From IMG/VR virus record IMGVR_UViG_2684622619_000026: 25,074 nucleotides of DNA. The stretch is one strand, 5' to 3'. The DNA is from a virus. Lineage: Duplodnaviria; Heunggongvirae; Uroviricota; Caudoviricetes. The translations under genes and the position numbers were made by a program. The notes beneath the pieces were generated by a model. The model had not been told where the DNA came from. It did no database searches and saw nothing but the letters and a program-made list of their open reading frames with translations. This document shows positions 1 through 25,074 of the stretch, in pieces; positions within the stretch are counted from its first letter, which is position 1; each line of letters opens with the position of its first letter.

Positions 1-318
1 ATGAAAAAGATAGCTGCTATATCATTAATTAGTGTTTTTCTTATGTCTGGTTGTGCTGTGCATAATGATGAGACAAGTATCGGTAAATTTGGTCTTGCAT
101 ATAAAAGTAATATTCAGCGTAAACTCGATAACCAATACTACACCGAAGCCGAAGCTTCTTTAGCCAGGGGCAGAATATCTGGTGCAGAAAATATAGTAAA
201 AAATGATGCAGCCCATTTCTGTGTTACTCAGGGCAAAAAAATGCAGATAGTTGACCTGAAGACAGAAGGTGCAGGATTACATGGCGTCGCTCGTCTGACA
301 TTCAAATGTGGAGAGTGA
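1..318 (+). CDS. small lipoprotein, probably host-encoded, flanking the prophage
   Basis: Complete 105-aa ORF; N-terminal hydrophobic segment ending in lipobox L-M-S-G-C; lies outside the att core at 477-503; AT-richer than the phage backbone. Confidence 0.55.
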   Translation: MKKIAAISLISVFLMSGCAVHNDETSIGKFGLAYKSNIQRKLDNQYYTEAEASLARGRISGAENIVKNDAAHFCVTQGKKMQIVDLKTEGAGLHGVARLTFKCGE

Positions 319-476
319 GAATATTTTTTGGTAAGCGTCAAACATGCGCGTTCTGGTTGTGCTTAGCCGGAACCTGTGCGAGCACGATGCCGTTACGTGA
401 AAGGCATCGTGCTATGAAGGGAGATTCTATCGATGTGGTCAATGGAAGACGGTTATCAGGGATAGGGCTTATGCAT

Positions 477-503
477 AAAAAATAAGCCCGTGTAAGGGAG
501 ATT
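477..503. other. P2-type 27-bp attachment core (int-proximal prophage-host junction)
   Basis: Sequence AAAAAATAAGCCCGTGTAAGGGAGATT matches the P2 att core as I recall it; lies about 80 bp beyond the 3' end of int, and the DNA on its far side encodes a non-phage lipoprotein rather than ogr. Confidence 0.6.
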
Positions 504-582
504 TAGGGTGTCACCAGTAGGGGCTTTCAACGGTACAATGCGGGTTTGAGCGGCATAAATTACCACTGAAAGCCCTTAAACG

Positions 583-1596
583 TTACTCTACTGTGGACAC
601 TGTGTGGACACTCTCGGCCTCAGTACCACCTCTTAGCGGATTAAGAGAAATGGCGTCCTGAAGGTACTCTGGCGCAAAATGAGCGTAAACCATAGTTTGC
701 TCAATCCGCGTGTGACCTAGTATCCGTTGTAGCGTGATAATACTTCCTCCATTAATCATGAAATGAGTGGCAAAGCTGTGCCTTAGTGCATGTGTGGCTT
801 GCCCCATTGGCAAATCCGGTTTTATTGCTTTCATTGTTCGTCTGAAGCGAGGGTAATCAGCATCAGGGAATAAAAAACCTCGTTTGTTATCCGCGATCAT
901 TTTGGCAACAGCCTCTGAGATCGGGACGGTGCGTGGTTTGTTTGTTTTCGTTTTAACAAACGTGACGCGGTTATGGATGATATTTTCTGCTTTCAAACGA
1001 GCTGCTTCTCCCCAACGTGCTCCTGTACTTAGGCAAAGAATCGCAATCTTTTTATTGTCGCCGTCAAGTGCTGCAAGCAGTAAGGCTATTTCTTCCTGTG
1101 TGAGATAGCCTGTTTCTGGTTTTTCCTCCTTAAGCCTCTTTGTCCCTCTGATAGGATGCTCACCAAAGAATAACTCCGCTTCAATCAGGGCTGTAAACAT
1201 GCCGCTAATACATGTTAAATCACGATTGATACTCGAAGGTTTAATACCCTGACTTCTTCGGGTGGCGCAGTACTGGCTGATAAGGGATTTCGTGATTTGA
1301 AATGCGCATGGGTCATTCGTTATTTTTGTGAAGATTTCAATTTTTCCAAGATTAGATTTCCCATGCTCTTCGTGTTTACCCTTTAAATCCCACCAGATCT
1401 GTGTCAGTTCCGACAGACGTCGTTTGTCTGTTGGTTTTGATAGCCATTCTTTATTGTGGTGGTTGTACAACGTGTATTTTTCGAAAGCGACAGCTTCGCT
1501 TTTCTTATCAAACTTCCTACGGATGCGTTTTCCGTTACGTCCAGTAGGGCGGATGTCCACTTCATATCGACCATCATCGAGTTTTTTGATTGCCAT
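583..1596 (-). CDS. int: tyrosine integrase, P2 Int family
   Basis: 337-aa ORF; C-terminal catalytic signature HALRHSFATHFMINGGSIITLQRILGHTRIEQTMVYAH (R..H-x-x-R..H..Y); N-terminus MAIKKLDDGRYEVDIRP typical of P2/186-type integrases; adjacent to the att core. Confidence 0.95.
   Translation of the reverse strand: MAIKKLDDGRYEVDIRPTGRNGKRIRRKFDKKSEAVAFEKYTLYNHHNKEWLSKPTDKRRLSELTQIWWDLKGKHEEHGKSNLGKIEIFTKITNDPCAFQITKSLISQYCATRRSQGIKPSSINRDLTCISGMFTALIEAELFFGEHPIRGTKRLKEEKPETGYLTQEEIALLLAALDGDNKKIAILCLSTGARWGEAARLKAENIIHNRVTFVKTKTNKPRTVPISEAVAKMIADNKRGFLFPDADYPRFRRTMKAIKPDLPMGQATHALRHSFATHFMINGGSIITLQRILGHTRIEQTMVYAHFAPEYLQDAISLNPLRGGTEAESVHTVSTVE
592..610. repeat. two direct repeats TGTGGACA (592-599 and 603-610), candidate integrase arm-type binding sites
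   Basis: Exact 8-bp direct repeats with 11-bp periodicity inside the last codons of int, about 90 bp from the att core; P2 Int arm sites are, as I recall, direct repeats of this kind. Confidence 0.45.
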
Positions 1597-1711
1597 CAGA
1601 AAACCCTCCGAGTGGTACTTTTTTTTGCTACTACTAATCGCTTTTTTCGTGGTGGCTGAAATTTAGCCACCAATAGTAGGCACTTGTGATGAATATATTC
1701 ACGATAAATTG

Positions 1712-2011
1712 TTAACCAGTCTTTTGACCGGAGTGGGGCGACGTTGTTTCGTTTTGCCCAAAGTGTGCGAGAGCGGGCGCAATTTGCCCGGCTTCTGGAG
1801 CTACCTGATCAGTCATGAACCACAAAGTATATTTAGTAAATCTAGGATGTTGTAAGACCTTCATTATGGCTTCAACTCCAGCGTTTTTTGACCGGCTCTC
1901 ATAGCTCGAAAGTGAGCTGTAGGCTACACCAGTTAATTCACTGAATTCTTTACGGTTTAACCTTTCAGATTCACGGATTAGCTTCAACTTCTCCGAAACG
2001 TCTATTGACAT
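1712..2011 (-). CDS. C: immunity repressor C (HTH, P2 C family)
   Basis: Start moved to the internal ATG at 2011 (GGAG 7 nt upstream), giving 99 aa; HTH region LSRKEFSELTGVAYSSLSSYES; C-terminus QFTKYTLWFMTDQVAPEAGQIAPALAHFGQNETTSPHSGQKTG matches P2 C as I recall it; divergent from cox and upstream of int as in P2. Confidence 0.85.
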   Translation of the reverse strand: MSIDVSEKLKLIRESERLNRKEFSELTGVAYSSLSSYESRSKNAGVEAIMKVLQHPRFTKYTLWFMTDQVAPEAGQIAPALAHFGQNETTSPHSGQKTG

Positions 2012-2132
2012 AATTACTCCGATTGCGTAATTTCTTGCTGATAGTGTGAAATGTTGTGCTTCTGGAGTTATCCTTTTAGGCAATAATTAGCCATTAGGAG
2101 CCATTAGAAGCACTAAGGGAGAATCGTAGCAG
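2012..2132. promoter_or_regulatory. lysogeny/lytic switch region between C and cox (expected Pc/Pe promoters and operators)
   Basis: Intergenic region between divergently coded repressor and cox; contains direct repeats AGCCATTAG at 2089-2097 and 2099-2107 just upstream of the cox RBS; promoter elements not confidently resolved. Confidence 0.45.
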
Positions 2133-2408
2133 ATGAATAGACAGCTTGTAAGCGTGACTGATGCCGTGCCTTATCAGGAGTTTGCAAAACTCATTGGTAA
2201 AACTCCAAGAGCTGTAAGGGGCATGATTGAGAAAGGGAAATTACCAGTTATTGAGATTACTGACCCTCAGTCAGTATCGGGGCGTGCTGGTGAATATTGG
2301 GTATACCTTCCGGCATGGAATAACGGACTAAAACTGGCTTATGAAAGCCGTCCTAAAGAGATTCGTGACGGCTGGTTGATGTGGTTAGGTCTCGGTGAAC
2401 CACGTTAA
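2133..2408 (+). CDS. cox: Cox-like excisionase/transcriptional regulator
   Basis: 91 aa, the size of P2 Cox; motifs PYQEFAKLIGK and AGEYWVYLPAWNNGLKLAYESRPKEIRDGWLMWLGLGEPR match my recollection of P2 Cox; RBS AAGGGAGA upstream; position immediately opposite C. Confidence 0.8.
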   Translation: MNRQLVSVTDAVPYQEFAKLIGKTPRAVRGMIEKGKLPVIEITDPQSVSGRAGEYWVYLPAWNNGLKLAYESRPKEIRDGWLMWLGLGEPR

Positions 2409-2418
2409 GGAGAACCGT

Positions 2419-2589
2419 ATGAATGAGCCTCGTTGTATTGCTCAGTTATTGCGTAACGAAAGCCCCAGGGCGATTGACTTCACCATCACCCACGGTAAGG
2501 GGCGTAAGGGAATCATTATCCGCACCAAAAAACAGAGTCCGTTAAAAAAGGCTCTGACCTTTCTGAAAAGCCGGAGGGTCTGGAAATGA
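2419..2589 (+). CDS. small basic hypothetical protein (P2 orf78-position)
   Basis: Strong SD AAGGAG 7 nt upstream of the ATG at 2419, so this start is preferred over the GTG at 2395 in the ORF track; 56 aa, lysine/arginine rich; stop overlaps the next gene start. Confidence 0.5.
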   Translation: MNEPRCIAQLLRNESPRAIDFTITHGKGRKGIIIRTKKQSPLKKALTFLKSRRVWK

Positions 2590-3086
2590 CAGTGATGACG
2601 CTCAATCTCGTTGAAAAACAGCCAGCAGCTATGCGCCGGATAATTGGCAAGCATCTTGCCGTCCCTCGCTGGCAGGATACATGTGATTATTATAATCAGA
2701 TGATGGAACGCGAACGGCTAACGGTTTGCTTCCATGCGCAGTTAAAACAGCGTCACGCAACGATGCGTTTTGAAGAAATGAACGACGTCGAACGTGAACG
2801 GCTGGTTTGTGCAATTGATGAATTGCGTGGGGCATTCTCAAAACGCCGTCAGGTTGGCGCAAGTGAGTATGCATATATTAGTTTTTTAACAGTCAGTCAG
2901 CGTCGTACTTTATTTATGCATGCCGGATTGACTGAAAAAGAATTCAACCAGCCATACTGGCGAATTAATGAAGAATCATGTTACTGGCGTGATGCTTTAT
3001 TCCGTGCATTACGTGAATTATTCAGCCTGTTTGAGTATGCACCGACAATTCTGACGTCGGTAAAACCAGAGCAATATCTGCATTAA
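2586..3086 (+). CDS. B: replication gene B-like protein
   Basis: 166 aa, the size of P2 B; synteny (cox, small orf, B); GGAGGG upstream of the ATG; identity is by position and size recollection, not a verified alignment. Confidence 0.6.
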   Translation: MTVMTLNLVEKQPAAMRRIIGKHLAVPRWQDTCDYYNQMMERERLTVCFHAQLKQRHATMRFEEMNDVERERLVCAIDELRGAFSKRRQVGASEYAYISFLTVSQRRTLFMHAGLTEKEFNQPYWRINEESCYWRDALFRALRELFSLFEYAPTILTSVKPEQYLH

Positions 3087-3107
3087 ATAATTAACCAGAG
3101 TTTTTAA

Positions 3108-3135
3108 CGCACTTAATCGTGCGGGGCTTCTTTTT
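3108..3135 (+). terminator. weak intrinsic terminator candidate downstream of B
   Basis: Short stem CGCAC/GTGCG (3108-3123) followed by GGCTTCTTTTT; stem is only 5 bp. Confidence 0.25.
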
Positions 3136-3149
3136 GCCTGGAGAAAGTC

Positions 3150-3374
3150 ATGCATACAGTTTCTGAAAACAAGTGCGGTAAATACGCATTACTGCTGCAA
3201 CAGGCCAGAGCCGAAGCACAGGCCGACGCAGCGACACGCTTTTCTTCTCATCTTGACGCCATGATTCGCCATATCACAAAGGCGGAGTTATCCCGCGTGG
3301 AGATAGTCGAGCTGCTCAGTCAGGAGTCGGAAAAATTTCACAATATCGGATTGTCTCGCGGGGAGGTGCTTTGA
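3150..3374 (+). CDS. hypothetical early protein (P2 orf80-position)
   Basis: 74-aa ORF with GGAGAAAG upstream; stop overlaps the next start. Confidence 0.6.
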
Positions 3375-3673
3375 TGTCCTGTTCTCATTCAGTTGTATTA
3401 CTGAATAACGCCTTAAAAATCGCCGTTATGAAAAATGGCGATTTGTCTCTTATTCAACTTTGCCTTGATAAAGAAAAACGCGACATAACTGAATCTGTTA
3501 TCGCGATTTATCAGAATGAATTAAACCTCCTGTCTGATGTGGTCAATTTACTTGTTAAACGCGCTGTATTCCACAAGCAAATTTCCTCAGTGGATGAACT
3601 GACAAAATTAACGACAGAACTTGCCAGTTATTGCGCTGATGTATCCAGGAAACTTAACGATAAAAGGAGCTGA
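3371..3673 (+). CDS. hypothetical early protein (P2 orf81-position)
   Basis: 100-aa ORF, ATGA start/stop overlap with the upstream gene; AAAAGGAG precedes the following gene. Confidence 0.6.
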
Positions 3674-3675
3674 TA

Positions 3676-3900
3676 ATGCCGGACAACGTAGATTTTATTC
3701 AGGAACAACAGGCTGAATTACTGGAGCGCCAGATTAACGCGGCAAGGGTAAAACATTGCGGTGCTTCTGCGCTGGTTTGCGAAGAGTGTGACGCGCCAAT
3801 ACCTGCTGCCCGTCGTGCGGCTTACCCGTCAGCCACGCGTTGTGTTTCCTGTCAGTCAGTCTTTGAAGCAAAAAACAAACGTTACCGGAGAACGGCATGA
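3676..3900 (+). CDS. TraR/DksA-family C4 zinc-finger protein
   Basis: 74 aa; motif CEECDAPIPAARRAAYPSATRCVSCQ (C-x2-C-x17-C-x2-C) closely parallels the TraR zinc finger; AAAAGGAG SD. Confidence 0.8.
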   Translation: MPDNVDFIQEQQAELLERQINAARVKHCGASALVCEECDAPIPAARRAAYPSATRCVSCQSVFEAKNKRYRRTA

Positions 3901-4172
3901 GTATTCGTATTGAAATTGGCGAACGTTATGTCGTTACCAGTGACAGCTTTCAGTTTATTCTCCACGAGAAAAAGAGAGCGGAAAGCGGTAAAAACGCCGG
4001 TCAGGAATGGCTGGCGGTGGTTGGTTATTACCCGAAATTAAGCCAGCTCGTTTCCGGCCTGATGCATCACGATATTCTGACCGGAAGCGCAAAGTCTTTT
4101 GCTGATTTAAACGCGCAGGTTGAGCAACTCAGCAAGCGTTGCTCAGAGGCTTTTGGCTCATATGGCCGTTAA
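3897..4172 (+). CDS. hypothetical early protein (P2 orf83-position)
   Basis: 91-aa ORF, start overlaps the stop of the upstream gene; 3' end overlaps the start of gene A. Confidence 0.55.
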   Translation: MSIRIEIGERYVVTSDSFQFILHEKKRAESGKNAGQEWLAVVGYYPKLSQLVSGLMHHDILTGSAKSFADLNAQVEQLSKRCSEAFGSYGR

Positions 4173-6444
4173 AGCCTCCGGGCGTTTTGTCCCTCCGTCA
4201 GCATTTGCTGCAGGCACCGGTAAGGCGTTTACCGGTGCTTATGCATGGAACGCGCCACGCGAGGCCGTCGGGCGCGAAAGACCCCTTACACGTGACGAGA
4301 TGCGTCAGGTGCAAGGTGTTTTATCCACGATTAACCGCCTGCCTTACTTTTTGCGCTCGCTGTTTACTTCACGCTATGACCACATCCGGCGCAATAAAAG
4401 CCCGGTGCACGGGTTTTATTTCCTCACATCCACTTTTCAGCGTCGTTTATGGCCGCGCATTGAGCGTGTGAATCAGCGCCATGAAATGAACACCGACGCG
4501 TCGTTACTGTTTCTGGCAGAGCGTGACCACTATGCGCGCCTGCCGGGAATGAATGACAAGGAGCTGAAAAAGTTTGCTGCCCGTATCTCATCGCAGCTTT
4601 TCATGATGTATGGGGAACTCAGTGATGCCTGGGTGGATGCGCATGGCGAAAAAGAATCGCTGTTTACGGATGAGGCGCAGGCTCACCTCTATGGTCATGT
4701 TGCTGGCGCTGCACGTGCTTTCAATATTTCCCCTCTCTACTGGAAAATATACCGTAAAGGGCAGATGACCACGAGGCAGGCATATTCTGCCATTGCCCGT
4801 CTGTTTAACGATGAGTGGTGGACTCATCAGCTTAAAGGCCAGCGTATGCGCTGGCATGAAGCGTTACTGATAGCTGTCGGGGAGGTCAATAAAGACCGTT
4901 CTCCTTATGCCAGTAAACACGCCATTCGTGATGTGCGTGCGCGCCGCCAGGCAAATCTGGAATTTCTTAAATCGTGTGACCTTGAAAACAGGGAAACCGG
5001 CGAGCGCATCGACCTTATCAGTAAGGTGATGGGCAGTATTTCTAATCCTGAAATTCGCCGGATGGAGCTGATGAACACCATTGCCGGTATTGAGCGTTAC
5101 GCCGCCGCAGAGGGTGATGTGGGGATGTTTATCACGCTGACCGCGCCGTCAAAGTATCACCCGACACGTCAGGTCAGAAAAGGCGAAAGTAAAACCGTTC
5201 AGCTTAATCACGGCTGGAACGATGAGGCATTTAATCCAAAGGATGCGCAGCGTTATCTCTGCCGCATCTGGAGCCTGATGCGCACGGCATTCAAGGATAA
5301 TGATTTACAGGTCTACGGTTTGCGTGTCGTCGAGCCACACCACGACGGAACGCCGCACTGGCATATGATGCTTTTTTGTAATCCACGCCAGCGTAACCAG
5401 ATTATCGAAATCATGCGTCGCTACGCGCTCAAAGAGGATGGAGACGAAAGAGGAGCTGCGCGAAACCGTTTTCAGGCAAAACACCTTAACCGGGGCGGTG
5501 CTGCGGGATATATCGCGAAATACATTTCAAAAAACATCGACGGCTATGCACTGGATGGTCAGCTCGATAACGATACCGGTAAGCCGCTTAAAGATACTGC
5601 CGCGGCTGTTACCGCATGGGCGTCAACGTGGCGCATTCCGCAATTTAAAACGGTTGGACTGCCGACAATGGGGGCTTACCGTGAACTACGCAAATTGCCT
5701 CGCGGCGTCAGTATTGCTGATGAGTTTGACGAACGCGTCGAGGCTGCTCGCGCTGCCGCAGACAGTGGTGATTTTGCGTTGTATATCAGCGCGCAGGGTG
5801 GGGCAAATGTCCCGCGCGATTGTCAGACTGTCAGGGTCGCCCGTAGCCCGTCGGATGACGTTAACGAGTACGAGGAAGAAGTCGAGAGAGTGGTCGGCAT
5901 TTACGCGCCGCATCTCGGCGCGCGTCATATTCATATCACCAGAACGACGGACTGGCGCATTGTGCCGAAAGTTCCGGTCGTTGAGCCTTTGACTTTAAAA
6001 AGCGGCATCGCCGCGCCTCGGAGTCCTGTCAATAACTGTGGAAAACTCACCGGTGGTGATACTTCGTTACCGGCTCCCACACCGACTGAGCATGCTGCAG
6101 CGGTGTTAAATTTAATAGATGAAGGGATTCTAAGTTGGACCGAGCCAGGCATTATGAAGGTACTTAGAGACTTATTGAGTAATGAACTGAAATGCAGTAA
6201 TCGTTCACAGCAGAGCTTTACCCCTTTCAATGGTCGAAGCTACTTTCCTGCCCCATCCGCCCGGTTGACAAGGCAGGAGAGAAAGACTATCCCGAAAATT
6301 AAGGTTCTTCTTGCACAAAGTGACATTCAGGCTAGTTATTGGGAGCTTGAAGCTCTCGCTCGCGGAGCTGTTTTGGATTTTGGGCATAAGCGTTTTAAAT
6401 TTGATAACGATATCGACTTTTTTGACAGACAGCGTGAGTGGTAG
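4162..6444 (+). CDS. A: rolling-circle replication initiator endonuclease A (HUH family)
   Basis: Start taken at the internal Met (MAVKASGRFVPP) rather than the ORF-track start at 4120; HUH-type motif HHDGTPHWHMMLF and tyrosine motif GYIAKYISKNIDGY; about 760 aa as for P2 gpA. Confidence 0.9.
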   Translation: MAVKASGRFVPPSAFAAGTGKAFTGAYAWNAPREAVGRERPLTRDEMRQVQGVLSTINRLPYFLRSLFTSRYDHIRRNKSPVHGFYFLTSTFQRRLWPRIERVNQRHEMNTDASLLFLAERDHYARLPGMNDKELKKFAARISSQLFMMYGELSDAWVDAHGEKESLFTDEAQAHLYGHVAGAARAFNISPLYWKIYRKGQMTTRQAYSAIARLFNDEWWTHQLKGQRMRWHEALLIAVGEVNKDRSPYASKHAIRDVRARRQANLEFLKSCDLENRETGERIDLISKVMGSISNPEIRRMELMNTIAGIERYAAAEGDVGMFITLTAPSKYHPTRQVRKGESKTVQLNHGWNDEAFNPKDAQRYLCRIWSLMRTAFKDNDLQVYGLRVVEPHHDGTPHWHMMLFCNPRQRNQIIEIMRRYALKEDGDERGAARNRFQAKHLNRGGAAGYIAKYISKNIDGYALDGQLDNDTGKPLKDTAAAVTAWASTWRIPQFKTVGLPTMGAYRELRKLPRGVSIADEFDERVEAARAAADSGDFALYISAQGGANVPRDCQTVRVARSPSDDVNEYEEEVERVVGIYAPHLGARHIHITRTTDWRIVPKVPVVEPLTLKSGIAAPRSPVNNCGKLTGGDTSLPAPTPTEHAAAVLNLIDEGILSWTEPGIMKVLRDLLSNELKCSNRSQQSFTPFNGRSYFPAPSARLTRQERKTIPKIKVLLAQSDIQASYWELEALARGAVLDFGHKRFKFDNDIDFFDRQREW

Positions 6445-6533
6445 TTGAAAAAAACGGTCAAACGGGGTAACAATATGTTATTGTTGAGGAATTGTTTGTT
6501 ATAGTTTAATTTTTATACACGGCAGAAAAGCAT
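6445..6533 (+). promoter_or_regulatory. AT-rich leader of the cargo operon with candidate promoter and a short dyad
   Basis: Sharp drop in GC right after the A stop codon; TTGTTT/TTGTTA and TATACA-like hexamers; imperfect dyad AACAATA-TGT-TATTGTT near 6466-6482. Not verified. Confidence 0.3.
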
Positions 6534-7757
6534 ATGAGCATGGTTGAATGGATAAGCCACGAGAAAAAAGATAGCCTGATACTATTTGTACATGGATTAA
6601 ATGGTGGTTTGGAAACATGGAACTTTAATAAAGAAACTTCATTTCCAAAACTATTAGCAGAAGATGAAGACATTGGCAATGTATTTGATATTGCATGTTT
6701 CAATTATTTCACCAAATTTACACAAACGTATGCTAAAACGTCAGGATTATGGGCTCGTATTTTCTCTAAGAAAAATAAGTTAGAGAGAAATTTACCAACT
6801 GATGAAATAGCTGAGTTATTGTATACTGAGATTAGGGTAACGCTAAGTGATTACTCTCGAATTATAATAATCGCCCATAGTATGGGGGGGGTAATATCAA
6901 AAAATCTAATTCTAAAAAAAGTTGAGCATGAGGAACAATCTAATATAATTGGATTCATTTCGTTAGCAGTCCCTCACTTTGGTGCTAAATTGGCGAATAT
7001 AACTTCAATGGTATCTTCAAATGCTCAGTTAGTAGATCTTGGATTGTTAAGTGAAGCGACCGATACGTTGAATAGGCGCTGGATAAATTGTAGCAAAAAA
7101 CTTCCTATCACTAGATATGTTTATGGTTCTCATGACACTATAGTTGATAAAAAAAGCGCATTACCGATGGATAGTGAACGAAATAACTCAATTGCAGTTA
7201 ATGAAGGGCATAGCTCAATTTGCAAGCCCGAAAACAGCTCGTCTACAGTGTTTGTTGCGGTAAAGCAATTTATTCAGCAGATAAATTTAGAAGCACCCAA
7301 GAAGATATGTGTTGAGCGTTTTTCTGATGAGAAACAATATGATAATGAGTATTTCGTCTTAAAAATGATTGTCGCAGATATACATCAGGATATCGCTATG
7401 CATGCAAAGGAATATTATTATAATGCTGAGCTTGCGAGAAATATTTTTACGAGTGATTACGATAGGAAACTACTTGGTCATTTGTATTCTAAAATAAGGG
7501 AGATTTACCAGGAAGAGTATGAGCAATATATCGCGAATTCAATTTCCCCAGATAAATTTATTGCTGCTGTTCATAGACGAATAGCCCAAGAGGATAAGTC
7601 GTCGTTAGATTCTCTTATAAAAAGTTTAGAAACGATACATAAGAAAGGAATGTTGCATCAACTGGCTAACAAAAATGACAGGGATATTGTCTGGTCATCT
7701 GAAACCAGCGTAGAAACTTTGGAGCAATTACGGCGAGGTAATCATGAAGAAAAATAA
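6534..7757 (+). CDS. alpha/beta-hydrolase (serine esterase/lipase-like) effector candidate with C-terminal helical domain; first gene of cargo cassette
   Basis: 407 aa; LILFVHGLNGG (oxyanion-hole-like HG) and nucleophile elbow IIIAHSMGGV (G-x-S-x-G) in the N-terminal ~230 aa; candidate Asp (GSHDTIVD) and His (NEGHSSI); C-terminal ~170 aa charged and helical; about 33% GC versus >50% for the backbone. Confidence 0.7.
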   Translation: MSMVEWISHEKKDSLILFVHGLNGGLETWNFNKETSFPKLLAEDEDIGNVFDIACFNYFTKFTQTYAKTSGLWARIFSKKNKLERNLPTDEIAELLYTEIRVTLSDYSRIIIIAHSMGGVISKNLILKKVEHEEQSNIIGFISLAVPHFGAKLANITSMVSSNAQLVDLGLLSEATDTLNRRWINCSKKLPITRYVYGSHDTIVDKKSALPMDSERNNSIAVNEGHSSICKPENSSSTVFVAVKQFIQQINLEAPKKICVERFSDEKQYDNEYFVLKMIVADIHQDIAMHAKEYYYNAELARNIFTSDYDRKLLGHLYSKIREIYQEEYEQYIANSISPDKFIAAVHRRIAQEDKSSLDSLIKSLETIHKKGMLHQLANKNDRDIVWSSETSVETLEQLRRGNHEEK

Positions 7758-8256
7758 CTTGCCGTATATTCCTCTTGATGAAGAGTATAGCTTGAATTTT
7801 GCTATGCTTGCCATTGCTATATCTATATTATCTCATAGCAAAAAAGGAGTGTTATCATTAGATATTAATAAAATACAAATTTTTATGTATCTGATAAAAA
7901 ACCCATCAAAAATTGATTATGCTCTTACAGTTTCGGGGAAAAAGCCTGCTTGTGTCGAGTCCCAGTTAACTTATACAATAAAGAGTTTTTCAACAAATGT
8001 AGATATCTTATTCGACAATTCCAAAGTGAAATATCTTATAAAAATTATGTCATTGCGGGGATTGCTCTCAGCTGAGAAAAAAAATAATGAGAGTGTTAAA
8101 TTATTTTTATCTGAAAAAGGTAAGGAATTTGCTAGCTCATTGACTGATGGATATTTTAAAGAAATAAAACGACTATCCGAAGCATTGTTACCGCTACAAG
8201 CATTGCCTACCTCTAAGTTAAACTCTGTTATAAATCAAGTCTTCAAGGAGAAATGA
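7744..8256 (+). CDS. small protein, middle gene of cargo cassette (putative adaptor)
   Basis: 170 aa; GAGG SD 5 nt upstream; start overlaps the upstream stop by 14 nt and its stop overlaps the downstream start (ATGA); no recognisable catalytic motif; AT-rich. Confidence 0.65.
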   Translation: MKKNNLPYIPLDEEYSLNFAMLAIAISILSHSKKGVLSLDINKIQIFMYLIKNPSKIDYALTVSGKKPACVESQLTYTIKSFSTNVDILFDNSKVKYLIKIMSLRGLLSAEKKNNESVKLFLSEKGKEFASSLTDGYFKEIKRLSEALLPLQALPTSKLNSVINQVFKEK

Positions 8257-10223
8257 TGAAATCATATCTCAATATCAATAGTTTGATTCTTGTTGGCGTT
8301 CGTAAAAACTACGTCACTACTTTTTATAAAGGTCTCAATGTTATCTACGGAGACTCTGACACAGGTAAGTCAAGCATTCTGGAGTTTATTAATTATCTTT
8401 TAGGTGCTAGCTCTATAGATTTAGCAGATGAAATAAAAACATCAGTAAACTATGCTGCTCTTGAAGTAGTGATCAATGATACTGTATTCACAATCGTAAG
8501 AGATATCTATGATCATAAAAAAGCAATAGAAGTTTATCGTTGTAAGTTTGATGATTTACATAAACATTTTCCGAAAAAATACGCTCCTAATTATAGCCCA
8601 TTATCAAATGTTGATGGTGTTTTTTCGGAGTTTTTACTTGATAGTCTTAATTTTCCAAAGATTGAAATTAAGGTGTCTCCTTCTAAAGCTCATTCACAGA
8701 TGCGCAGGTTAAGTTTTAGAAATATATATAAATTTGTTTATGTAAGTCAGGATGATATTGGTAGTAAATCTTTCTTGCGATTGGGTGATTGGTCCCGCTA
8801 CGCATTTACGAAAGAAGTTTTTAAATACATGTTCAATGTGTTGGATGAAAGCATCGCCAGACTCCAAGGTGAAATATCTGCAAAAAGTAGTTTAGTAACG
8901 GAATTAAATAGGAAGTATCAGATAATATCTGAATTTCTTCGCGATACAGACTATGAAACGATTGAATCAATTGATGATGAGATTAATAGGATAGATCTTG
9001 TTTTAGAAGAACTTGTTGCAGGTTTGTCTGCTCTCGATAAAAATATGAAAGCGGATTCCATACAGTATACAGAATTGAAAGATGCTCACAATTTTATTTC
9101 GCTTAAATACAAAGAGTGCATATTAAATATTACTGCGCTTGAGGATAAGATTGATAAATATTCGCGGTTAAAAAATGACTATGATAATGATATTGAAAAA
9201 CTCAAAGCGATTAAAACAGCAAATTCTCGCATTGGTGTATTGGATAAGGAAGTATTTTCCTGTCCAGTCTGTGATAGCCACATTAAAATAGATGATTCTG
9301 ATTTTCCATTTGAAATTTCATCAGAAAAAGATCTTAATGAAGAGTTGAATTCACTTAGTCGACGTAGACGAAATATTAATGACATGATCTCAGAAATGTC
9401 ATTTAAATTAAAAAAAGAATCAGGTTATAAAAAGGAATTAGATGAACGACTTGACGAGTTGAGAGAATTGATTGACGAAGAAAGCCAGTCAATGATTACA
9501 CCATTCTTGACTCAGAGAGATTTTTATATTAAAGAGATCTCAAAAAATGAGAAGGTTAGGGAGCAGTTAGTAAAAGATTTGAAGGTTAGAAACCAGCAAG
9601 AGGAACTGCTTGAAAAGTATCAGGTACTGAGAAAAGATATTGAAGCATTAACTGAACGCTTGGAGGCGTTAAAGAAAAACGCACCTAGCATGGAGGGCAT
9701 TTTACAAGGTTTGGGTGATAGATTTAGTCAGTATTTGAAGGGTATTAATATCAAAAACAGAACGGGGATAAAAATCTCTGAAAGCTATTACATTCCTGTT
9801 ATAAGAGAAAAAGAATATTTTAAAATAACATCCGGAGGTTTGAGAACTATTTCTTCTATTGGGTATCTTTTGTCTATTCTTGATTATGCAATAGATCATA
9901 ATGTTAACCATCCTTTACTTTTGATATTTGATACGGTTGGCAAATATTTAGGGAAACAGACCAAGGAAAAATATTCAAAAGAAACTCTTGCATTCGAGGA
10001 TGACCTTGAGGGAATGTCAGATCCGATGAAGTATCAAAATATTTATGAACAACTATTGAATACAGTTCAAAAAGCAGAAAGAAAAAATGTTCCGTGCCAG
10101 ATTATATTAGTTGATAATGATTTGCCTAATTCGTTTTCTACTGGTGAACTTTCGAATATTATCGCTCATTATAGCTCGGTTGGTGAGGACGGTTTGCCTT
10201 TAGGTTTAATTGATGACCTTTAA
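8253..10223 (+). CDS. SMC/Rad50-like ABC ATPase with central CxxC motif; third gene of cargo cassette
   Basis: 656 aa; N-terminal Walker A GDSDTGKSS; long heptad-like charged middle region; CPVC near residue 337 (mid-protein); C-terminal TSGG signature-like motif followed by hydrophobic-D LLLIFDT (Walker B-like) and ILVDND. Start may be the ATG at 8256 (better spacing from AAGGAG). Confidence 0.75.
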   Translation: MMKSYLNINSLILVGVRKNYVTTFYKGLNVIYGDSDTGKSSILEFINYLLGASSIDLADEIKTSVNYAALEVVINDTVFTIVRDIYDHKKAIEVYRCKFDDLHKHFPKKYAPNYSPLSNVDGVFSEFLLDSLNFPKIEIKVSPSKAHSQMRRLSFRNIYKFVYVSQDDIGSKSFLRLGDWSRYAFTKEVFKYMFNVLDESIARLQGEISAKSSLVTELNRKYQIISEFLRDTDYETIESIDDEINRIDLVLEELVAGLSALDKNMKADSIQYTELKDAHNFISLKYKECILNITALEDKIDKYSRLKNDYDNDIEKLKAIKTANSRIGVLDKEVFSCPVCDSHIKIDDSDFPFEISSEKDLNEELNSLSRRRRNINDMISEMSFKLKKESGYKKELDERLDELRELIDEESQSMITPFLTQRDFYIKEISKNEKVREQLVKDLKVRNQQEELLEKYQVLRKDIEALTERLEALKKNAPSMEGILQGLGDRFSQYLKGINIKNRTGIKISESYYIPVIREKEYFKITSGGLRTISSIGYLLSILDYAIDHNVNHPLLLIFDTVGKYLGKQTKEKYSKETLAFEDDLEGMSDPMKYQNIYEQLLNTVQKAERKNVPCQIILVDNDLPNSFSTGELSNIIAHYSSVGEDGLPLGLIDDL

Positions 10224-10352
10224 TACTATACATGCATTTTTTTGAATTAGATTGCATGTGGATAATGAGTCTATTTAGTGAAGGGAGGGATTTGTGAGAC
10301 GAGACTTTCGATAAAAATGCAACCGCATTAAAATCGCCACATGAAGCGGGCG

Positions 10353-10371
10353 GGCGAGGCGGGGAAAGCAC
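10353..10371. other. cos: cos site (19-nt cohesive-end sequence of P2/186-type phages)
   Basis: GGCGAGGCGGGGAAAGCAC matches the P2 cohesive-end sequence as I recall it; located between the cargo locus and portal gene Q, where P2 cos lies. Confidence 0.55.
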
Positions 10372-10512
10372 TGCGCGCTGGCGGTGGTGCTGATTTTATT
10401 TTTTCAGCGTCTGAGCGCGTCGTGATGGCGCTTAGTCTGCCCGTTGAGGCGTTGGTGTGTCTGCGGGGTGTTTTGTGCGGTGGTGAGCGTGTGAGGGCGT
10501 GATGACGGGGTG

Positions 10513-10536
10513 TAAAAAAGCCGCCCGCAGGCGGCG
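10513..10536 (-). terminator. rho-independent terminator of the P-Q operon
   Basis: GC stem GCCGCC-CGCA-GGCGGC (10520-10535) directly downstream of the Q stop; on the minus strand it is followed by a TTTTTT run. Confidence 0.6.
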
Positions 10537-10540
10537 ATGT

Positions 10541-11575
10541 TCAGCCGTTGTCAGTGTCCAGTGAGTAGTTTTTAAAGCGGATGACCTCCTGACCGAGCCA
10601 GCCGTTTATCTCGCGGATCCTGTCCTGTAGCGGGATAAGCTCATTGCGGACAAAGACCTTTGCCACTTTCTCAATATCACCCAGCGACCCGACGTTCTCC
10701 GGCTTGCCGCCCATCAACTGAAAGGGGATGCGGTGCGCGTCCAGCAGGTCAGCGGCGCTGGCTTTTTTGATATTAAAAAAATCGTCCTTCGTTGCCACTT
10801 CACTGAGCGGGATAATTTTAATGCCGTCGGCTTTCCCCTGCGGGGCATAGAGAAACAGATTTTTAAAGTTGTTGCGGCCTTTCGACTTGACCATGTTTTC
10901 GCGAAGCATTTCGATATCGTTGCGATCCTGCACGGCATCGGTGACGTACATGATATATCCGGCATGAGCGCCGTTTTCGTAATACTTGCGGCGGAACAGC
11001 GTGGCCGACTCATTCAGCCAGGCAGAATTAAGGGCGCTGAGATATTCCGGCAGGCCGTACAGCTCCTGATTAATATCCGGCTCCAGCAGGTGAAACACGG
11101 AGCCGGGCGCGAAGGCTGTCGGCTCGTTGAAGGACGGCACCCACCAGTAAACATCCTCCTCCACGCCACGGCGGGTATATTTTGCCGGTGAGGTTTCCAG
11201 TCTGATGACCTTACCGGTGGTGCTGTAACGCTTTTCCAGAAACGCATTACCGAACACCAGAAAATCCAGCACAAAGCGGCTGAAATCCTGCTGGGAAAGC
11301 CACGGGTGCGGAATAAACGTTGAAGCCAGAATATTACGTTTGACGTAAATCGGTGAGCTGTGATGTACGGCAGCACGCAGGCTTTTTGCCAGACCGGTAA
11401 AGCTGACCGGTGGCTCATACCATCTGCCGTTACTGATGCACTCGACGTAATCCAGAATGTCACGGCGGTCGAGTACCGGCACCGGTTCACCAAAGGTGAA
11501 TGCCTCCATTTTCGGGGCGCTGGCGGTCATTTTTTTTGCCGCAGGTTGCGGTGTTTTCCCTTTTTTCTTGCTCAT
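10541..11575 (-). CDS. Q: portal protein Q
   Basis: 344 aa; N-terminus MSKKKGKTPQPAAKKMTASAPKMEAFTFGEPVPVLDRRDILDYVECISNGRWYEPP recognised as P2 gpQ-like; ATGA overlap with the upstream P gene. Confidence 0.9.
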   Translation of the reverse strand: MSKKKGKTPQPAAKKMTASAPKMEAFTFGEPVPVLDRRDILDYVECISNGRWYEPPVSFTGLAKSLRAAVHHSSPIYVKRNILASTFIPHPWLSQQDFSRFVLDFLVFGNAFLEKRYSTTGKVIRLETSPAKYTRRGVEEDVYWWVPSFNEPTAFAPGSVFHLLEPDINQELYGLPEYLSALNSAWLNESATLFRRKYYENGAHAGYIMYVTDAVQDRNDIEMLRENMVKSKGRNNFKNLFLYAPQGKADGIKIIPLSEVATKDDFFNIKKASAADLLDAHRIPFQLMGGKPENVGSLGDIEKVAKVFVRNELIPLQDRIREINGWLGQEVIRFKNYSLDTDNG

Positions 11576-13347
11576 CAGTAAAACTCCAGAATGGTGGATG
11601 TCAGCGGGGTGCTGATACCGGCGGTGAGTGGCTCATTTAACAGGGCGTGCATGGTCGCCCAGGCGAGGTCGGCGTGGCTGGCTTCCTCGCTGCGGCTGGC
11701 CTCATAGGTGGCGCTGCGTCCGCTGCTGGTCATGGTCTTGCGGATAGCCATAAACGAGCTGGTGATGTCGGTGGCGCTGACGTCATATTCCAGACAGCCA
11801 CGGCGAATAACGTCTTTTGCCTTGAGCACCATTGCGGTTTTCATTTCCGGCGTGTAGCGGATATCGCGTGCGGCGGGATAGAACGAGCGAACGAGCAGGA
11901 ACACGCCGACACCGAGGCCGGTGGCATCAATTCCGATGTATTCGACGTTGTATTTTTCGGTGAGTTTGCGGATGGATTCAGCCTGGGTGGCAAAGTCCAT
12001 GCCTTTCCACTGGTGACGCTCAAGTATTCTGAATTTGCCACCGGCCACCACCGGCGGTGCCAGCACCACGCATCCGGCACTGTCGCCACGGTGTGACGGG
12101 TCGTAACCAATCCAGACCGGGCGGGAGCCGAACGGATTCGCGGCAAACGGCGCATAGTCTTCCCATTCTTCCAGCGTGTCGACCATGCAGCGTTGCAGCT
12201 CCTCGAACGGGAACACCGACGCCTTGTCGTCAACAAATTCACACATGAACAGGTTTTTAAAATCGTCGGCGCTGTTTTCGCGTTTAAGCTGCTCAATGTC
12301 GAACAGCGTGCAGCCACCTTTCAGGGCGTCCTCAATGGTGACAATCTGCCGCCACTGACCGTCCGCACAGAGAAGCCCACCGGCAAGAGCGTTATGACTG
12401 ACGTCGATTTCCACGCGTTCGGCGGCGCTGGCGCGTCCCCGGTTGAACAGTTCACCCGACCAGAACGGGTAGGCGTCGTGCGCCAGCGTGGACGGGGTGG
12501 AGAAATAGGTCGAGCGCAGGTGACTCTGTGAGGCCATACCTGATGCCACCTTACGCAGTACCTGAAAATTCGGTATCCAGAAAATCTCGTCGACGTACAG
12601 GTCGCCGTTATGGCTCTGCGCGGTGTTGGAGTTGGTGCCGAGAAAAATCAGTTTTGCGCTGTTATTGCCCAGGACAATCGGGTCACCGGTCAGGTCAACG
12701 TCAACCAGCCGGGCAAAGGCGATGATGTATTCGCGGAACACATACGCCTGCGTTTTACTGGCCGACAGAAAAATCTGGTTATGACCGGTTTTCAGGGCGC
12801 GCAGCAGCGCCTCGCGGGAAAAATAAAACGTCGCGCCAATCTGGCGGGATTTCAGGATATCGCGGATGCGGTGCTCAAGCCCGGCGCGATACCAGTGCAA
12901 CTGATATTCGAAAGACTGCTCAAAGAAAATCTGCTCCAGCTTTTCGATAGCCTCGTCACTGAAAAAATTCTTTTTCGGTTTGCGCCGCCCGCCTTTGTTG
13001 CGGTTAGCGATGTTCGGATTAAGGTCTGCCTCGTTGCCGGTCTGGCTGTAGCGGTTTACCCGTGCCAGTCGTTCAATCTGGCGTCCGAGCAGGTCAATTT
13101 CCTTGAAGTCACCGCCGGTTTTCTGCGGTTTGATGATGAGCTGGGTCAGCCGCGCTTCCAGACTCATTTCGACACGGCTGATGGGGGCAACGCTGTCCCA
13201 GCCGTCGCGCTGTTTCCAGCTCTGCACCGTCGGGCGTTTCATCTGCAACATGGCGGCAATCTGCGGCACGGAAAATCCCTGCCAGTACAGCAGCGCCGCC
13301 TGACGACGCGGGTCGTGTAAAAGAGTGGTGTCTGTGGTGATGGTCAT
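11575..13347 (-). CDS. P: terminase large (ATPase) subunit P
   Basis: Start taken at MTITTDTTLL (GAGG 6 nt upstream), giving 590 aa; size and position next to Q as in P2; the ORF-track start at 13377 lacks an RBS. Confidence 0.9.
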   Translation of the reverse strand: MTITTDTTLLHDPRRQAALLYWQGFSVPQIAAMLQMKRPTVQSWKQRDGWDSVAPISRVEMSLEARLTQLIIKPQKTGGDFKEIDLLGRQIERLARVNRYSQTGNEADLNPNIANRNKGGRRKPKKNFFSDEAIEKLEQIFFEQSFEYQLHWYRAGLEHRIRDILKSRQIGATFYFSREALLRALKTGHNQIFLSASKTQAYVFREYIIAFARLVDVDLTGDPIVLGNNSAKLIFLGTNSNTAQSHNGDLYVDEIFWIPNFQVLRKVASGMASQSHLRSTYFSTPSTLAHDAYPFWSGELFNRGRASAAERVEIDVSHNALAGGLLCADGQWRQIVTIEDALKGGCTLFDIEQLKRENSADDFKNLFMCEFVDDKASVFPFEELQRCMVDTLEEWEDYAPFAANPFGSRPVWIGYDPSHRGDSAGCVVLAPPVVAGGKFRILERHQWKGMDFATQAESIRKLTEKYNVEYIGIDATGLGVGVFLLVRSFYPAARDIRYTPEMKTAMVLKAKDVIRRGCLEYDVSATDITSSFMAIRKTMTSSGRSATYEASRSEEASHADLAWATMHALLNEPLTAGISTPLTSTILEFY

Positions 13348-13520
13348 GAATACCTCGCCGTGATGAATACACGGCAAGGCTACTGAGTCGCGCCCCGCGA
13401 TTCGCTAAGGTGCTGTTGTGTCAGTGATAAGCCATCCGGGACTGATGGCGGAGGATGCGCATCGTCGGGAAACTGATGCCGACATGTGACTCTTCTAATC
13501 ACTATTCAGGACTCCTGACA
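13348..13520. promoter_or_regulatory. divergent late-promoter region between P and O
   Basis: Intergenic region between divergently transcribed P-Q and O-N-M-L operons; by P2 analogy it carries the activator-dependent late promoters; contains dyad GCCGTG-N7-CACGGC at 13357-13375; exact promoter elements not resolved. Confidence 0.4.
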
Positions 13521-14375
13521 ATGGCAAAAAAAGTCTCAAAATTCTTTCGTATCGGCGTTGAGGGTGACACCTGTGACGGGCGTGTCATCAGTGCGCAGGA
13601 TATTCAGGAAATGGCCGAAACCTTTGACCCGCGTGTCTATGGTTGCCGCATTAACCTGGAACATCTGCGCGGCATCCTGCCTGACGGTATTTTTAAACGT
13701 TATGGCGATGTGGCCGAACTGAAGGCCGAAAAGATTGATGACGATTCGGCGCTGAAAGGCAAATGGGCGCTGTTTGCGAAAATCACCCCGACCGATGACC
13801 TTATCGCGATGAACAAGGCCGCGCAGAAGGTCTACACCTCAATGGAAATTCAGCCGAACTTTGCCAACACCGGCAAATGTTATCTGGTGGGTCTGGCCGT
13901 CACCGATGACCCGGCAAGCCTCGGCACGGAATACCTGGAATTCTGCCGCACGGCAAAACACAACCCCCTGAACCGCTTCAAATTAAGCCCTGAAAACCTG
14001 ATTTCAGTAGCAACGCCTGTTGAGCTGGAATTTGAAGACCTGCCTGAAACCGTGTTCACCGCCCTGACCGAAAAGGTGAAATCCATTTTTGGCCGCAAAC
14101 AGGCCAGCGATGACGCCCGTCTGAATGACGTGCATGAAGCGGTGACCGCTGTTGCTGAACATGTGCAGGAAAAGCTGAGCGCCACTGAGCAGCGACTCGC
14201 TGAGATGGAAACCGCCTTTTCCGCACTTAAGCAGGAGGTGACTGACAGGGCGGATGAAACCAGCCAGGCATTCAGCCGCCTGAAAAACAGTCTCGACCAC
14301 ACCGAAAGTCTGACCCAGCAGCGCCGCAGCAAGGCCACCGGCGGTGGCGGTGACGCCCTGATGACGAACTGCTGA
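13521..14375 (+). CDS. O: capsid scaffolding protein O
   Basis: Start at MAKKVSKFFRIGVEGDTCDGRVISAQDIQEMAETFDPRVYG (internal ATG at 13521, AGGA upstream); 284 aa as for P2 gpO. Confidence 0.9.
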   Translation: MAKKVSKFFRIGVEGDTCDGRVISAQDIQEMAETFDPRVYGCRINLEHLRGILPDGIFKRYGDVAELKAEKIDDDSALKGKWALFAKITPTDDLIAMNKAAQKVYTSMEIQPNFANTGKCYLVGLAVTDDPASLGTEYLEFCRTAKHNPLNRFKLSPENLISVATPVELEFEDLPETVFTALTEKVKSIFGRKQASDDARLNDVHEAVTAVAEHVQEKLSATEQRLAEMETAFSALKQEVTDRADETSQAFSRLKNSLDHTESLTQQRRSKATGGGGDALMTNC

Positions 14376-14433
14376 CCGGCGTCAGCCAGTCCGGGAAAAC
14401 CTTCACGATTAACCCTTAATTTCAGGAAAAACT

Positions 14434-15507
14434 ATGCGCCAGGAAACCCGCTTTAAATTTAATGCCTACCTGTCCCGTGTTGCCGAACTGAACGGCATCG
14501 ACGCCGGTGATGTGTCGAAAAAATTCACCGTTGAACCGTCGGTCACCCAGACCCTGATGAACACCATGCAGGAGTCCTCTGACTTTCTGACCCGCATCAA
14601 CATTGTGCCGGTCAGCGAAATGAAAGGGGAAAAAATTGGTATTGGTGTCACCGGCTCCATCGCCAGCACCACAGACACCGCCGGTGGCACCGAGCGTCAG
14701 CCGAAGGACTTCTCGAAGCTGGCGTCAAACAAGTACGAATGCGACCAGATTAACTTCGATTTTTATATCCGCTACAAAACGCTTGACCTGTGGGCGCGTT
14801 ATCAGGATTTCCAGCTCCGTGTCCGTAACGCCATTATCAAACGCCAGTCCCTTGATTTAATCATGGCCGGTTTTAACGGCGTGAGGCGTGCCGAAACCTC
14901 TGACCGCAGCAGTAACCAGATGCTGCAGGATGTGGCGGTCGGCTGGCTGCAGAAATACCGCAATGAAGCCCCGGCGCGCGTGATGAGCAAGGTTACTGAC
15001 GAGGAAGGTCACACGACCTCTGAGGTCATCCGCGTGGGTAAGGGCGGTGATTATGCCAGCCTCGATGCACTGGTGATGGATGCGACCAACAACCTGATTG
15101 AGCCGTGGTATCAGGAAGACCCTGACCTTGTGGTGATTGTGGGGCGTCAGCTGCTGGCGGACAAGTATTTTCCCATCGTCAACAGGGAGCAGGACAACAG
15201 CGAGATGCTGGCCGCTGACGTCATCATCAGCCAGAAACGCATCGGTAACCTGCCGGCGGTACGCGTCCCGTACTTCCCGGCGGATGCGATGCTCATCACG
15301 AAGCTGGAAAACCTGTCCATCTACTACATGGATGACAGCCATCGCCGCGTGATTGTGGAAAACCCGAAACTCGACCGCGTGGAGAACTACGAGTCAATGA
15401 ACATTGATTACGTGGTGGAAGACTACGCCGCCGGTTGTCTGGTGGAAAAAATTAAGGTCGGTGACTTCTCCACACCGACTAAAGTGACCGCAGAGCCGGG
15501 AGCGTAA
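14434..15507 (+). CDS. N: major capsid protein N
   Basis: 357 aa; MRQETRFKFNAYLSRVAELNGIDAGDVSKKFTVEPSVTQTLMN recognised as P2 gpN-like; position after O. Confidence 0.92.
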   Translation: MRQETRFKFNAYLSRVAELNGIDAGDVSKKFTVEPSVTQTLMNTMQESSDFLTRINIVPVSEMKGEKIGIGVTGSIASTTDTAGGTERQPKDFSKLASNKYECDQINFDFYIRYKTLDLWARYQDFQLRVRNAIIKRQSLDLIMAGFNGVRRAETSDRSSNQMLQDVAVGWLQKYRNEAPARVMSKVTDEEGHTTSEVIRVGKGGDYASLDALVMDATNNLIEPWYQEDPDLVVIVGRQLLADKYFPIVNREQDNSEMLAADVIISQKRIGNLPAVRVPYFPADAMLITKLENLSIYYMDDSHRRVIVENPKLDRVENYESMNIDYVVEDYAAGCLVEKIKVGDFSTPTKVTAEPGA

Positions 15508-15510
15508 CCG

Positions 15511-16254
15511 ATGACGAGTCCCGCACAGCGCCACATGATGCGGGTCTCGGCAGCGATGACCGCGCAGCGGGACGCCGCCCCGCTGCGACATGCAACTGTC
15601 TATGAGCAGATGCTGGTCAAGCTGGCCGCAGACCAGCGCACACTGAAAGCGATTTATTCAAAAGAGCTGAAGGCCGCGAAAAAACGCGAACTGCTGCCGT
15701 TCTGGTTGCCGTGGGTGAACGGCGTGCTGGAGCAGGGCAAAGGTGCACAGGATGACATTCTGATGACGGTCATGCTGTGGCGTCTGGATACCGGCGATAT
15801 TGCCGGTGCGCTGGAGATTGCCCGTTATGCCCTGAAGTACGGTCTGACCATGCCGGGTAAACACCGCCGCACCCCGCCGTATATGTTCACCGAGGAGGTG
15901 GCGCTCGCGGCCATGCGCGCCCACGCTGCCGGTGAGTCTGTGGATACCCGCCTGCTGACGGAGACCCTTGCACTGACCGCCACGGCAGACATGCCTGATG
16001 AAGTGCGTGCAAAGCTGCACAAAATCACCGGTCTGTTTCTGCGTGACGCTGGTGATGCCGCCGGTGCGCTGGCTCACCTGCAACGTGCGACACAGCTCGA
16101 CTGTCAGGCAGGCGTCAAAAAAGAGATTGAACGACTGGAGCGGGAGCTGAAACCGAAGCCGGAGCCGCAGCCCAAAGCGGCCACCCGCGCCCCGCGTAAG
16201 ACCCGGAGCGTGACACCGGCAAAACGTGGACGCCCGAAAAAGAAAGCCAGTTAA
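15511..16254 (+). CDS. M: terminase small (endonuclease) subunit M
   Basis: 247 aa with basic C-terminal tail (KRGRPKKKAS); position after N as in P2. Confidence 0.9.
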   Translation: MTSPAQRHMMRVSAAMTAQRDAAPLRHATVYEQMLVKLAADQRTLKAIYSKELKAAKKRELLPFWLPWVNGVLEQGKGAQDDILMTVMLWRLDTGDIAGALEIARYALKYGLTMPGKHRRTPPYMFTEEVALAAMRAHAAGESVDTRLLTETLALTATADMPDEVRAKLHKITGLFLRDAGDAAGALAHLQRATQLDCQAGVKKEIERLERELKPKPEPQPKAATRAPRKTRSVTPAKRGRPKKKAS

Positions 16255-16353
16255 CAACCGAATGCGCCCCGCGCCAGGGCGGCACGCCGGTCAGTGAGGG
16301 TGAATCACCTGACACTGCACCGGCGTCCACCGCCCGACTTTTCAGAGGTAGTC

Positions 16354-16863
16354 ATGATGACGCTGATTATTCCGCGAAAGGAGGCTCCCGTGTCCGGTGA
16401 GGGTACGGTGGTCATCCCGCAACCGGCAGGCGACGAGCCGGTGATTAAAAACACGTTCTTTTTTCCCGATATCGACCCGAAGCGCGTCCGGGAACGTATG
16501 CGCCTTGAGCAGACCGTCGCCCCCGCCCGTCTGCGTGAGGCCATCAAGTCAGGCATGGCGGAAACGAATGCGGAGCTGTACGAGTACCGCGAACAGAAAA
16601 TTGCTGCCGGTTTTACGCGTCTGGCGGACGTCCCGGCGGACGACATCGACGGTGAAAGCATCAAAGTTTTTTACTACGAGCGCGCCGTGTGTGCGATGGC
16701 GACCGCATCGCTTTATGAGCGTTATCGCGGCGTGGATGCCAGTGCCAAGGGCGACAAGAAGGCCGACAGCATTGACAGCACCATTGATGAACTGTGGCGG
16801 GATATGCGCTGGGCGGTGGCACGTATCCAGGACAAGCCGCGCTGCATCGTGAGTCAAATCTGA
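16354..16863 (+). CDS. L: head completion/stabilisation protein L
   Basis: Start at MMTLIIPRKEAP (GAGG 5 nt upstream), 169 aa as for P2 gpL; the ORF-track 5' extension is not supported by an RBS. Confidence 0.85.
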   Translation: MMTLIIPRKEAPVSGEGTVVIPQPAGDEPVIKNTFFFPDIDPKRVRERMRLEQTVAPARLREAIKSGMAETNAELYEYREQKIAAGFTRLADVPADDIDGESIKVFYYERAVCAMATASLYERYRGVDASAKGDKKADSIDSTIDELWRDMRWAVARIQDKPRCIVSQI

Positions 16864-17066
16864 TGAAGACCTTTGCGCTACAGGGCGACACGCTCGACGC
16901 CATTTGTGTCCGGTATTACGGGCGCACTGAGGGCGTGGTTGAGACCGTGCTCGCCGCAAATCCGGGACTGGCTGAACTGGGTGCGATGCTGCCGCACGGC
17001 ACCGCCGTCGAACTGCCCGACGTTCAGACCGCGCCCGTGGCTGAAACTGTCAATCTGTGGGAGTAA
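16863..17066 (+). CDS. X: tail protein X
   Basis: 67 aa (MKTFALQGDTLDAICVRYYGRTEGVVETVLAANPGLAELG); ATG overlaps the L stop (TGATG). Confidence 0.85.
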   Translation: MKTFALQGDTLDAICVRYYGRTEGVVETVLAANPGLAELGAMLPHGTAVELPDVQTAPVAETVNLWE

Positions 17067-17069
17067 CGC

Positions 17070-17351
17070 ATGACAGCAGAAGAAAAAAGCGTCCTGTCGC
17101 TTTTCATGATTGGAGTGCTGATTGTTGTCGGCAAGGTGCTTGCCGGTGGTGAACCCATCACCCCGCGTCTGTTTATCGGGCGCATGTTGCTCGGTGGTTT
17201 TGTCTCGATGGTTGCCGGTGTTGTTCTGGTGCAGTTTCCTGACCTGTCACTGCCTGCGGTGTGCGGTATCGGCTCCATGCTGGGTATCGCCGGTTATCAG
17301 GTGATTGAGATTGCCATTCAGCGCCGCTTTAAGGGCAGGGGGAAACCGTAA
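17070..17351 (+). CDS. Y: holin Y
   Basis: 93 aa with hydrophobic transmembrane segments and a charged C-terminus (RRFKGRGKP); precedes the endolysin. Confidence 0.85.
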   Translation: MTAEEKSVLSLFMIGVLIVVGKVLAGGEPITPRLFIGRMLLGGFVSMVAGVVLVQFPDLSLPAVCGIGSMLGIAGYQVIEIAIQRRFKGRGKP

Positions 17352-17848
17352 TGCCGGTAATTAACACGCATCAGAATATCGCCGCCTTTCTCGACATGCT
17401 GGCCGTGTCCGAAGGGACGGCGAATCATCCGCTGACGAAAAACCGGGGCTATGACGTGATAGTCACCGGACTGGACGGAAAGCCGGAAATTTTCACCGAC
17501 TACAGTGACCACCCGTTCGCGCATGGCCGACCGGCGAAGGTGTTTAACCGTCGCGGTGAAAAATCCACGGCCTCCGGTCGCTATCAGCAGCTTTACCTGT
17601 TCTGGCCGCATTACCGCAAACAGCTTGCCCTGCCGGATTTCAGTCCGTTGTCACAGGACAGGCTCGCCATTCAGTTGATCCGCGAACGCGGTGCACTGGA
17701 TGACATCCGGGCGGGACGCATTGAGCGTGCCATTTCACGCTGTCGCAATATCTGGGCGTCCCTGCCGGGTGCCGGTTACGGTCAGCGTGAGCATTCACTG
17801 GAAAAACTGGTCACCGTCTGGCGTACCGCTGGCGGCGTACCGGCTTAA
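17351..17848 (+). CDS. K: endolysin K (lysozyme-like)
   Basis: 165 aa; position between holin and lysA/lysB; ATGA overlap with Y; sequence recognised as P2 gpK-like. Confidence 0.85.
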   Translation: MPVINTHQNIAAFLDMLAVSEGTANHPLTKNRGYDVIVTGLDGKPEIFTDYSDHPFAHGRPAKVFNRRGEKSTASGRYQQLYLFWPHYRKQLALPDFSPLSQDRLAIQLIRERGALDDIRAGRIERAISRCRNIWASLPGAGYGQREHSLEKLVTVWRTAGGVPA

Positions 17849-17862
17849 ACGGAGTAAACACC

Positions 17863-18288
17863 ATGAAGAAATTATCCCTTTCACTGATGCTGCACGTGTC
17901 GCTGGCGCTGATGCTGGCACTGTCCCTGATTTATCCGCAGAGCGTGGCCGTCAGTTTTGTCGCTGCCTGGGCGATTCTGGCGACGGTTATCTGTGTGGTT
18001 GCCGGTGGTGTCGGGGTGTATGCCACAGAGTATGTACTGGAACGCTACGGGCGGGAGCTGCCGCCGGAATCGCTGGCCGTGAAGATTGTCACGTCGCTGT
18101 TTTTGCAGCCGGTGCCGTGGCGCAGACGGGCGGCGGCTCTGGTGGTGATGGTGGCGACGTTTATCTCGCTGGTCGCCGCCGGGTGGATTTTTACCGCGCT
18201 GATTTATCTTGTGGCGTCGCTGTTTTTCCGGCTGATACGTACGGCCTGCCGTCAGCGTTTTGAGGGGCGGGAACCATGTCAAAGCTGA
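17863..18288 (+). CDS. lysA: LysA membrane protein (lysis timing)
   Basis: 141 aa, multiple hydrophobic helices; P2 lysis cassette position. Confidence 0.75.
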   Translation: MKKLSLSLMLHVSLALMLALSLIYPQSVAVSFVAAWAILATVICVVAGGVGVYATEYVLERYGRELPPESLAVKIVTSLFLQPVPWRRRAAALVVMVATFISLVAAGWIFTALIYLVASLFFRLIRTACRQRFEGREPCQS

Positions 18289-18701
18289 TGATTGTGCTGG
18301 TTGTGTTGTTATCACTGGCGGTGGCCGGTCTGTTTCTGGCGAAGCATGAAAACGCCAGCCTGCGCGCCTCGCTGGACAGGGCAAACAATGTCGCCAGTGG
18401 GCAGCAGACGACCATCATCATGCTGAAAAATCAGCTTCATGTTGCCCTCACCAGGGCAGACAAAAACGAGATGGCGCAGGTGGCACTGCGTCAGGAGCTG
18501 GAGAACGCCGCGAAGCGTGAAGCACAGCGCGAGAAAGCCATCACGAGGTTACTCAATGAAAACGAAGATTTTCGCCGCTGGTACGGCACTGACCTGCCTG
18601 ATGCTGTGCGCCGGTTGCACCAGCGCCCCGCCTGCGCAGACGCCAGTGATTGTCGCCAACGCCTGCCCGAAAGTGAGCCTTTGCCCGATGCCGGGCAGTG
18701 A
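18276..18701 (+). CDS. lysB: LysB, inner-membrane spanin component
   Basis: 141 aa; N-terminal TM (IVLVVLLSLAVAGLFLA) followed by a charged helical periplasmic domain; overlaps the lysA 3' end. Confidence 0.75.
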   Translation: MSKLMIVLVVLLSLAVAGLFLAKHENASLRASLDRANNVASGQQTTIIMLKNQLHVALTRADKNEMAQVALRQELENAAKREAQREKAITRLLNENEDFRRWYGTDLPDAVRRLHQRPACADASDCRQRLPESEPLPDAGQ

Positions 18702-18846
18702 CCCGCAGACGAACGGCGATTTAAGTGCTGATATCCGGCAGCTTGAGAACGCGCTGGCACGCTGTGCCAGCCAGGTAAAAATGATTAAACACTGTCAGGA
18801 CGAAAACGATGCTCAAACCCGACAGCCTGCGCAGGGCGCTGACTGA
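18556..18846 (+). CDS. lysC: LysC, outer-membrane lipoprotein spanin component (embedded in +1 frame of lysB)
   Basis: Internal start MKTKIFAAGTALTCLMLCAGC with lipobox L-C-A-G-C; GAGG upstream; reading frame runs inside lysB and extends past its stop. Confidence 0.7.
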   Translation: MKTKIFAAGTALTCLMLCAGCTSAPPAQTPVIVANACPKVSLCPMPGSDPQTNGDLSADIRQLENALARCASQVKMIKHCQDENDAQTRQPAQGAD

Positions 18847-19276
18847 TGCCGTCACGGTGCTGAAAACTAACCCCGATATGCTGCGGATATTCGTGGATAA
18901 CGGGAGTATTGCCTCCACACTGGCGGCGTCGCTGTCATTCGAAAAGCGTTACACGCTCAATGTCATTGTGACCGACTTTACCGGTGATTTTGACCTGCTC
19001 ATCGTGCCGGTGCTGGCGTGGCTGCGGGAAAATCAGCCCGACATCATGACCACCGACGCAGGCCAGAAAAAGGGCTTCACGTTTTATGCAGACATCAACA
19101 ATGACAGCAGCTTTGATATCAGCATCAGCCTGATGCTGACCGAGCGCACGCTGGTCAGTGAGGTGGTCGGCGCACTGCATGTGAAGAATATCCCGGAACC
19201 TCCGCCGCCGGAGCCGGTCACCCGCCCGATGGAGCTTTATATCAATGGCGAACTGGTGAGCAAGTGGGATGAATGA
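18809..19276 (+). CDS. R: tail completion protein R
   Basis: 155 aa as for P2 gpR; position after the lysis genes. Confidence 0.8.
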   Translation: MLKPDSLRRALTDAVTVLKTNPDMLRIFVDNGSIASTLAASLSFEKRYTLNVIVTDFTGDFDLLIVPVLAWLRENQPDIMTTDAGQKKGFTFYADINNDSSFDISISLMLTERTLVSEVVGALHVKNIPEPPPPEPVTRPMELYINGELVSKWDE

Positions 19277-19721
19277 GTTTAAGCGTTTTGAAGACCGGCT
19301 GACCGGACTGACTGAATCGCTGTCACCGTCAGGGCGTCGACGACTGAGCGCCGAACTGGCGAAACGTCTGCGGCAGAGTCAGCAGCGTCGGGTGATGACA
19401 CAGAAAGCCCCGGACGGCACACCCTACGCGCCACGCCAGCAGCAGAGCGTCAGAAAAAAGACCGGTCGCGTTAAGCGAAAAATGTTTGCGAAACTTATTA
19501 CCAGTCGTTTTTTGCATATCCGTGCCAGCCAGGAACAGGCATCAATGGAGTTTTACGGCGGGAAGTCACCGAAAATCGCCAGCGTGCATCAGTTCGGTCT
19601 GTCGGAAGAAAACCGGAAAGACGGTAAGAAAATTGATTATCCGGCGCGTCCTCTGCTCGGCTTTACCGGTGAGGATGTGCAGATGATTGAAGAGATTATC
19701 CTGGCTCACCTCGACCGTTAG
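19269..19721 (+). CDS. S: tail completion protein S
   Basis: 150 aa as for P2 gpS; 8-nt overlap with R. Confidence 0.8.
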   Translation: MNEFKRFEDRLTGLTESLSPSGRRRLSAELAKRLRQSQQRRVMTQKAPDGTPYAPRQQQSVRKKTGRVKRKMFAKLITSRFLHIRASQEQASMEFYGGKSPKIASVHQFGLSEENRKDGKKIDYPARPLLGFTGEDVQMIEEIILAHLDR

Positions 19722-19753
19722 TTGTGCCATTCCTGACACCTCATCGTCACATT

Positions 19754-19775
19754 GCCGCCGGTATGACCCGGCGGC
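19754..19775 (+). terminator. GC-rich hairpin between S and V (possible operon boundary)
   Basis: Stem GCCGCCGG/CCGGCGGC with a 6-nt loop; downstream tract only moderately T-rich. Confidence 0.25.
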
Positions 19776-19787
19776 ATCCTTCCCGTT

Positions 19788-20423
19788 ATGAACACTCTCG
19801 CAAATATCCAGGAACTCGCGCGCGCACTGCGCAACATGATTCGCACCGGCCTTGTCGTCGAAACCGACCTTAACGCCGGTCGCTGCCGTGTGCAGACCGG
19901 CGGCATGTGCACCGACTGGCTTCAGTGGCTGACTTGTCGTGCCGGGCGTTCGCGCACATGGTGGGCACCTTCCGTGGGGGAGCAGGTGCTGATTCTGGCC
20001 GTGGGCGGTGAACTTGACACAGCGTTTGTTCTGCCGGGGATTTATTCCGGCGATAACCCCGCGCCGTCTGCGTCGGCGGATGCCCTGCATATCCGTTTCC
20101 CTGACGGGGCGGTGATTGAGTATGAACCTGAAACCAGTGCACTGACGGTAAGCGGAATTAAAACGGCCAGCGTGACGGCTTCTGATTCTGTTACTGCCAC
20201 GGTGCCGGTGGTCATGGTGAAAGCGTCAACCCGCATCACCCTGGACACACCGGAGGTGGTCTGCACCAACAGGCTGATTACCGGCACGCTGGAAGTACAG
20301 AAGGGCGGGACGATGCGCGGCAACATTGAACACACCGGTGGTGAACTCTCATCAAACGGTAAGGTACTGCATACCCATAAACACCCCGGCGACAGCGGCG
20401 GCACAACCGGGAGTCCTTTATGA
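19788..20423 (+). CDS. V: baseplate spike/assembly protein V
   Basis: 211 aa; MNTLANIQELARALRNMIRTGLVVETDLNAGRCRVQTGGMCTDWLQWL recognised as P2 gpV-like. Confidence 0.9.
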   Translation: MNTLANIQELARALRNMIRTGLVVETDLNAGRCRVQTGGMCTDWLQWLTCRAGRSRTWWAPSVGEQVLILAVGGELDTAFVLPGIYSGDNPAPSASADALHIRFPDGAVIEYEPETSALTVSGIKTASVTASDSVTATVPVVMVKASTRITLDTPEVVCTNRLITGTLEVQKGGTMRGNIEHTGGELSSNGKVLHTHKHPGDSGGTTGSPL

Positions 20424-20767
20424 CAGCGCGTTATCTCGGAATGAATCGCAGTGATGGCCTGACTGTCACTGACCTTGAGCATATCAGCCAGAGTATCGGC
20501 GATATCCTGCGTACACCGGTCGGCTCACGGGTGATGCGTCGTGATTACGGCTCGTTGCTGGCATTAATGATTGACCAGCCGCAGACCCCGGCGCTTGAGT
20601 TGCAGATTAAGGTCGCCTGTTACATGGCGGTGCTGAAATGGGAACCCCGCGTCACCCTGTCATCCGTCACTACTGAGCGCAGTTTTGACGGGCGAATGAC
20701 GGTCACGTTAACCGGCCAGCACAACGACACCGGCCAGCCACTTTCGTTAACCATCCCTGTGAGTTGA
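20420..20767 (+). CDS. W: baseplate protein W
   Basis: 115 aa; ATGA overlap with V; P2 order. Confidence 0.85.
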   Translation: MTARYLGMNRSDGLTVTDLEHISQSIGDILRTPVGSRVMRRDYGSLLALMIDQPQTPALELQIKVACYMAVLKWEPRVTLSSVTTERSFDGRMTVTLTGQHNDTGQPLSLTIPVS

Positions 20768-20771
20768 AACC

Positions 20772-21680
20772 ATGCCGATTATCGACCTGAACCAGCTACC
20801 CGCACCGGATGTGGTCGAGGAGCTGGACTTTGAAACCATTCTTGCCGAACGCAAGGCGACACTGATTTCCCTTTACCCGGAAGACCAGCAGGAGGCGGTC
20901 GCCCGTACCCTGACGCTGGAATCCGAGCCTCTCGTCAAACTTCTGGAGGAAAATGCTTATCGTGAGCTTATCTGGCGTCAGCGTGTGAATGAGGCCGCAC
21001 GGGCGGTGATGCTGGCCTGTGCCGCCGGTAATGACCTTGATGTGATTGGTGCCAATTACAACACCACACGCCTGATTATCACCCCGGCAGATGATTCGAC
21101 TATCCCGCCGACACCGGCAGTGATGGAGTCTGACACCGATTATCGTCTGCGTATTCAGCAGGCGTTTGAGGGCTTAAGCGTCGCCGGGTCGGTGGGAGCC
21201 TATCAGTATCATGGTCGCAGTGCTGACGGGCGTGTCGCGGATATCTCTGTCACCAGTCCGTCTCCGGCCTGCGTCACTATCTCCGTGCTGTCACGTGAAA
21301 ATAACGGCGTCGCATCCGAAGACCTGCTGGCCGTGGTGCGTAACGCCCTTAATGGCGAGGACGTCAGGCCGGTGGCCGACCGCGTGACCGTGCAGTCTGC
21401 CGCCATTGTTGAATATCAGATAAACGCCACGCTTTACCTTTACCCAGGTCCCGAAAGCGAACCCATCCGCGCTGCTGCCGTGAAAAAACTGGAAGCGTAC
21501 ATCACGGCACAGCACCGGCTTGGGCGCGACATCCGTCTGTCTGCCATTTATGCCGCTTTGCATGTGGAAGGCGTGCAACGTGTCGAACTGACTGCACCTC
21601 TGGCTGACATTGTGCTCAACAGTACGCAGGCGTCTTTCTGCACCGAATACAGCGTCGTGACCGGAGGCTCGGATGAGTGA
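20772..21680 (+). CDS. J: baseplate protein J
   Basis: 302 aa; P2 order and size. Confidence 0.9.
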   Translation: MPIIDLNQLPAPDVVEELDFETILAERKATLISLYPEDQQEAVARTLTLESEPLVKLLEENAYRELIWRQRVNEAARAVMLACAAGNDLDVIGANYNTTRLIITPADDSTIPPTPAVMESDTDYRLRIQQAFEGLSVAGSVGAYQYHGRSADGRVADISVTSPSPACVTISVLSRENNGVASEDLLAVVRNALNGEDVRPVADRVTVQSAAIVEYQINATLYLYPGPESEPIRAAAVKKLEAYITAQHRLGRDIRLSAIYAALHVEGVQRVELTAPLADIVLNSTQASFCTEYSVVTGGSDE

Positions 21681-22284
21681 TTCGCGCCTGCTGCCGACCG
21701 GCTCATCACCGCTTGAAGTCGCCGCCGCAAGAGCCTGTGCGGAAATTGAAAAAACGCCGGTCAGTATTCGTGAGCTGTGGAACCCGGATACCTGTCCGGC
21801 AAATCTGCTGCCGTGGCTGGCGTGGTCATTTTCGGTTGACCGCTGGGATGATAAGTGGCCGGAAGCGACAAAACGCGCTGTTATCCGCGATGCGTATTTC
21901 ATTCACTGCCATAAGGGCACTATTGGTGCGATTCGCCGTGTGGTGGAGCCGCTCGGCTATCTGATTGAGGTGAGGGAGTGGTGGCAGCTCAACGAGGAGC
22001 CGGGGACGTTCCGCATCGTTGTTGGCGTGCTTGAGCAGGGTATTACCGAGGAAATGTATCAGGAGCTGGAGCGTCTCGTTGCTGATGCAAAACCTGCAAG
22101 CCGCCATCTGACGGGACTGGCTATCAGTTTAAGTACAACCGGCAACATTTTTGCCGGTGCGGGATGCTATCACGGCGACGCCCTGACGGTTTATCCCTAC
22201 ACCCCGGAGGCCATTATTGTCGGAGGGGATTATTTCCCGGCCTCGGCCATTCATTTAATTGATAACCTGAGAGTAAACGCATGA
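21673..22284 (+). CDS. I: baseplate protein I
   Basis: N-terminus MSDSRLLPTGSSPLEVAAA recognised as P2 gpI-like; overlaps J and H ends. Confidence 0.85.
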   Translation: MSDSRLLPTGSSPLEVAAARACAEIEKTPVSIRELWNPDTCPANLLPWLAWSFSVDRWDDKWPEATKRAVIRDAYFIHCHKGTIGAIRRVVEPLGYLIEVREWWQLNEEPGTFRIVVGVLEQGITEEMYQELERLVADAKPASRHLTGLAISLSTTGNIFAGAGCYHGDALTVYPYTPEAIIVGGDYFPASAIHLIDNLRVNA

Positions 22285-23665
22285 CAGTGAAATACTACGC
22301 CATTCTGACTAATCAGGGCGCGGCACGGCTGGCTAACGCGACGATGCTCGGCAGTAAGCTGAATCTGACGCAAATGGCCGTTGGTGATGCAAATGGTGTC
22401 TTGCCGACACCTGACCCGGCACAGACAAAACTTATTAACCAGAAACGCATCGCGCCGCTGAATCTTCTGAGTGTTGACCCGAACAACCAGAGCCAGATTA
22501 TTGCGGAGCAAATCATCCCTGAGAACGAGGGCGGATTCTGGATCCGTGAGATTGGGCTTTATGATGATGAAGGCGTACTCATTGCGGTGGCGAACTGCCC
22601 GGAAACGTACAAACCGCAGTTACAGGAAGGCAGCGGTCGTACCCAGACTATCCGCATGATTCTGGTTGTCACGAATACCGAAGCCATCACGCTGAAAATC
22701 GACCCGTCGGTGGTACTGGCGACCCGTAAATACGTGGATGATAAAGTCCTGGAATTAAGGCTGTATGTGGATGACCAGATGAGAAACCACATTGCCGCAC
22801 AGGATCCTCATACCCAGTATGCGCAGAAACATAATCCGACATTTACCGGAGAACCAAAAGCGCCAACGCCTGCCGCAGGAAATAACACCACGCGGATTGC
22901 GACCACTGAGTTTGTTCAGACCGCTATTACCGCTCTGATTAACGGCGCGCCAGACACGCTGGACACACTGAAAGAAATTGCCGCGGCCATTAACAATGAC
23001 CCGAAATTCAGCACCACCATTAACAATGCGCTGTCAGGTAAGCAGCCACTGGATGAGACGCTGACTCATTTGAGTGGAAAGGATGTTGCCGGTCTTCTCG
23101 CATACCTTGGTTTGGGAGAAGNNNNNNNNNNNNNNNNNNNNNNNNNNNNNNNNNNNNNNNNNNNNNNNNNNTTGGTTTGGGAGAAGGTTCGGCATTACCC
23201 GTTGGTGTGCCTGTTCCGTGGCCTTCAGCCACTCCGCCGACAGGCTGGCTGAAATGCAACGGGGCGGCTTTTTCTGCTGAAGAATACCCGGAACTGGCAA
23301 AGGTTTACCCGACAAATAAATTGCCTGATTTACGTGGTGAGTTTATTCGTGGCTGGGATGACGGACGTGGAGTGGATAACGGAAGGGGATTATTGACGCT
23401 TCAGGACGGTGCGATTGTCAGTCATAACCACTATTGGGGAATCTGGACTTCACGAACTAACGACCAGACTCTGGAAAGTTTTACAGGCACCACGATTTTA
23501 AAACAAATCACGCCCCTGTCTCCGGCCATTAACTTCGATAATTACCCAATTCCCAACCCGGCTATTACAGAGGGTGGTGTTGTTGCGGCAACGACTAAAC
23601 CTGCAGGTGCGAATGAAACACGCCCACGAAATGTCGCTTTTAACTATATTGTGAGGGCTGCATAA
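22281..23665 (+). CDS. H: tail fibre protein H (constant part 22281-23121 plus currently joined variable C-terminal segment 23172-23665; interrupted by a scaffold gap)
   Basis: Constant part ends ...AYLGLGE at the gap; after the gap the frame continues GLGEGSALPVGVPVPWPSATPP...; collapsing the 15-bp duplicate flanking the Ns gives a continuous in-frame gene. Confidence 0.8.
23122..23171. other. assembly/scaffold gap (50 N)
   Basis: Run of 50 N flanked on both sides by the same 15-nt sequence TTGGTTTGGGAGAAG (23107-23121 and 23172-23186). Confidence 0.95.
23174..23186 (+). repeat. left inverted repeat / candidate recombination crossover site
   Basis: GGTTTGGGAGAAG encoding G-L-G-E at the constant/variable junction of H. 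Confidence 0.6.
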
Positions 23666-24267
23666 TGAATAACGCAGAATTAAACAGTGAATTAATTGCC
23701 ACTATGGCAGGAGAAATTACTGTTTATAACTTTGATGTCATGAGTCGGGAATATATTTCAGCTTCAACTGAATATCTTGCTATTGGTGTCGGCATTCCGG
23801 CATATTCCTGTTTAGATGCCCCAGGCGCATACAAAGCTGGTTATGCAATCTGCCGTTCTGCAGATTTTAACTCATGGGAATATGTGCCAGACCATCGCGG
23901 TGAAATCGTCTTTAGCACCGAAACAGGAGAATCAAAAGAAATCACCGCTCCGGGTGATTACCCTGATAATACAACCACTATCGCCCCGTTAACGCCATAC
24001 GATAAATGGGATGGTGAGAAATGGGTGACGGATACCGAAGCACAGCATAGCGCCGCAGTAGAAGCGGCAGAAACACAACGCCAGTCGCTGATTGATACTG
24101 CAATGGCTTCCATTAGTCTGATTCAGCTGAAATTACAGGCCGGACGGAAGCTGACGCAGGCAGAAACCAACCGACTTAACACGGTGCTGGATTACATTGA
24201 CGCGGTGACGGCAACAGATACCAGCACCGCGCCGGATGTCATCTGGCCTGAACTGCCGGAGGCGTAG
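23665..24267 (+). CDS. G: tail fibre assembly chaperone G
   Basis: 200 aa immediately after the fibre gene (ATGA overlap); C-terminal LDYIDAVTATDTSTAPDVIWPELPEA resembles the conserved Tfa C-terminus. Confidence 0.85.
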   Translation: MNNAELNSELIATMAGEITVYNFDVMSREYISASTEYLAIGVGIPAYSCLDAPGAYKAGYAICRSADFNSWEYVPDHRGEIVFSTETGESKEITAPGDYPDNTTTIAPLTPYDKWDGEKWVTDTEAQHSAAVEAAETQRQSLIDTAMASISLIQLKLQAGRKLTQAETNRLNTVLDYIDAVTATDTSTAPDVIWPELPEA

Positions 24268-24682
24268 GCCATTCAATATCTGGCGCACTGGCGGTATCGA
24301 CCAGCTCCAGTGCGTCCAGATAATCCAGCCACAAATTATATTGTGCCAGTTCCTCACCTTTCAGACGACCAATAGCGGCTTTACCGGGCCATTGCTTACT
24401 GTTCATGTATTCGTTGGCCTGGTTAATTAGTAGCTGTCTTTCTGATTCAGTAATTTCAATAAGTTCTTCATGCGTGGGTGGAGGAATATCTGCCCACGCA
24501 GGCAGCCCATCATCTCCGGCAATACGGATTTTTCCTTGTGGCGGTTCAGCCATAAACTCACTGATAATATTTTGATTTACTTCCTTAGCGTCTGATAAAT
24601 CCCATCCCTCTGATTTATATTTATCAATCATATCCACAGGGAAAAAAGCATTATGCCTTGCGCTATAAACATATTCGTTCAT
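24239..24682 (-). CDS. alternative tail fibre assembly chaperone (Tfa-prime, partner of the minus-strand fibre segment)
   Basis: Start taken at ATG 24682 (MNEYVY...; AGGGTGA upstream); C-terminus LWLDYLDALELVDTASAPDIEWPTPPAVQAR parallels the C-terminus of G; converges on and overlaps G by 29 nt. Confidence 0.75.
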   Translation of the reverse strand: MNEYVYSARHNAFFPVDMIDKYKSEGWDLSDAKEVNQNIISEFMAEPPQGKIRIAGDDGLPAWADIPPPTHEELIEITESERQLLINQANEYMNSKQWPGKAAIGRLKGEELAQYNLWLDYLDALELVDTASAPDIEWPTPPAVQAR

Positions 24683-24702
24683 ATAAATCACCCTAAATAA
24701 AA

Positions 24703-25074
24703 TTACTCACCAACAGCCCACCAACTGTAATTCATCGATACCGTGTCGCTGGTTGATGACGTTCTGTAAGCAGAATTAAAGCCGGTTAACGTTGGGCCTT
24801 CTGCAGTCATCACGAACCCTCGCCCAGCGCCTAAAGGCGCACCGCCATCACCAGAATGAGTAAGCATGGCGCAGTCCGCTTTTTTGGGGAAAGGGATGCT
24901 GAATGTAATTCTCATTGTTTGCGTCGATAATGTCGGCGTAACCGCACCACGACCATATTGCAGGATTTTCCCGTTGGGTAATTTCATCCATCCATTACCA
25001 CTGGCAAAAGAGGCCATGTCCGGTATCTGATTTTCCCCTGTCCCCACATCCCGTTTTGCCGCTTCTCCCAAACC
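24703..25074 (-). CDS. alternative tail fibre C-terminal (receptor-binding) segment, promoterless, no own start; partial at window edge
   Basis: Minus-strand frame runs from the window edge (GLGEAAKRDVGTGENQIPD...) to a stop at 24703, directly followed by Tfa-prime; shares the G-L-G-E junction with the constant part of H. Confidence 0.65.
   Translation of the reverse strand, partial: GLGEAAKRDVGTGENQIPDMASFASGNGWMKLPNGKILQYGRGAVTPTLSTQTMRITFSIPFPKKADCAMLTHSGDGGAPLGAGRGFVMTAEGPTLTGFNSAYRTSSTSDTVSMNYSWWAVGE
25062..25074 (-). repeat. right inverted repeat / candidate recombination crossover site (truncated by window end)
   Basis: Reverse complement of the window's last 13 nt is GGTTTGGGAGAAG, in frame with the minus-strand alternative fibre segment. 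Confidence 0.6.

Follow-up and report, generated by a model that had tools for sequence, protein, structure and literature searches.

Where on this bacterial chromosome does the viral DNA begin, and is the junction still one from which the element could leave? The window, the whole stretch of 25,074 nt that we analysed, had been the subject of a preliminary description, which placed a prophage boundary near its left end, at a 27-bp sequence taken for the attP core of phage P2 and lying just beyond int, and suggested an intact junction competent for excision. Our comparisons make it very probable that positions 477–617 are the attL site (B-O-P′) of a P2-type prophage (genus Peduovirus), inserted at locI, the 3′ end of cyaR between yegR and yegQ, in a chromosome of the Escherichia coli O157:H7 type. 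An attL at locI/cyaR is a textbook P2 junction, already known, and adds nothing to the biology of site-specific recombination.

The core itself leaves little room for doubt. The 27-mer AAAAAATAAGCCCGTGTAAGGGAGATT occupies positions 477–503 of the plus strand and is identical to the attP core annotated in the P2 genome (AF063097, 24356–24382), as the preliminary description had it; this is the 27 bp (O) common to attP and attB. A scan permitting up to three mismatches found this single match and no second core in the window, which stops at 25,074. In addition to the core, the P2 record annotates a Cox-binding region (24399–24472), int (24462–25475) and the P′ arm site of Int (24470–24496), and an offset of 23,879 converts these positions to those of the window. 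By identity with P2, the binding region of Cox, the excision directionality factor, is thus assigned to 520–593 (no strand), and the P′ arm-type binding site of Int to 591–617 on the plus strand, corresponding to the P2 features "protein_bind Cox" and "protein_bind Int, P′ arm". Nucleotide identity to P2 is 100% over 477–640, a stretch that takes in core, Cox region and P′ arm, and a megablast search of phage records gave 98% identity to P2 over 476–1841. Several of the phage matches started at 469 rather than 476, and shared sequence to the left of the core was therefore suspected; alignment revealed this to be a spurious extension by megablast.

The two exact direct repeats that the preliminary description had seen in the last codons of int are also where it put them. 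The octamer TGTGGACA has exactly two copies in the 25 kb, at 592–599 and 603–610, with starts 11 bp apart, and both sit inside the P′ arm-type site and within codons 329–336 of the 337 of int. The arm-type repeat of P2-type integrases has the consensus tgTGGaCa (PMC3448106). An adjacent pair of octamers, one helical turn apart, that agrees base for base with the P′ arm site annotated in P2 is not a product of chance. Between core and P′ arm, a scan for cox-boxes found two convergent 9-mers, each with one mismatch to the consensus, where TGAAAGCCC lies at 521–529 on the minus strand and at 567–575 on the plus strand; the published consensus is TTAAA(G/C)NC(A/C), six such boxes in both orientations are present at attP, and Cox has been proposed to act at attL in excision (PMC3936717). 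A scan for an intrinsic terminator of int at the junction found none, and the fold of the minus-strand RNA consisted only of a 3-bp hairpin in the core and a long hairpin in which the convergent cox-boxes pair, with z = −1.6.

The gene that ends in this arm, int, is an open reading frame of 337 codons at 583–1596 on the minus strand, whose product has the Pfam domains Int_N and Phage_integrase and is the P2 integrase, a heterobivalent tyrosine recombinase. All 337 of the 337 amino acids are identical to those of P2 Int, and each of the 11 nucleotide differences between the two genes is silent. The gene reads towards the core and directly adjoins the junction: its stop codon is at 583–585, leaving 79 bp between core and stop, where about 80 had been estimated.

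On the other side of the core, the preliminary description expected DNA foreign to the phage, and this is largely what we found. Positions 1–476 consist of yegR (1–318, plus strand; an open reading frame annotated as yegR in the matching E. coli genomes) and the spacer downstream of it; matches to them occur in 5,418 of the 5,426 complete E. coli genomes, with 100% identity in O157:H7 strains, among them PV15-279. The flank is thus host chromosome, with the qualification that its last ~47 bp appear to be a decayed P2 P arm, to which we return below. Strain PV15-279 of O157:H7 has no prophage at this place and reads yegR, core, then ACACAGGCTAAGGAGG and onwards to yegQ, with cyaR between yegR and yegQ. 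In that genome, the Rfam CyaR model matches the minus strand of L002 at 20480–20565 with 100.7 bits, and the core is at 20477–20503; since the match overlaps the core, the latter makes up the 3′ terminator half, with the T-run, of cyaR on the minus strand, a site that we take to be the classical P2 site locI. At the junction of the window, CyaR gave no match, neither in a search of the whole window at the Rfam gathering threshold nor, in any meaningful form, at 300–700 with E ≤ 10; no more than the final ~24 nt of the gene are present there. "cyaR RNA" is listed as the insertion site of P2-type prophages in E. coli W and B (PMC3032704). Among the 5,426 complete E. coli genomes, the empty B-core-B′ site is present in 4,188 and the B-core-P′ junction in 780, and the exact core is also the 3′ end of cyaR in Kluyvera species and Enterobacter hormaechei.

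A prophage boundary of this kind calls for a second core at the distal end and an empty allele from which the element is cleanly missing, and related strains provide both. Many O157:H7 genomes (EC4115, TW14359, JEONG-1266 and others) match window positions 200–2600 at 100%, and JEONG-1266 (L003) differs from the window by one mismatch over 23,121 bp. In JEONG-1266, a second exact core lies in direct orientation at 32437–32463, giving a prophage of 31,960 bp from core to core; the second copy that the preliminary description asked for does exist, 31,960 bp to the right, while the window itself contains one. Before the distal core come ogr with its terminator and then the P arm (tcgatgtggtcaatatgtggacgtgacc and onwards), and after it an intact cyaR and yegQ, the full-length CyaR match scoring 100.7 bits exactly as at the empty site. 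When window positions 1–503 were joined to L003 from 32464 onwards, the resulting sequence reproduced the empty site of PV15-279 with 0 mismatches in 5,503 bp, and the comparison with an empty allele thus came out as anticipated. The four att forms compare as follows: attP as P arm-core-P′ (P2, P22H4), attB as B-core-B′ (PV15-279), attL as B-core-P′ (the window) and attR as P-core-B′ (the distal junction of JEONG-1266), and the core is the sole sequence common to them. With the yegR flank on the left, 24.6 kb of contiguous P2-like genes (96–97% identical to P2-type phages) within the window on the right, and an exact empty-site allele, the boundary is where it had been drawn.

How such a junction would work can be read from P2. 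P2 Int, a heterobivalent tyrosine recombinase, contacts arm repeats through its N-terminal domain and the core through its core-binding and catalytic domains; the P arm is bent by IHF; and Cox, which polymerises on cox-boxes between core and P′, prevents integration and is needed for excision. Transferred from the footprinted P2 system on the strength of sequence identity, this means that the core-binding and catalytic domains of Int would act on the core at 477–503, its N-terminal domain would bind the two TGTGGACA arm repeats (592–610), located where int itself ends, and Cox would polymerise on the cox-boxes in 520–593 and steer the reaction to excision. The partner attR would lie outside the window, ~32 kb further right, with a P arm carrying two arm repeats, an IHF site, the core and the intact cyaR, and recombination of attL and attR by Int, IHF and Cox would give a circular attP and an empty attB. 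That these sites are used in the strain is plausible from the identity of all cis sites and of Int with P2.

Compared with P2 itself (AF063097), core, Cox region, P′ arm repeats and Int are identical, and the insertion site, the cyaR 3′ end, is the same. The differences lie in the immunity module, where the N-terminal halves of C and Cox and the operators come from a heteroimmune relative, and in the cargo at the tin/old position. Compared with the attL of lambda (B-O-P′), the junction shares a heterobivalent tyrosine integrase acting on core and arm sites, an int gene beside the P′ arm and the need, in excision, for a directionality factor of the small winged-helix kind. The two systems differ in that Xis of lambda binds the P arm, on the attR side, whereas the Cox sites of P2 lie between core and P′, on the attL side; P2 furthermore has just one IHF site and uses Cox as a repressor in the lytic switch as well (PMC3936717).

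Two further regions of the window deserve mention. At the tin/old position of P2, positions 6534–10223 hold three genes of a system named "ABC-three component system" in RefSeq, together with an AAA ATPase, and the segment looks like defence-type cargo at a known variable hotspot of P2. At the right end, 23122–25074 is inverted relative to JEONG-1266 and bounded by inverted repeats of ~50 bp, and a recombinase (invertase) gene is found just beyond the window end, at L003 25079–25672; the segment appears to be an invertible tail-fibre segment. A run of 50 Ns at 23122–23171 falls exactly at the left inverted repeat, and as this gap makes the open reading frames across 22281–23665 unreliable, they were left uninterpreted.

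While the structure of the junction is clear, its competence for excision is no more than plausible. Int and both att junctions are intact; excision itself would depend on a Cox that differs from that of P2 at residues proposed to set its DNA specificity. DNA homology to P2 ends at 1841 and resumes at ~2155, and the immunity module between them (1842–2155), including the operator region, is unrelated to P2; the N-terminal half of C, the operator region and Cox residues 2–48 therefore differ from P2. The C-type immunity repressor (1712–2011, minus strand; Pfam HTH_3) is accordingly P2-like in its C-terminal half and different, as in a heteroimmune phage, in its N-terminal HTH half, with 64 of 99 amino acids identical to P2 C and the differences concentrated in the N-terminal half. 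The cox gene, encoding the excision directionality factor and repressor of Pc (2133–2408, plus strand; Pfam Phage_Cox, 1.7e-42), specifies a protein with 76 of 91 amino acids identical to P2 Cox, every change falling within residues 2–48; its residues P25, R26, G30 and E33 stand in place of T25, G26, R30 and D33 of P2, positions that have been implicated in DNA recognition (PMC3936717). These comparisons describe a mosaic prophage, with a pure P2 Cox site at attL (520–593) and a Cox whose DNA-binding half differs from that of P2. The spacer between C and cox yielded only two weak matches to the cox-box, compared with seven for P2. The same spacer contains the direct repeats GCCATTAG at 2090–2097 and 2100–2107, which may be operators.

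Taken together, we lean towards the prophage being able to excise. The most serious alternative, less likely in our view yet far from negligible, is that the junction is structurally intact but the prophage is locked in or defective, either because the mosaic Cox fails on the P2-type cox-boxes of attL or because other functions have been lost. The heteroimmune P2-like coliphages P2 Hy dis and WPhi, whose C/Cox switches likewise differ from that of P2, are the natural comparison here. T25 and D33 have been proposed as the likely specificity residues of Cox; the Cox of Hy dis (T25, E33), which keeps a P2-compatible function, complements a P2 cox3 prophage, and that of WPhi (P25, K33) does not (PMC3936717). 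The Cox of the prophage departs from P2 at 24–26, 30 and 33 and shares P25 with the non-complementing WPhi protein, which speaks for a locked-in element, as does the paucity of cox-boxes in its own C-cox region, which suggests a changed specificity; against this, it shares E33 with the Hy dis protein that does complement P2. Compared by these residues, WPhi-like at 25 and Hy dis-like at 33, the mosaic Cox is intermediate between the two, and its behaviour is not predictable from sequence. The tail-fibre gene of JEONG-1266 is annotated as incomplete, which could indicate lost functions, but the annotation is confounded by the invertible segment, and int and cox, like the two att junctions, are intact.

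The wider distribution of the mosaic also argues against an element that was trapped once and for all. The same repressor type and att module are found in many IMG/VR prophage loci and adjoin several chromosomal-arm alleles there, pointing to more than one integration of the mosaic. A metagenome contig of 33.6 kb (L040), with 100% amino acid identity in the repressor and 98.25% identity in the int-att module over the shared stretch, is the one case in attP form, reading ogr, P arm, core, P′, int and C. The only close match to this immunity type in the phage collection is ON470606 (L005, "Escherichia phage vB_EcoM-720R8"). Beyond its attL core, this record continues into yegR, yegS and the gat repressor and is not a packaged genome; we considered it as evidence of excision and rejected it, the host yegR, yegS and gat genes marking it as an excerpt of a prophage. 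How excision could be probed is a separate matter: P2-type prophages are not known to be SOS-inducible, and since their repressors are not known to be cleaved in the SOS response, "induction", the check suggested at the outset, is unsuited as a test.

Much less credible, and in our judgement very improbable, is the idea that the junction belongs to nothing but a cryptic remnant. The idea has a precedent at the very same locus, as the K-12 chromosome carries an "ogr-D′" relic that is listed at cyaR (PMC3032704). In K-12 (L006, 3978–4004), a degenerate left core, of which the first 18 of 27 nt survive, runs into a D′ fragment and is followed by ogrK, the P arm, the intact core and cyaR; the relic arose via a deletion that began inside the attL core. 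The ogrK-D′ remnant and the present element thus share the locus and the structure of the attR side (ogr, P arm, core, cyaR). They differ on the left, where K-12 has the truncated core fused to D′ and no int, cox or P′ arm, and the window has an intact junction and int. The 24.6 kb of contiguous P2-like genes rule out a mere remnant here, as does the complete 31,960-bp prophage with both cores in the matched JEONG-1266.

Weakest of all is the reading of the 27-mer and the octamer pair as chance or coding features with no role in recombination, which we consider refuted: two copies of TGTGGACA somewhere in 25 kb, it is true, turned up in 14 of 100 shuffles and are not rare alone, and one-mismatch copies are no more frequent than expected by chance, but the 27-mer was absent from the shuffles, is exactly duplicated at both ends of the prophage and is all that the four att forms have in common, and the octamers fall exactly on the P′ arm site annotated for P2 Int.

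With the junction taken as a P2-type attL, the chromosomal (B) arm beside the core remains to be considered. Positions 430–476 on the plus strand are P-arm-like but decayed, with one surviving arm-type repeat, TGTGGTCA, at 434–441. The 15-mer at 430–444 (TCGATGTGGTCAATG) is an exact copy of part of the Int site in the P arm of P2, and none of 1000 shuffles scored as high. The arm allele of the window has a deletion of ~12 nt, and what is left beyond the 15-mer has no significance alone. Longer alleles of the arm, from other strains (L009 and L017), align with the P arm as far as the core; past the 15-mer they are identical to it at 32 and 29 of 44 positions, and 0–2 of 2000 shuffles score as high. 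The arm of Escherichia sp. MOD1-EC7003 (L109) matches the P arm at 49 of 64 positions, including ATAAATCCTT and TTTCATTG. The final 10 nt of the core, AAGGGAGATT, are also present at 417–426, as a core-like sequence. From these alignments, the homology of the chromosomal arm to the P2 P arm appears well supported, and the "empty" locI of Escherichia looks like the attR scar of an ancient P2-like prophage. In the searchable literature, we found no description of a relic P arm at locI and, on cyaR together with attB, nothing beyond PMC3032704.

Other alleles were seen around the same core. In L046 (IMG/VR) and L102 (Escherichia ruysiae), where the prophage junction has another host-arm allele, yegR and the fossil arm are missing, and core and P′ arm lie directly beside the region upstream of yegS. 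Two further loci, L090 (E. coli ECDA1023) and L108 (Kluyvera intermedia), have a divergent P arm ahead of the exact core and cyaR, that of L108 including ttggatgtggtaaatgcgtggacattgagagaaataaattc and that of L090 being closely similar, not identical. Divergent P arms at an unchanged core imply that other P2-like lineages, including those of Kluyvera, use the same 27-bp core.

Whether the fossil arm still matters is pure speculation. We think it improbable that its TGTGGTCA at 434–441 still binds Int and influences recombination at locI; if it did, the arm could add to the strong preference of P2 for locI or alter the geometry of the excisome at attL.

Overall, our analyses fix the left-hand end of a P2-type prophage and show the element in the textbook P2 site, with cyaR undamaged. 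The junction is of use for annotation and for strain typing, the prophage being present in O157:H7 of the EC4115/TW14359 type and absent from PV15-279.

What the first reader, a model, noticed from the sequence alone, without database searches (positions are those of the whole stretch)
6445..10352. Sharp compositional island exactly at the known P2 cargo hotspot
GC drops from over 50% in gene A and the structural genes to about 30-35% across 6445-10352 and returns to GC-rich sequence at the cos region. The boundaries coincide with the A stop codon and the cos-proximal region, the position where P2-like phages are known to exchange anti-phage cargo (tin/old in P2). This supports the cassette being horizontally swapped accessory cargo rather than core phage functions.
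Basis: partly seen in the sequence, partly recalled or inferred. Interest (0 to 1): 0.5.

Follow-up and report, generated by a model that had tools for sequence, protein, structure and literature searches.

The report
Lamassu defence cassette in P2 hotspot
The AT-rich block between the replication gene and the packaging site of this P2-like E. coli O157:H7 prophage is a swapped-in three-gene Lamassu anti-phage system with a lipase-type killing domain, sitting in the slot where P2-like phages are already known to exchange defence genes, so it is real but ordinary.

Summary
GC falls from 0.53 (gene A) and 0.56-0.57 (Q, P, late genes) to 0.33 over about 3.9 kb. GC3 is 0.28-0.30 against 0.63-0.71. 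The best three-segment fit puts the low-GC block at 6371-10334.

The island encodes an intact, translationally coupled lmuA-lmuC-lmuB operon. This is a short, type II Lamassu (ABC-3C) system of the lipase-CTD8-MC4 kind.

The window is the P2-like prophage next to yegR of E. coli O157:H7 (100% identical to TW14359). The cassette is in 96 of 5426 complete E. coli genomes, while about 2171 carry a P2-like cos-Q segment. None of 116 related phage records has it. Nine near-identical P2-like phages each hold different, also AT-rich, cargo in the same slot.

The left homology breakpoint lies inside A (about 6095-6122, some 75-100 nt past the ori nick), not at the A stop. The right one is about 30 nt left of cos.

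The same cassette lineage sits in this slot in P2-like prophages of Citrobacter, Scandinavium, Rouxiella and Serratia. Both the hotspot and the system type are published. Interest is low.

The parts
4162..6444 (+). Gene A (replication endonuclease), chimeric: residues 1-646 are P2-type, the last 114 residues are a different allele.
   Evidence: Pfam Phage_GPA 8e-122. RefSeq start taken from TW14359. Residues 1-646 are 98% identical to P2 A. The tail is 44% identical to P2 but 68% to the Scandinavium prophage.
6010..6030 (+). P2 ori nick region (GCGCCTC/GGAGTCC), inside a block that is 100% conserved across 9 P2-like phages.
   Evidence: The nick site annotated in NC_001895 (L006:3893) was mapped through alignment A1. 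Identity per 25-nt bin is 0.96-1.00 over 5975-6050.
6095..6122 (.). Left homology breakpoint of the exchanged module.
   Evidence: Identity to the E. coli-type P2-like phages is 95-98% up to ~6090 and ~48% over 6100-6444. Megablast matches to the nine comparators end at 6109-6122.
6100..6444 (+). Variant 3' end of A (GC 0.44), in complete linkage with the cassette in E. coli.
   Evidence: It is found in exactly 96 E. coli genomes, the same number as the cassette, and lies adjacent to it in every record compared. The same five IMG/VR contigs carry both.
6445..6533 (+). A-lmuA spacer, holding a promoter-like site (TTGAAA-18-AACAAT, 6445-6474) and a perfect palindrome AACAATA-TGT-TATTGTT (6469-6485).
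   Evidence: The promoter-like count is not above shuffle expectation, so this is only a candidate.
6534..7757 (+). lmuA: N-terminal alpha/beta-hydrolase (lipase/esterase-type) effector plus C-terminal ABC-3C CTD8.
   Evidence: Pfam CTD8 1.7e-35, DUF676 4e-9, PGAP1 4e-7. PADLOC LmuA 3.5e-108. S116, D201, H226 and the HSMGG elbow are invariant in 39 homologs. In the AF2 model the N-domain has pLDDT 85-95. Foldseek hits to esterases and monoacylglycerol lipases have E ~1e-7.
7744..8256 (+). lmuC: ABC-3C middle component 4. It overlaps lmuA by 14 nt.
   Evidence: Pfam MC4 5e-27. PADLOC LmuC 1.5e-52.
8253..10223 (+). lmuB: short SMC/Rad50-like ATPase with a zinc hook. Its ATGA start overlaps the lmuC stop.
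   Evidence: PADLOC LmuB 1.5e-235. Invariant in 24 homologs: Walker A G33-x4-GKS40, Q166, C337-P-x-C340, TSGGLRT 526-532 and Walker B D560-T561.
10224..10321 (.). Non-coding 3' spacer of the cargo. It contains a TGCA-rich motif (~10236-10259) that is semi-conserved left of cos in all P2-like phages compared.
   Evidence: Alignment A2.
10316..10322 (.). Right homology breakpoint.
   Evidence: Megablast matches to the comparators start at 10316-10319. Alignment A2.
10353..10371 (+). P2 cos cohesive-end sequence GGCGAGGCGGGGAAAGCAC.
   Evidence: Read directly. It matches cosR of NC_001895.
10541..11575 (-). Gene Q (portal), the conserved right flank.
   Evidence: Pfam Phage_portal. 97-100% identical to E. 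coli P2-like phages.

Best explanation
The island is accessory cargo in the gpA-cos/Q hotspot of a P2-like prophage. It is an intact lmuA-lmuC-lmuB operon encoding a short type II Lamassu (ABC-3C) defence system of the lipase-CTD8-MC4 kind.

How it got there (inferred from the junctions): it was exchanged between P2-like phages by homologous recombination. One crossover lay just 3' of the invariant ori block inside A. The other lay just left of cos. The donor's 3' end of A came in with the cassette.

How it works (inferred from studied Lamassu systems, not shown here): a LmuB dimer with LmuC holds one LmuA in an inactive, sequestered state. The complex recognises DNA ends or replication intermediates of an invading phage. 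ATP-dependent rearrangement of the LmuB heads releases LmuA, which oligomerises through its CTD8. The Ser116-Asp201-His226 hydrolase then becomes active, most probably degrades membrane lipid esters, and kills the infected cell before the phage completes its cycle (abortive infection). This protects the lysogen population and with it the prophage.

The low GC reflects foreign origin and is typical of cargo in this slot. It may also allow H-NS-type silencing of a toxic system.
For: - Composition and coordinates.
- Family assignment: full-length PADLOC matches LmuA 3.5e-108, LmuC 1.5e-52, LmuB 1.5e-235; Pfam CTD8, MC4, DUF676/PGAP1.
- Motifs: catalytic triad invariant in 39 homologs; LmuB Walker A, Q-loop, CPxC hook, signature motif and D-T Walker B invariant in 24 homologs. 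The D-T Walker B matches the published short-Lamassu consensus hhhhD[Q/S/T/E] (PMC12663957).
- Fold: confident hydrolase core, nearest to esterases, monoacylglycerol lipases and a phospholipase A.
- Operon: overlapping stop/start codons.
- Experimental precedent: an E. coli 'Lamassu Ec-Lipase' (short, lipase effector, Zn hook) protects against Lambda-vir and needs the Walker A lysine and the lipase histidine (PMC12663957). The sequester-release-oligomerise model is set out. Lipase LmuAs are assigned to CTD8/CTD9 (10.1101/2025.03.14.643221).
- Cargo status: absent from 116 related phage records; nine different cargos between 96-98% identical flanks; 96 of 5426 E. coli genomes have the cassette against 2171 with P2-like cos-Q. 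The hotspot is published (PMC13586616; Millman preprint).
- Exchange route: sharp identity drop at 6095-6122 and recovery at 10316-10322; chimeric gpA; no flanking repeats. The same cassette sits in the same slot of divergent P2-like prophages in four other genera. In Citrobacter the cassette is 91-92% identical while the backbone is only 78-86%.
Against: - No experiment here shows expression, anti-phage activity or a lipid substrate.
- The sequence of the tested Ec-Lipase system is not available to me. Its residue numbers (K42, H215) differ from this system's (K39, H226), so it is probably a different homolog.
- No sequence-level match exists to the solved Cap4-type Lamassu structures.
- The CTD8 part of the model is low confidence.
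- No convincing promoter or terminator was found for the operon.
- The cassette lies on the same strand directly after the C-repressed early operon, so expression in the lysogen is unproven.
- The copy in E. coli B REL606 carries a frameshift in lmuC, so the system can be lost without obvious cost.
- How oligomerisation would activate a lipase is unknown in the field.
Confidence: 0.82

Rival explanations
1. The cassette is present but functionally silent or decaying in this lysogen: a relic, or fully silenced AT-rich DNA that does not contribute to defence.
For: It is AT-rich (GC 0.33). A 2026 preprint, of which I could read only the title and abstract snippet, reports that H-NS silences AT-rich immunity loci in model E. 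coli and mentions Lamassu and P2-like elements. No clear promoter was found. REL606 carries a frameshifted lmuC in a degraded prophage.
Against: All three ORFs are intact with coupled starts. At least 84 genomes hold the cassette at >=99% identity. The catalytic and ATPase motifs are intact. PMC13586616 reports that defence pseudogenes are rare at these hotspots. Silencing and function are not mutually exclusive.
Confidence: 0.12
2. The system's main target is not lytic phages but plasmids, satellites or competing temperate elements, as for the Vibrio cholerae DdmABC Lamassu.
For: DdmABC, a type II Lamassu, acts on both plasmids and phages. Lamassu senses DNA ends and foreign replication origins rather than phage proteins.
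Against: The closest tested analogue by architecture (Ec-Lipase) protects against phage Lambda-vir. Nothing in the sequence discriminates between targets.
Confidence: 0.1
3. The island is an independently mobile element (transposon, integrative cassette) that inserted at this site, rather than a segment exchanged by homologous recombination.
For: The compositional boundaries are sharp.
Against: There is no transposase or integrase gene in the island and no terminal direct or inverted repeats. The left junction lies inside a homologous but divergent A allele that is closest to the A tail of the Scandinavium P2-like prophage, which carries the same cassette. The cassette was found in E. coli only next to that A allele. 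PMC13586616 notes that transposable elements are almost absent from these hotspots.
Confidence: 0.03
4. The hydrolase is a lysogenic-conversion or virulence factor (for example an exported lipase of O157:H7) and the ATPase genes serve another role.
For: The same slot carries a toxin (cdtABC) in another P2-like phage. LmuA has a lipase/esterase fold.
Against: The hydrolase is fused to the ABC-3C CTD8 docking domain and is always followed by MC4 and LmuB in every context examined. By eye the N terminus (MSMVEWISHEKKD...) has no signal-peptide-like hydrophobic stretch; this was not formally tested.
Confidence: 0.02
5. The low GC arose in place by mutation bias or chance, not by horizontal acquisition.
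For: None found.
Against: The three-segment fit gains 217 ln-likelihood units. GC3 is 0.28-0.30 against 0.63-0.71 in neighbouring genes. The block is absent from near-identical phages. Homologous cassettes are also low-GC islands in Scandinavium and in a ~0.68-GC Pseudomonas genome.
Confidence: 0.01

Closest known systems
Lamassu Ec-Lipase (short Lamassu, clade H) of E. coli, Haudiquet et al. PNAS 2025 (PMC12663957)
   Same: Three genes, a lipase-type LmuA effector, a short LmuB with a single CxxC zinc hook, and an E. coli host. Defence there depends on the Walker A lysine and the lipase catalytic histidine, and both residues are present and invariant here (K39, H226).
   Different: E. coli also carries a second variant with LmuB ~52% identical to this one (P0160). 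The tested system's genomic context is not stated in the text I could read.
Vibrio cholerae DdmABC / Lamassu Vc-Cap4 (PDB 9NY5, 9NYG) and Salmonella LmuACB (Cap4-CTD7-MC3)
   Same: Gene order A-C-B, a short LmuB with a deviant Walker B, and the sequester-release-oligomerise logic that I take as the working model.
   Different: The effector there is a Cap4 nuclease acting on DNA, and the CTD7/MC3 modules differ. Vc LmuB lacks the zinc hook. phmmer finds no similarity to any PDB chain.
P2 tin/old and the other cargos of the P2 gpA-gpQ defence hotspot (Rousset 2022 as cited; PMC13586616)
   Same: Same slot, same flanks (A/ori and cos/Q), same AT-rich composition (cargo GC 0.33-0.42 in nine comparators), and accessory status.
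   Different: The gene content is different. Here the operon is co-oriented with A, whereas tin and old are transcribed towards A from their own promoter.
CBASS CapV and other phospholipase effectors of abortive-infection systems (from general knowledge, not tested here)
   Same: A lipid-hydrolase killing module held inactive until infection is sensed.
   Different: CapV is a patatin-like enzyme activated by a cyclic nucleotide. Here the enzyme is an alpha/beta-hydrolase presumed to be activated by release from an SMC-like sensor. Its substrate is unknown.

Membership tests
Lamassu / ABC-3C (short, type II) | LmuB: SMC/Rad50-like ABC ATPase with Walker A Gx4GK[S/T] | tested here: met
   PADLOC LmuB PDLC03862 1.5e-235 over the full length. 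G33-D-S-D-T-G-K39-S40 is invariant in 24 homologs.
Lamassu / ABC-3C (short, type II) | Short-Lamassu Walker B hhhhD[Q/S/T/E] (definition from PMC12663957) | tested here: met
   LLIFD560-T561, with D and T invariant.
Lamassu / ABC-3C (short, type II) | ABC signature motif and Q-loop split by a coiled coil that carries a CxxC zinc hook (zero, one or two copies in short LmuB) | tested here: met
   Q166, TSGGLRT 526-532 and one C337-P-V-C340 are all invariant. The coiled coil itself was not modelled.
Lamassu / ABC-3C (short, type II) | LmuC middle component encoded between lmuA and lmuB | tested here: met
   Pfam MC4 PF20290 5e-27 and PADLOC LmuC 1.5e-52. The gene lies at 7744-8256 and overlaps both neighbours.
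Lamassu / ABC-3C (short, type II) | LmuA: variable N-terminal effector fused to an ABC-3C C-terminal domain | tested here: met
   CTD8 PF20284 1.7e-35 at residues 265-389 and DUF676/PGAP1 at residues 10-208. PADLOC LmuA 3.5e-108. All 120 listed homologs share the architecture.
Lamassu / ABC-3C (short, type II) | LmuA1:LmuB2:LmuC1 complex that senses DNA ends and releases LmuA | not testable with these tools
   This needs biochemistry or multimer modelling.
Lamassu / ABC-3C (short, type II) | Confers phage resistance by abortive infection | not testable with these tools
   Shown for other family members, not for this cassette.
alpha/beta-hydrolase, DUF676/PGAP1-like lipase/esterase | Nucleophile elbow (G/A)xSxG with a Ser-Asp-His triad in canonical order, and an HG oxyanion motif | tested here: met
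   A114-H-S116-M-G118, D201 and H226 are invariant, and H20-G21 is nearly invariant, in 39 sequences down to 39% identity.
alpha/beta-hydrolase, DUF676/PGAP1-like lipase/esterase | alpha/beta-hydrolase fold | tested here: met
   The AF2 core has pLDDT 85-95. Foldseek finds 707 PDB hits at E<=1e-3. The top hits are carboxylesterases, monoacylglycerol lipases, thioesterases and phospholipase PlaF.
alpha/beta-hydrolase, DUF676/PGAP1-like lipase/esterase | Lipid ester substrate | not testable with these tools
   The fold matches are generic (9-15% identity), so the substrate cannot be inferred.
Cargo of the P2-like gpA-gpQ/cos defence hotspot | Located between gpA and cos/gpQ of a P2-like element | tested here: met
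   Phage_GPA 4162-6444, cos 10353-10371, portal 10541-11575.
Cargo of the P2-like gpA-gpQ/cos defence hotspot | Content varies between elements with near-identical core genes | tested here: met
   Nine comparators carry nine different cargos between flanks 96-98% identical. The cassette is in 96 genomes against 2171 with cos-Q.
Transposon / integrative cassette | Own recombinase and terminal repeats or target duplication | tested here: not met
   No such gene is present and no flanking repeats were found.

The most novel reading that the evidence does not exclude
This lipase-CTD8-MC4 Lamassu lineage is not a freely roaming 'gun for hire'. It is a long-term resident of P2-like phages across Enterobacterales, passed only between such phages by crossovers anchored on their two invariant cis sites (ori inside A, and cos). 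The dispensable C-terminal tail of gpA forms part of the exchange zone. If so, the P2 ori-cos interval is a natural, recombination-defined cassette holder whose breakpoints can be predicted. The system may also be tuned to coexist with P2's own rolling-circle replication, which itself produces nicked and ended DNA.
Probability: 0.25. Interest if true: 0.4.

Novelty: already known. Interest (0 to 1): 0.2.

Why it matters
It gives a clean worked example of the published P2 defence hotspot: an intact Lamassu-lipase system carried by the yegR-site P2-like prophage of E. coli O157:H7. This includes the spinach-outbreak strain TW14359 and 95 other complete genomes. That could influence the phage susceptibility of these strains and so phage-based detection or biocontrol.

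Two details may help people working on hotspot dynamics. The exchange breakpoints sit just past the ori nick inside gene A and about 30 nt left of cos. The laboratory strain E. coli B REL606 carries the same cassette with a frameshifted lmuC.

What a Lamassu lipase effector hydrolyses, and how oligomerisation activates it, is still open in the field. This naturally occurring E. coli system is a convenient substrate for that question, but the finding itself adds no new principle.

Tried and rejected
- **PDB sequence search.** phmmer searches with LmuA, LmuC and LmuB found nothing, so no direct structural homolog could be named by sequence.
- **Identifying the tested Ec-Lipase system.** I could not identify it. 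No supplement is held, no strain or accession appears in either version of the text, and the residue numbers do not match this system or the second E. coli variant P0160.
- **H-NS preprint.** The preprint 10.64898/2026.09.05.749240 could not be opened. Only its title and abstract snippet are used.
- **gpA tail as a Lamassu partner.** I considered that the variant gpA C-terminal tail is a functional partner of Lamassu, because linkage in E. coli and IMG/VR is complete. I rejected this. Lamassu-bearing P2-like prophages of Citrobacter, Rouxiella and Serratia have different or truncated tails, and pro483 has its own truncated tail with unrelated cargo.
- **Missing catalytic glutamate in LmuB.** I considered that the missing Walker B glutamate is an anomaly. 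I rejected this because it is the published short-Lamassu consensus.
- **Promoter and terminator scan.** It gave no signal above shuffled controls.
- **Extra 65 bases versus TW14359.** The apparent extra ~65 bases in tail-fibre gene H are a run of 50 N, not biology.
- **Sandbox files.** Early Python runs failed to see loci L002-L010. They turned out to be stored inside L001.fa.

Full report
**1. The observation**

A 500-nt sliding window shows GC of 0.51-0.55 across gene A (3751-6250). It falls to 0.31-0.37 from 6251 to 10250 and returns to 0.53-0.62 from 10251 onward. A 100-nt profile shows the fall between about 6350 and 6450 and the rise between 10250 and 10350.

Segment values:

| Segment | GC |
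|---|---|
| Quoted island 6445-10352 | 0.333 |
| First 1.9 kb of A | 0.534 |
| Q+P | 0.557 |
| Late genes | 0.573 |

A maximum-likelihood three-segment fit over 4120-13377 places the low-GC block at 6371-10334. The left edge is supported at 6295-6398 and the right edge at 10282-10346. The fit gains 217 ln-likelihood units over one segment.

Third-codon-position GC is 0.30, 0.29 and 0.28 for the three island genes.

The quoted end, 10352, is the base before GGCGAGGCGGGGAAAGCAC at 10353-10371. That sequence is the cohesive end annotated as cosR in phage P2, NC_001895.

**2. Where the window comes from**

Window positions 1-23121 are 100% identical to the chromosome of E. coli O157:H7 TW14359. 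Positions 1-318 are the host gene yegR. They are followed by a P2-type integrase, repressor, cox, B, the small early ORFs, A, the island, then Q, P, O, N, M, L and the lysis and tail genes.

**3. What the island encodes**

There are three ORFs on the + strand: 6534-7757 (407 aa), 7744-8256 (170 aa) and 8253-10223 (656 aa). Their stop and start codons overlap, which indicates one translationally coupled operon.

- **ORF1 (lmuA).** It has an N-terminal alpha/beta-hydrolase region (DUF676 4e-9, PGAP1 4e-7). Its C-terminal domain is "C-terminal domain 8 of ABC-three component systems" (1.7e-35).
- **ORF2 (lmuC).** It is "ABC-3C middle component 4" (5e-27).
- **PADLOC models.** All three match full-length Lamassu models: LmuA 3.5e-108, LmuC 1.5e-52, LmuB 1.5e-235.
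- **RefSeq.** It already annotates them as an ABC-three component system protein, middle component 4 and an AAA family ATPase.

In an alignment of 39 LmuA homologs down to 39% identity, H115-S116-M-G-G, D201 and H226 are invariant. The H20-G21 oxyanion motif is nearly invariant.

An AlphaFold2 model built on that alignment gives a confident hydrolase core (pLDDT 85-95). The CTD is low confidence (35-64). Foldseek places the model among carboxylesterases, monoacylglycerol lipases, thioesterases and the membrane phospholipase PlaF at E about 1e-7. This is a generic lipase/esterase fold that does not fix the substrate.

In 24 LmuB homologs the following are invariant:

- Walker A, G33-x4-G-K39-S40
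- Q166
- a single C337-P-x-C340 zinc-hook motif
- the signature motif TSGGLRT, 526-532
- a Walker B with D560 followed by T561

The missing glutamate is not an anomaly. Haudiquet et al. give hhhhD[Q/S/T/E] as the Walker B consensus of "short" Lamassu. They describe zero, one or two zinc hooks in that group (PMC12663957).

A second preprint assigns lipase-type LmuAs to the CTD8 and CTD9 families (10.1101/2025.03.14.643221). In that scheme this system is a Lamassu lipase-CTD8-MC4.

**4. Is it swapped cargo?**

*Phage records.* A megablast of 5000-11600 against 50,697 phage records finds 116 related records. None of them covers the island. tblastn with LmuB finds no relative at all in that collection.

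Nine comparators were inspected. Their flanks are 96-98% identical to the window, and each carries something different between A and cos:

| Phage | Cargo |
|---|---|
| P2 | orf91-tin-old |
| pro483 | DUF4238 |
| "P2" of strain T22 | cdtABC |
| pro147 | a reverse transcriptase and retron Ec48 |
| PhiR44_1 | Dcm + ParaMORC3 |
| STYP1 | VbhT/Fic |
| 569R9 | DUF4209 |
| phage 899 | an exoribonuclease plus a hypothetical protein |
| YpM50 | DUF3850 plus a hypothetical protein |

All nine cargos are AT-rich (GC 0.33-0.42, against 0.53-0.54 in the flanks). The composition seen here is therefore the rule for this slot.

*E. coli genomes.* Among 5426 complete genomes the island is present once each in 96, always chromosomal. 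84 of them are at >=99% identity. In contrast, 2171 genomes match the cos-Q flank, 1532 of them over >=80% of it, at 3125 places.

*Literature.* It already names the gpA-gpQ interval as the main P2 defence hotspot and describes very rapid swapping there (PMC13586616). It also notes that Lamassu family members occur in prophage hotspots (Millman et al. preprint).

**5. The junctions**

*Right side.* Homology to the other P2-like phages resumes at 10316-10322, about 30 nt left of the cos cleavage site.

*Left side.* The window is 95-98% identical to the others up to about 6090. This stretch includes a block at 5975-6050 that is essentially invariant. The block contains the P2 ori nick site, mapped from the NC_001895 annotation to about 6019/6020.

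From 6100 to the A stop, identity drops to about 48%. Megablast matches end at 6109-6122.

*Protein level.* gpA residues 1-646 are 98% identical to P2 A. The last 114 residues are 44% identical to P2 A. They are 68% identical to the gpA tail of a P2-like prophage of Scandinavium hiltneri, which carries the same cassette.

The variant tail occurs in exactly 96 E. coli genomes, adjacent to the cassette wherever checked. It also occurs in the same five IMG/VR contigs as LmuB.

No direct or inverted repeats flank the block, and it encodes no recombinase.

I infer exchange between P2-like phages by homologous recombination. One crossover fell just past ori and the other just left of cos.

The exchanged segment is about 6100-10320 and includes the 3' end of A.

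**6. Is the gpA tail specific to Lamassu?**

No. Lamassu-lipase cassettes occupy the same slot in P2-like prophages of several genera:

| Host | LmuA identity to the window |
|---|---|
| Citrobacter | 92% |
| Scandinavium | 86% |
| Pantoea (degraded remnant) | 78% |
| Rouxiella | 72% |
| Serratia | 63% |

Their gpA tails differ from the window's or are truncated. pro483 also has its own truncated tail with unrelated cargo. The tail is therefore a plastic, apparently dispensable part of the hotspot, linked to the cassette only physically.

The same comparison shows that the cassette is more similar than the backbone in Citrobacter (91-92% against 78-86%). The two are roughly level in Rouxiella. 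The cassette is less similar than Q and P in Serratia.

The window's own backbone is 98-100% P2-type, so its cassette came from a divergent P2-like lineage.

In Pseudomonas entomophila a 49% relative is again a low-GC island (about 0.40 in a ~0.68 genome) in a non-P2 context.

**7. Mechanism**

*Shown here:* the domain architecture, intact catalytic and ATPase motifs, operon structure, location and exchange history.

*Inferred from studied relatives:* LmuB2-LmuC holds a single LmuA in a sequestered state through its CTD. The complex recognises DNA ends or phage replication origins. ATP-dependent head rearrangement releases LmuA, which oligomerises through the CTD and becomes active.

For a lipase effector, the most likely outcome is hydrolysis of membrane lipid esters and death of the infected cell.

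An E. coli Lamassu with a lipase effector and a zinc hook has been shown to protect against Lambda-vir. It requires the Walker A lysine and the lipase histidine, and it is toxic when overexpressed unless the histidine is mutated.

How oligomerisation activates a lipase is explicitly unresolved. I could not establish how close the tested system is to this one.

*Expression.* Expression in the lysogen is unproven. The operon follows the repressed early operon on the same strand. The only promoter-like site (6445-6474) is not better than chance.

**8. Comparison and verdict**

The system passes every sequence-testable defining feature of short type II Lamassu and of an alpha/beta-hydrolase. It fails those of a transposon.

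Both the hotspot and the system kind are published, and the genes are already annotated as ABC-3C in RefSeq. The finding is a correct reading of an already known phenomenon.

The small additions are the breakpoints relative to ori and cos, the recurrence of this Lamassu lineage in P2-like prophages of five genera, and the frameshifted copy in E. coli B.

Noticed in passing
L014 (E. coli B REL606, NC_012967 2103578-2125485), lmuC at L014:10299-10813; corresponds to window ~7892: E. coli B REL606 and derivatives carry the same prophage at yegR with the same cassette at 97.2% identity. There the prophage is degraded (Q truncated, head genes missing). Its lmuC has a 2-bp TG insertion that splits it into two annotated CDS, so the Lamassu of this laboratory lineage is probably inactive.
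   Followed up: partly
window 23123-23172: A run of 50 N inside tail-fibre gene H, flanked by a duplicated TTGGTTTGGGAGAAG. This is an assembly gap or mask. It makes H appear split into two ORFs (22281-23252 and 23177-23665).
   Followed up: yes
window 6469-6485: A perfect palindrome AACAATA-TGT-TATTGTT in the 89-nt A-lmuA spacer, overlapping a promoter-like site (6445-6474). It could be an operator or a small hairpin. The spacer is 83% identical in the Scandinavium prophage.
   Followed up: no
window ~10236-10259 and 10318-10335; alignment A2: TGCA-rich motifs (consensus about TGCAT-N8-9-TTGCATG, and TGCAACYGCATTAAAA next to cos) recur left of cos in all P2-like phages compared, whatever the cargo. 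They may be part of the packaging recognition region, so the truly free cargo space ends about 100 nt before cos.
   Followed up: no
L004 (phage pro147) 4142-4204 and 4522-6416: In pro147 a cos-like sequence lies between two cargo modules. The retron Ec48 genes sit between that cos copy and Q, so cargo can lie on the Q side of cos as well.
   Followed up: no
window 1-4119: The integrase and early region have intermediate GC (0.42-0.48), lower than A and the late genes (0.53-0.62). The prophage is therefore compositionally mosaic beyond the island.
   Followed up: no
window 22281-25074; L001 33156-35228: The tail-fibre end of the window has lower GC (~0.48). In the TW14359 annotation it is followed by oppositely oriented tail-fibre assembly and gp53-like genes and a recombinase. 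This looks like an invertible host-range segment, a second variable locus of the prophage.
   Followed up: no
L012 (Pseudomonas entomophila) 10433-12798: Downstream of the 49%-identical Lamassu cassette, two further minus-strand ORFs lie in the same low-GC block (GC 0.40-0.43 in a ~0.68 genome). This suggests a larger defence island there.
   Followed up: no
P0160 and P0100/P0025: E. coli and Klebsiella carry a second, common Lamassu-lipase variant about 52-55% identical to this one (clusters of 736 and 476 member sequences). Its genomic context was not examined.
   Followed up: no

Follow-up and report, generated by a model that had tools for sequence, protein, structure and literature searches.

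The window, by which we mean the whole stretch of 25,074 nucleotides of caudoviricete DNA that was analyzed, contains three plus-strand genes in the order lmuA-lmuC-lmuB. The first, lmuA (6534-7757, +, 407 aa), encodes the LmuA effector; lmuC (7744-8256, +, 170 aa) encodes a middle component of the ABC-3C MC4 type; and lmuB (8253-10223, +, 656 aa) encodes a Rad50/SMC-like ABC ATPase, a short LmuB, which may actually begin at the second ATG, position 8256. All three are co-oriented and operon-like, with reading frames that overlap by 14 nt (lmuA/lmuC) and 4 nt (lmuC/lmuB). A previous sequence-only reading had described three tightly overlapping, AT-rich genes for proteins of 407, 170 and 656 aa, which agrees with the exact ORF coordinates and a GC content of 33%. 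Over positions 6445-10316 the GC fraction is 0.331, against 0.529 in the remaining window and 0.567 in the structural genes. With 33% GC, a random codon is a stop in about 7.5% of cases, and from this composition an open frame of 656 codons would arise by chance with a probability of about 1e-22.

The cassette is located between P2 gene A, which ends upstream at 6444, and cos, as the same reading had proposed. We take the sequence GGCGAGGCGGGGAAAGCAC at 10353-10371 to be the P2 cos core; the portal gene Q lies at 10541-11575 on the minus strand. In the leader from the gene A stop to the lmuA start (6445-6533, +), TTGAAA-18-AACAAT (6445-6474) resembles a promoter and AACAATA/TATTGTT (6469-6485) is an inverted repeat of 7 nt, both of which are consensus matches only. 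Promoter-like sites in the cassette region were not enriched over shuffled sequences, and no convincing promoter or terminator for the cassette was found. Downstream of lmuB, the cargo module ends in a 3' untranslated stretch (10224-10316, +) with a weak hairpin (10230-10236/10253-10259), and a canonical intrinsic terminator straight after lmuB was not found. Likeness to sequenced P2-like phages picks up again at about 10317.

LmuA matches the PADLOC LmuA profile PDLC03851 over its full length (3.5e-108, aa 3-406) and consists of an N-terminal alpha/beta-hydrolase domain of the lipase type (around aa 1-255) followed by an ABC-3C CTD8 domain (Pfam PF20284; 7326-7700, +, aa 265-389). The CTD8 match has an E-value of 1.7e-35 and a score of 122.5 bits, compared with a curated cut-off of 27.6, while the hydrolase domain is matched at aa 10-208 by the Pfam families DUF676 (4e-09), PGAP1 and Abhydrolase_1. 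In the AF2 model, the hydrolase core (pLDDT 85-96) shows the alternating strands and helices of an alpha/beta-hydrolase fold, and the C-terminal domain is all-helical, with low to moderate confidence. A Foldseek search of this model against the PDB gave 556 matches at E ≤ 0.001, with alpha/beta-hydrolase-fold proteins leading. Lipases, esterases and phospholipases (E about 1e-6 to 1e-7) were at the top, together with the non-catalytic NDRG2; the structural neighbors include monoacylglycerol lipases, carboxylesterases and the phospholipases PlaB and PlaF, but also thioesterases and dehalogenases. Because the neighbors span lipases, thioesterases and dehalogenases, the substrate of LmuA cannot be read from its fold. 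At the profile level, LmuA matches 7x2p, a "putative lipase", at 5.4e-07. The earlier suggestions that the first protein is alpha/beta-hydrolase-like and that the effector is of an esterase/lipase type instead of a nuclease are thus supported by the Pfam matches, the fold model and the structural search.

The residues expected of a hydrolase active site are strongly conserved. Among 40 homologs with 39-92% identity, H20-G21, H115-S116-M117-G118-G119, D201 and H226 are invariant. LmuA has a nucleophile elbow of the form (G/A)-x-S-x-G (A114-H-S116-M-G118) and its conserved residues follow the order Ser-Asp-His. The elbow reads AHSMGG (aa 114-119; 6873-6890, +) and not GHSMGG, as had been stated before. 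Ser116 (codon 6879-6881, +), Asp201 (7134-7136, +), which comes after strand 192-198 in the AF2 model, and His226 (7209-7211, +) form a candidate catalytic triad, with Asp201 as the putative acid and His226 as the putative histidine. Likewise, the HG motif His20-Gly21 (6591-6596, +) is a candidate for the oxyanion hole.

LmuC is matched by PADLOC profile PDLC03869 (1.5e-52, aa 3-169) and by Pfam PF20290, the MC4 family (5e-27, 95.3 bits, cut-off 28.1). LmuB matches PADLOC profile PDLC03862 over its full length (1.5e-235, aa 2-656). It carries a Walker A motif, GDSDTGKS (aa 33-40 with Lys39; 8349-8372, +), an ABC signature SGG (aa 527-529; 9831-9839, +) and a deviant Walker B, LLIFD-T (aa 556-561 with Asp560; 9918-9935, +), in which Thr561 stands where the catalytic glutamate is expected. 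A Walker B of the type hhhhD[Q/S/T/E] has been reported for LmuB of short Lamassu systems (PMC12663957). The AF2 model (mean pLDDT 85.4) runs from head to long antiparallel helices, apex and head again, with helices 199-327 and 358-498 flanking a non-helical apex. The Walker A, the coiled-coil middle and the signature and Walker-B-like motifs noted previously are therefore all present in LmuB. The apex, between helices 270-327 and 358-476, bears a CPVC zinc-hook motif (aa 337-340; 9261-9272, +), which the sequence-only reading did not mention. Invariant among 30 homologs are G33, D34, T37, G38, K39 and S40, Q166/D167 of the Q-loop, C337, P338 and C340, S527-G528-G529, and D560 and T561. A profile of these homologs matches Salmonella LmuB (9hqu_A) at 1.5e-11, with CPVC aligned to the CPMC zinc hook of that protein. 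In a Foldseek search of the PDB, seven of the top eight matches (ranks 1-4 and 6-8) were Lamassu LmuB chains (9uxh, 9hqx, 9hqu, 9nyg and 9ux7), above Rad50, SMC and JetC.

The cassette has the features of a type II/short Lamassu system: an LmuA effector with its C-terminal domain, LmuC, LmuB, and the operon order. The suspected Lamassu or ABC-three-component architecture is substantiated by the full-length matches of LmuA, LmuC and LmuB to subfamily-specific PADLOC profiles, together with the Pfam CTD8 and MC4 domains, and the RefSeq annotation of the cassette is also ABC-3C. It had been left open if this was a hydrolase-type Lamassu variant or a divergent uncharacterised relative; the first option holds and the second does not, since lipase/hydrolase effectors are a recognized Lamassu class in the literature and a Lamassu_Lipase subtype (LmuB_Short + LmuC_Clade_II + LmuA_Lipase) is present in its authors' published tables. 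The cassette thus belongs to a subtype that is already known, catalogued and published, and is not new. Other defense families were also considered. An OLD/GajA identity, the kind of ATPase found in P2 at this locus, was rejected, since GajA matches were weak (6e-4) and confined to the Walker A region (aa 19-57); in the three proteins, no Pfam match to a TOPRIM nuclease domain of the OLD/Gabija GajA type was found. Wadjet was rejected as well, since the JetC match reached only 6e-4 over coiled-coil residues and there are no JetA, JetB or JetD genes.

The cassette is carried by 96 of 5426 complete E. coli genomes, 84 of which have it in identical form. The gpA-cos locus is a documented defense hotspot, and the P2-hotspot table of Rousset 2022 lists LmuA WP_000063136 (PMC9122126), to which LmuA of the window corresponds exactly. 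More distant homologs keep the lmuA-lmuC-lmuB order: that of P. aeruginosa (42% identity) adjoins Gabija-like, Fic and NERD genes, and that of Klebsiella adjoins T4SS and ArdC genes. Homologs thus sit in defense islands and mobile elements instead of the conserved housekeeping contexts that would have spoken against a defense role.

These results lead us to consider it highly probable that the cassette is a type II, short, zinc-hook, lipase-effector Lamassu/ABC-3C system that occupies, as cargo, the gpA-cos slot of a P2-like prophage of E. coli O157:H7. Its most likely mechanism can be drawn by analogy with the structures of Cap4-type Lamassu systems and with Ec-Lipase. A LmuB dimer linked by the CPxC zinc hook would, together with LmuC, keep one LmuA monomer inactive via CTD8. 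On infection, the LmuB heads and LmuC would bind phage DNA ends or replication intermediates, and ATP-dependent engagement of the heads would release LmuA. Released LmuA would then self-associate via its C-terminal domain. From the Cap4-type structures, CTD8 is expected both to dock on LmuB/LmuC and to drive oligomerization after release. The Ser116/Asp201/His226 hydrolase would be turned on and would destroy an ester-linked substrate on which the cell depends, most likely the phospholipid of its membrane, so that the infected cell would die ahead of phage progeny, by abortive infection. Sequestration, DNA-end sensing and LmuA oligomerization have been shown only for Cap4-type (nuclease-effector) systems, as has a complex of LmuA1-LmuB2-LmuC1 composition, which attaches to DNA ends and sets LmuA free.

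The cassette could also be Lamassu by descent and yet be silent or decaying cargo, for example through AT-rich silencing, without a defense function in its native context. We regard this as unlikely, though it is the likeliest of the alternatives. The cassette is indeed very AT-rich (33% GC), no strong promoter was found, and no defense was detected for a near-identical allele of E. coli B REL606 under its native promoter. The E. coli B allele has 97.3% DNA identity to that of the window, with a 95.5% identical leader, and in REL606 lmuC bears an inactivating frameshift, a 2-nt TG insertion past codon 50 that truncates LmuC. This frameshift shows that decay of the cassette does occur. However, it also accounts for the REL606 result, since deletion of lmuC abolishes Lamassu defense. 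In the O157 allele lmuC is intact. Dozens of O157:H7 genomes have all three ORFs complete and at 100% identity, and the ORFs are also intact in an E. coli B genome other than REL606. A comparison of the O157 and B alleles gives more synonymous than non-synonymous codon differences, by about 2:1 (21:11 in lmuA and 35:17 in lmuB), and every catalytic and ATPase motif is kept. These observations argue against silent cargo, and the O157 allele may be active.

Somewhat less probable is that the main targets are plasmids or rival P2/P4-type elements, as for V. cholerae DdmABC, or that the cassette is an addiction module that stabilizes the prophage. Lamassu DdmABC is active on plasmids and phages alike, overexpression of Lamassu is toxic, P2 hotspot systems are able to act against related P2-like phages, and in E. 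coli B the cassette is retained on a degraded prophage remnant. On the other hand, the sole lipase Lamassu tested protects against a phage, lambda-vir, and neither an antitoxin-like partner nor an addiction phenotype is known for Lamassu. A preference for plasmids or rival elements would be a matter of target range and would not conflict with the abortive-infection Lamassu that we favor.

The chemistry of the effector allows a further variant, to which we assign a slightly lower probability still: the intact O157:H7 allele is active, and LmuA cleaves a specific non-phospholipid ester or thioester instead of causing simple membrane lysis. The fold neighbors of LmuA include thioesterases and esterases besides lipases, and possible substrates of this kind are acylated carriers, lipoproteins and precursors of the cell envelope. 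If true, Rad50-like DNA-end sensing would be coupled to a new abortive-infection chemistry.

The idea of a housekeeping SbcC/Rad50 DNA-repair ATPase next to an unrelated esterase, prompted by homolog names such as "exonuclease SbcC" and "Rad50", the database name "GPI inositol-deacylase" and weak NCBIfam and PHROG matches to SMC, Rad50 and SbcC, is very improbable and effectively refuted, since the NCBIfam scores (Rad50, SMC, RecN) are far under the curated cut-offs, no SbcD/Mre11 partner is adjacent (the neighbors being gene A, lmuA, lmuC and cos/portal), the ABC-3C-specific CTD8 and MC4 modules are present, solved Lamassu LmuB chains outrank Rad50 in the fold search, and the genes occupy a prophage cargo slot in a small minority of E. 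coli genomes.

The likeness to Rad50/SbcC-Mre11/SbcD is nevertheless real at the level of architecture, with an ABC head, an antiparallel coiled coil and a CxxC zinc hook in common, and such complexes have been proposed as the evolutionary origin of Lamassu. Compared with Rad50/SbcC, LmuB of the window has a much shorter coiled coil and a Walker B with D-T instead of D-E; in place of Mre11/SbcD it is accompanied by a lipase that carries an ABC-3C C-terminal domain. P2 carries old/tin in this very slot from gene A to cos, and the cassette is predicted to serve phage exclusion as well. The genes themselves are unrelated, and similarity to sequenced P2-like phages is confined to the 224 nt nearest to cos.

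Among systems with solved structures, Salmonella enterica LmuACB (9HQU/9HQX) and V. cholerae DdmABC/LmuACB (9NYG, 9UXH) have the same lmuA-lmuC-lmuB architecture. Their LmuB proteins resemble that of the window in fold (profile E 1.5e-11; Foldseek E 1e-15 to 1e-19) and in the deviant Walker B, and the zinc hook is as in Salmonella LmuB. In contrast, their effectors are Cap4-type nucleases, the CTD and LmuC types differ from those of the window, and LmuB identity is only about 15%; single-sequence searches with the window proteins did not detect these Lamassu systems. The profile and structure searches that had been recommended earlier were all positive, with PADLOC and Pfam matches for all three proteins, an alpha/beta-hydrolase fold for LmuA, and solved LmuB chains as the nearest structures to LmuB.

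The only near-identical allele that has been put to the test is pFR106 ("Hydrolase + SMC"; Rousset et al., Cell Host Microbe 2022, PMC9122126, Table S2B), the cassette of E. coli B REL606, which also lies in the gpA-cos slot of a P2-like element. It was tested from its native promoter against eight phages with no defense reported, and appears in the table of additional tested systems, outside the three newly tested active P2-hotspot systems (PMC9122126). Because lmuC of pFR106 is frameshifted and that of the window is intact, this result is uninformative instead of negative. Another close known system is Ec-Lipase (Haudiquet et al., PNAS 2025, PMC12663957), likewise from E. coli, a short Lamassu of three genes that combines a lipase effector with a CxxC zinc hook in LmuB. 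Ec-Lipase protects E. coli against lambda-vir, is toxic if overexpressed, and requires the Walker A lysine (LmuB K42) and the lipase histidine, as shown by the H215A mutant (PMC12663957); this essential histidine is equivalent to His226 of LmuA in the window. The published residue numbers set the two systems apart (K42/H215 in Ec-Lipase vs K39 or K38/H226 in the window), which indicates that the cassette of the window is a different, possibly distant, lipase Lamassu.

Three open reading frames on the + strand make up the cassette: lmuA (6534-7757, 407 aa), for the lipase-type effector LmuA; lmuC (7744-8256, 170 aa), which overlaps lmuA by 14 nt and encodes the small protein LmuC; and lmuB (8253-10223, 656 aa), for the Rad50/SMC-like ATPase LmuB, which overlaps lmuC by 4 nt when counted from its first ATG. 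ORF calling found the three genes just as the sequence-only reading had described them, and its placement of the genes between gene A and cos was also borne out. Replication gene A stops at 6444, the cassette begins downstream of it, and the P2 cos core, GGCGAGGCGGGGAAAGCAC, lies at 10353-10371, followed by the portal and terminase genes on the - strand. The GC content of the block at 6445-10316 is 33.1%; the phage structural genes reach 56.7%, and the window outside the block 52.9%. Since about 7.5% of random codons would be stops at the AT-richness of the cassette (calculated from composition), frames that stay open for 407 and 656 codons are not due to chance.

DNA similarity to sequenced P2-like phages ends at about 6125-6148, roughly 100 codons upstream of the gene A stop, and the GC drop coincides with this break inside gene A. 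In this divergent tail (6125-6444), gene A of the O157 allele shares 99.4% identity with that of the E. coli B allele, so this version of the 3′ end seems to move together with the cargo module, the recombination junction lying within the gene. The left end of the window opens with chromosomal yegR (about 1-318), after which come the integrase gene (about 583-1596, - strand), a repressor-like HTH gene and cox; from these annotation-mapped coordinates, the left attachment site should be at about 320-580.

Two adjacent ATG codons are present at the lmuB start (8253-8258); for O157, RefSeq starts the gene at the upstream one, but for E. coli B REL606 at the downstream one. Because most homologues begin with MKSY, 8256 is the likelier start, giving a 1-nt overlap with the lmuC stop codon (TGATG). 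The leader (6445-6485) contains a consensus match to a promoter, TTGAAA-18-AACAAT, the -10-like hexamer of which lies within a perfect 7-nt inverted repeat (AACAATA-TGT-TATTGTT) that is the same in the E. coli B allele; from its sequence, this repeat is a possible operator. A promoter/terminator scan of the region found no enrichment of promoter-like sites and no terminator directly after lmuB, and Rfam gave no match in the whole window.

All three proteins matched PADLOC Lamassu models end to end: LmuA with PDLC03851 (3.5e-108, aa 3-406), LmuC with PDLC03869 (1.5e-52, aa 3-169) and LmuB with PDLC03862 (1.5e-235, aa 2-656). Pfam assigned to LmuA an N-terminal alpha/beta-hydrolase domain of the DUF676/PGAP1 type and a C-terminal ABC-3C CTD8 domain (1.7e-35), and to LmuC the ABC-3C middle component 4 (5e-27), both ABC-3C matches far over the curated cut-off. 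In NCBIfam, none of the three proteins has a family of its own, and PHROGs contains near-identical families that are all labelled 'unknown function'. Readings of the genes as a repair complex of the SbcC/Rad50 kind, as an ATPase of the OLD/Gabija type or as Wadjet were rejected.

In an alignment of LmuA with 40 homologues, down to 39% identity, the invariant residues were H20-G21, H115-S116-M117-G118-G119, D201 and H226, which is the pattern of a putative oxyanion hole and Ser-Asp-His triad. In the AlphaFold2 model of LmuA, the hydrolase core is confident (pLDDT 85-96), the insertions that resemble a lid are disordered, and the helical C-terminal domain is predicted with less confidence. Its neighbours in the PDB are monoacylglycerol lipases, carboxylesterases, thioesterases and the phospholipases PlaB and PlaF.

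Among 30 LmuB homologues, the Walker A motif (K39), Q166-D167, C337-P-x-C340, S527-G-G and D560-T561 were invariant, the last being a Walker B motif without the catalytic glutamate. The AlphaFold2 model of LmuB (mean pLDDT 85) runs from an N-terminal head half through helices 199-327 to a CPVC apex, and back through a return helix (358-498) to the C-terminal head half. Its best structural matches were the Lamassu LmuB chains 9uxh, 9hqx, 9hqu, 9nyg and 9ux7, ahead of Rad50, SMC and JetC; 9hqx and 9hqu belong to LmuACB of Salmonella enterica. A profile of the 30 homologues likewise reached the 660-aa chain 9hqu_A (1.5e-11) over nearly its full length, with the CPxC motifs aligned. Single-sequence PDB searches with all three proteins returned nothing useful, and only profiles and predicted folds led to the solved Lamassu structures.

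These results agree with the proposals, made before any database search, of a hydrolase effector, an SMC-like ABC ATPase with Walker A and signature motifs flanking a long coiled-coil-like middle, and a Lamassu or ABC-three-component system. The motifs cited then are present, except that the nucleophile elbow reads AHSMGG and not GHSMGG.

The cassette is already known: it is annotated in RefSeq (as 'ABC-three component system protein', 'ABC-three component system middle component 4' and 'AAA family ATPase' or 'SMC family protein'), is covered by PADLOC models, appears in the catalogue of the P2 hotspot and belongs to a subtype with experimental support. A published study describes the gpA-cos locus of P2-like phages as a hotspot of defence genes (PMC9122126), and its hotspot table includes the exact LmuA of the window, WP_000063136, as 'DUF676/PGAP1 + hypothetical + hypothetical'. 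Surveys of O157:H7 with PADLOC and DefenseFinder have found Lamassu-family systems, one of them distinct in a clade 8.3 strain, which may or may not be this cassette. As standard tools already call it Lamassu and the hotspot catalogue contains it, the cassette carries little weight as a discovery.

A P2-like prophage integrated beside yegR and the gat operon in E. coli O157:H7 strains, TW14359, EC4115 and SS52 among them, matches the window at 100% identity. Of 5426 complete E. coli genomes, 96 have the cassette, every time as a single chromosomal copy. Identity was at least 99% for 84 copies, mostly in O157:H7 strains among those listed, and 95-99% for the other 12, where the matches listed were at about 97.4% and in E. 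coli B strains. None of the 50,697 phage records contained it, the matches to P2-like phages being confined to the last 224 nt ahead of the portal gene, which are the cos region. The plasmid collection lacked it too, the one weak match there being a 5.37-Mb record labelled Klebsiella pneumoniae that is apparently a chromosome.

Homologues of LmuA and LmuB occur across Gammaproteobacteria, including Citrobacter, Salmonella, Klebsiella, Serratia, Yersinia, Pectobacterium, Pseudomonas and Shewanella. In P. aeruginosa CP199231 (L005 1-10747), a 42%-identical lipase-Lamassu operon with the same three-gene order lies in a defence island, next to an OLD-TOPRIM ATPase with a UvrD helicase (Gabija-like), a Fic/DUF4172 protein and a NERD/zinc-ribbon protein, and a Klebsiella homologue adjoins conjugation genes and ArdC. 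Neither setting is of the housekeeping kind that the sequence-only reading had named as speaking against its proposal. E. coli also has a second lipase-Lamassu lineage (proteins P0160 and P0100; LmuB cluster of 736 member sequences), about 52% identical to that of the window.

The E. coli B alleles bear on a published result. Rousset et al. cloned the REL606 allele as 'Hydrolase + SMC' (pFR106), listed it only among 'additional tested systems' and not among the validated ones, did not report defence for it, and gave its second protein as 50 aa (PMC9122126). In a locus alignment, REL606 lmuC (L002 2711-3225, corresponding to window 7744-8256) carries two extra nucleotides, TG, behind codon 50, so that the gene is split and leaves an ORF of 50 aa and a remnant of 121 aa; lmuC is intact in E. 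coli B strain CP115178 and in the O157 window. A 2022 study widened Lamassu to a family whose members may have other effectors, hydrolases included, in place of the LmuA nuclease; in the four systems that defended, which acted by abortive infection, a point mutation in the SMC ATPase, a mutation in the effector domain or deletion of lmuC each abolished defence. Because loss of lmuC abolishes Lamassu defence, the frameshift explains the non-result, and pFR106 says nothing about the intact system.

When the O157 allele is compared with that of E. coli B, synonymous codon differences exceed non-synonymous ones by 21 to 11 in lmuA and by 35 to 17 in lmuB, a pattern that fits purifying selection. 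The P2-like element of E. coli B is a remnant, with a truncated portal gene fused beside a virion morphogenesis gene fragment (L002 5508-6422; L003, the CP115178 locus, 5506-6420). Since the cassette and gene A are kept on this remnant, the defence cargo has outlived the phage there.

In Cap4-type structures, LmuA is kept as a sequestered monomer close to the hook of an A1B2C1 complex; the complex senses DNA ends and sets LmuA free, which then assembles into an active tetramer. Another group described lipase LmuA proteins of CTD8 and CTD9 types and proposed liberation and oligomerisation as a possible activation there too. The present analysis establishes family membership, the catalytic and ATPase motifs, the folds and the location; the mechanism follows by analogy with homologous systems. 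On that basis, a zinc-hook-linked LmuB dimer and LmuC would hold one LmuA through CTD8. Phage DNA ends or replication intermediates, with ATP-dependent head engagement, would release LmuA, which would oligomerise and switch on the Ser116/Asp201/His226 hydrolase. Cell death would follow, most probably via phospholipid breakdown.

Among Lamassu effector classes, the lipase type is understood least, the questions being the lipase substrate and whether release-and-oligomerise activation applies. The O157 allele offers a compact, natural, prophage-borne model for this in a major pathogen lineage, and the cassette could bear on the phage-therapy susceptibility of O157:H7.

The E. coli lipase Lamassu Ec-Lipase, of the zinc-hook clade, protects against lambda-vir and loses defence with LmuB K42A or LmuA H215A; its overexpression is toxic, but not when the lipase carries the histidine mutation (PMC12663957). 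The corresponding residues in the window are K39 (K38 from the second ATG) and H226; by these residue numbers, Ec-Lipase is probably a different allele or lineage. The P0160/P0100 lineage may or may not be Ec-Lipase, and its Walker A lysine, K38, does not fit K42. The 2025 classification distinguishes long from short Lamassu, places 'Lipase' among the short-Lamassu effectors, and describes a deviant Walker B (hhhhD[Q/S/T/E]) and variable CxxC zinc hooks (PMC12663957). The system in the window fits the short-Lamassu points with its lipase effector, deviant Walker B and CxxC zinc hook.

Follow-up and report, generated by a model that had tools for sequence, protein, structure and literature searches.

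What does a P2-like prophage of E. coli O157:H7 encode beside an SMC/Rad50-like ATPase, and what would the encoded enzyme hydrolyse? The window analysed here is a 25,074-nucleotide stretch of caudoviricete DNA (IMG/VR record IMGVR_UViG_2684622619_000026). A first-pass annotation, made from the letters, had read the open reading frame at 6534..7757 (+) as a serine alpha/beta-hydrolase fused to a helical C-terminal domain that couples it, as an effector, to the ATPase. This effector reading is supported by a C-terminal CTD8 domain, an operon with lmuC and lmuB, PADLOC calls and an invariant catalytic triad. The protein is, with near certainty, LmuA, the effector subunit of a short, zinc-hook, three-gene Lamassu (ABC-3C) system. 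The finding is correct and already known, since Pfam, PADLOC, PHROGs and RefSeq all contain the family and experiments have validated a relative. We show computationally the gene with its domains and catalytic triad, the operon, its hotspot and the reuse of the hydrolase as a module.

Domain composition and catalytic residues of LmuA

The lmuA frame is a real gene. It is initiated by ATG and encodes a 407-residue product in the program-made list of open reading frames and translations, and the two motifs quoted in the first-pass annotation lie at residues 15-25 (LILFVHGLNGG) and 114-119 (AHSMGG). RefSeq annotates a gene at identical coordinates in E. coli O157:H7 TW14359 (WP_000063136.1, 'ABC-three component system protein'), and PADLOC and Pfam also recognize the product. 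The frame is far beyond chance because it runs for 407 codons within 35% GC DNA, has 194 database homologues at E <= 1e-3 and, against the E. coli B allele, differs at more synonymous than non-synonymous codons. Compared with that allele (97.4% identical), lmuA has 21 synonymous and 11 non-synonymous codon differences, which indicates purifying selection on the coding sequence (dN/dS ~0.17 by a rough site count). The product contains neither a signal peptide nor a hydrophobic segment fit to span a membrane.

Two in-frame ATG codons could serve as the start, one at 6534 (MSMVEW...) and the other at 6540 (MVEW...). RefSeq uses 6534, whereas P0001, the biggest of the database clusters with 374 member sequences, has the 405-residue form that begins at 6540. 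Neither start is preceded by a strong Shine-Dalgarno sequence. The intergenic region upstream of lmuA (6445..6533, +) contains a weak sigma-70-like site, TTGAAA-18-AACAAT. No promoter is claimed for lmuA, because promoter-like sites are no commoner than in shuffled sequences (13 found against 16.5 expected in the promoter/terminator scan). A perfect 7-bp inverted repeat, AACAATA-TGT-TATTGTT at 6469-6485, overlaps the weak -10-like hexamer 50-65 nt 5' of lmuA and may act as an operator, unless it has arisen by chance in this AT-rich stretch. The direct and inverted repeats returned by a repeat scan within the island were rejected as real features, as they look like chance matches in AT-rich DNA.

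LmuA is composed of an N-terminal DUF676/PGAP1-like alpha/beta-hydrolase domain (residues 1-255; 6534..7298, +) and a C-terminal CTD8 domain (residues 265-389; 7326..7700, +). The first is recognized by Pfam, by profile search, in the AlphaFold model and by Foldseek. Four Pfam families match within residues 10-208 above their gathering cut-offs, all in the alpha/beta-hydrolase clan: DUF676 (36.7 bits, cut-off 20.3), PGAP1 (30.6, cut-off 24.3), Abhydrolase_1 (26.7, cut-off 25.8) and LCAT (22.2, cut-off 21). When 115 full-length homologues (39-94% identical in the matching tool alignment, A1) are aligned with MAFFT, residues H20, G21, H115, S116, G118, G119, P147, H148, D201 and H226 are invariant in all 115 sequences.

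The arrangement of these residues was viewed in an AlphaFold2 model built from 108 sequences, in which the core has a pLDDT of ~90. The H20-G21 oxyanion-hole motif (6591..6596, +) follows strand 14-19. The nucleophile elbow A114-H-S116-M-G118 (6873..6887, +) places the catalytic Ser116 (codon 6879-6881) between strand 109-115 and helix 117-132. The catalytic acid Asp201 (7134..7136, +) follows strand 192-198, and the catalytic base His226 (7209..7211, +) follows strand 219-222. The acid and the histidine are thereby located after the last two core strands of the model, in the order Ser-Asp-His and with canonical topology.

A profile search of PDB sequences matches LmuA to RavL (7x2p, E 5.8e-7), in which an Asp and a His line up with those of the LmuA triad; a literature search found no paper for entry 7X2P. 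Further profile matches are BlEst2, GPI inositol deacylase, LPLA2/LCAT and PlaB. A Foldseek search with the model ranks monoacylglycerol lipases, esterases and thioesterases at the top.

The alpha/beta-hydrolase fold and the Ser116/Asp201/His226 triad are established, as judged from alignment and predicted structure. The serine hydrolase proposed for the N-terminal half is borne out by the Pfam clan match, the invariant HG motif and triad and the canonical topology. The downstream Asp and His that had been put forward as candidates are D201 and H226, and the three triad residues line up both among the homologues and in the structural model. The G-x-S-x-G motif needs a small correction. The nucleophile motif AHSMGG is present, but its pentapeptide is A-H-S-M-G (AxSxG) rather than a strict GxSxG. 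It is best described as a variant of GxSxG, because Ala114 is kept in 96% of the homologues.

Two insertions, at residues 61-85 and 147-171, are modelled at low confidence (pLDDT < 50). They occur where lids often sit in such enzymes and could possibly form a lid or interface loops. Trp, Phe and Tyr occur in the first, which is strongly basic with a pI of 10.7.

CTD8 is the helical coupling and oligomerisation domain of ABC-3C effectors, entitled 'C-terminal domain 8 of the ABC-3C systems' in Pfam (PF20284). The match to LmuA (E 1.7e-35; 122.5 bits against a cut-off of 27.6) covers 126 of the 127 profile positions, and the AlphaFold2 model contains six helices in residues 272-400 with a pLDDT of 62-75. 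The helical C-terminal module of ~170 residues noted in the first reading is helical and corresponds to CTD8, but is only ~140-150 residues long. A model of the C-terminal domain alone has a mean pLDDT of 54, and a Foldseek search of the PDB with it returned only helical noise (best E 2.5). In a single-sequence search of the PDB, the best hit to CTD8 was non-significant and unrelated (E 0.12), and no Lamassu chain was matched.

The Lamassu operon and its prophage hotspot

LmuA is followed by two partner genes. The first, lmuC (7744..8256, +), encodes a 170-residue ABC-3C middle component 4. It matches the Pfam family MC4 (PF20290; E 5e-27) with 95.3 bits, far above the cut-off, and the PADLOC LmuC profile PDLC03869 with E 1.5e-52. 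The second, lmuB (8253..10223, +), encodes a 656-residue SMC/Rad50-like ABC ATPase and matches PADLOC LmuB (PDLC03862) with E 1.5e-235. PADLOC also calls LmuA (PDLC03851, E 3.5e-108, residues 3-406), and the matches are full-length for all three proteins. PHROGs places the three proteins in families phrog_1846, 1894 and 1637, which are labelled 'unknown function'. The lmuC gene overlaps the lmuA stop by 14 nt, and lmuC and lmuB overlap at an ATGA sequence; these overlaps suggest that the three genes are translationally coupled.

LmuB contains the expected ATPase motifs and a zinc hook. The Walker A motif GDSDTGKS spans G33-S40 (K39 codon 8367-8369, +). The CPVC zinc-hook motif (residues 337-340; 9261-9272, +) is located in the middle of the coiled-coil region. 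The signature SGG is found at residues 527-529 (9831-9839, +), followed by a deviant Walker B motif, LLLIFD-T, at residues 555-561 (D560-T561; 9915-9935, +). All four motifs are kept in a 41%-identical Pseudomonas orthologue. SMC, Rad50 and SbcC profiles match residues 188-521 weakly.

The lmuA-lmuC-lmuB operon occupies a 3.7 kb island of 31-35% GC within a P2-like prophage of 52-56% GC. The host of the prophage is E. coli O157:H7, where it adjoins yegR and the gat operon. The left border of the hotspot is the gene for a P2 GpA-type replication endonuclease (4120..6444, +; Pfam Phage_GPA, E 8.2e-122). At the right border, a 19-nt sequence that we take to be the P2 cohesive end (cos), GGCGAGGCGGGGAAAGCAC, is matched exactly at 10353..10371 (+), followed by the portal gene annotated by RefSeq (10541..11575, minus). 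No exact match to GGCGAGGCGGGGAAAGCAC is expected by chance, and the match locates cos past the Lamassu island but before the portal gene.

The gpA and portal flanks are widespread, whereas this Lamassu is an occasional passenger. A search with positions 5400-11400 of the window found the flanks at 96-97% identity in ~2200 of 5426 complete E. coli genomes and this Lamassu in 96 of the 5426, always as a single chromosomal copy. Other cargo between the same flanks includes a SIR2 anti-phage protein with an ATPase, an Old-like ATP-dependent nuclease, a reverse transcriptase, DprA, DUF7380, a Panacea domain protein and a DEAD/DEAH helicase, among others. Turnover of cargo at the hotspot is plainly visible in this variety between the same flanks. 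A defence hotspot between GpA and GpQ has been described for P2-like phages (PMC9122126, PMC13586616), and the Lamassu operon is cargo of this known GpA-cos/GpQ hotspot. Nucleotide and protein searches of a deposited-phage collection gave no match to the lmuA system, which was encountered only in prophages, chromosomes and conjugative elements.

Related loci and known systems

A near-identical copy of the operon is found in E. coli B. The whole lmuA-lmuC-lmuB operon is 97.4% identical there (L008, E. coli B-LamR, 4001-7690) and lies in a defective P2-like prophage with a truncated portal gene. This B-type copy is present in strain B, ATCC 11303, AS19 and REL606; no BL21 record is among its 12 carriers. 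The REL606 copy is 99.9% identical, differs by 2 nt in length and has an extra 'hypothetical protein', and may carry a frameshift.

The order LmuA(CTD8)-MC4-LmuB is also kept at 43% identity in P. aeruginosa (L002). The Pseudomonas Lamassu resides in a defence island (L002, 471-2429 and 1-474), where its neighbours are a Gabija-like pair (OLD-like TOPRIM ATPase and UvrD helicase), a Fic protein and a NERD/Zn-ribbon protein. E. coli W21 (L007, 4143-7899), which represents a second lineage of the CTD8-hydrolase Lamassu, has the same three-gene order, with DNA ~69% identical over part of lmuA, and a Klebsiella LmuA (L005) of 55% protein identity occurs in the same context. The presence of ArdC, MobC and a type IV coupling protein alongside suggests that the W21 and Klebsiella systems lie in an integrative conjugative element, not a prophage. 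The start annotated for the W21 protein, a GTG giving 425 aa, probably lies too far upstream.

The hydrolase module extends well beyond Lamassu. An exhaustive HMMER search with the hydrolase domain alone returned 2174 representatives at E <= 1e-3. In longer matches, the module is N-terminal to NACHT, NB-ARC+TPR, nSTAND, AAA_16, TIR or HD domains. The module-bearing NACHT, NB-ARC+TPR and nSTAND proteins (P0125-P0266) are 900-1500 residues long, and TIR, HD or GGDEF proteins are also found. In 54 proteins of other architectures, conservation is complete only at the columns H-G, H-S-x-G, P, D and H. The reuse across architectures, together with these invariant catalytic columns, argues for a modular immune effector whose catalysis is preserved by selection. 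A copy on B. cereus plasmid pB (L006, 4959-8957; 31% identity) keeps the HG motif and the triad, and has Phe in place of His148 (PHxG), which is invariant in LmuA.

The STAND/NLR-like antiviral proteins share the hydrolase module with LmuA at 31% identity over 277 alignment columns, including the HG motif and the triad. As in LmuA, the hydrolase is N-terminal and is the presumed effector. They differ in that sensing and switching fall to a STAND NTPase that is part of the same chain, with no separate SMC-like ATPase and no CTD8. The DUF676/PGAP1-like lipases BlEst2 (6wpx, B. licheniformis) and RavL (7x2p, Legionella) are 14-17% identical to LmuA. BlEst2 is a secreted lipase and RavL a translocated effector; both lack the C-terminal domain and function outside any ATPase-controlled immune complex. 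The system that we describe is a direct member of the ABC-3C class with CTD8 and MC4 (PF20284, PF20290), and no difference from that class was found. PMC10586767 credits the ABC-3C family to Krishnan et al. 2020, and the alpha/beta-hydrolase is one of the effector domains listed for ABC-3C systems.

A related characterized system is Lamassu Ec-Lipase (Haudiquet et al., PNAS 2025, PMC12663957), likewise a short E. coli Lamassu with a lipase-type LmuA, LmuC and a zinc-hook LmuB. It protects against lambda-vir. Mutation of the catalytic histidine of LmuA (H215A) or of the Walker A lysine of LmuB (K42A) impairs this defence, and the toxicity of overexpression is lost in H215A (PMC12663957). His226 is presumably the counterpart of H215. 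The published residues are H215 and K42, compared with H226 and K39 here, and residue 215 is Glu in the present protein. By this numbering, Ec-Lipase was rejected as the present LmuA or one of its aligned homologues, as the catalytic histidine is at position 215 in none of the 115. A motif-based scan of 147 representative relatives also found no catalytic-type histidine at that position.

DdmABC (Lamassu Vc-Cap4) and the Salmonella LmuACB, solved by cryo-EM (e.g. PDB 9NY5, 9NXX), resemble the present system in having an effector with a C-terminal domain, a small middle component and an SMC/Rad50-like LmuB. In the Cap4-type structures, LmuA is sequestered as a monomer, with its C-terminal domain on LmuC and the coiled coils of LmuB. 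DNA ends are bound by LmuB, and freed LmuA oligomerises through its C-terminal domain to become active (PMC12663957; bioRxiv 10.1101/2025.03.14.643221, 10.1101/2025.06.23.660979). These systems are the source of the model of sequestration, DNA-end sensing, release and oligomerisation. They display several differences. First, the Cap4 effector is a DNA-cutting nuclease, whereas the present LmuA is a serine alpha/beta-hydrolase. Second, the V. cholerae-type (Vc) LmuB has no zinc hook, whereas the present LmuB has CPVC. Third, the solved Cap4-type chains have no similarity to the present C-terminal domain, LmuB or LmuC that a single-sequence search detects. LmuB and LmuC, like CTD8, gave no match in such searches of the PDB, because they are too diverged from the solved chains. 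Finally, the oligomers published for CTD8 are predicted as non-tetrameric assemblies: Li et al. predicted CTD8 and CTD9 lipase LmuAs as dimers or cyclic oligomers, not tetramers. The same authors name the activation of non-nuclease Lamassu effectors as an unresolved question.

Activation, substrate and significance

The best account, which we hold to be very probable, is that lmuA encodes the effector of a P2-prophage Lamassu abortive-infection system that works by release, self-association through CTD8 and probable phospholipid hydrolysis. The need for the catalytic histidine and the Walker A lysine, like sequestration, release and oligomerisation, is taken from the literature on related systems. 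In the resting cell, LmuA would be monomeric and inactive, with its CTD8 bound to the coiled coils of the LmuB dimer and to LmuC (MC4). When a phage or plasmid invades, LmuB, the Rad50/SMC-like ATPase, would sense its DNA ends or replication intermediates. LmuA would then be released and self-associate via CTD8, and its N-terminal hydrolase (Ser116-Asp201-His226, oxyanion H20-G21) would be switched on. Active LmuA would most probably cleave fatty-acyl ester bonds of membrane phospholipids, and the infected cell would die before the competitor phage matures. We infer the lipid substrate and the way in which oligomerisation switches on the hydrolase. By analogy with the related systems, the O157:H7 prophage operon may protect its host against phages and plasmids.

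A comparable outcome is familiar from CBASS CapV, a patatin-like phospholipase effector that, once activated, kills the infected cell by degrading membrane phospholipids; LmuA would work alike. CapV differs in having a patatin fold with a Ser-Asp dyad, and in being activated by a cyclic dinucleotide and not by release from an SMC-like complex.

The substrate is less firmly fixed than the fold and triad, because the scores are flat across many alpha/beta-hydrolase classes. The name 'lipase' for LmuA draws on family resemblance and should be read as putative. The balance perhaps leans modestly toward a lipid. The sequence relatives of known function, namely PGAP1, LCAT/LPLA2, DUF676, PlaB, BlEst2 and the 'putative lipase' RavL, all act on fatty-acyl groups, and the basic and aromatic insertion at residues 61-85 is what might be expected of a loop that binds an anionic membrane. 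These observations argue against a non-lipid target of the same Lamassu effector, for instance acyl-ACP or acyl-CoA, a lipoprotein or acyl-protein, a peptide bond or a metabolite, whose hydrolysis would cause death or arrest without membrane damage. Such a target is quite unlikely overall, but several findings would agree with it. Thioesterases, feruloyl and aryl esterases, RutD and C-C hydrolases are structural neighbours of LmuA at nearly lipase-level Z, and Palm_thioest matches occur among relatives of the hydrolase module. The lipid-binding surface is itself putative, given the low model confidence of the two supposed lid insertions. PMC12663957 and Li et al. report no biochemical substrate for lipase-type effectors of Lamassu.

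LmuA proteins of the CTD8 type might not be membrane lipases. A non-tetrameric higher-order assembly of CTD8 might instead switch on an enzyme that kills by hydrolysing a non-lipid target, such as an acylated protein, acyl-ACP, acyl-CoA or some other ester or amide. We consider this proposal unlikely. If true, a non-lipid target of LmuA would represent an abortive-infection chemistry as yet undescribed for SMC-based immunity.

The remaining alternatives set aside the enzyme or the system altogether. That the hydrolase is a catalytically dead scaffold, with toxicity arising from another component, is very improbable. This analysis found no support for such a pseudoenzyme; the triad and oxyanion residues are invariant in the 115 LmuA homologues and in the 54 proteins of other architectures, defence suffers and toxicity disappears when the catalytic histidine of the related Ec-Lipase is mutated (PMC12663957), and lmuA is under purifying selection. 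Least probable is an ordinary prophage 'moron' esterase that happens to lie beside an ATPase, for although PHROGs assigns no function to the three families and the deposited-phage collection holds no match, the idea is contradicted by conserved synteny and domain composition: CTD8 is specific to ABC-3C effectors, the gene overlaps suggest translational coupling, the three genes keep their order in a conjugative element and, at 43% identity, in Pseudomonas, and PADLOC matches all three genes over their full length.

The Lamassu effector with a probable lipid substrate is thus the reading that we retain, and it raises a general question: what do lipase-type LmuA proteins hydrolyse, and how do SMC-like release and oligomerisation activate an alpha/beta-hydrolase? 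The substrate and the activation of LmuA could be tested conveniently at the present locus or at its counterpart in E. coli B. The 97.4% identical copy is carried by the classical phage host E. coli B and by REL606, and may matter for phage work on B strains. In O157:H7, the P2-like prophage carries a complete and, as judged from its sequence, apparently functional Lamassu with a non-nuclease effector, which may influence the phages and plasmids that O157:H7 strains accept.

What the first reader, a model, noticed from the sequence alone, without database searches (positions are those of the whole stretch)
8253..10223. SMC/Rad50-like ATPase with a mid-protein CPVC motif and an unusual Walker B (D-T instead of D-E)
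Walker A sits at the N-terminus and signature/Walker-B-like motifs at the C-terminus, separated by ~400 aa of heptad-rich sequence, the split-head arrangement of SMC/Rad50/RecN. The only Cys-x-x-Cys lies almost exactly mid-protein (around 9259-9273), where Rad50 has its zinc hook. The Walker-B-like motif reads LLLIFDT, with Thr where the catalytic Glu is expected, if my motif assignment is right; that would mean a slow or regulatory ATPase.
Basis: partly seen in the sequence, partly recalled or inferred. Interest (0 to 1): 0.6.

Follow-up and report, generated by a model that had tools for sequence, protein, structure and literature searches.

The report
Lamassu LmuB ATPase in P2 prophage
The gene encodes LmuB, the Rad50-like DNA-sensing ATPase of a three-gene Lamassu anti-phage system carried by a P2-type prophage of E. 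coli O157:H7; its zinc-hook motif and its altered ATPase motif are real, conserved, and already described for this family.

Summary
ORF 8253-10223 (656 aa) has Walker A at residues 33-40, signature SGG at 527-529, Walker B LLLIFDT at 555-561, and a single CPVC at 337-340. In a confident AlphaFold model the CPVC sits at the apex of an antiparallel coiled coil. The protein is LmuB of a short (type II, "ABC-3C") Lamassu operon: LmuA (lipase-type serine hydrolase plus CTD8), LmuC (MC4) and LmuB. PADLOC matches are full-length (LmuB E = 1.5e-235), and the best fold matches are solved LmuB chains (9uxh, 9hqx, 9hqu, 9nyg). CPxC is invariant in 104/104 family representatives down to 20% identity. The residue after the Walker B Asp is T (51) or S (44) and never E. 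T561 aligns with the Gln of the published deviant Walker B of Salmonella LmuB. Haudiquet et al. (PNAS 2025) already report hhhhD[Q/S/T/E] and CxxC hooks in short Lamassu, and they validated an E. coli lipase-type system. The low-GC cassette lies in the known gpA-gpQ, cos-proximal defence hotspot of P2-like prophages and is 100% identical in E. coli O157:H7 genomes. Verdict: an ordinary, already known system, read correctly.

The parts
6534..7757 (+). lmuA: effector, 407 aa. The N-terminal part is an alpha/beta serine hydrolase of lipase/esterase type (S116 in AHSMG, D201, H226, oxyanion H20-G21). The C-terminal part is the ABC-3C CTD8 docking domain (residues ~265-389).
   Evidence: Pfam CTD8 1.7e-35, DUF676 4e-09, PGAP1, LCAT. 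PADLOC LmuA 3.5e-108. S116/D201/H226/H20/G21 invariant in 51/51 orthologs. Closest solved relatives are putative lipase 7x2p at 6e-10, LPLA2 and PGAP1.
7744..8256 (+). lmuC: middle component, 170 aa. It overlaps the lmuA stop by 14 nt and the lmuB start by 4 nt (ATGA), which suggests translational coupling.
   Evidence: Pfam MC4 5e-27. PADLOC LmuC 1.5e-52. RefSeq name 'ABC-three component system middle component 4'. Coordinates.
8253..10223 (+). lmuB: Rad50/SMC-like coiled-coil ABC ATPase, 656 aa. This is the gene in the finding.
   Evidence: PADLOC LmuB PDLC03862 1.5e-235 over the full profile. Foldseek top hits are LmuB chains 9uxh_F 1e-21, 9hqx_B, 9hqu_A, 9nyg_B. Profile against PDB hits 9hqu_A at 2e-11.
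8349..8372 (+). Walker A / P-loop GDSDTGKS (residues 33-40, K39)
   Evidence: K39 invariant in 104/104 representatives.
8748..8750 (+). Q166, the probable Q-loop glutamine
   Evidence: Invariant in 115/115 close homologs and present in 69/104 distant representatives. The assignment is inferred from its position.
8847..9230 (+). Ascending coiled-coil arm (residues 199-326, with breaks near 231-236 and 265-269)
   Evidence: DSSP on the AlphaFold model.
9261..9272 (+). CPVC zinc-hook motif (residues 337-340) in the apex loop 327-357
   Evidence: Invariant CPxC in 115/115, 49/49 and 104/104 sequences. Aligned to CPMC of 9hqu_A.
9324..9680 (+). Descending coiled-coil arm (residues 358-476, with a break at 415)
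   Evidence: DSSP on the AlphaFold model.
9831..9839 (+). ABC signature motif SGG (residues 527-529, in the context ITSGGLRT)
   Evidence: Invariant in the close clade. hhalign anchors it to LSGGE of E. coli SbcC.
9915..9935 (+). Deviant Walker B LLLIFDT (residues 555-561): D560 is followed by T561 where the catalytic Glu is expected
   Evidence: D-T invariant in 115/115. Family-wide, position 561 is T 51, S 44, G 6, N 1, A 1 and never E. Aligned to D-Q of 9hqu_A.
10098..10121 (+). Strand QIILVDND (residues 616-623). N622 lies where canonical Rad50/SbcC has the H-loop histidine; this is inferred.
   Evidence: Strand 616-621 in the model. N622 in 92/104 representatives. SbcC TIGVISHV falls under QIILVDND in a MAFFT --add alignment, which is weak evidence.
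10353..10371 (+). P2 cos cohesive-end sequence GGCGAGGCGGGGAAAGCAC. It marks the cos-proximal hotspot.
   Evidence: Exact match, with 0 matches in 100 shuffles. The query sequence was recalled from memory; the hotspot is described in PMC9122126.
4162..6444 (+). P2-type replication endonuclease gpA, the left border of the hotspot
   Evidence: RefSeq annotation of the identical region in NC_013008.1. ORF.
10541..11575 (-). P2-type portal protein gpQ, the right border of the hotspot
   Evidence: RefSeq annotation. ORF.

Best explanation
The ORF encodes LmuB, the sensor ATPase of a short (type II, 'ABC-3C') Lamassu anti-phage system with a lipase-type effector. The system is carried as a low-GC accessory cassette (lmuA-lmuC-lmuB, 6534-10223) in the cos-proximal gpA-gpQ defence hotspot of a P2-like prophage of E. 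coli O157:H7.

Shown here: family membership of all three genes; the fold; the position of the hook at the coiled-coil apex; invariance of CPxC and of D-T; catalytic competence of the LmuA triad; and conserved synteny across phyla.

Inferred from solved and tested relatives (Salmonella LmuACB, V. cholerae DdmABC, Bacillus LmuAB, E. coli Ec-Lipase): two LmuB protomers pair through their coiled coils and a shared zinc site made by the two CPVC motifs. LmuC and the CTD8 domain of one LmuA bind near the hook and keep LmuA monomeric and inactive. When phage DNA ends or replication intermediates appear, ATP-bound LmuB heads engage and clamp the DNA, and LmuA is released, oligomerises and becomes active. 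Here LmuA is a serine hydrolase, presumably attacking membrane lipids, so the infected cell dies before phage are released (abortive infection).

Thr in place of the Walker B Glu, and probably Asn in place of the H-loop His, make ATP hydrolysis very slow. ATP therefore acts as a binding and engagement switch and not as fuel. This suits a one-way alarm.
For: - PADLOC gives full-length matches to LmuA (3.5e-108), LmuC (1.5e-52) and LmuB (1.5e-235).
- Pfam finds CTD8 and MC4 of ABC-3C systems, and RefSeq uses ABC-3C names.
- The AlphaFold model (pLDDT 85) puts CPVC at the apex.
- The Foldseek top hits are five solved Lamassu LmuB entries.
- The family profile aligns CPiC to CPMC and D-T to D-Q of 9hqu_A.
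- CPxC is present in 104/104 representatives, and residue 561 is T or S in 95/104 and never E.
- The LmuA triad is invariant in 51/51, and its solved relatives are lipases.
- The lmuA-lmuC-lmuB order is kept in about 50 loci from Proteobacteria, Bacteroidota and Firmicutes.
- GC is about 32% in the cassette against about 55% in the flanks. An exact cos site lies at 10353-10371, and the hotspot is described in PMC9122126.
- Literature: short-Lamassu Walker B is hhhhD[Q/S/T/E], CxxC hooks occur, and Ec-Lipase defence needs the LmuB Walker A and the lipase His (PMC12663957). The zinc hook, ATP binding and head engagement are required, and ATPase is about 1/min (10.1101/2025.03.14.643221). A Zn-hook is seen at the distal tip of BcLmuB (10.1101/2025.06.23.660979).
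Against: - No experiment exists on this exact system. I could not show that the published Ec-Lipase system is this one, because the residue numbering differs (K42/H215 against K39/H226).
- Zinc has not been resolved directly in any LmuB cryo-EM map.
- ATPase data exist for D-Q relatives (Salmonella) and for Bacillus and Vibrio LmuB, whose deviant motifs I did not read out. I found none for a D-T protein.
- The lipid substrate of LmuA is inferred only from family resemblance.
- The release-and-oligomerise step has been shown only for Cap4-nuclease effectors.
- Sequence identity to solved LmuB chains is only 14-16%.
Confidence: 0.9

Rival explanations
1. It is a genuine DNA-repair SbcC/Rad50 exonuclease subunit, as NCBI names many of its homologs.
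For: Several homologs are labelled 'exonuclease SbcC' or 'Rad50'. The architecture is the same, with a split ABC head, a coiled coil and a CPxC hook. Rad50 structures are significant fold hits.
Against: No SbcD/Mre11 nuclease gene is adjacent; the partners are ABC-3C CTD8 and MC4 proteins. The same genome has its own sbcCD, with a 1047-aa SbcC carrying canonical LFLDE and an H-loop His. The coiled-coil arms are about 125 aa, against about 400 in SbcC. The Walker B lacks Glu throughout the family. The gene lies in a prophage defence hotspot.
Confidence: 0.02
2. The D-T Walker B marks a decaying, non-functional ATPase remnant in a prophage, and the CxxC is a chance leftover.
For: Prophage accessory genes often decay. 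A 522-aa form that ends just before the signature motif represents a large sequence cluster.
Against: D-T-V-G-K-Y-L-G, the Walker A, the signature motif and CPxC are invariant across 115 homologs at 43-100% identity and across three phyla. All three ORFs are intact and overlap as in a coupled operon. The sequence is 100% identical in many O157:H7 genomes. Relatives with deviant Walker B motifs are active in defence.
Confidence: 0.02
3. It belongs to a different SMC-like or ABC-ATPase defence family, such as Wadjet JetC, Gabija GajA, PARIS AriA or Septu PtuA, and not to Lamassu.
For: Weak PADLOC hits to JetC (6e-4), GajA (6e-4), PtuA (0.013) and AriA (0.06). JetC and AriA structures appear lower in the Foldseek list.
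Against: These hits cover only the P-loop or coiled-coil stretches and are more than 200 orders of magnitude weaker than the LmuB hit. There is no hinge domain, no JetA/B/D, no GajB, no AriB and no PtuB nearby. The partners are LmuA and LmuC.
Confidence: 0.01
4. It is a Lamassu LmuB, but the CPVC does not bind zinc between protomers. It could be a redox-sensitive disulfide or a purely structural turn, with dimerisation resting on coiled-coil contacts alone, as in the hook-less V. cholerae LmuB.
For: Zinc density is unresolved in the Salmonella and Bacillus LmuB maps. Some functional LmuB proteins lack any CxxC. The apex has the lowest confidence in the model, pLDDT 58-65.
Against: CPxC is invariant in 104/104 family representatives. 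Two Cys per protomer fit the Rad50 inter-protomer four-Cys zinc site. The hooks of the two protomers are juxtaposed in both solved complexes, and the hook is required for defence in the Salmonella system.
Confidence: 0.05

Closest known systems
E. coli 'Lamassu Ec-Lipase' (short Lamassu, clade H; Haudiquet et al., PNAS 2025, PMC12663957)
   Same: Both come from E. coli, are short three-gene Lamassu systems with a lipase-type LmuA, and have an LmuB with a single Zn-hook CxxC. In Ec-Lipase, defence against lambda-vir requires the LmuB Walker A Lys and the lipase His.
   Different: Identity with the window's system could not be established. The published mutants are K42A and H215A, whereas the equivalent residues here are K39 and H226. 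The supplementary sequences are not held, so it is probably a related but distinct member.
Salmonella enterica LmuACB (PDB 9hqu/9hqx; Li et al., bioRxiv 10.1101/2025.03.14.643221)
   Same: It is the best sequence-level PDB relative of LmuB (profile E = 2e-11) and has a similar length (660 against 656 aa). CPMC aligns with CPVC, and the deviant Walker B aligns (D-Q against D-T). Its hook, ATP binding and head engagement are needed for defence, and it is a slow ATPase.
   Different: Identity is about 15-16%. Its effector is a Cap4-type nuclease, not a hydrolase. Its Walker B residue is Gln, not Thr, and its LmuC and LmuA-CTD types differ.
Vibrio cholerae DdmABC / Lamassu Vc-Cap4 (PDB 9ny5, 9nyg, 9uxh)
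   Same: It has the same short type II architecture (LmuA1-LmuB2-LmuC1) and gives the top Foldseek hit, 9uxh_F at E = 1e-21. It senses DNA ends and has a divergent Walker B.
   Different: Its LmuB has lost the zinc hook. Its effector is a Cap4 nuclease. It is carried on a V. cholerae genomic island, not on a P2 prophage.
Rad50 / SbcC (E. coli SbcCD, Mre11-Rad50)
   Same: It has a split ABC head, an antiparallel coiled coil and a CPxC zinc hook at the apex (SbcC CPLC at residue 506 of 1047). The spacing from signature Ser to Walker B Asp is +31 against +33 here. It is the proposed evolutionary ancestor of Lamassu.
   Different: SbcC has the canonical Walker B D-E and an H-loop His, much longer coiled coils and an SbcD/Mre11 nuclease partner, and it works in repair. 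LmuB has D-T, probably N622, arms of about 125 aa and LmuA/LmuC partners, and it works in defence.

Membership tests
Lamassu (short / type II; ABC-3C) | LmuB: an SMC/Rad50-like ABC ATPase with its head split by an antiparallel coiled coil, about 650 aa | tested here: met
   PADLOC LmuB 1.5e-235 over the full profile. The AlphaFold model shows a head, a 199-476 coiled coil and an apex. The Foldseek top five hits are solved LmuB chains.
Lamassu (short / type II; ABC-3C) | LmuA: an N-terminal effector domain plus a family-specific C-terminal docking domain, encoded next to LmuB | tested here: met
   Pfam CTD8 of ABC-3C 1.7e-35 plus alpha/beta-hydrolase hits. PADLOC LmuA 3.5e-108. The triad is invariant in 51/51.
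Lamassu (short / type II; ABC-3C) | LmuC middle component encoded between lmuA and lmuB | tested here: met
   Pfam MC4 5e-27. PADLOC LmuC 1.5e-52. The gene overlaps both neighbours.
Lamassu (short / type II; ABC-3C) | Conserved three-gene synteny across unrelated genomes | tested here: met
   The lmuA-lmuC-lmuB order and spacing are kept in about 50 loci from three phyla. Only one other locus sits in a P2 hotspot.
Lamassu (short / type II; ABC-3C) | Deviant Walker B hhhhD[Q/S/T/E] (PMC12663957) | tested here: met
   LLLIFDT. D-T in 115/115. Family-wide T 51, S 44, G 6 and no E. Aligned to D-Q of 9hqu_A.
Lamassu (short / type II; ABC-3C) | CxxC zinc hook at the coiled-coil apex. This feature is variable in the family, with 0, 1 or 2 copies. 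| tested here: met
   CPVC at 337-340 in apex loop 327-357. CPxC in 104/104. Zinc binding itself is not testable with these tools.
Lamassu (short / type II; ABC-3C) | Anti-phage or anti-plasmid activity by abortive infection, and an LmuA1-LmuB2-LmuC1 complex | not testable with these tools
   Shown only for relatives. This needs plaque assays and biochemistry.
Rad50 / SbcC DNA-repair ATPases | Canonical Walker B hhhhDE with a catalytic Glu, and an H-loop His | tested here: not met
   There is no hhhhDE in the protein or in the C-terminal 30% of any of the 104 representatives. E. coli SbcC in the same genome has LFLDE and ISH.
Rad50 / SbcC DNA-repair ATPases | An adjacent Mre11/SbcD phosphoesterase nuclease partner | tested here: not met
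   The neighbours are LmuA, LmuC, gpA and the portal gene. sbcD lies next to the real sbcC elsewhere in the genome.
Rad50 / SbcC DNA-repair ATPases | CxxC zinc hook at the apex of an antiparallel coiled coil | tested here: met
   SbcC has CPLC at residue 506 of 1047.
SMC proper / Wadjet JetC / MukB | A hinge dimerisation domain at the coiled-coil apex, and kleisin/KITE partners | tested here: not met
   The apex is a 31-residue loop with CPVC, not a hinge domain. No JetA/B/D-like genes are present. The PADLOC JetC hit is only 6e-4 and covers coiled-coil stretches only.
P2-like prophage cos-proximal defence hotspot (Rousset et al. 2022) | An accessory cassette between replication gene A and portal gene Q, next to cos | tested here: met
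   gpA at 4162-6444, the cassette at 6534-10223, cos at 10353-10371 and the portal gene at 10541-11575. The GC drop is shown. The hotspot is defined in PMC9122126.

The most novel reading that the evidence does not exclude
The most novel reading not excluded is that this LmuB clade lacks two catalytic residues, not one. It has no Walker B Glu (D-T, invariant), and it appears to have no H-loop His either (N622, Asn in 92/104 representatives). I found no mention of the H-loop in the main text of the two structure papers I searched. If both are true, this clade may be an essentially non-hydrolysing ATP-binding latch, unlike the D-Q or D-E relatives that still turn over slowly. Such a latch would couple DNA-end sensing irreversibly to the release of a lipase, an effector class for which no activation structure exists.

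A related open point concerns the carrier. It is a cos-cutting P2 prophage that must make linear DNA ends during its own induction, so it needs some way to avoid triggering its own end-sensing alarm.
Probability: 0.2. Interest if true: 0.35.

Novelty: already known. Interest (0 to 1): 0.12.

Why it matters
Little changes for the field. The result adds one more annotated Lamassu (ABC-3C) system, with a lipase-type effector, to the known defence hotspot of P2-like prophages in E. coli O157:H7. It has some practical use. It corrects the misleading 'exonuclease SbcC' and 'AAA family ATPase' labels. It also gives a clean, independent count showing that the hook CPxC is universal in this LmuB lineage and that the catalytic Glu is universally absent. 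Finally, it points to the lipase-type effector and the D-T/N622 active site as the parts of Lamassu that still lack direct biochemical or structural data. For a genome scan it is a useful control case: a reader working from sequence alone recovered the published anatomy of LmuB.

Tried and rejected
- A profile of the C-terminal head lobe alone (A2) was searched against PDB sequences to get residue-level alignments of the Walker B and H-loop with Rad50 or LmuB. It gave only a spurious hit.
- hhalign of the C-lobe family alignment against E. coli SbcC aligned only the signature motif with confidence. The global mode was meaningless. MAFFT --add placed the SbcC H-loop strand under QIILVDND but garbled the Walker B. 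The N622 = H-loop equivalence therefore stays an inference.
I used a PDB profile search instead.
- I could not identify the published Ec-Lipase system. No supplements are held, no strain or accession appears in the main text, and no retrieved full-length close homolog has the Walker A Lys at position 42.
- A literature search for the three RefSeq accessions found nothing.
- A search for insertion scars or flanking repeats around the cassette found only short AT-rich chance matches. The promoter and terminator scans were at or near shuffle expectation.
- The cassette has no megablast match in deposited phage genomes.
- The genome-contig loci were found with a pattern containing DTVGKYL. I did not use them as evidence for D-T conservation. 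The unbiased phmmer representative search served for that.
- Rival family assignments (SbcC/Rad50 repair, Wadjet, Gabija, PARIS, Septu) were rejected on partner genes and E-values.
Full report
**1. What is in the sequence**

The ORF at 8253-10223 (+) is intact and 656 aa long, and it coincides with RefSeq WP_001325828.1. A direct motif scan finds the following:
- Walker A GDSDTGKS at residues 33-40.
- A single C-x-x-C, CPVC, at residues 337-340 (nt 9261-9272), 51% of the way along the protein.
- The ABC signature SGG at residues 527-529.
- LLLIFDT at residues 555-561.

There is no hhhhDE anywhere. The only other hhhhD is IILVDN at 617-622. With five cysteines, about 0.04 CxxC are expected by chance. 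The one inaccuracy is the "~400 aa of heptad-rich sequence". The modelled coiled coil covers about 280 aa (199-326 up, 358-476 down), and the rest is the N-terminal head lobe.

**2. What it is**

The gene is the last of three overlapping genes in a block of about 32% GC (6534-10223), set in DNA of about 55% GC. All three genes match Lamassu components at full length in PADLOC:

| Gene | PADLOC E-value | Pfam |
|---|---|---|
| LmuA | 3.5e-108 | ABC-3C C-terminal domain CTD8 (1.7e-35), behind an alpha/beta-hydrolase domain (DUF676, PGAP1, LCAT-like) |
| LmuC | 1.5e-52 | ABC-3C Middle Component 4 (5e-27) |
| LmuB | 1.5e-235 | only sub-threshold SMC_N and AAA_23 hits |

RefSeq uses the ABC-3C names for the first two genes and calls the third 'AAA family ATPase'.

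An AlphaFold2 model of LmuB, built on 57 homologs, is confident (mean pLDDT 85, pTM 0.68). It shows a bipartite head and an antiparallel coiled coil, with a 31-residue apex loop (327-357) that contains CPVC. Foldseek against the PDB ranks solved Lamassu LmuB chains first: 9uxh_F at 1e-21, then 9hqx_B, 9hqu_A, 9nyg_B and 9ux7_A. These come ahead of Rad50, SMC, JetC and MukB. A family profile hits Salmonella LmuB (9hqu_A) at E = 2e-11. It aligns CPiC with CPMC, and lliDtvGk with LILDQPSQ. T561 therefore occupies exactly the position of the Gln in the published 'deviant Walker B'. The spacing from the signature Ser to the Walker B Asp is +33, against +31 in E. coli SbcC from the same genome. This confirms the motif assignment.

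**3. Conservation**

- In 115 full-length homologs (43-100% identity), C337, P338, C340 and D560-T561-x-G-K are invariant.
- In 49 LmuB genes from genome loci in Proteobacteria, Bacteroidota and Firmicutes, CPxC is invariant. This set was found partly with a DTVGKYL pattern, so it is not used for the Walker B.
- An unbiased phmmer search of 1.84 billion cluster representatives found 1140 relatives at E <= 1e-3. Among 104 full-length representatives down to 20% identity:
  - CPxC is present in 104/104.
  - The Walker B Asp is present in 103/104.
  - The next residue is T (51), S (44), G (6), N (1) or A (1), and never E.
  - No hhhhDE exists in the C-terminal 30% of any of them.
- Sixty of the 104, mostly the distant ones, carry a second CxxC 13-24 residues downstream, most often 16-18.

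**4. Surroundings**

The window is 100% identical to a P2-family prophage next to yegR in E. coli O157:H7 strains such as TW14359. Ninety-six of 5426 complete E. coli genomes hold at least 80% of the region searched (window 6400-10500, the cassette plus short flanks). The cassette lies between the replication endonuclease gpA (4162-6444) and the portal gene gpQ (10541-11575, minus strand). An exact P2 cos 19-mer sits at 10353-10371. This is the cos-proximal hotspot of anti-phage systems described by Rousset et al. 2022 (PMC9122126) and revisited in PMC13586616.

The lmuA-lmuC-lmuB arrangement, always with a hydrolase-type LmuA, recurs in about 50 loci across three phyla. Only one other locus (Scandinavium) is in a P2 hotspot, so the cassette moves between contexts. 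The LmuA nucleophile S116 (AHSMG), D201, H226 and the oxyanion-hole H20-G21 are invariant in 51/51. Its closest solved relatives are a putative lipase (7x2p, 6e-10), group XV phospholipase A2 and GPI inositol-deacylase.

**5. How it most likely works**

The following steps are inferred from relatives, not shown here. In the solved Salmonella, Vibrio and Bacillus systems, an LmuB dimer holds LmuC and the C-terminal domain of one LmuA near the hook and sequesters the effector. Binding of a DNA end with ATP-dependent head engagement frees LmuA, which oligomerises and becomes active. The zinc hook, the Walker A Lys and the signature Ser are needed for defence in the Salmonella system. ATP turnover there is about 1/min and depends on DNA. 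An E. coli lipase-type short Lamassu with a Zn hook ('Ec-Lipase') protects against lambda-vir and needs the LmuB Walker A Lys and the lipase His.

By analogy, the window's system senses phage DNA ends or replication intermediates and unleashes a lipid-directed serine hydrolase that kills the cell. Thr at the catalytic-Glu position makes ATP a switch and not a fuel.

**6. Comparison with what is known**

- LmuB as a Rad50 relative with 'CPxCG or similar' hooks and a hydrolysis-impairing Walker B substitution (PMC10586767).
- Short-Lamassu Walker B of the form hhhhD[Q/S/T/E], with 0, 1 or 2 CxxC copies (PMC12663957).
- Structural and genetic evidence for the hook.

Membership in Lamassu is met on every feature that could be tested. 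Membership in Rad50/SbcC repair ATPases fails on the Walker B, the H-loop and the nuclease partner. Membership in SMC/Wadjet fails on the hinge and the partner genes.

**7. What remains open**

- I could not establish whether Ec-Lipase is this exact system. The numbering differs and the supplements are not held.
- Zinc has not been seen directly in any LmuB map.
- I found no ATPase measurement for a D-T variant.
- The strand QIILVDND (616-623) seems to put Asn622 (92/104 representatives) where SbcC has its H-loop His. This rests on topology and a weak alignment. The main text of the two structure papers I searched does not mention the H-loop.
- No structure of a hydrolase-type LmuA exists.

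**8. Verdict**

Interest is low (0.12). The only modestly novel reading is that this clade is a doubly crippled, non-hydrolysing ATP latch controlling a lipase. I put that at probability about 0.2 and interest about 0.35 if true.

Noticed in passing
window 10353-10371: An exact copy of the P2 cohesive-end (cos) 19-mer GGCGAGGCGGGGAAAGCAC lies 130 nt downstream of the lmuB stop and 170 nt from the portal gene end. The defence cassette therefore abuts the packaging site.
   Followed up: yes
window 10098-10121 (LmuB residues 616-623, QIILVDND): The strand where Rad50/SbcC carries the H-loop histidine ends in D-N-D. N622 is Asn in 92/104 family representatives and His in only 4. LmuB may therefore lack both the catalytic Glu and the switch His. 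I found no mention of the H-loop in the main text of the two Lamassu structure papers I searched.
   Followed up: partly
LmuB relatives P0172-P0267 (below 26% identity), aligned to window 9261-9330: Most distant LmuB representatives (60/104) carry a second CxxC 13-24 residues after the hook CPxC, most often 16-18. That gives four Cys per protomer, which could form an intramolecular zinc site instead of a shared inter-protomer hook. The window's protein has only one CxxC.
   Followed up: partly
window 8256-9821 (P0005 = LmuB residues 2-523): A 522-aa form that is 100% identical but stops just before the signature motif, and so lacks the whole C-terminal head lobe, represents a cluster of 1268 database sequences named 'exonuclease SbcC [Escherichia coli]'. 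It could be a truncated allele or a partial record.
   Followed up: no
window 9954-10040 (LmuB residues ~568-596): Compared with SbcC, LmuB has an insertion of about 29 residues between the Walker B/D-loop region and the next helix. The insertion contains invariant residues (E586, D590-P591, K593-Y594), and its role is unknown.
   Followed up: no
homologs of window 8253-10223 in public databases: Many orthologs are labelled 'exonuclease SbcC', 'double-stranded DNA repair protein Rad50' or just 'AAA family ATPase'. The E. coli O157:H7 genome has a separate, canonical sbcDC locus (L064:29770-34112). These labels are misleading.
   Followed up: yes
window 4120-4162: The mechanical ORF list starts gpA at a TTG at 4120, while RefSeq starts the replication endonuclease at 4162. 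This is a minor start-codon ambiguity.
   Followed up: no
window 6445-6533 and 10224-10352: No convincing sigma-70 promoter or intrinsic terminator flanks the cassette; scan hits are at or near shuffle expectation. No flanking direct or inverted repeats suggest how the cassette was inserted.
   Followed up: partly
window 6534-10223 against the INPHARED phage collection: No deposited phage genome carries this cassette at megablast sensitivity, although it sits in an apparently complete P2-like prophage present in 96 complete E. coli genomes.
   Followed up: partly

Follow-up and report, generated by a model that had tools for sequence, protein, structure and literature searches.

I found that positions 22281-25074 of the analyzed viral DNA (IMG/VR record IMGVR_UViG_2684622619_000026; the whole stretch of 25,074 nucleotides is called the window here) very probably hold a two-state invertible tail-fibre segment of the Pin/Gin/Cin type (Din family), carried by a P2-like prophage of E. 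coli O157:H7. This tail-fibre switch locus consists of the constant part of the fibre gene H (Sc), a 26-bp crossover site, and a segment of 1,903 bp. In the segment, two modules converge; a variable C-terminus of H (Sv) and its chaperone gene U lie on the plus strand, while an alternative C-terminus (Sv′) and its chaperone gene U′ lie on the minus strand. At the window end, the segment runs into a second site in inverted orientation, of which only the inner half is present. What was observed comprises the anatomy of the locus, H fusions that stay in frame, an adjacent intact invertase gene, canonical sites whose cores match, and both orientations occurring in nature. The features are as follows.

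22281-23108, plus strand: Sc, the P2-type constant part of H; Pfam Phage_tail_fib N-terminal match (E=6e-63, measured on 22281-23121); ends ...AYLG at the crossover core
23095-23120, plus strand: left crossover site, pixL-like, TTCTCGCATACC-TT-GGTTTGGGAGAA; core TT at 23107-23108; complete in the window
23122-23171, no strand: scaffold gap of 50 N; artefact
23172-23186, plus strand: contig-overlap duplicate, copying the 15 bp at 23107-23121; closed genomes are continuous here, with one copy
23174-23665, plus strand: Sv, the displayed variable C-terminus of H, StfE-like; Pfam Collar (2e-15)
23665-24267, plus strand: U, TfaE-like tail-fibre assembly chaperone for Sv; Pfam Caudo_TAP (1e-32)
24239-24682, minus strand: U′, tail-fibre assembly chaperone for Sv′; Pfam Caudo_TAP (9e-31, match region 24239-24691)
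24703-25074, minus strand: Sv′, the alternative C-terminus of H, silent in the displayed orientation; Pfam Gp53-like_C (8e-13)
25063-25074, plus strand: inner half-site TTCTCCCAAACC of the right crossover site, TTCTCCCAAACC-AA-CGTTTATGAAAA; AA-CGTTTATGAAAA lies beyond the window end

The left 23 kb of the window (1-23121) is 100% identical to complete O157:H7 genomes, and the segment is 99.9% identical. In the carrier, Pfam recognized the Phage_integrase, HTH_3, Phage_GPA, Phage_portal, and Terminase_6 families. In the RefSeq annotation, the genes for baseplate V, GPW/gp25, baseplate J, and tail protein I come first, and sheath, tube, gpE, and tape measure genes follow 3′ of the invertase gene. 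This arrangement matches the P2 order (V, W, J, I, H, and then FI sheath and FII tube after the fibre genes) of a P2-like (Peduovirinae) late tail operon. The carrier is apparently a complete P2-like myovirus prophage of E. coli O157:H7.

The Sc sequence is 100% identical to H of the O157:H7 genomes, in which the ORF encodes 439 amino acid residues in the orientation shown here or 399 residues when flipped. Sv is in frame with Sc after removal of the gap, while inversion at the core dinucleotide, carried out in silico, joins Sv′ to Sc in frame and yields the 399-residue H. Each tip of the two in-frame variants has a Caudo_TAP gene downstream. Sv shares 57.9% amino acid identity with StfE of e14 (the first ~210 nucleotides are 92% identical), and U shares 86% with TfaE. 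The start codon of U overlaps with the stop codon of H (ATAATG). The start of U′ was placed according to RefSeq (position 5511 in the complete-genome locus L001); an AGGGTGA sequence lies 7 nucleotides upstream of this ATG, and the C-terminal 112 residues of U′ are 53% identical to e14 TfaP. The convergent U and U′ genes overlap by 29 bp. An imperfect second inverted repeat of 18 nucleotides also exists in the 3′ ends of the chaperone genes. A promoter and terminator consensus scan of the segment gave 4 promoter-like sites versus 3.9 expected from shuffles, and the same scan gave no promoter-like site upstream of Sv′ in the spacer, which is weakly compatible with a promoterless minus-strand arm.

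A preliminary description, made from the letters of the window, had read this region as an invertible cassette with two receptor-binding C-termini and their own chaperones, and the Pfam domains of all the parts and the convergence of the chaperone genes bear this out. It had also placed an invertase gene just past the window end. In the complete O157:H7 genomes, a gene encoding a 197-residue serine invertase indeed begins 70 bp beyond that point (L001 5973-6566); it was read from genomes 100% (left part) and 99.9% (segment) identical to the window. The protein is full length, with Resolvase (2.7e-52) and HTH_7 (4.7e-13) domains in Pfam. It matches Mu Gin (3UJ3) with E=1e-93 and conserves Ser9 in the context YVRVSTNDQ. 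Its amino acid identity is 86.7% to e14 PinE, 76% to Mu Gin, and 78% to Cin. Together with the right crossover site, which equals pixR, these values uphold the organization of Mu G, P1 C, and e14 P that had been proposed. In NCBIfam, no family-level name was obtained for the fibre parts, and the invertase gave sub-threshold matches only. Nucleotides 19-90 of the invertase gene correspond to the annotated enhancer of P1 cin and are conserved, but this conservation is confounded by coding constraint. Candidate Fis-type G-N13-C cores, a degenerate motif, lie at nucleotides 22-36 and 71-85 and are shared with pinE and gin; in a scan for a Fis pair common to gin, cin, and pinE, their spacing was 49 bp rather than 48 bp.

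Is the segment found in both orientations in nature? Among ~165 complete E. coli genomes carrying the prophage, ~76 have the flipped junction and ~82 have the junction as it is here, both at 100% identity. Once the segment is inverted precisely at the core in one of them, EC4115 and TW14359 agree at every position over 7.7 kb (0 differences), and the two strains share the same invertase protein accession. The switch is real and evidently active. PGAP calls H of EC4115 a pseudogene; since the sequence translates as an intact 399-residue fusion, this label is an annotation artefact.

The cassette might instead be a fossil with an invertible ancestry, whose switch no longer works and whose minus-strand arm is decaying. 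Many prophage invertible regions are degenerate, the e14 stfE gene carries a pseudogene annotation in K-12, and the PGAP label on EC4115 H would point the same way had it not proved artefactual. However, the ORFs of both arms are intact and give significant domain matches, the invertase retains its catalytic and HTH domains, and near-identical genomes are divided ~1:1 between the orientations with perfect exchange at the core. Thus, a fossil is very unlikely. The preliminary description had itself named the absence of a nearby recombinase, a repeat shorter than a functional crossover site, and a decayed minus-strand remnant as grounds for abandoning its reading. What was found is an intact serine invertase gene adjacent to the segment, a repeat embedded in a crossover site of the full 26 bp, and an intact arm that fuses in frame after inversion; the other orientation, for which it had asked, exists with 100% junction identity in complete genomes.

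One part of that description did not hold. It had counted two plus-strand copies of the repeat and one inverted copy, and the 50-N gap between the former had gone unnoticed. The inverted repeat stands, with 15 bp of perfect identity. Since the complete genomes have one plus-strand copy and the reading frame is broken across the N run, only one of the two plus-strand copies is real, the duplication having come from overlapping contig ends. The idea that the N run hides genuine sequence was rejected because its flanks overlap by 15 bp and the complete genomes are continuous. The contig breaks in the window fall where the perfect inverted repeat of 15 bp begins and ends. Thus, the displayed orientation was set by scaffolding and is arbitrary and uninformative. 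A 15-bp repeat is too short to break an assembly unless the reads held both junction versions; both were therefore presumably present, and I infer that the segment was switching in the source isolate.

Could the inverted layout and the repeat copies as a whole be an artefact of mis-joined contigs? The gap, the duplicated overlap of 15 bp, and the origin of the segment as a separate contig oriented by the scaffolder would favour this. However, such an artefact is limited to the duplicated repeat copy and the displayed orientation, while the segment, the sites, and the flanks are present without a gap in hundreds of closed genomes. As an account of the locus, it is highly improbable.

The sequence GGTTTGGGAGAAG occurs at 23109-23121 and 23174-23186 on the plus strand and at 25062-25074 on the minus strand. 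Three matches were seen in 0 of 100 dinucleotide-preserving shuffles (mean 0.04). The real repeat is the 15-bp perfect inverted repeat TTGGTTTGGGAGAAG, which lies within two imperfectly palindromic sites of 26 bp. In the left site, the inner half and the core are identical to published pixL (and also to pixR), while 3 nucleotides of the outer half are unlike those of pixL. The full right site (L001 5892-5917), whose outer half was taken from near-identical complete genomes outside the window, is identical to published e14 pixR at 26 of 26 positions. The left site has a TT core and the right site an AA core; inversion of one makes them the same, which is a requirement for religation. A third crossover site is absent, with no other half-site of two or fewer mismatches inside or beside the segment; at four other positions of the window (1006, 1989, 9554, and 9719), weak half-site matches occur that have no palindromic partner. 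Since there are only two sites in the locus, the switch has two states.

Inverted repeats can also recombine homologously, and host RecA rather than the invertase might drive the inversion; the imperfect 18-nucleotide repeat in the chaperone genes would also speak for this. Efficient RecA-dependent exchange in E. coli generally needs more than 15 bp of homology. The perfect repeat is just 15 bp, under the length usually needed, and the ~1:1 split implies a frequency far beyond what such homology would support, while the exchange point is a canonical 26-bp pix site beside a PinE-like invertase. RecA-driven inversion is therefore hardly conceivable here. Rci shufflons depend on the tyrosine recombinase Rci and 19-bp sfx sites; membership in the Min or Rci shufflon groups was rejected, because the locus has two sites only and its recombinase is a serine invertase. 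Multi-site shuffling among more than two tips, either p15B Min-like or of the three-repeat EPEC P2-like prophage type, is known among P2-like prophages (PMC4272514) but is likewise extremely improbable with just two pix-like sites in the locus.

In a two-state switch of the Din family, the serine invertase encoded immediately downstream would bind the two inverted 26-bp sites as dimers. By analogy, a Fis-bound enhancer, located within the 5′ end of the invertase gene, may join this complex. Both sites would be cut at the central TT/AA dinucleotide via Ser9, one half would rotate by 180 degrees, and religation would flip the 1,903 bp. The late-operon transcript (V-W-J-I-H) would then run from Sc into whichever arm faces Sc. 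In one state, it should produce the 439-residue H-Sv with a Collar tip, together with chaperone U, and in the other state the 399-residue H-Sv′ with a gp53-like tip, together with chaperone U′. A lysogen population may thereby release virions of two receptor specificities.

A more tentative proposal, which I consider possible but rather doubtful, is that the ~1:1 split in near-clonal O157:H7 reflects an invertase constitutively active in lysogens, that this invertase may then also act in trans on pix-like tail-fibre cassettes elsewhere in the genome, and that the gp53-like Sv′/U′ pair would be an uncharacterized receptor-binding module. In each genome, as many as 7 places show matches to parts of the segment, and trans action of an invertase has been suggested for EC958 Phi4 (PMC4134206). 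If this is true, the Sv′/U′ arm would give this P2-like phage a host range absent from P2 and e14.

The importance of the switch is mainly practical, and no new question is opened. It explains the breaks of draft O157:H7 assemblies at this locus and the scaffold gap with the duplicated 15-mer. It also explains why H in flipped genomes is called a pseudogene by automatic annotation, which lists the silent tip as a protein of its own, "hypothetical" or "gp53-like". In outbreak genomics, a difference in orientation at this locus reflects phase variation and should be kept out of the phylogenetic signal. The locus is one further case of host-range switching as bet-hedging, here by a P2-like prophage that a major pathogen carries, and pix sites identical to those of e14 illustrate how invertase/site cassettes are exchanged as modules among phages of unrelated types.

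Among known systems, the e14 P segment with PinE (E. coli K-12; stfP-tfaP / tfaE-stfE) is similar in its sites (right site equal to pixR over all 26 bp, inner half and AA core equal to pixL), in the homology of the Sv and U arm to StfE and TfaE, in the 86.7% identical invertase, and in the convergent chaperones with the 29-bp overlap and an invertase gene immediately downstream on the plus strand. However, e14 is a defective lambdoid element while the present carrier is a P2-like myovirus, and the constant part here is P2 H-type (Phage_tail_fib) rather than the StfP N-terminus. The gp53-like tip and U′ are unlike StfP and TfaP (Sv′ is 26% identical to StfP), the outer half of the left site departs by the 3 nucleotides, the invertase is 13 residues longer at the C-terminus, and the segment is 1,903 bp versus ~1.83 kb in e14. 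Thus, the locus was rejected as the e14 P segment itself, since one arm only is homologous and the carrier is P2-like; it is a different element with the same workings and pix sites.

The Mu G/Gin and P1 C/Cin systems have the same layout of Sc-Sv/U versus Sv′/U′, 26-bp sites, a serine invertase of 76-78% identity whose gene lies beside one site, and an enhancer-equivalent region at the 5′ end of that gene. The core equals that of cix (AA) and differs from that of gix (GA). The tips and the constant part are unrelated in sequence to S of Mu and P1, and the segment is 1.9 kb here versus 3.0 kb in Mu and 4.2 kb in P1.

Switching in culture was shown for the prophages Phi1, Phi2, and Phi4 of EC958 (Forde 2014, PMC4134206) and for P2-like prophages of EPEC E2348/69 (Goldberg 2014, PMC4272514). 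These share the prophage setting, the 26-bp sites, and a Collar-domain variable tip; there too, contigs of the alternative orientation break assemblies and the silent fragment is mislabelled by automatic annotation. The sites of EC958 Phi2 (..ACCTT GGTTTAGGAGAA / ..AAACGTT GGTTTGGGGGAA) closely resemble those found here, while the prophage and tip sequences are unlike. In the literature searched, no read-level demonstration was found for the present O157:H7 prophage, and two O157 comparative-genomics papers (PMC4321836 and PMC5552260), which treat only large chromosomal inversions, do not describe the inversion here. "Escherichia phage P2" from O157:H43 T22 (KC618326) has 92.3% nucleotide identity over 93% of the H-to-invertase stretch and an annotated "phage DNA invertase", and in pro483 (KR073661), a 97.4% identical copy of the 1.9-kb segment lies on the opposite strand. 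Neither is identical to the present module, and pro483 differs in the constant part or flanks. The kind of mechanism is already known from Mu G, P1 C, and e14 P, and in E. coli prophages from Forde 2014 and Goldberg 2014.

The preliminary description proposed an invertible tail-fibre cassette, in which the constant part of the tail-fibre gene H can be joined to either of two tips, each with its own chaperone (below, Sv with U and Sv′ with U′). The observation was found to be real, and the interpretation was supported in every testable respect. The ORF calls gave the layout that had been claimed, with each assignment backed by a Pfam match:

22281-23121, plus strand: H constant part (Phage_tail_fib N-terminal, 6e-63)
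23174-23665, plus strand: Sv tip (Collar, 2e-15)
23665-24267, plus strand: U chaperone (Caudo_TAP, 1e-32)
24239-24691, minus strand: U′ chaperone (Caudo_TAP, 9e-31)
24703-25074, minus strand: Sv′ tip (Gp53-like_C, 8e-13)

Each tip has its cognate chaperone gene behind it. The stop codon of H overlaps with the start codon of U (ATAATG), and an AGGGTGA Shine-Dalgarno-like element lies 7 nt upstream of the U′ ATG. The chaperone genes converge, with an overlap of exactly 29 bp (window 24239-24267), and both strands of this overlap encode the conserved C-terminal ...APD(V/I)(I/E)WP... motif. Near the overlap, an 18-nt imperfect inverted repeat (5015-5032 and 5141-5158 of L001, the reference O157:H7 locus record) encodes the LDY(I/L)DA motif of both chaperones. 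A promoter scan gave nothing over background and no site resembling a promoter ahead of the silent Sv′ arm, which is loosely compatible with its description as promoterless.

The 13-mer GGTTTGGGAGAAG occurs three times in the window (23109-23121 and 23174-23186 on the plus strand, 25062-25074 on the minus strand); three matches were seen in none of 100 dinucleotide-preserving shuffles (mean 0.04). The reported copies were thus all recovered, but a run of 50 N at 23122-23171, a scaffold gap, had gone unremarked. The 15 bp TTGGTTTGGGAGAAG flanks the run on both sides (23107-23121 and 23172-23186), and the run interrupts the H reading frame. In complete genomes, this repeat has a single copy and H runs uninterrupted for 439 aa. 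Thus, only one of the two plus-strand copies is real; the duplicate is the overlap of two contig ends in the scaffold, and the frame break is artificial. Of the 15-bp perfect inverted repeat, the inner end is exactly where the left contig stops and the outer end exactly where the segment contig starts; the other end of the segment contig lies inside the opposite repeat, 2 nt short. At 15 bp, a repeat is much too short to cause a break in a modern assembly by itself, and breaks at such points are what an assembly graph produces when reads support both junction versions. The contig ends at the limits of the perfect repeat suggest that the sequenced culture held both orientations. Thus, the displayed orientation was the scaffolder's choice; it is arbitrary and uninformative on the biological state.

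The longest inverted repeat of the locus is a 27-nt pair, which resolves into two 26-bp imperfect palindromes:

Window 23095-23120: left crossover site, TTCTCGCATACC-TT-GGTTTGGGAGAA
L001 5892-5917: right crossover site, TTCTCCCAAACC-AA-CGTTTATGAAAA (the window has only the first 12 nt, 25063-25074)

The right site equals the published pixR of the e14 P segment at 26 of 26 positions (Table 3 of PMC3241671). In the left site, the inner half-site and core are identical to those of pixL, and the outer half differs at three positions (PMC3241671). The top-strand cores, TT and AA, become the same dinucleotide upon inversion; without matching cores, the ends could not be religated once rotated by 180 degrees, as established for serine invertases (PMC3798978). 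A third crossover site was looked for in the locus and none was found, and thus the switch is a simple two-state one.

An invertase gene had been predicted just beyond the window. In complete genomes, a gene for a 197-aa 'recombinase family protein' starts 70 bp past the window end (L001 5973-6566). Its product has the Pfam domains Resolvase (2.7e-52) and HTH_7 (4.7e-13), and matches the sequence of the Mu Gin crystal structure over residues 1-182 (E=1e-93), conserving the Ser9 context YVRVSTNDQ. Its identity with e14 PinE is 86.7%, with Gin 76% and with Cin 78%. Judged by sequence, the gene is shown to encode an intact PinE-like invertase. The stretch equivalent to the enhancer annotated in P1 cin (nt 19-90 of the invertase gene), a candidate enhancer here, is conserved, a conservation confounded by coding constraint. 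It has G-N13-C cores at nt 22-36 and 71-85, common to pinE and gin, but their spacing is 49 bp and the motif is degenerate.

The carrier prophage is P2-like, with integrase, HTH repressor, gpA, portal and terminase genes, then V, W, J, I and H and, past the switch region, sheath, tube, gpE and tape-measure genes. E. coli O157:H7 strains, e.g. TW14359 and Rafaela_II, carry a prophage with 100% identity to window 1-23121; at 80% coverage or more, this stretch is present in about 165 of 5,426 complete E. coli genomes. In the segment 23172-25074, identity to the O157:H7 copies is 99.9%. The two mismatches (window 24970 and 24996) both fall in the silent Sv′ arm; one is synonymous (Gly) and the other is an Asp-to-Asn change in ...SG(D/N)GWMK.... 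Matches to parts of the segment occur in 3,166 of the 5,426 genomes, where one genome has as many as 7 matching places; 235 of the places are on plasmids. Thus, tail-fibre tips and chaperones of this type recur very widely among unrelated prophages and plasmids. Elsewhere in the window, the P2 cargo slot, flanked by gpA (4120-6444) and the portal gene (10541-11575, minus strand), is occupied by a Lamassu / ABC-3C anti-phage defence system of three overlapping plus-strand genes at 6534-10223:

Within 6534-10223, plus strand: LmuA, 407 aa, alpha/beta-hydrolase DUF676 + CTD8 (PADLOC 3.5e-108)
Within 6534-10223, plus strand: LmuC, 170 aa, MC4 (1.5e-52)
Within 6534-10223, plus strand: LmuB, 656 aa, SMC-like ATPase (1.5e-235)

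Does the segment flip? When the 1,903 bp between the two cores were reverse-complemented in silico, H stayed in frame (...AYLGLGE|AAKRDVGTGENQ...WWAVGE*, 399 aa). A 700-bp query across the hypothetical flipped junction (coverage at least 80%) was found in 76 complete genomes, with 99.9-100% identity among the matches listed, and the junction as displayed was found in 82. Together, the two junction types make up almost all of the roughly 165 carriers, in roughly equal shares. With its segment flipped at the core, the TW14359 locus equals that of EC4115 at every one of 7,700 bp; over the compared 7.7-kb locus the flip is the only difference between the two strains, which share one invertase protein accession. 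Both orientations thus occur naturally among complete genomes, and this direct comparison of sequences indicates that the switch is active.

In flipped genomes, RefSeq splits H (L003 3024-4223, the EC4115 locus) into a 'partial pseudogene' and a 'gp53-like domain-containing protein', an artefact caused by the switch. The 399-aa ORF is intact, and the 'pseudogene' label of H in EC4115 was rejected as an annotation artefact. In genomes oriented like the window, RefSeq calls the silent Sv′ fragment a 136-aa protein (L001 5532-5942, equal to window 24703 to about 25113, minus strand); its ATG is not part of the invertible segment but of the spacer that precedes the invertase gene, and this call is also an artefact of the switch.

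The data establish the anatomy, the two in-frame fusions, the intact invertase, the canonical sites and both natural states. By analogy with the family, invertase dimers on both sites would synapse with a Fis-bound enhancer. Both strands would be cut by Ser9 with a 2-bp stagger, and the segment would be inverted as the subunits rotate and the ends are religated. The P2 late transcript would express whichever tip and chaperone pair faces H.

Such switching has been demonstrated by reads and PCR in E. coli prophages, including P2-like ones (PMC4134206, PMC4272514). Forde et al. 2014 reported about 50% of reads per orientation, 26-bp sites, spurious contigs and mis-annotated silent fragments (PMC4134206), and the P2-like EPEC prophages described in Goldberg et al. 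2014 include a variant with three repeats (PMC4272514). My literature search found no paper describing inversion of this particular O157:H7 prophage. The first reading is corrected as to the N gap and the duplicated repeat copy, the true 26-bp sites with their pix identity, the arbitrary displayed orientation and the comparative evidence of an active switch. Systems of this kind are ordinary and well understood. The same module is present in two deposited P2-like phages with an annotated DNA invertase, KC618326 (92% identity) and pro483 (segment 97% identical, opposite strand). Mu G/Gin and P1 C/Cin have the logic in common, but not the fibre sequences. Of the known systems, the e14 P segment with PinE comes closest: pixR is identical, the invertase is 87% identical, the StfE/TfaE arm is homologous (TfaE 86% at the amino acid level), the convergent chaperone genes tfaP and tfaE also overlap by 29 bp (4518-4546 of the e14 locus, L005), and the invertase gene has the same position. 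However, the cassette here sits in a P2-like myovirus prophage and has a constant part of the P2 H type, and its second arm (gp53-like tip and U′) is a different module. Thus, the cassette and the e14 P segment are different elements.

Follow-up and report, generated by a model that had tools for sequence, protein, structure and literature searches.

The window analysed here, that is, the whole stretch of 25,074 nt, covers part of a P2-like prophage, which is located between yegR and yegQ in the complete genome of E. coli O157:H7 Rafaela_II (NZ_CP076230.1, RefSeq). The RefSeq annotation of this genome and the layout of open reading frames in the window give the P2 gene order: integrase, repressor/cox, A, three accessory genes, portal and terminase, capsid, lysis, V-W-J-I and H. 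Two opposed tail-fibre assembly genes, a cut fibre gene, a gene for a 'recombinase family protein', sheath, tube, tape measure, D and ogr follow H. The genes of portal Q and terminase P lie on the opposite strand in the P2-like order and are followed by O-N-M-L. The window starts exactly at the start codon of yegR, which occupies positions 1-318, and the integrase gene comes next at 583-1596 on the minus strand; therefore, the left attachment site is predicted to lie between 318 and 583.

The accessory genes at 6534-10223 on the plus strand, between A and Q, were identified with PADLOC as a Lamassu anti-phage defence system, consisting of LmuA (407 aa, E 3.5e-108), LmuC (170 aa, E 1.5e-52) and LmuB (656 aa, E 1.5e-235). 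RefSeq names the products of these genes 'ABC-three component system' proteins and an AAA ATPase. The position between A and Q is a known variable hotspot of P2-like phages.

The tail-fibre gene H lies near the right end of the window. Its constant N-terminal part, Sc, extends from 22281 to 23121 on the plus strand, where residues 1-150 match the Pfam family Phage_tail_fib (E 1.7e-62). This part is 100% identical to many complete O157:H7 genomes and runs to the end of the left contig. In the orientation shown, the variable C-terminus of H, Sv, is located at 23187-23665 on the plus strand, where a Pfam Collar domain was found at residues 287-334 of the 439-aa protein (E 1.4e-14). Sv is followed on the same strand by the paired tail-fibre assembly chaperone U (23665-24267, 200 aa; Pfam Caudo_TAP, E 1.3e-32), annotated in RefSeq as 'tail fiber assembly protein'. 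On the minus strand, the alternative C-terminus Sv' at 24703-25061 is accompanied by its own assembly chaperone U' (24239-24682, 147 aa; Caudo_TAP, E 8.4e-31), which is also annotated in RefSeq. Between the two crossover sites lies an interior of 1,875 bp, of which one strand encodes Sv-U and the opposite strand U'-Sv'. The arrangement is that of a tail-fibre switch, with Sc outside the segment and both Sv and Sv' inside it, each with a Caudo_TAP chaperone of its own.

After inversion, Sv' is fused in frame to Sc and the product has 399 residues. In the protein constructed in this way, Phage_tail_fib is joined to a Gp53-like_C domain at residues 307-398 (E 5.4e-12), and a product of 399 aa is called on the draft contig L021. 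In complete genomes with the Sv' orientation, among them NZ_CP038416.1, H is annotated as a pseudogene 'missing C-terminus' beside a 'gp53-like domain-containing protein' of its own. Automatic annotation fails here, as Sc-Sv' in the inverted state is a continuous frame of 399 aa.

The only run of Ns in the window is a scaffold gap of 50 Ns at 23122-23171, and the 15-mer TTGGTTTGGGAGAAG abuts it on both sides, the first copy being located at 23107-23121 and the second at 23172-23186, both on the plus strand. No further copy was found elsewhere in the window when up to two mismatches were allowed. In shuffled sequence, the mean number of TTGGTTTGGGAGAAG matches was 0.07, and none of the 100 shuffles contained two or more. 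The last 13 nt of the window (25062-25074) are CTTCTCCCAAACC, the reverse complement of the final 13 nt of the 15-mer. The identical 15-mer on either side of the Ns, as reported in the initial annotation, is confirmed by these positions, and its statement that the window ends on the inverted copy of the 15-mer is correct for 13 of the 15 nt, the last 2 nt being located outside the window.

Over its last 3,372 nt, with the 50-N gap, the window agrees without any difference with the public contig LEAE01000015.1 (GCA_001309885.1; 65,159 bp). This contig is probably the source record of the window, as judged from the identity over 3,372 nt including the gap. The contig extends by 2 nt (AA) past the window and ends exactly on the complete inverted 15-mer, at the position corresponding to 25076. 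The window end was also considered as an arbitrary cut; this was rejected, as the identical contig stops only 2 nt later. The window seems to have been trimmed back to the final in-frame codon of the truncated gene, and its end appears to be, in effect, the contig end.

The gap was examined by means of a collapsed window of 25,009 bp, in which the Ns and one copy of the 15-mer (65 nt) were deleted. Compared with NZ_CP076230.1, the collapsed window has only two mismatches over its 25,009 positions, at 24970 and 24996. The two flanks, 22281-23121 and 23172-25074, share exactly 15 nt where they meet in complete genomes; for example, the right flank begins at 1948803 in NZ_CP076230.1, ahead of the last base of the left flank at 1948817. 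When 300 nt spanning the collapsed junction were used as a query, full-length matches with 100% identity were obtained in 37 complete genomes, and the form with the 15-mer duplicated in tandem was not found in the one complete-genome locus that was searched for it. Collapsing the duplicate also restores the reading frame of H, giving a protein of 439 aa that has both the N-terminal fibre domain and the tail-collar domain, and the 1,320-nt gene of a 'phage tail protein' in RefSeq spans the collapsed junction. In the gapped record, H is called as two products of 280 aa and 162 aa; since 65 is not divisible by 3, the frame is broken in the gapped form. The 50-N gap is empty and no sequence is missing. 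One copy of the 15-mer is spurious, namely, the copy at 23172-23186, which is the start of the contig carrying the invertible segment, and the Ns at 23122-23171 are a placeholder for a true distance of −15 nt between two overlapping contigs. The earlier proposals that the gap is probably not missing sequence and that collapsing the duplicate gives an in-frame H gene were both borne out, by the 15-nt overlap of the flanks, the near identity with NZ_CP076230.1 and the frame of 439 aa.

The 15-mer is part of a pair of crossover sites, which were compared with the table of Din-family sites in PMC3241671 (Table 3). The left site is a pixL-like sequence of 26 bp at 23095-23120 on the plus strand, consisting of the outer half TTCTCGCATACC, the core TT at 23107-23108 and the inner half GGTTTGGGAGAA. 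Its bottom strand reads TTCTCCCAAACC AA GGTATGCGAGAA, a sequence that conforms to the dix consensus and shares 23 of 26 positions with the published pixL. For the right site, which is of the pixR type, the inner 13 nt are found at 25062-25074 on the minus strand, and the core AA and the outer half CGTTTATGAAAA extend beyond the window; its first 12 nt were therefore taken from the window and the rest from identical complete genomes. In the complete genomes the right site reads TTCTCCCAAACC AA CGTTTATGAAAA, identical to pixR of e14 at 26 of 26 positions, and e14 of K-12 has the identical inner half-site and core. Both sites have the core AA, are in inverted orientation and fit the dix consensus, as sites of the Din family do; the AA core is where the strands are cut and exchanged (PMC3241671). 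When the left site is aligned with the reverse complement of the right site of a complete genome, the identity starts at TT and stops after GAAG. The 15-mer, of which the first copy includes the core dinucleotide, the 12-nt inner half-site and one further base, is the longest exact inverted repeat between the sites because the outer half-sites differ from the first base.

The invertase gene is located outside the window; its start lies about 70 nt to the right of the right site in those complete genomes that match the window exactly. The product has 197 aa, with a Resolvase domain (PF00239, E 2.7e-52) and a C-terminal helix-turn-helix domain, HTH_7 (PF02796, E 4.7e-13), which is the composition of an invertase-subclass serine recombinase, and residues 1-182 align to the structure of Mu Gin (3UJ3, E 1e-93). 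A scan of the invertase and the three hotspot proteins against NCBIfam gave no match above the curated cut-offs. The residues Q151, R154 and L155 of Hin were reported to be uniquely conserved in Fis-dependent invertases (PMC3798978), and the corresponding Q, R and L are present here in the stretch ...WEQVGRLL... The first 240 nt of the gene show a mean column identity of 89% with pinE of e14, pinE of Sp1 and gin of Mu. This DNA identity could be explained by the conservation of the coding sequence alone, and no Fis enhancer is established from it.

The segment occurs in both orientations among complete genomes, with precise exchange at the sites, as expected for the Din family. In strain 3-5-1, the interior is the exact reverse complement of that in the window and the flanks are unchanged. 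Counts of junctions gave about 40 complete genomes with Sc-Sv and about 37 with Sc-Sv', where the Sc-Sv count was taken at ≥99% identity; the two add up to the 77 complete genomes that have Sc at ≥99%. TW14359 and EC4115, both isolates from the 2006 spinach outbreak, are opposite in the orientation of the segment. This near-even split among near-identical genomes indicates that switching is fast compared with the divergence of the strains. Fast switching agrees with the finding that the Pin segment of e14 occurs at about 1:1 in clonal E. coli cultures (PMC4272514); the fibre segments of P2-like prophages were also reported there to vary. Inversion joins Sc to Sv or to Sv', each of which has its chaperone directly behind it; in this manner, the tip of the fibre is exchanged and, presumably, the host range as well.

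The effect of such a mixture on assembly was examined using de Bruijn unitigs at k = 31, 64 and 96, with the locus supplied in one or both orientations and with or without the Sp1 paralog described below. When the orientation was fixed, the Sc unitig passed straight through the junction. When both orientations were supplied, the Sc unitig ended at 23121, the Sv unitig began with the 15-mer and the Sv' unitig stopped at 25076. The ends of the left break (23121 and the start of the 15-mer) were reproduced only by the locus in mixed orientation, at all three values of k. The ends in the record (23121, 23172 and 25076) and the 15-nt overlap are those of the mixed-orientation unitigs: the inner edge of the repeat is where the flank contig stops, the segment contig has its two ends at the outer edges, and the overlap is equal to the length of the repeat.

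The same break was found in other assemblies. The cut product that begins at the right site is indexed in 172 blocks of a public collection, compared with 52 for the one that begins at the left site; in 155 and 41 of these blocks, respectively, no contig with the product reaches 2 kb. All of the inspected stand-alone contigs (L008-L016 and L019-L027) begin at TTGGTTTGGGAGAAG. In two other inspected scaffold records, the 15-mer comes immediately after an N gap, and in the scaffold JH955755.1 an N gap is located directly ahead of the same 15-mer. Several contigs from independent assemblies are exactly 1,905 bp in length, corresponding to 15 + 1,875 + 15, and one of them occurs in at least 20 samples. 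Two contigs of 1,920 bp were also found, one of which runs into the flank on the invertase side and the other into the flank on the Sc side. Contig ends or discordant reads at short inverted repeats around a segment that occurs in both orientations are the basis of read-based methods for finding inversions (PMC5903667; PMC4272514).

Based on these results, the following process can be proposed for the present record. The presence of both orientations in the k-mer graph would create a four-way junction at each site, so that the contig of the flank would stop where the 15-bp exact repeat ends on the inner side, the contig of the segment would begin and end at the outer edges of the repeat, and the short junction pieces would be dropped. 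A paired-end scaffolder would then join two contigs overlapping by 15 nt and write a gap of the minimum size, 50 N, and the scaffold would stop at the right site. The length of 50 N is probably the default minimum gap of the ABySS scaffolder, set where the true distance between the contigs is −15; a literature search for the default value of the '--min-gap' option found no papers. DNA of strain O157:H7 CO6CE900 (BioProject PRJNA277539), to which the LEAE accession belongs, came from an overnight culture, and the 100-bp paired-end HiSeq reads (about 470x) were assembled using ABySS 1.3.4 (PMC4563881). Reference-guided scaffolding was also considered as the origin of the gap, and a paired-end join appears more likely. 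This P2-like prophage is presumably absent from EDL933 and Sakai, and the matches found in these two genomes map to the Sp1 locus. Both were used as references in the assembly paper (PMC4563881).

In O157:H7, the defective prophage Sp1 also contains an invertible segment of the Pin type, with the genes stf/tfaE/yfdK/yfdL/pinE. The Sp1 segment, located for example at 304629-307446 in Sakai, is flanked by pix sites, has its own pinE and contains the identical 15-mer and right site. Each of the two invertases could presumably act at its own locus and at the other one, and an exchange between the P2-like and Sp1 loci by recombination is conceivable. The region 23986-25074 of the window is 97% identical to the Sp1 segment and the 379 nt at 24696-25074 are 100% identical to Sp1 Sv'; BLAST gave no Sp1 match to the Sv arm (23187-23985). 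The two positions at which the collapsed window differs from NZ_CP076230.1, 24970 and 24996, are within the 379-nt stretch and have the alleles of the Sp1 type, one of which changes D to N in Sv'. Among the complete genomes, none has these Sp1 alleles in the P2-like copy, and the best match to the whole segment is 99.9%.

The two differences probably result from collapse of the paralogs in short-read assembly. Seven draft contigs (L008, L020-L022 and L025-L027) are mosaic at the positions that distinguish the P2-like and Sp1 copies (24289-24293, 24464, 24679 and 24695), which suggests that mixing of the two in the consensus is widespread in public short-read assemblies. The alternative, that the alleles are real and that the tip of Sv' was taken from Sp1 through gene conversion or Pin-mediated recombination at the pix sites, is improbable; it would, if true, be a natural exchange of a host-range cassette between an intact and a decayed prophage on one chromosome.

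The Sp1 paralog must also be considered as a cause of the breaks themselves. The view that the breaks arose solely from the collapse of this dispersed repeat, without any mixture of orientations at the P2-like locus, is favored by the 97% and 100% identities of the right-hand part and the Sp1 alleles at both differing positions; moreover, unitigs with only Sp1 in the opposite arrangement also ended Sv' at the observed position of 25076 (k = 31 and 64). With Sp1 in the same arrangement, however, the right break was placed at 25101 instead. The left break is not accounted for in this way, because neither Sv nor the end of Sc is duplicated, both occurring at one place per genome, and the Sc unitig crossed the junction in every scenario with fixed orientation. 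The stand-alone contigs of 1,905 bp that start at the left site in many samples also argue against collapse of the Sp1 repeat. As the sole cause of both breaks, Sp1 was thus rejected for the left one and is retained as a possible contributor to the right one, for which it could be a second sufficient cause; the explanation by repeat collapse alone is unlikely.

Two further explanations were considered. Unsequenced DNA between the two 15-mers, such as a tandem duplication or an insertion, has nothing in its favor except the 50 Ns taken at face value; however, in complete genomes that match either side exactly, the flanks meet at one 15-mer, and the frame of H is restored by the collapse and broken by the gapped form. 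The probability of a real gap is negligible. A chance break caused by local low coverage or sequencing error, with the location at the repeat being coincidental, has nothing specific in its favor and is very improbable considering the coverage of about 470x (PMC4563881), the match of both contig ends to the edges of the exact repeat to the base, and the recurrence of the same end points in tens to hundreds of independent assemblies.

The empty gap, the pix-type sites, the occurrence of both orientations among near-identical genomes and the recurrence of the break in other assemblies are direct observations. The mixed orientation as the cause of the break is supported by the exact inversion, the split of about 40:37, the 1,905-bp contigs, the unitig test and the ratio of about 1:1 for e14 (PMC4272514), and the sequenced DNA very probably held both orientations. 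It is highly likely, therefore, that the locus is a P2-like prophage with a pix-type invertible fibre segment, and that the presence of both orientations in the DNA made the assembler break the sequence and leave an empty 50-N gap. The initial annotation had given, as the likely explanation of the break, a segment that exists in both orientations in the sequenced population; this cause is strongly supported by the above evidence, and the right break has a second sufficient cause in the Sp1 paralog.

For users of the record, the result means that an intact H gene has been split into two products, which can be repaired by deleting 65 nt, and that the same break is to be found in many O157:H7 draft assemblies. 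The stretch of about 379 nt at 24696-25074 should be treated with caution, as it may be a consensus merged with the Sp1 paralog. The diagnosis is the correct one of an ordinary artefact at a known element, and its value is in the curation of the record rather than in new biology. Fibre switches of the Pin/Gin type, their sites and the mixture of their orientations in clonal cultures are already established.

The segment is a member of the Hin/Gin/Cin/Pin family, closest in its sites to the P segment/Pin of e14 and in its layout to the G segment of Mu. It resembles the P segment with PinE in E. coli K-12 not only in the sites (26/26 for pixR on the right and 23/26 for pixL on the left) but also in the layout, in which a constant part of the fibre is followed by two alternative C-termini with chaperones and by the invertase on the right, and both orientations of the P segment coexist in clonal cultures (PMC4272514). 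However, e14 is a lambdoid remnant, whereas the present prophage is an apparently complete P2-like one; segments of the e14/Sp1 type have no counterpart of the tail-collar Sv arm (23187-23985), and PinE of e14 has 184 aa compared to 197 aa for the invertase here. The breaks are of the kind known from phase-variable inversions, and here they were additionally turned into an N gap and a duplicated 15-mer in the deposited record.

The G segment of Mu with Gin, and likewise the C segment of P1 with Cin, has the same architecture of Sc-Sv-U and U'-Sv' with the invertase to the right. The close alignment of the present invertase to Gin and the fit of the sites to the Din consensus are in keeping with this likeness. 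The core of gix in Mu is GA, whereas it is AA here, as in pix, cix and hix; the G segment is about 3 kb in length compared to about 1.9 kb here, and the backbone here is P2-like. Classical P2 is not known to carry an invertible segment. A P2-like phage of O157:H43 T22 (KC618326 / NC_041848) matches the region from H to the invertase with 92% identity over 93% coverage, and two tail-fibre assembly genes and a 'phage DNA invertase' are annotated in KC618326. The present prophage is thus of a type already deposited with an annotated invertase, as are other P2-like phages with an invertase gene. The phage of T22 is from a different host lineage and is not identical to the present prophage.
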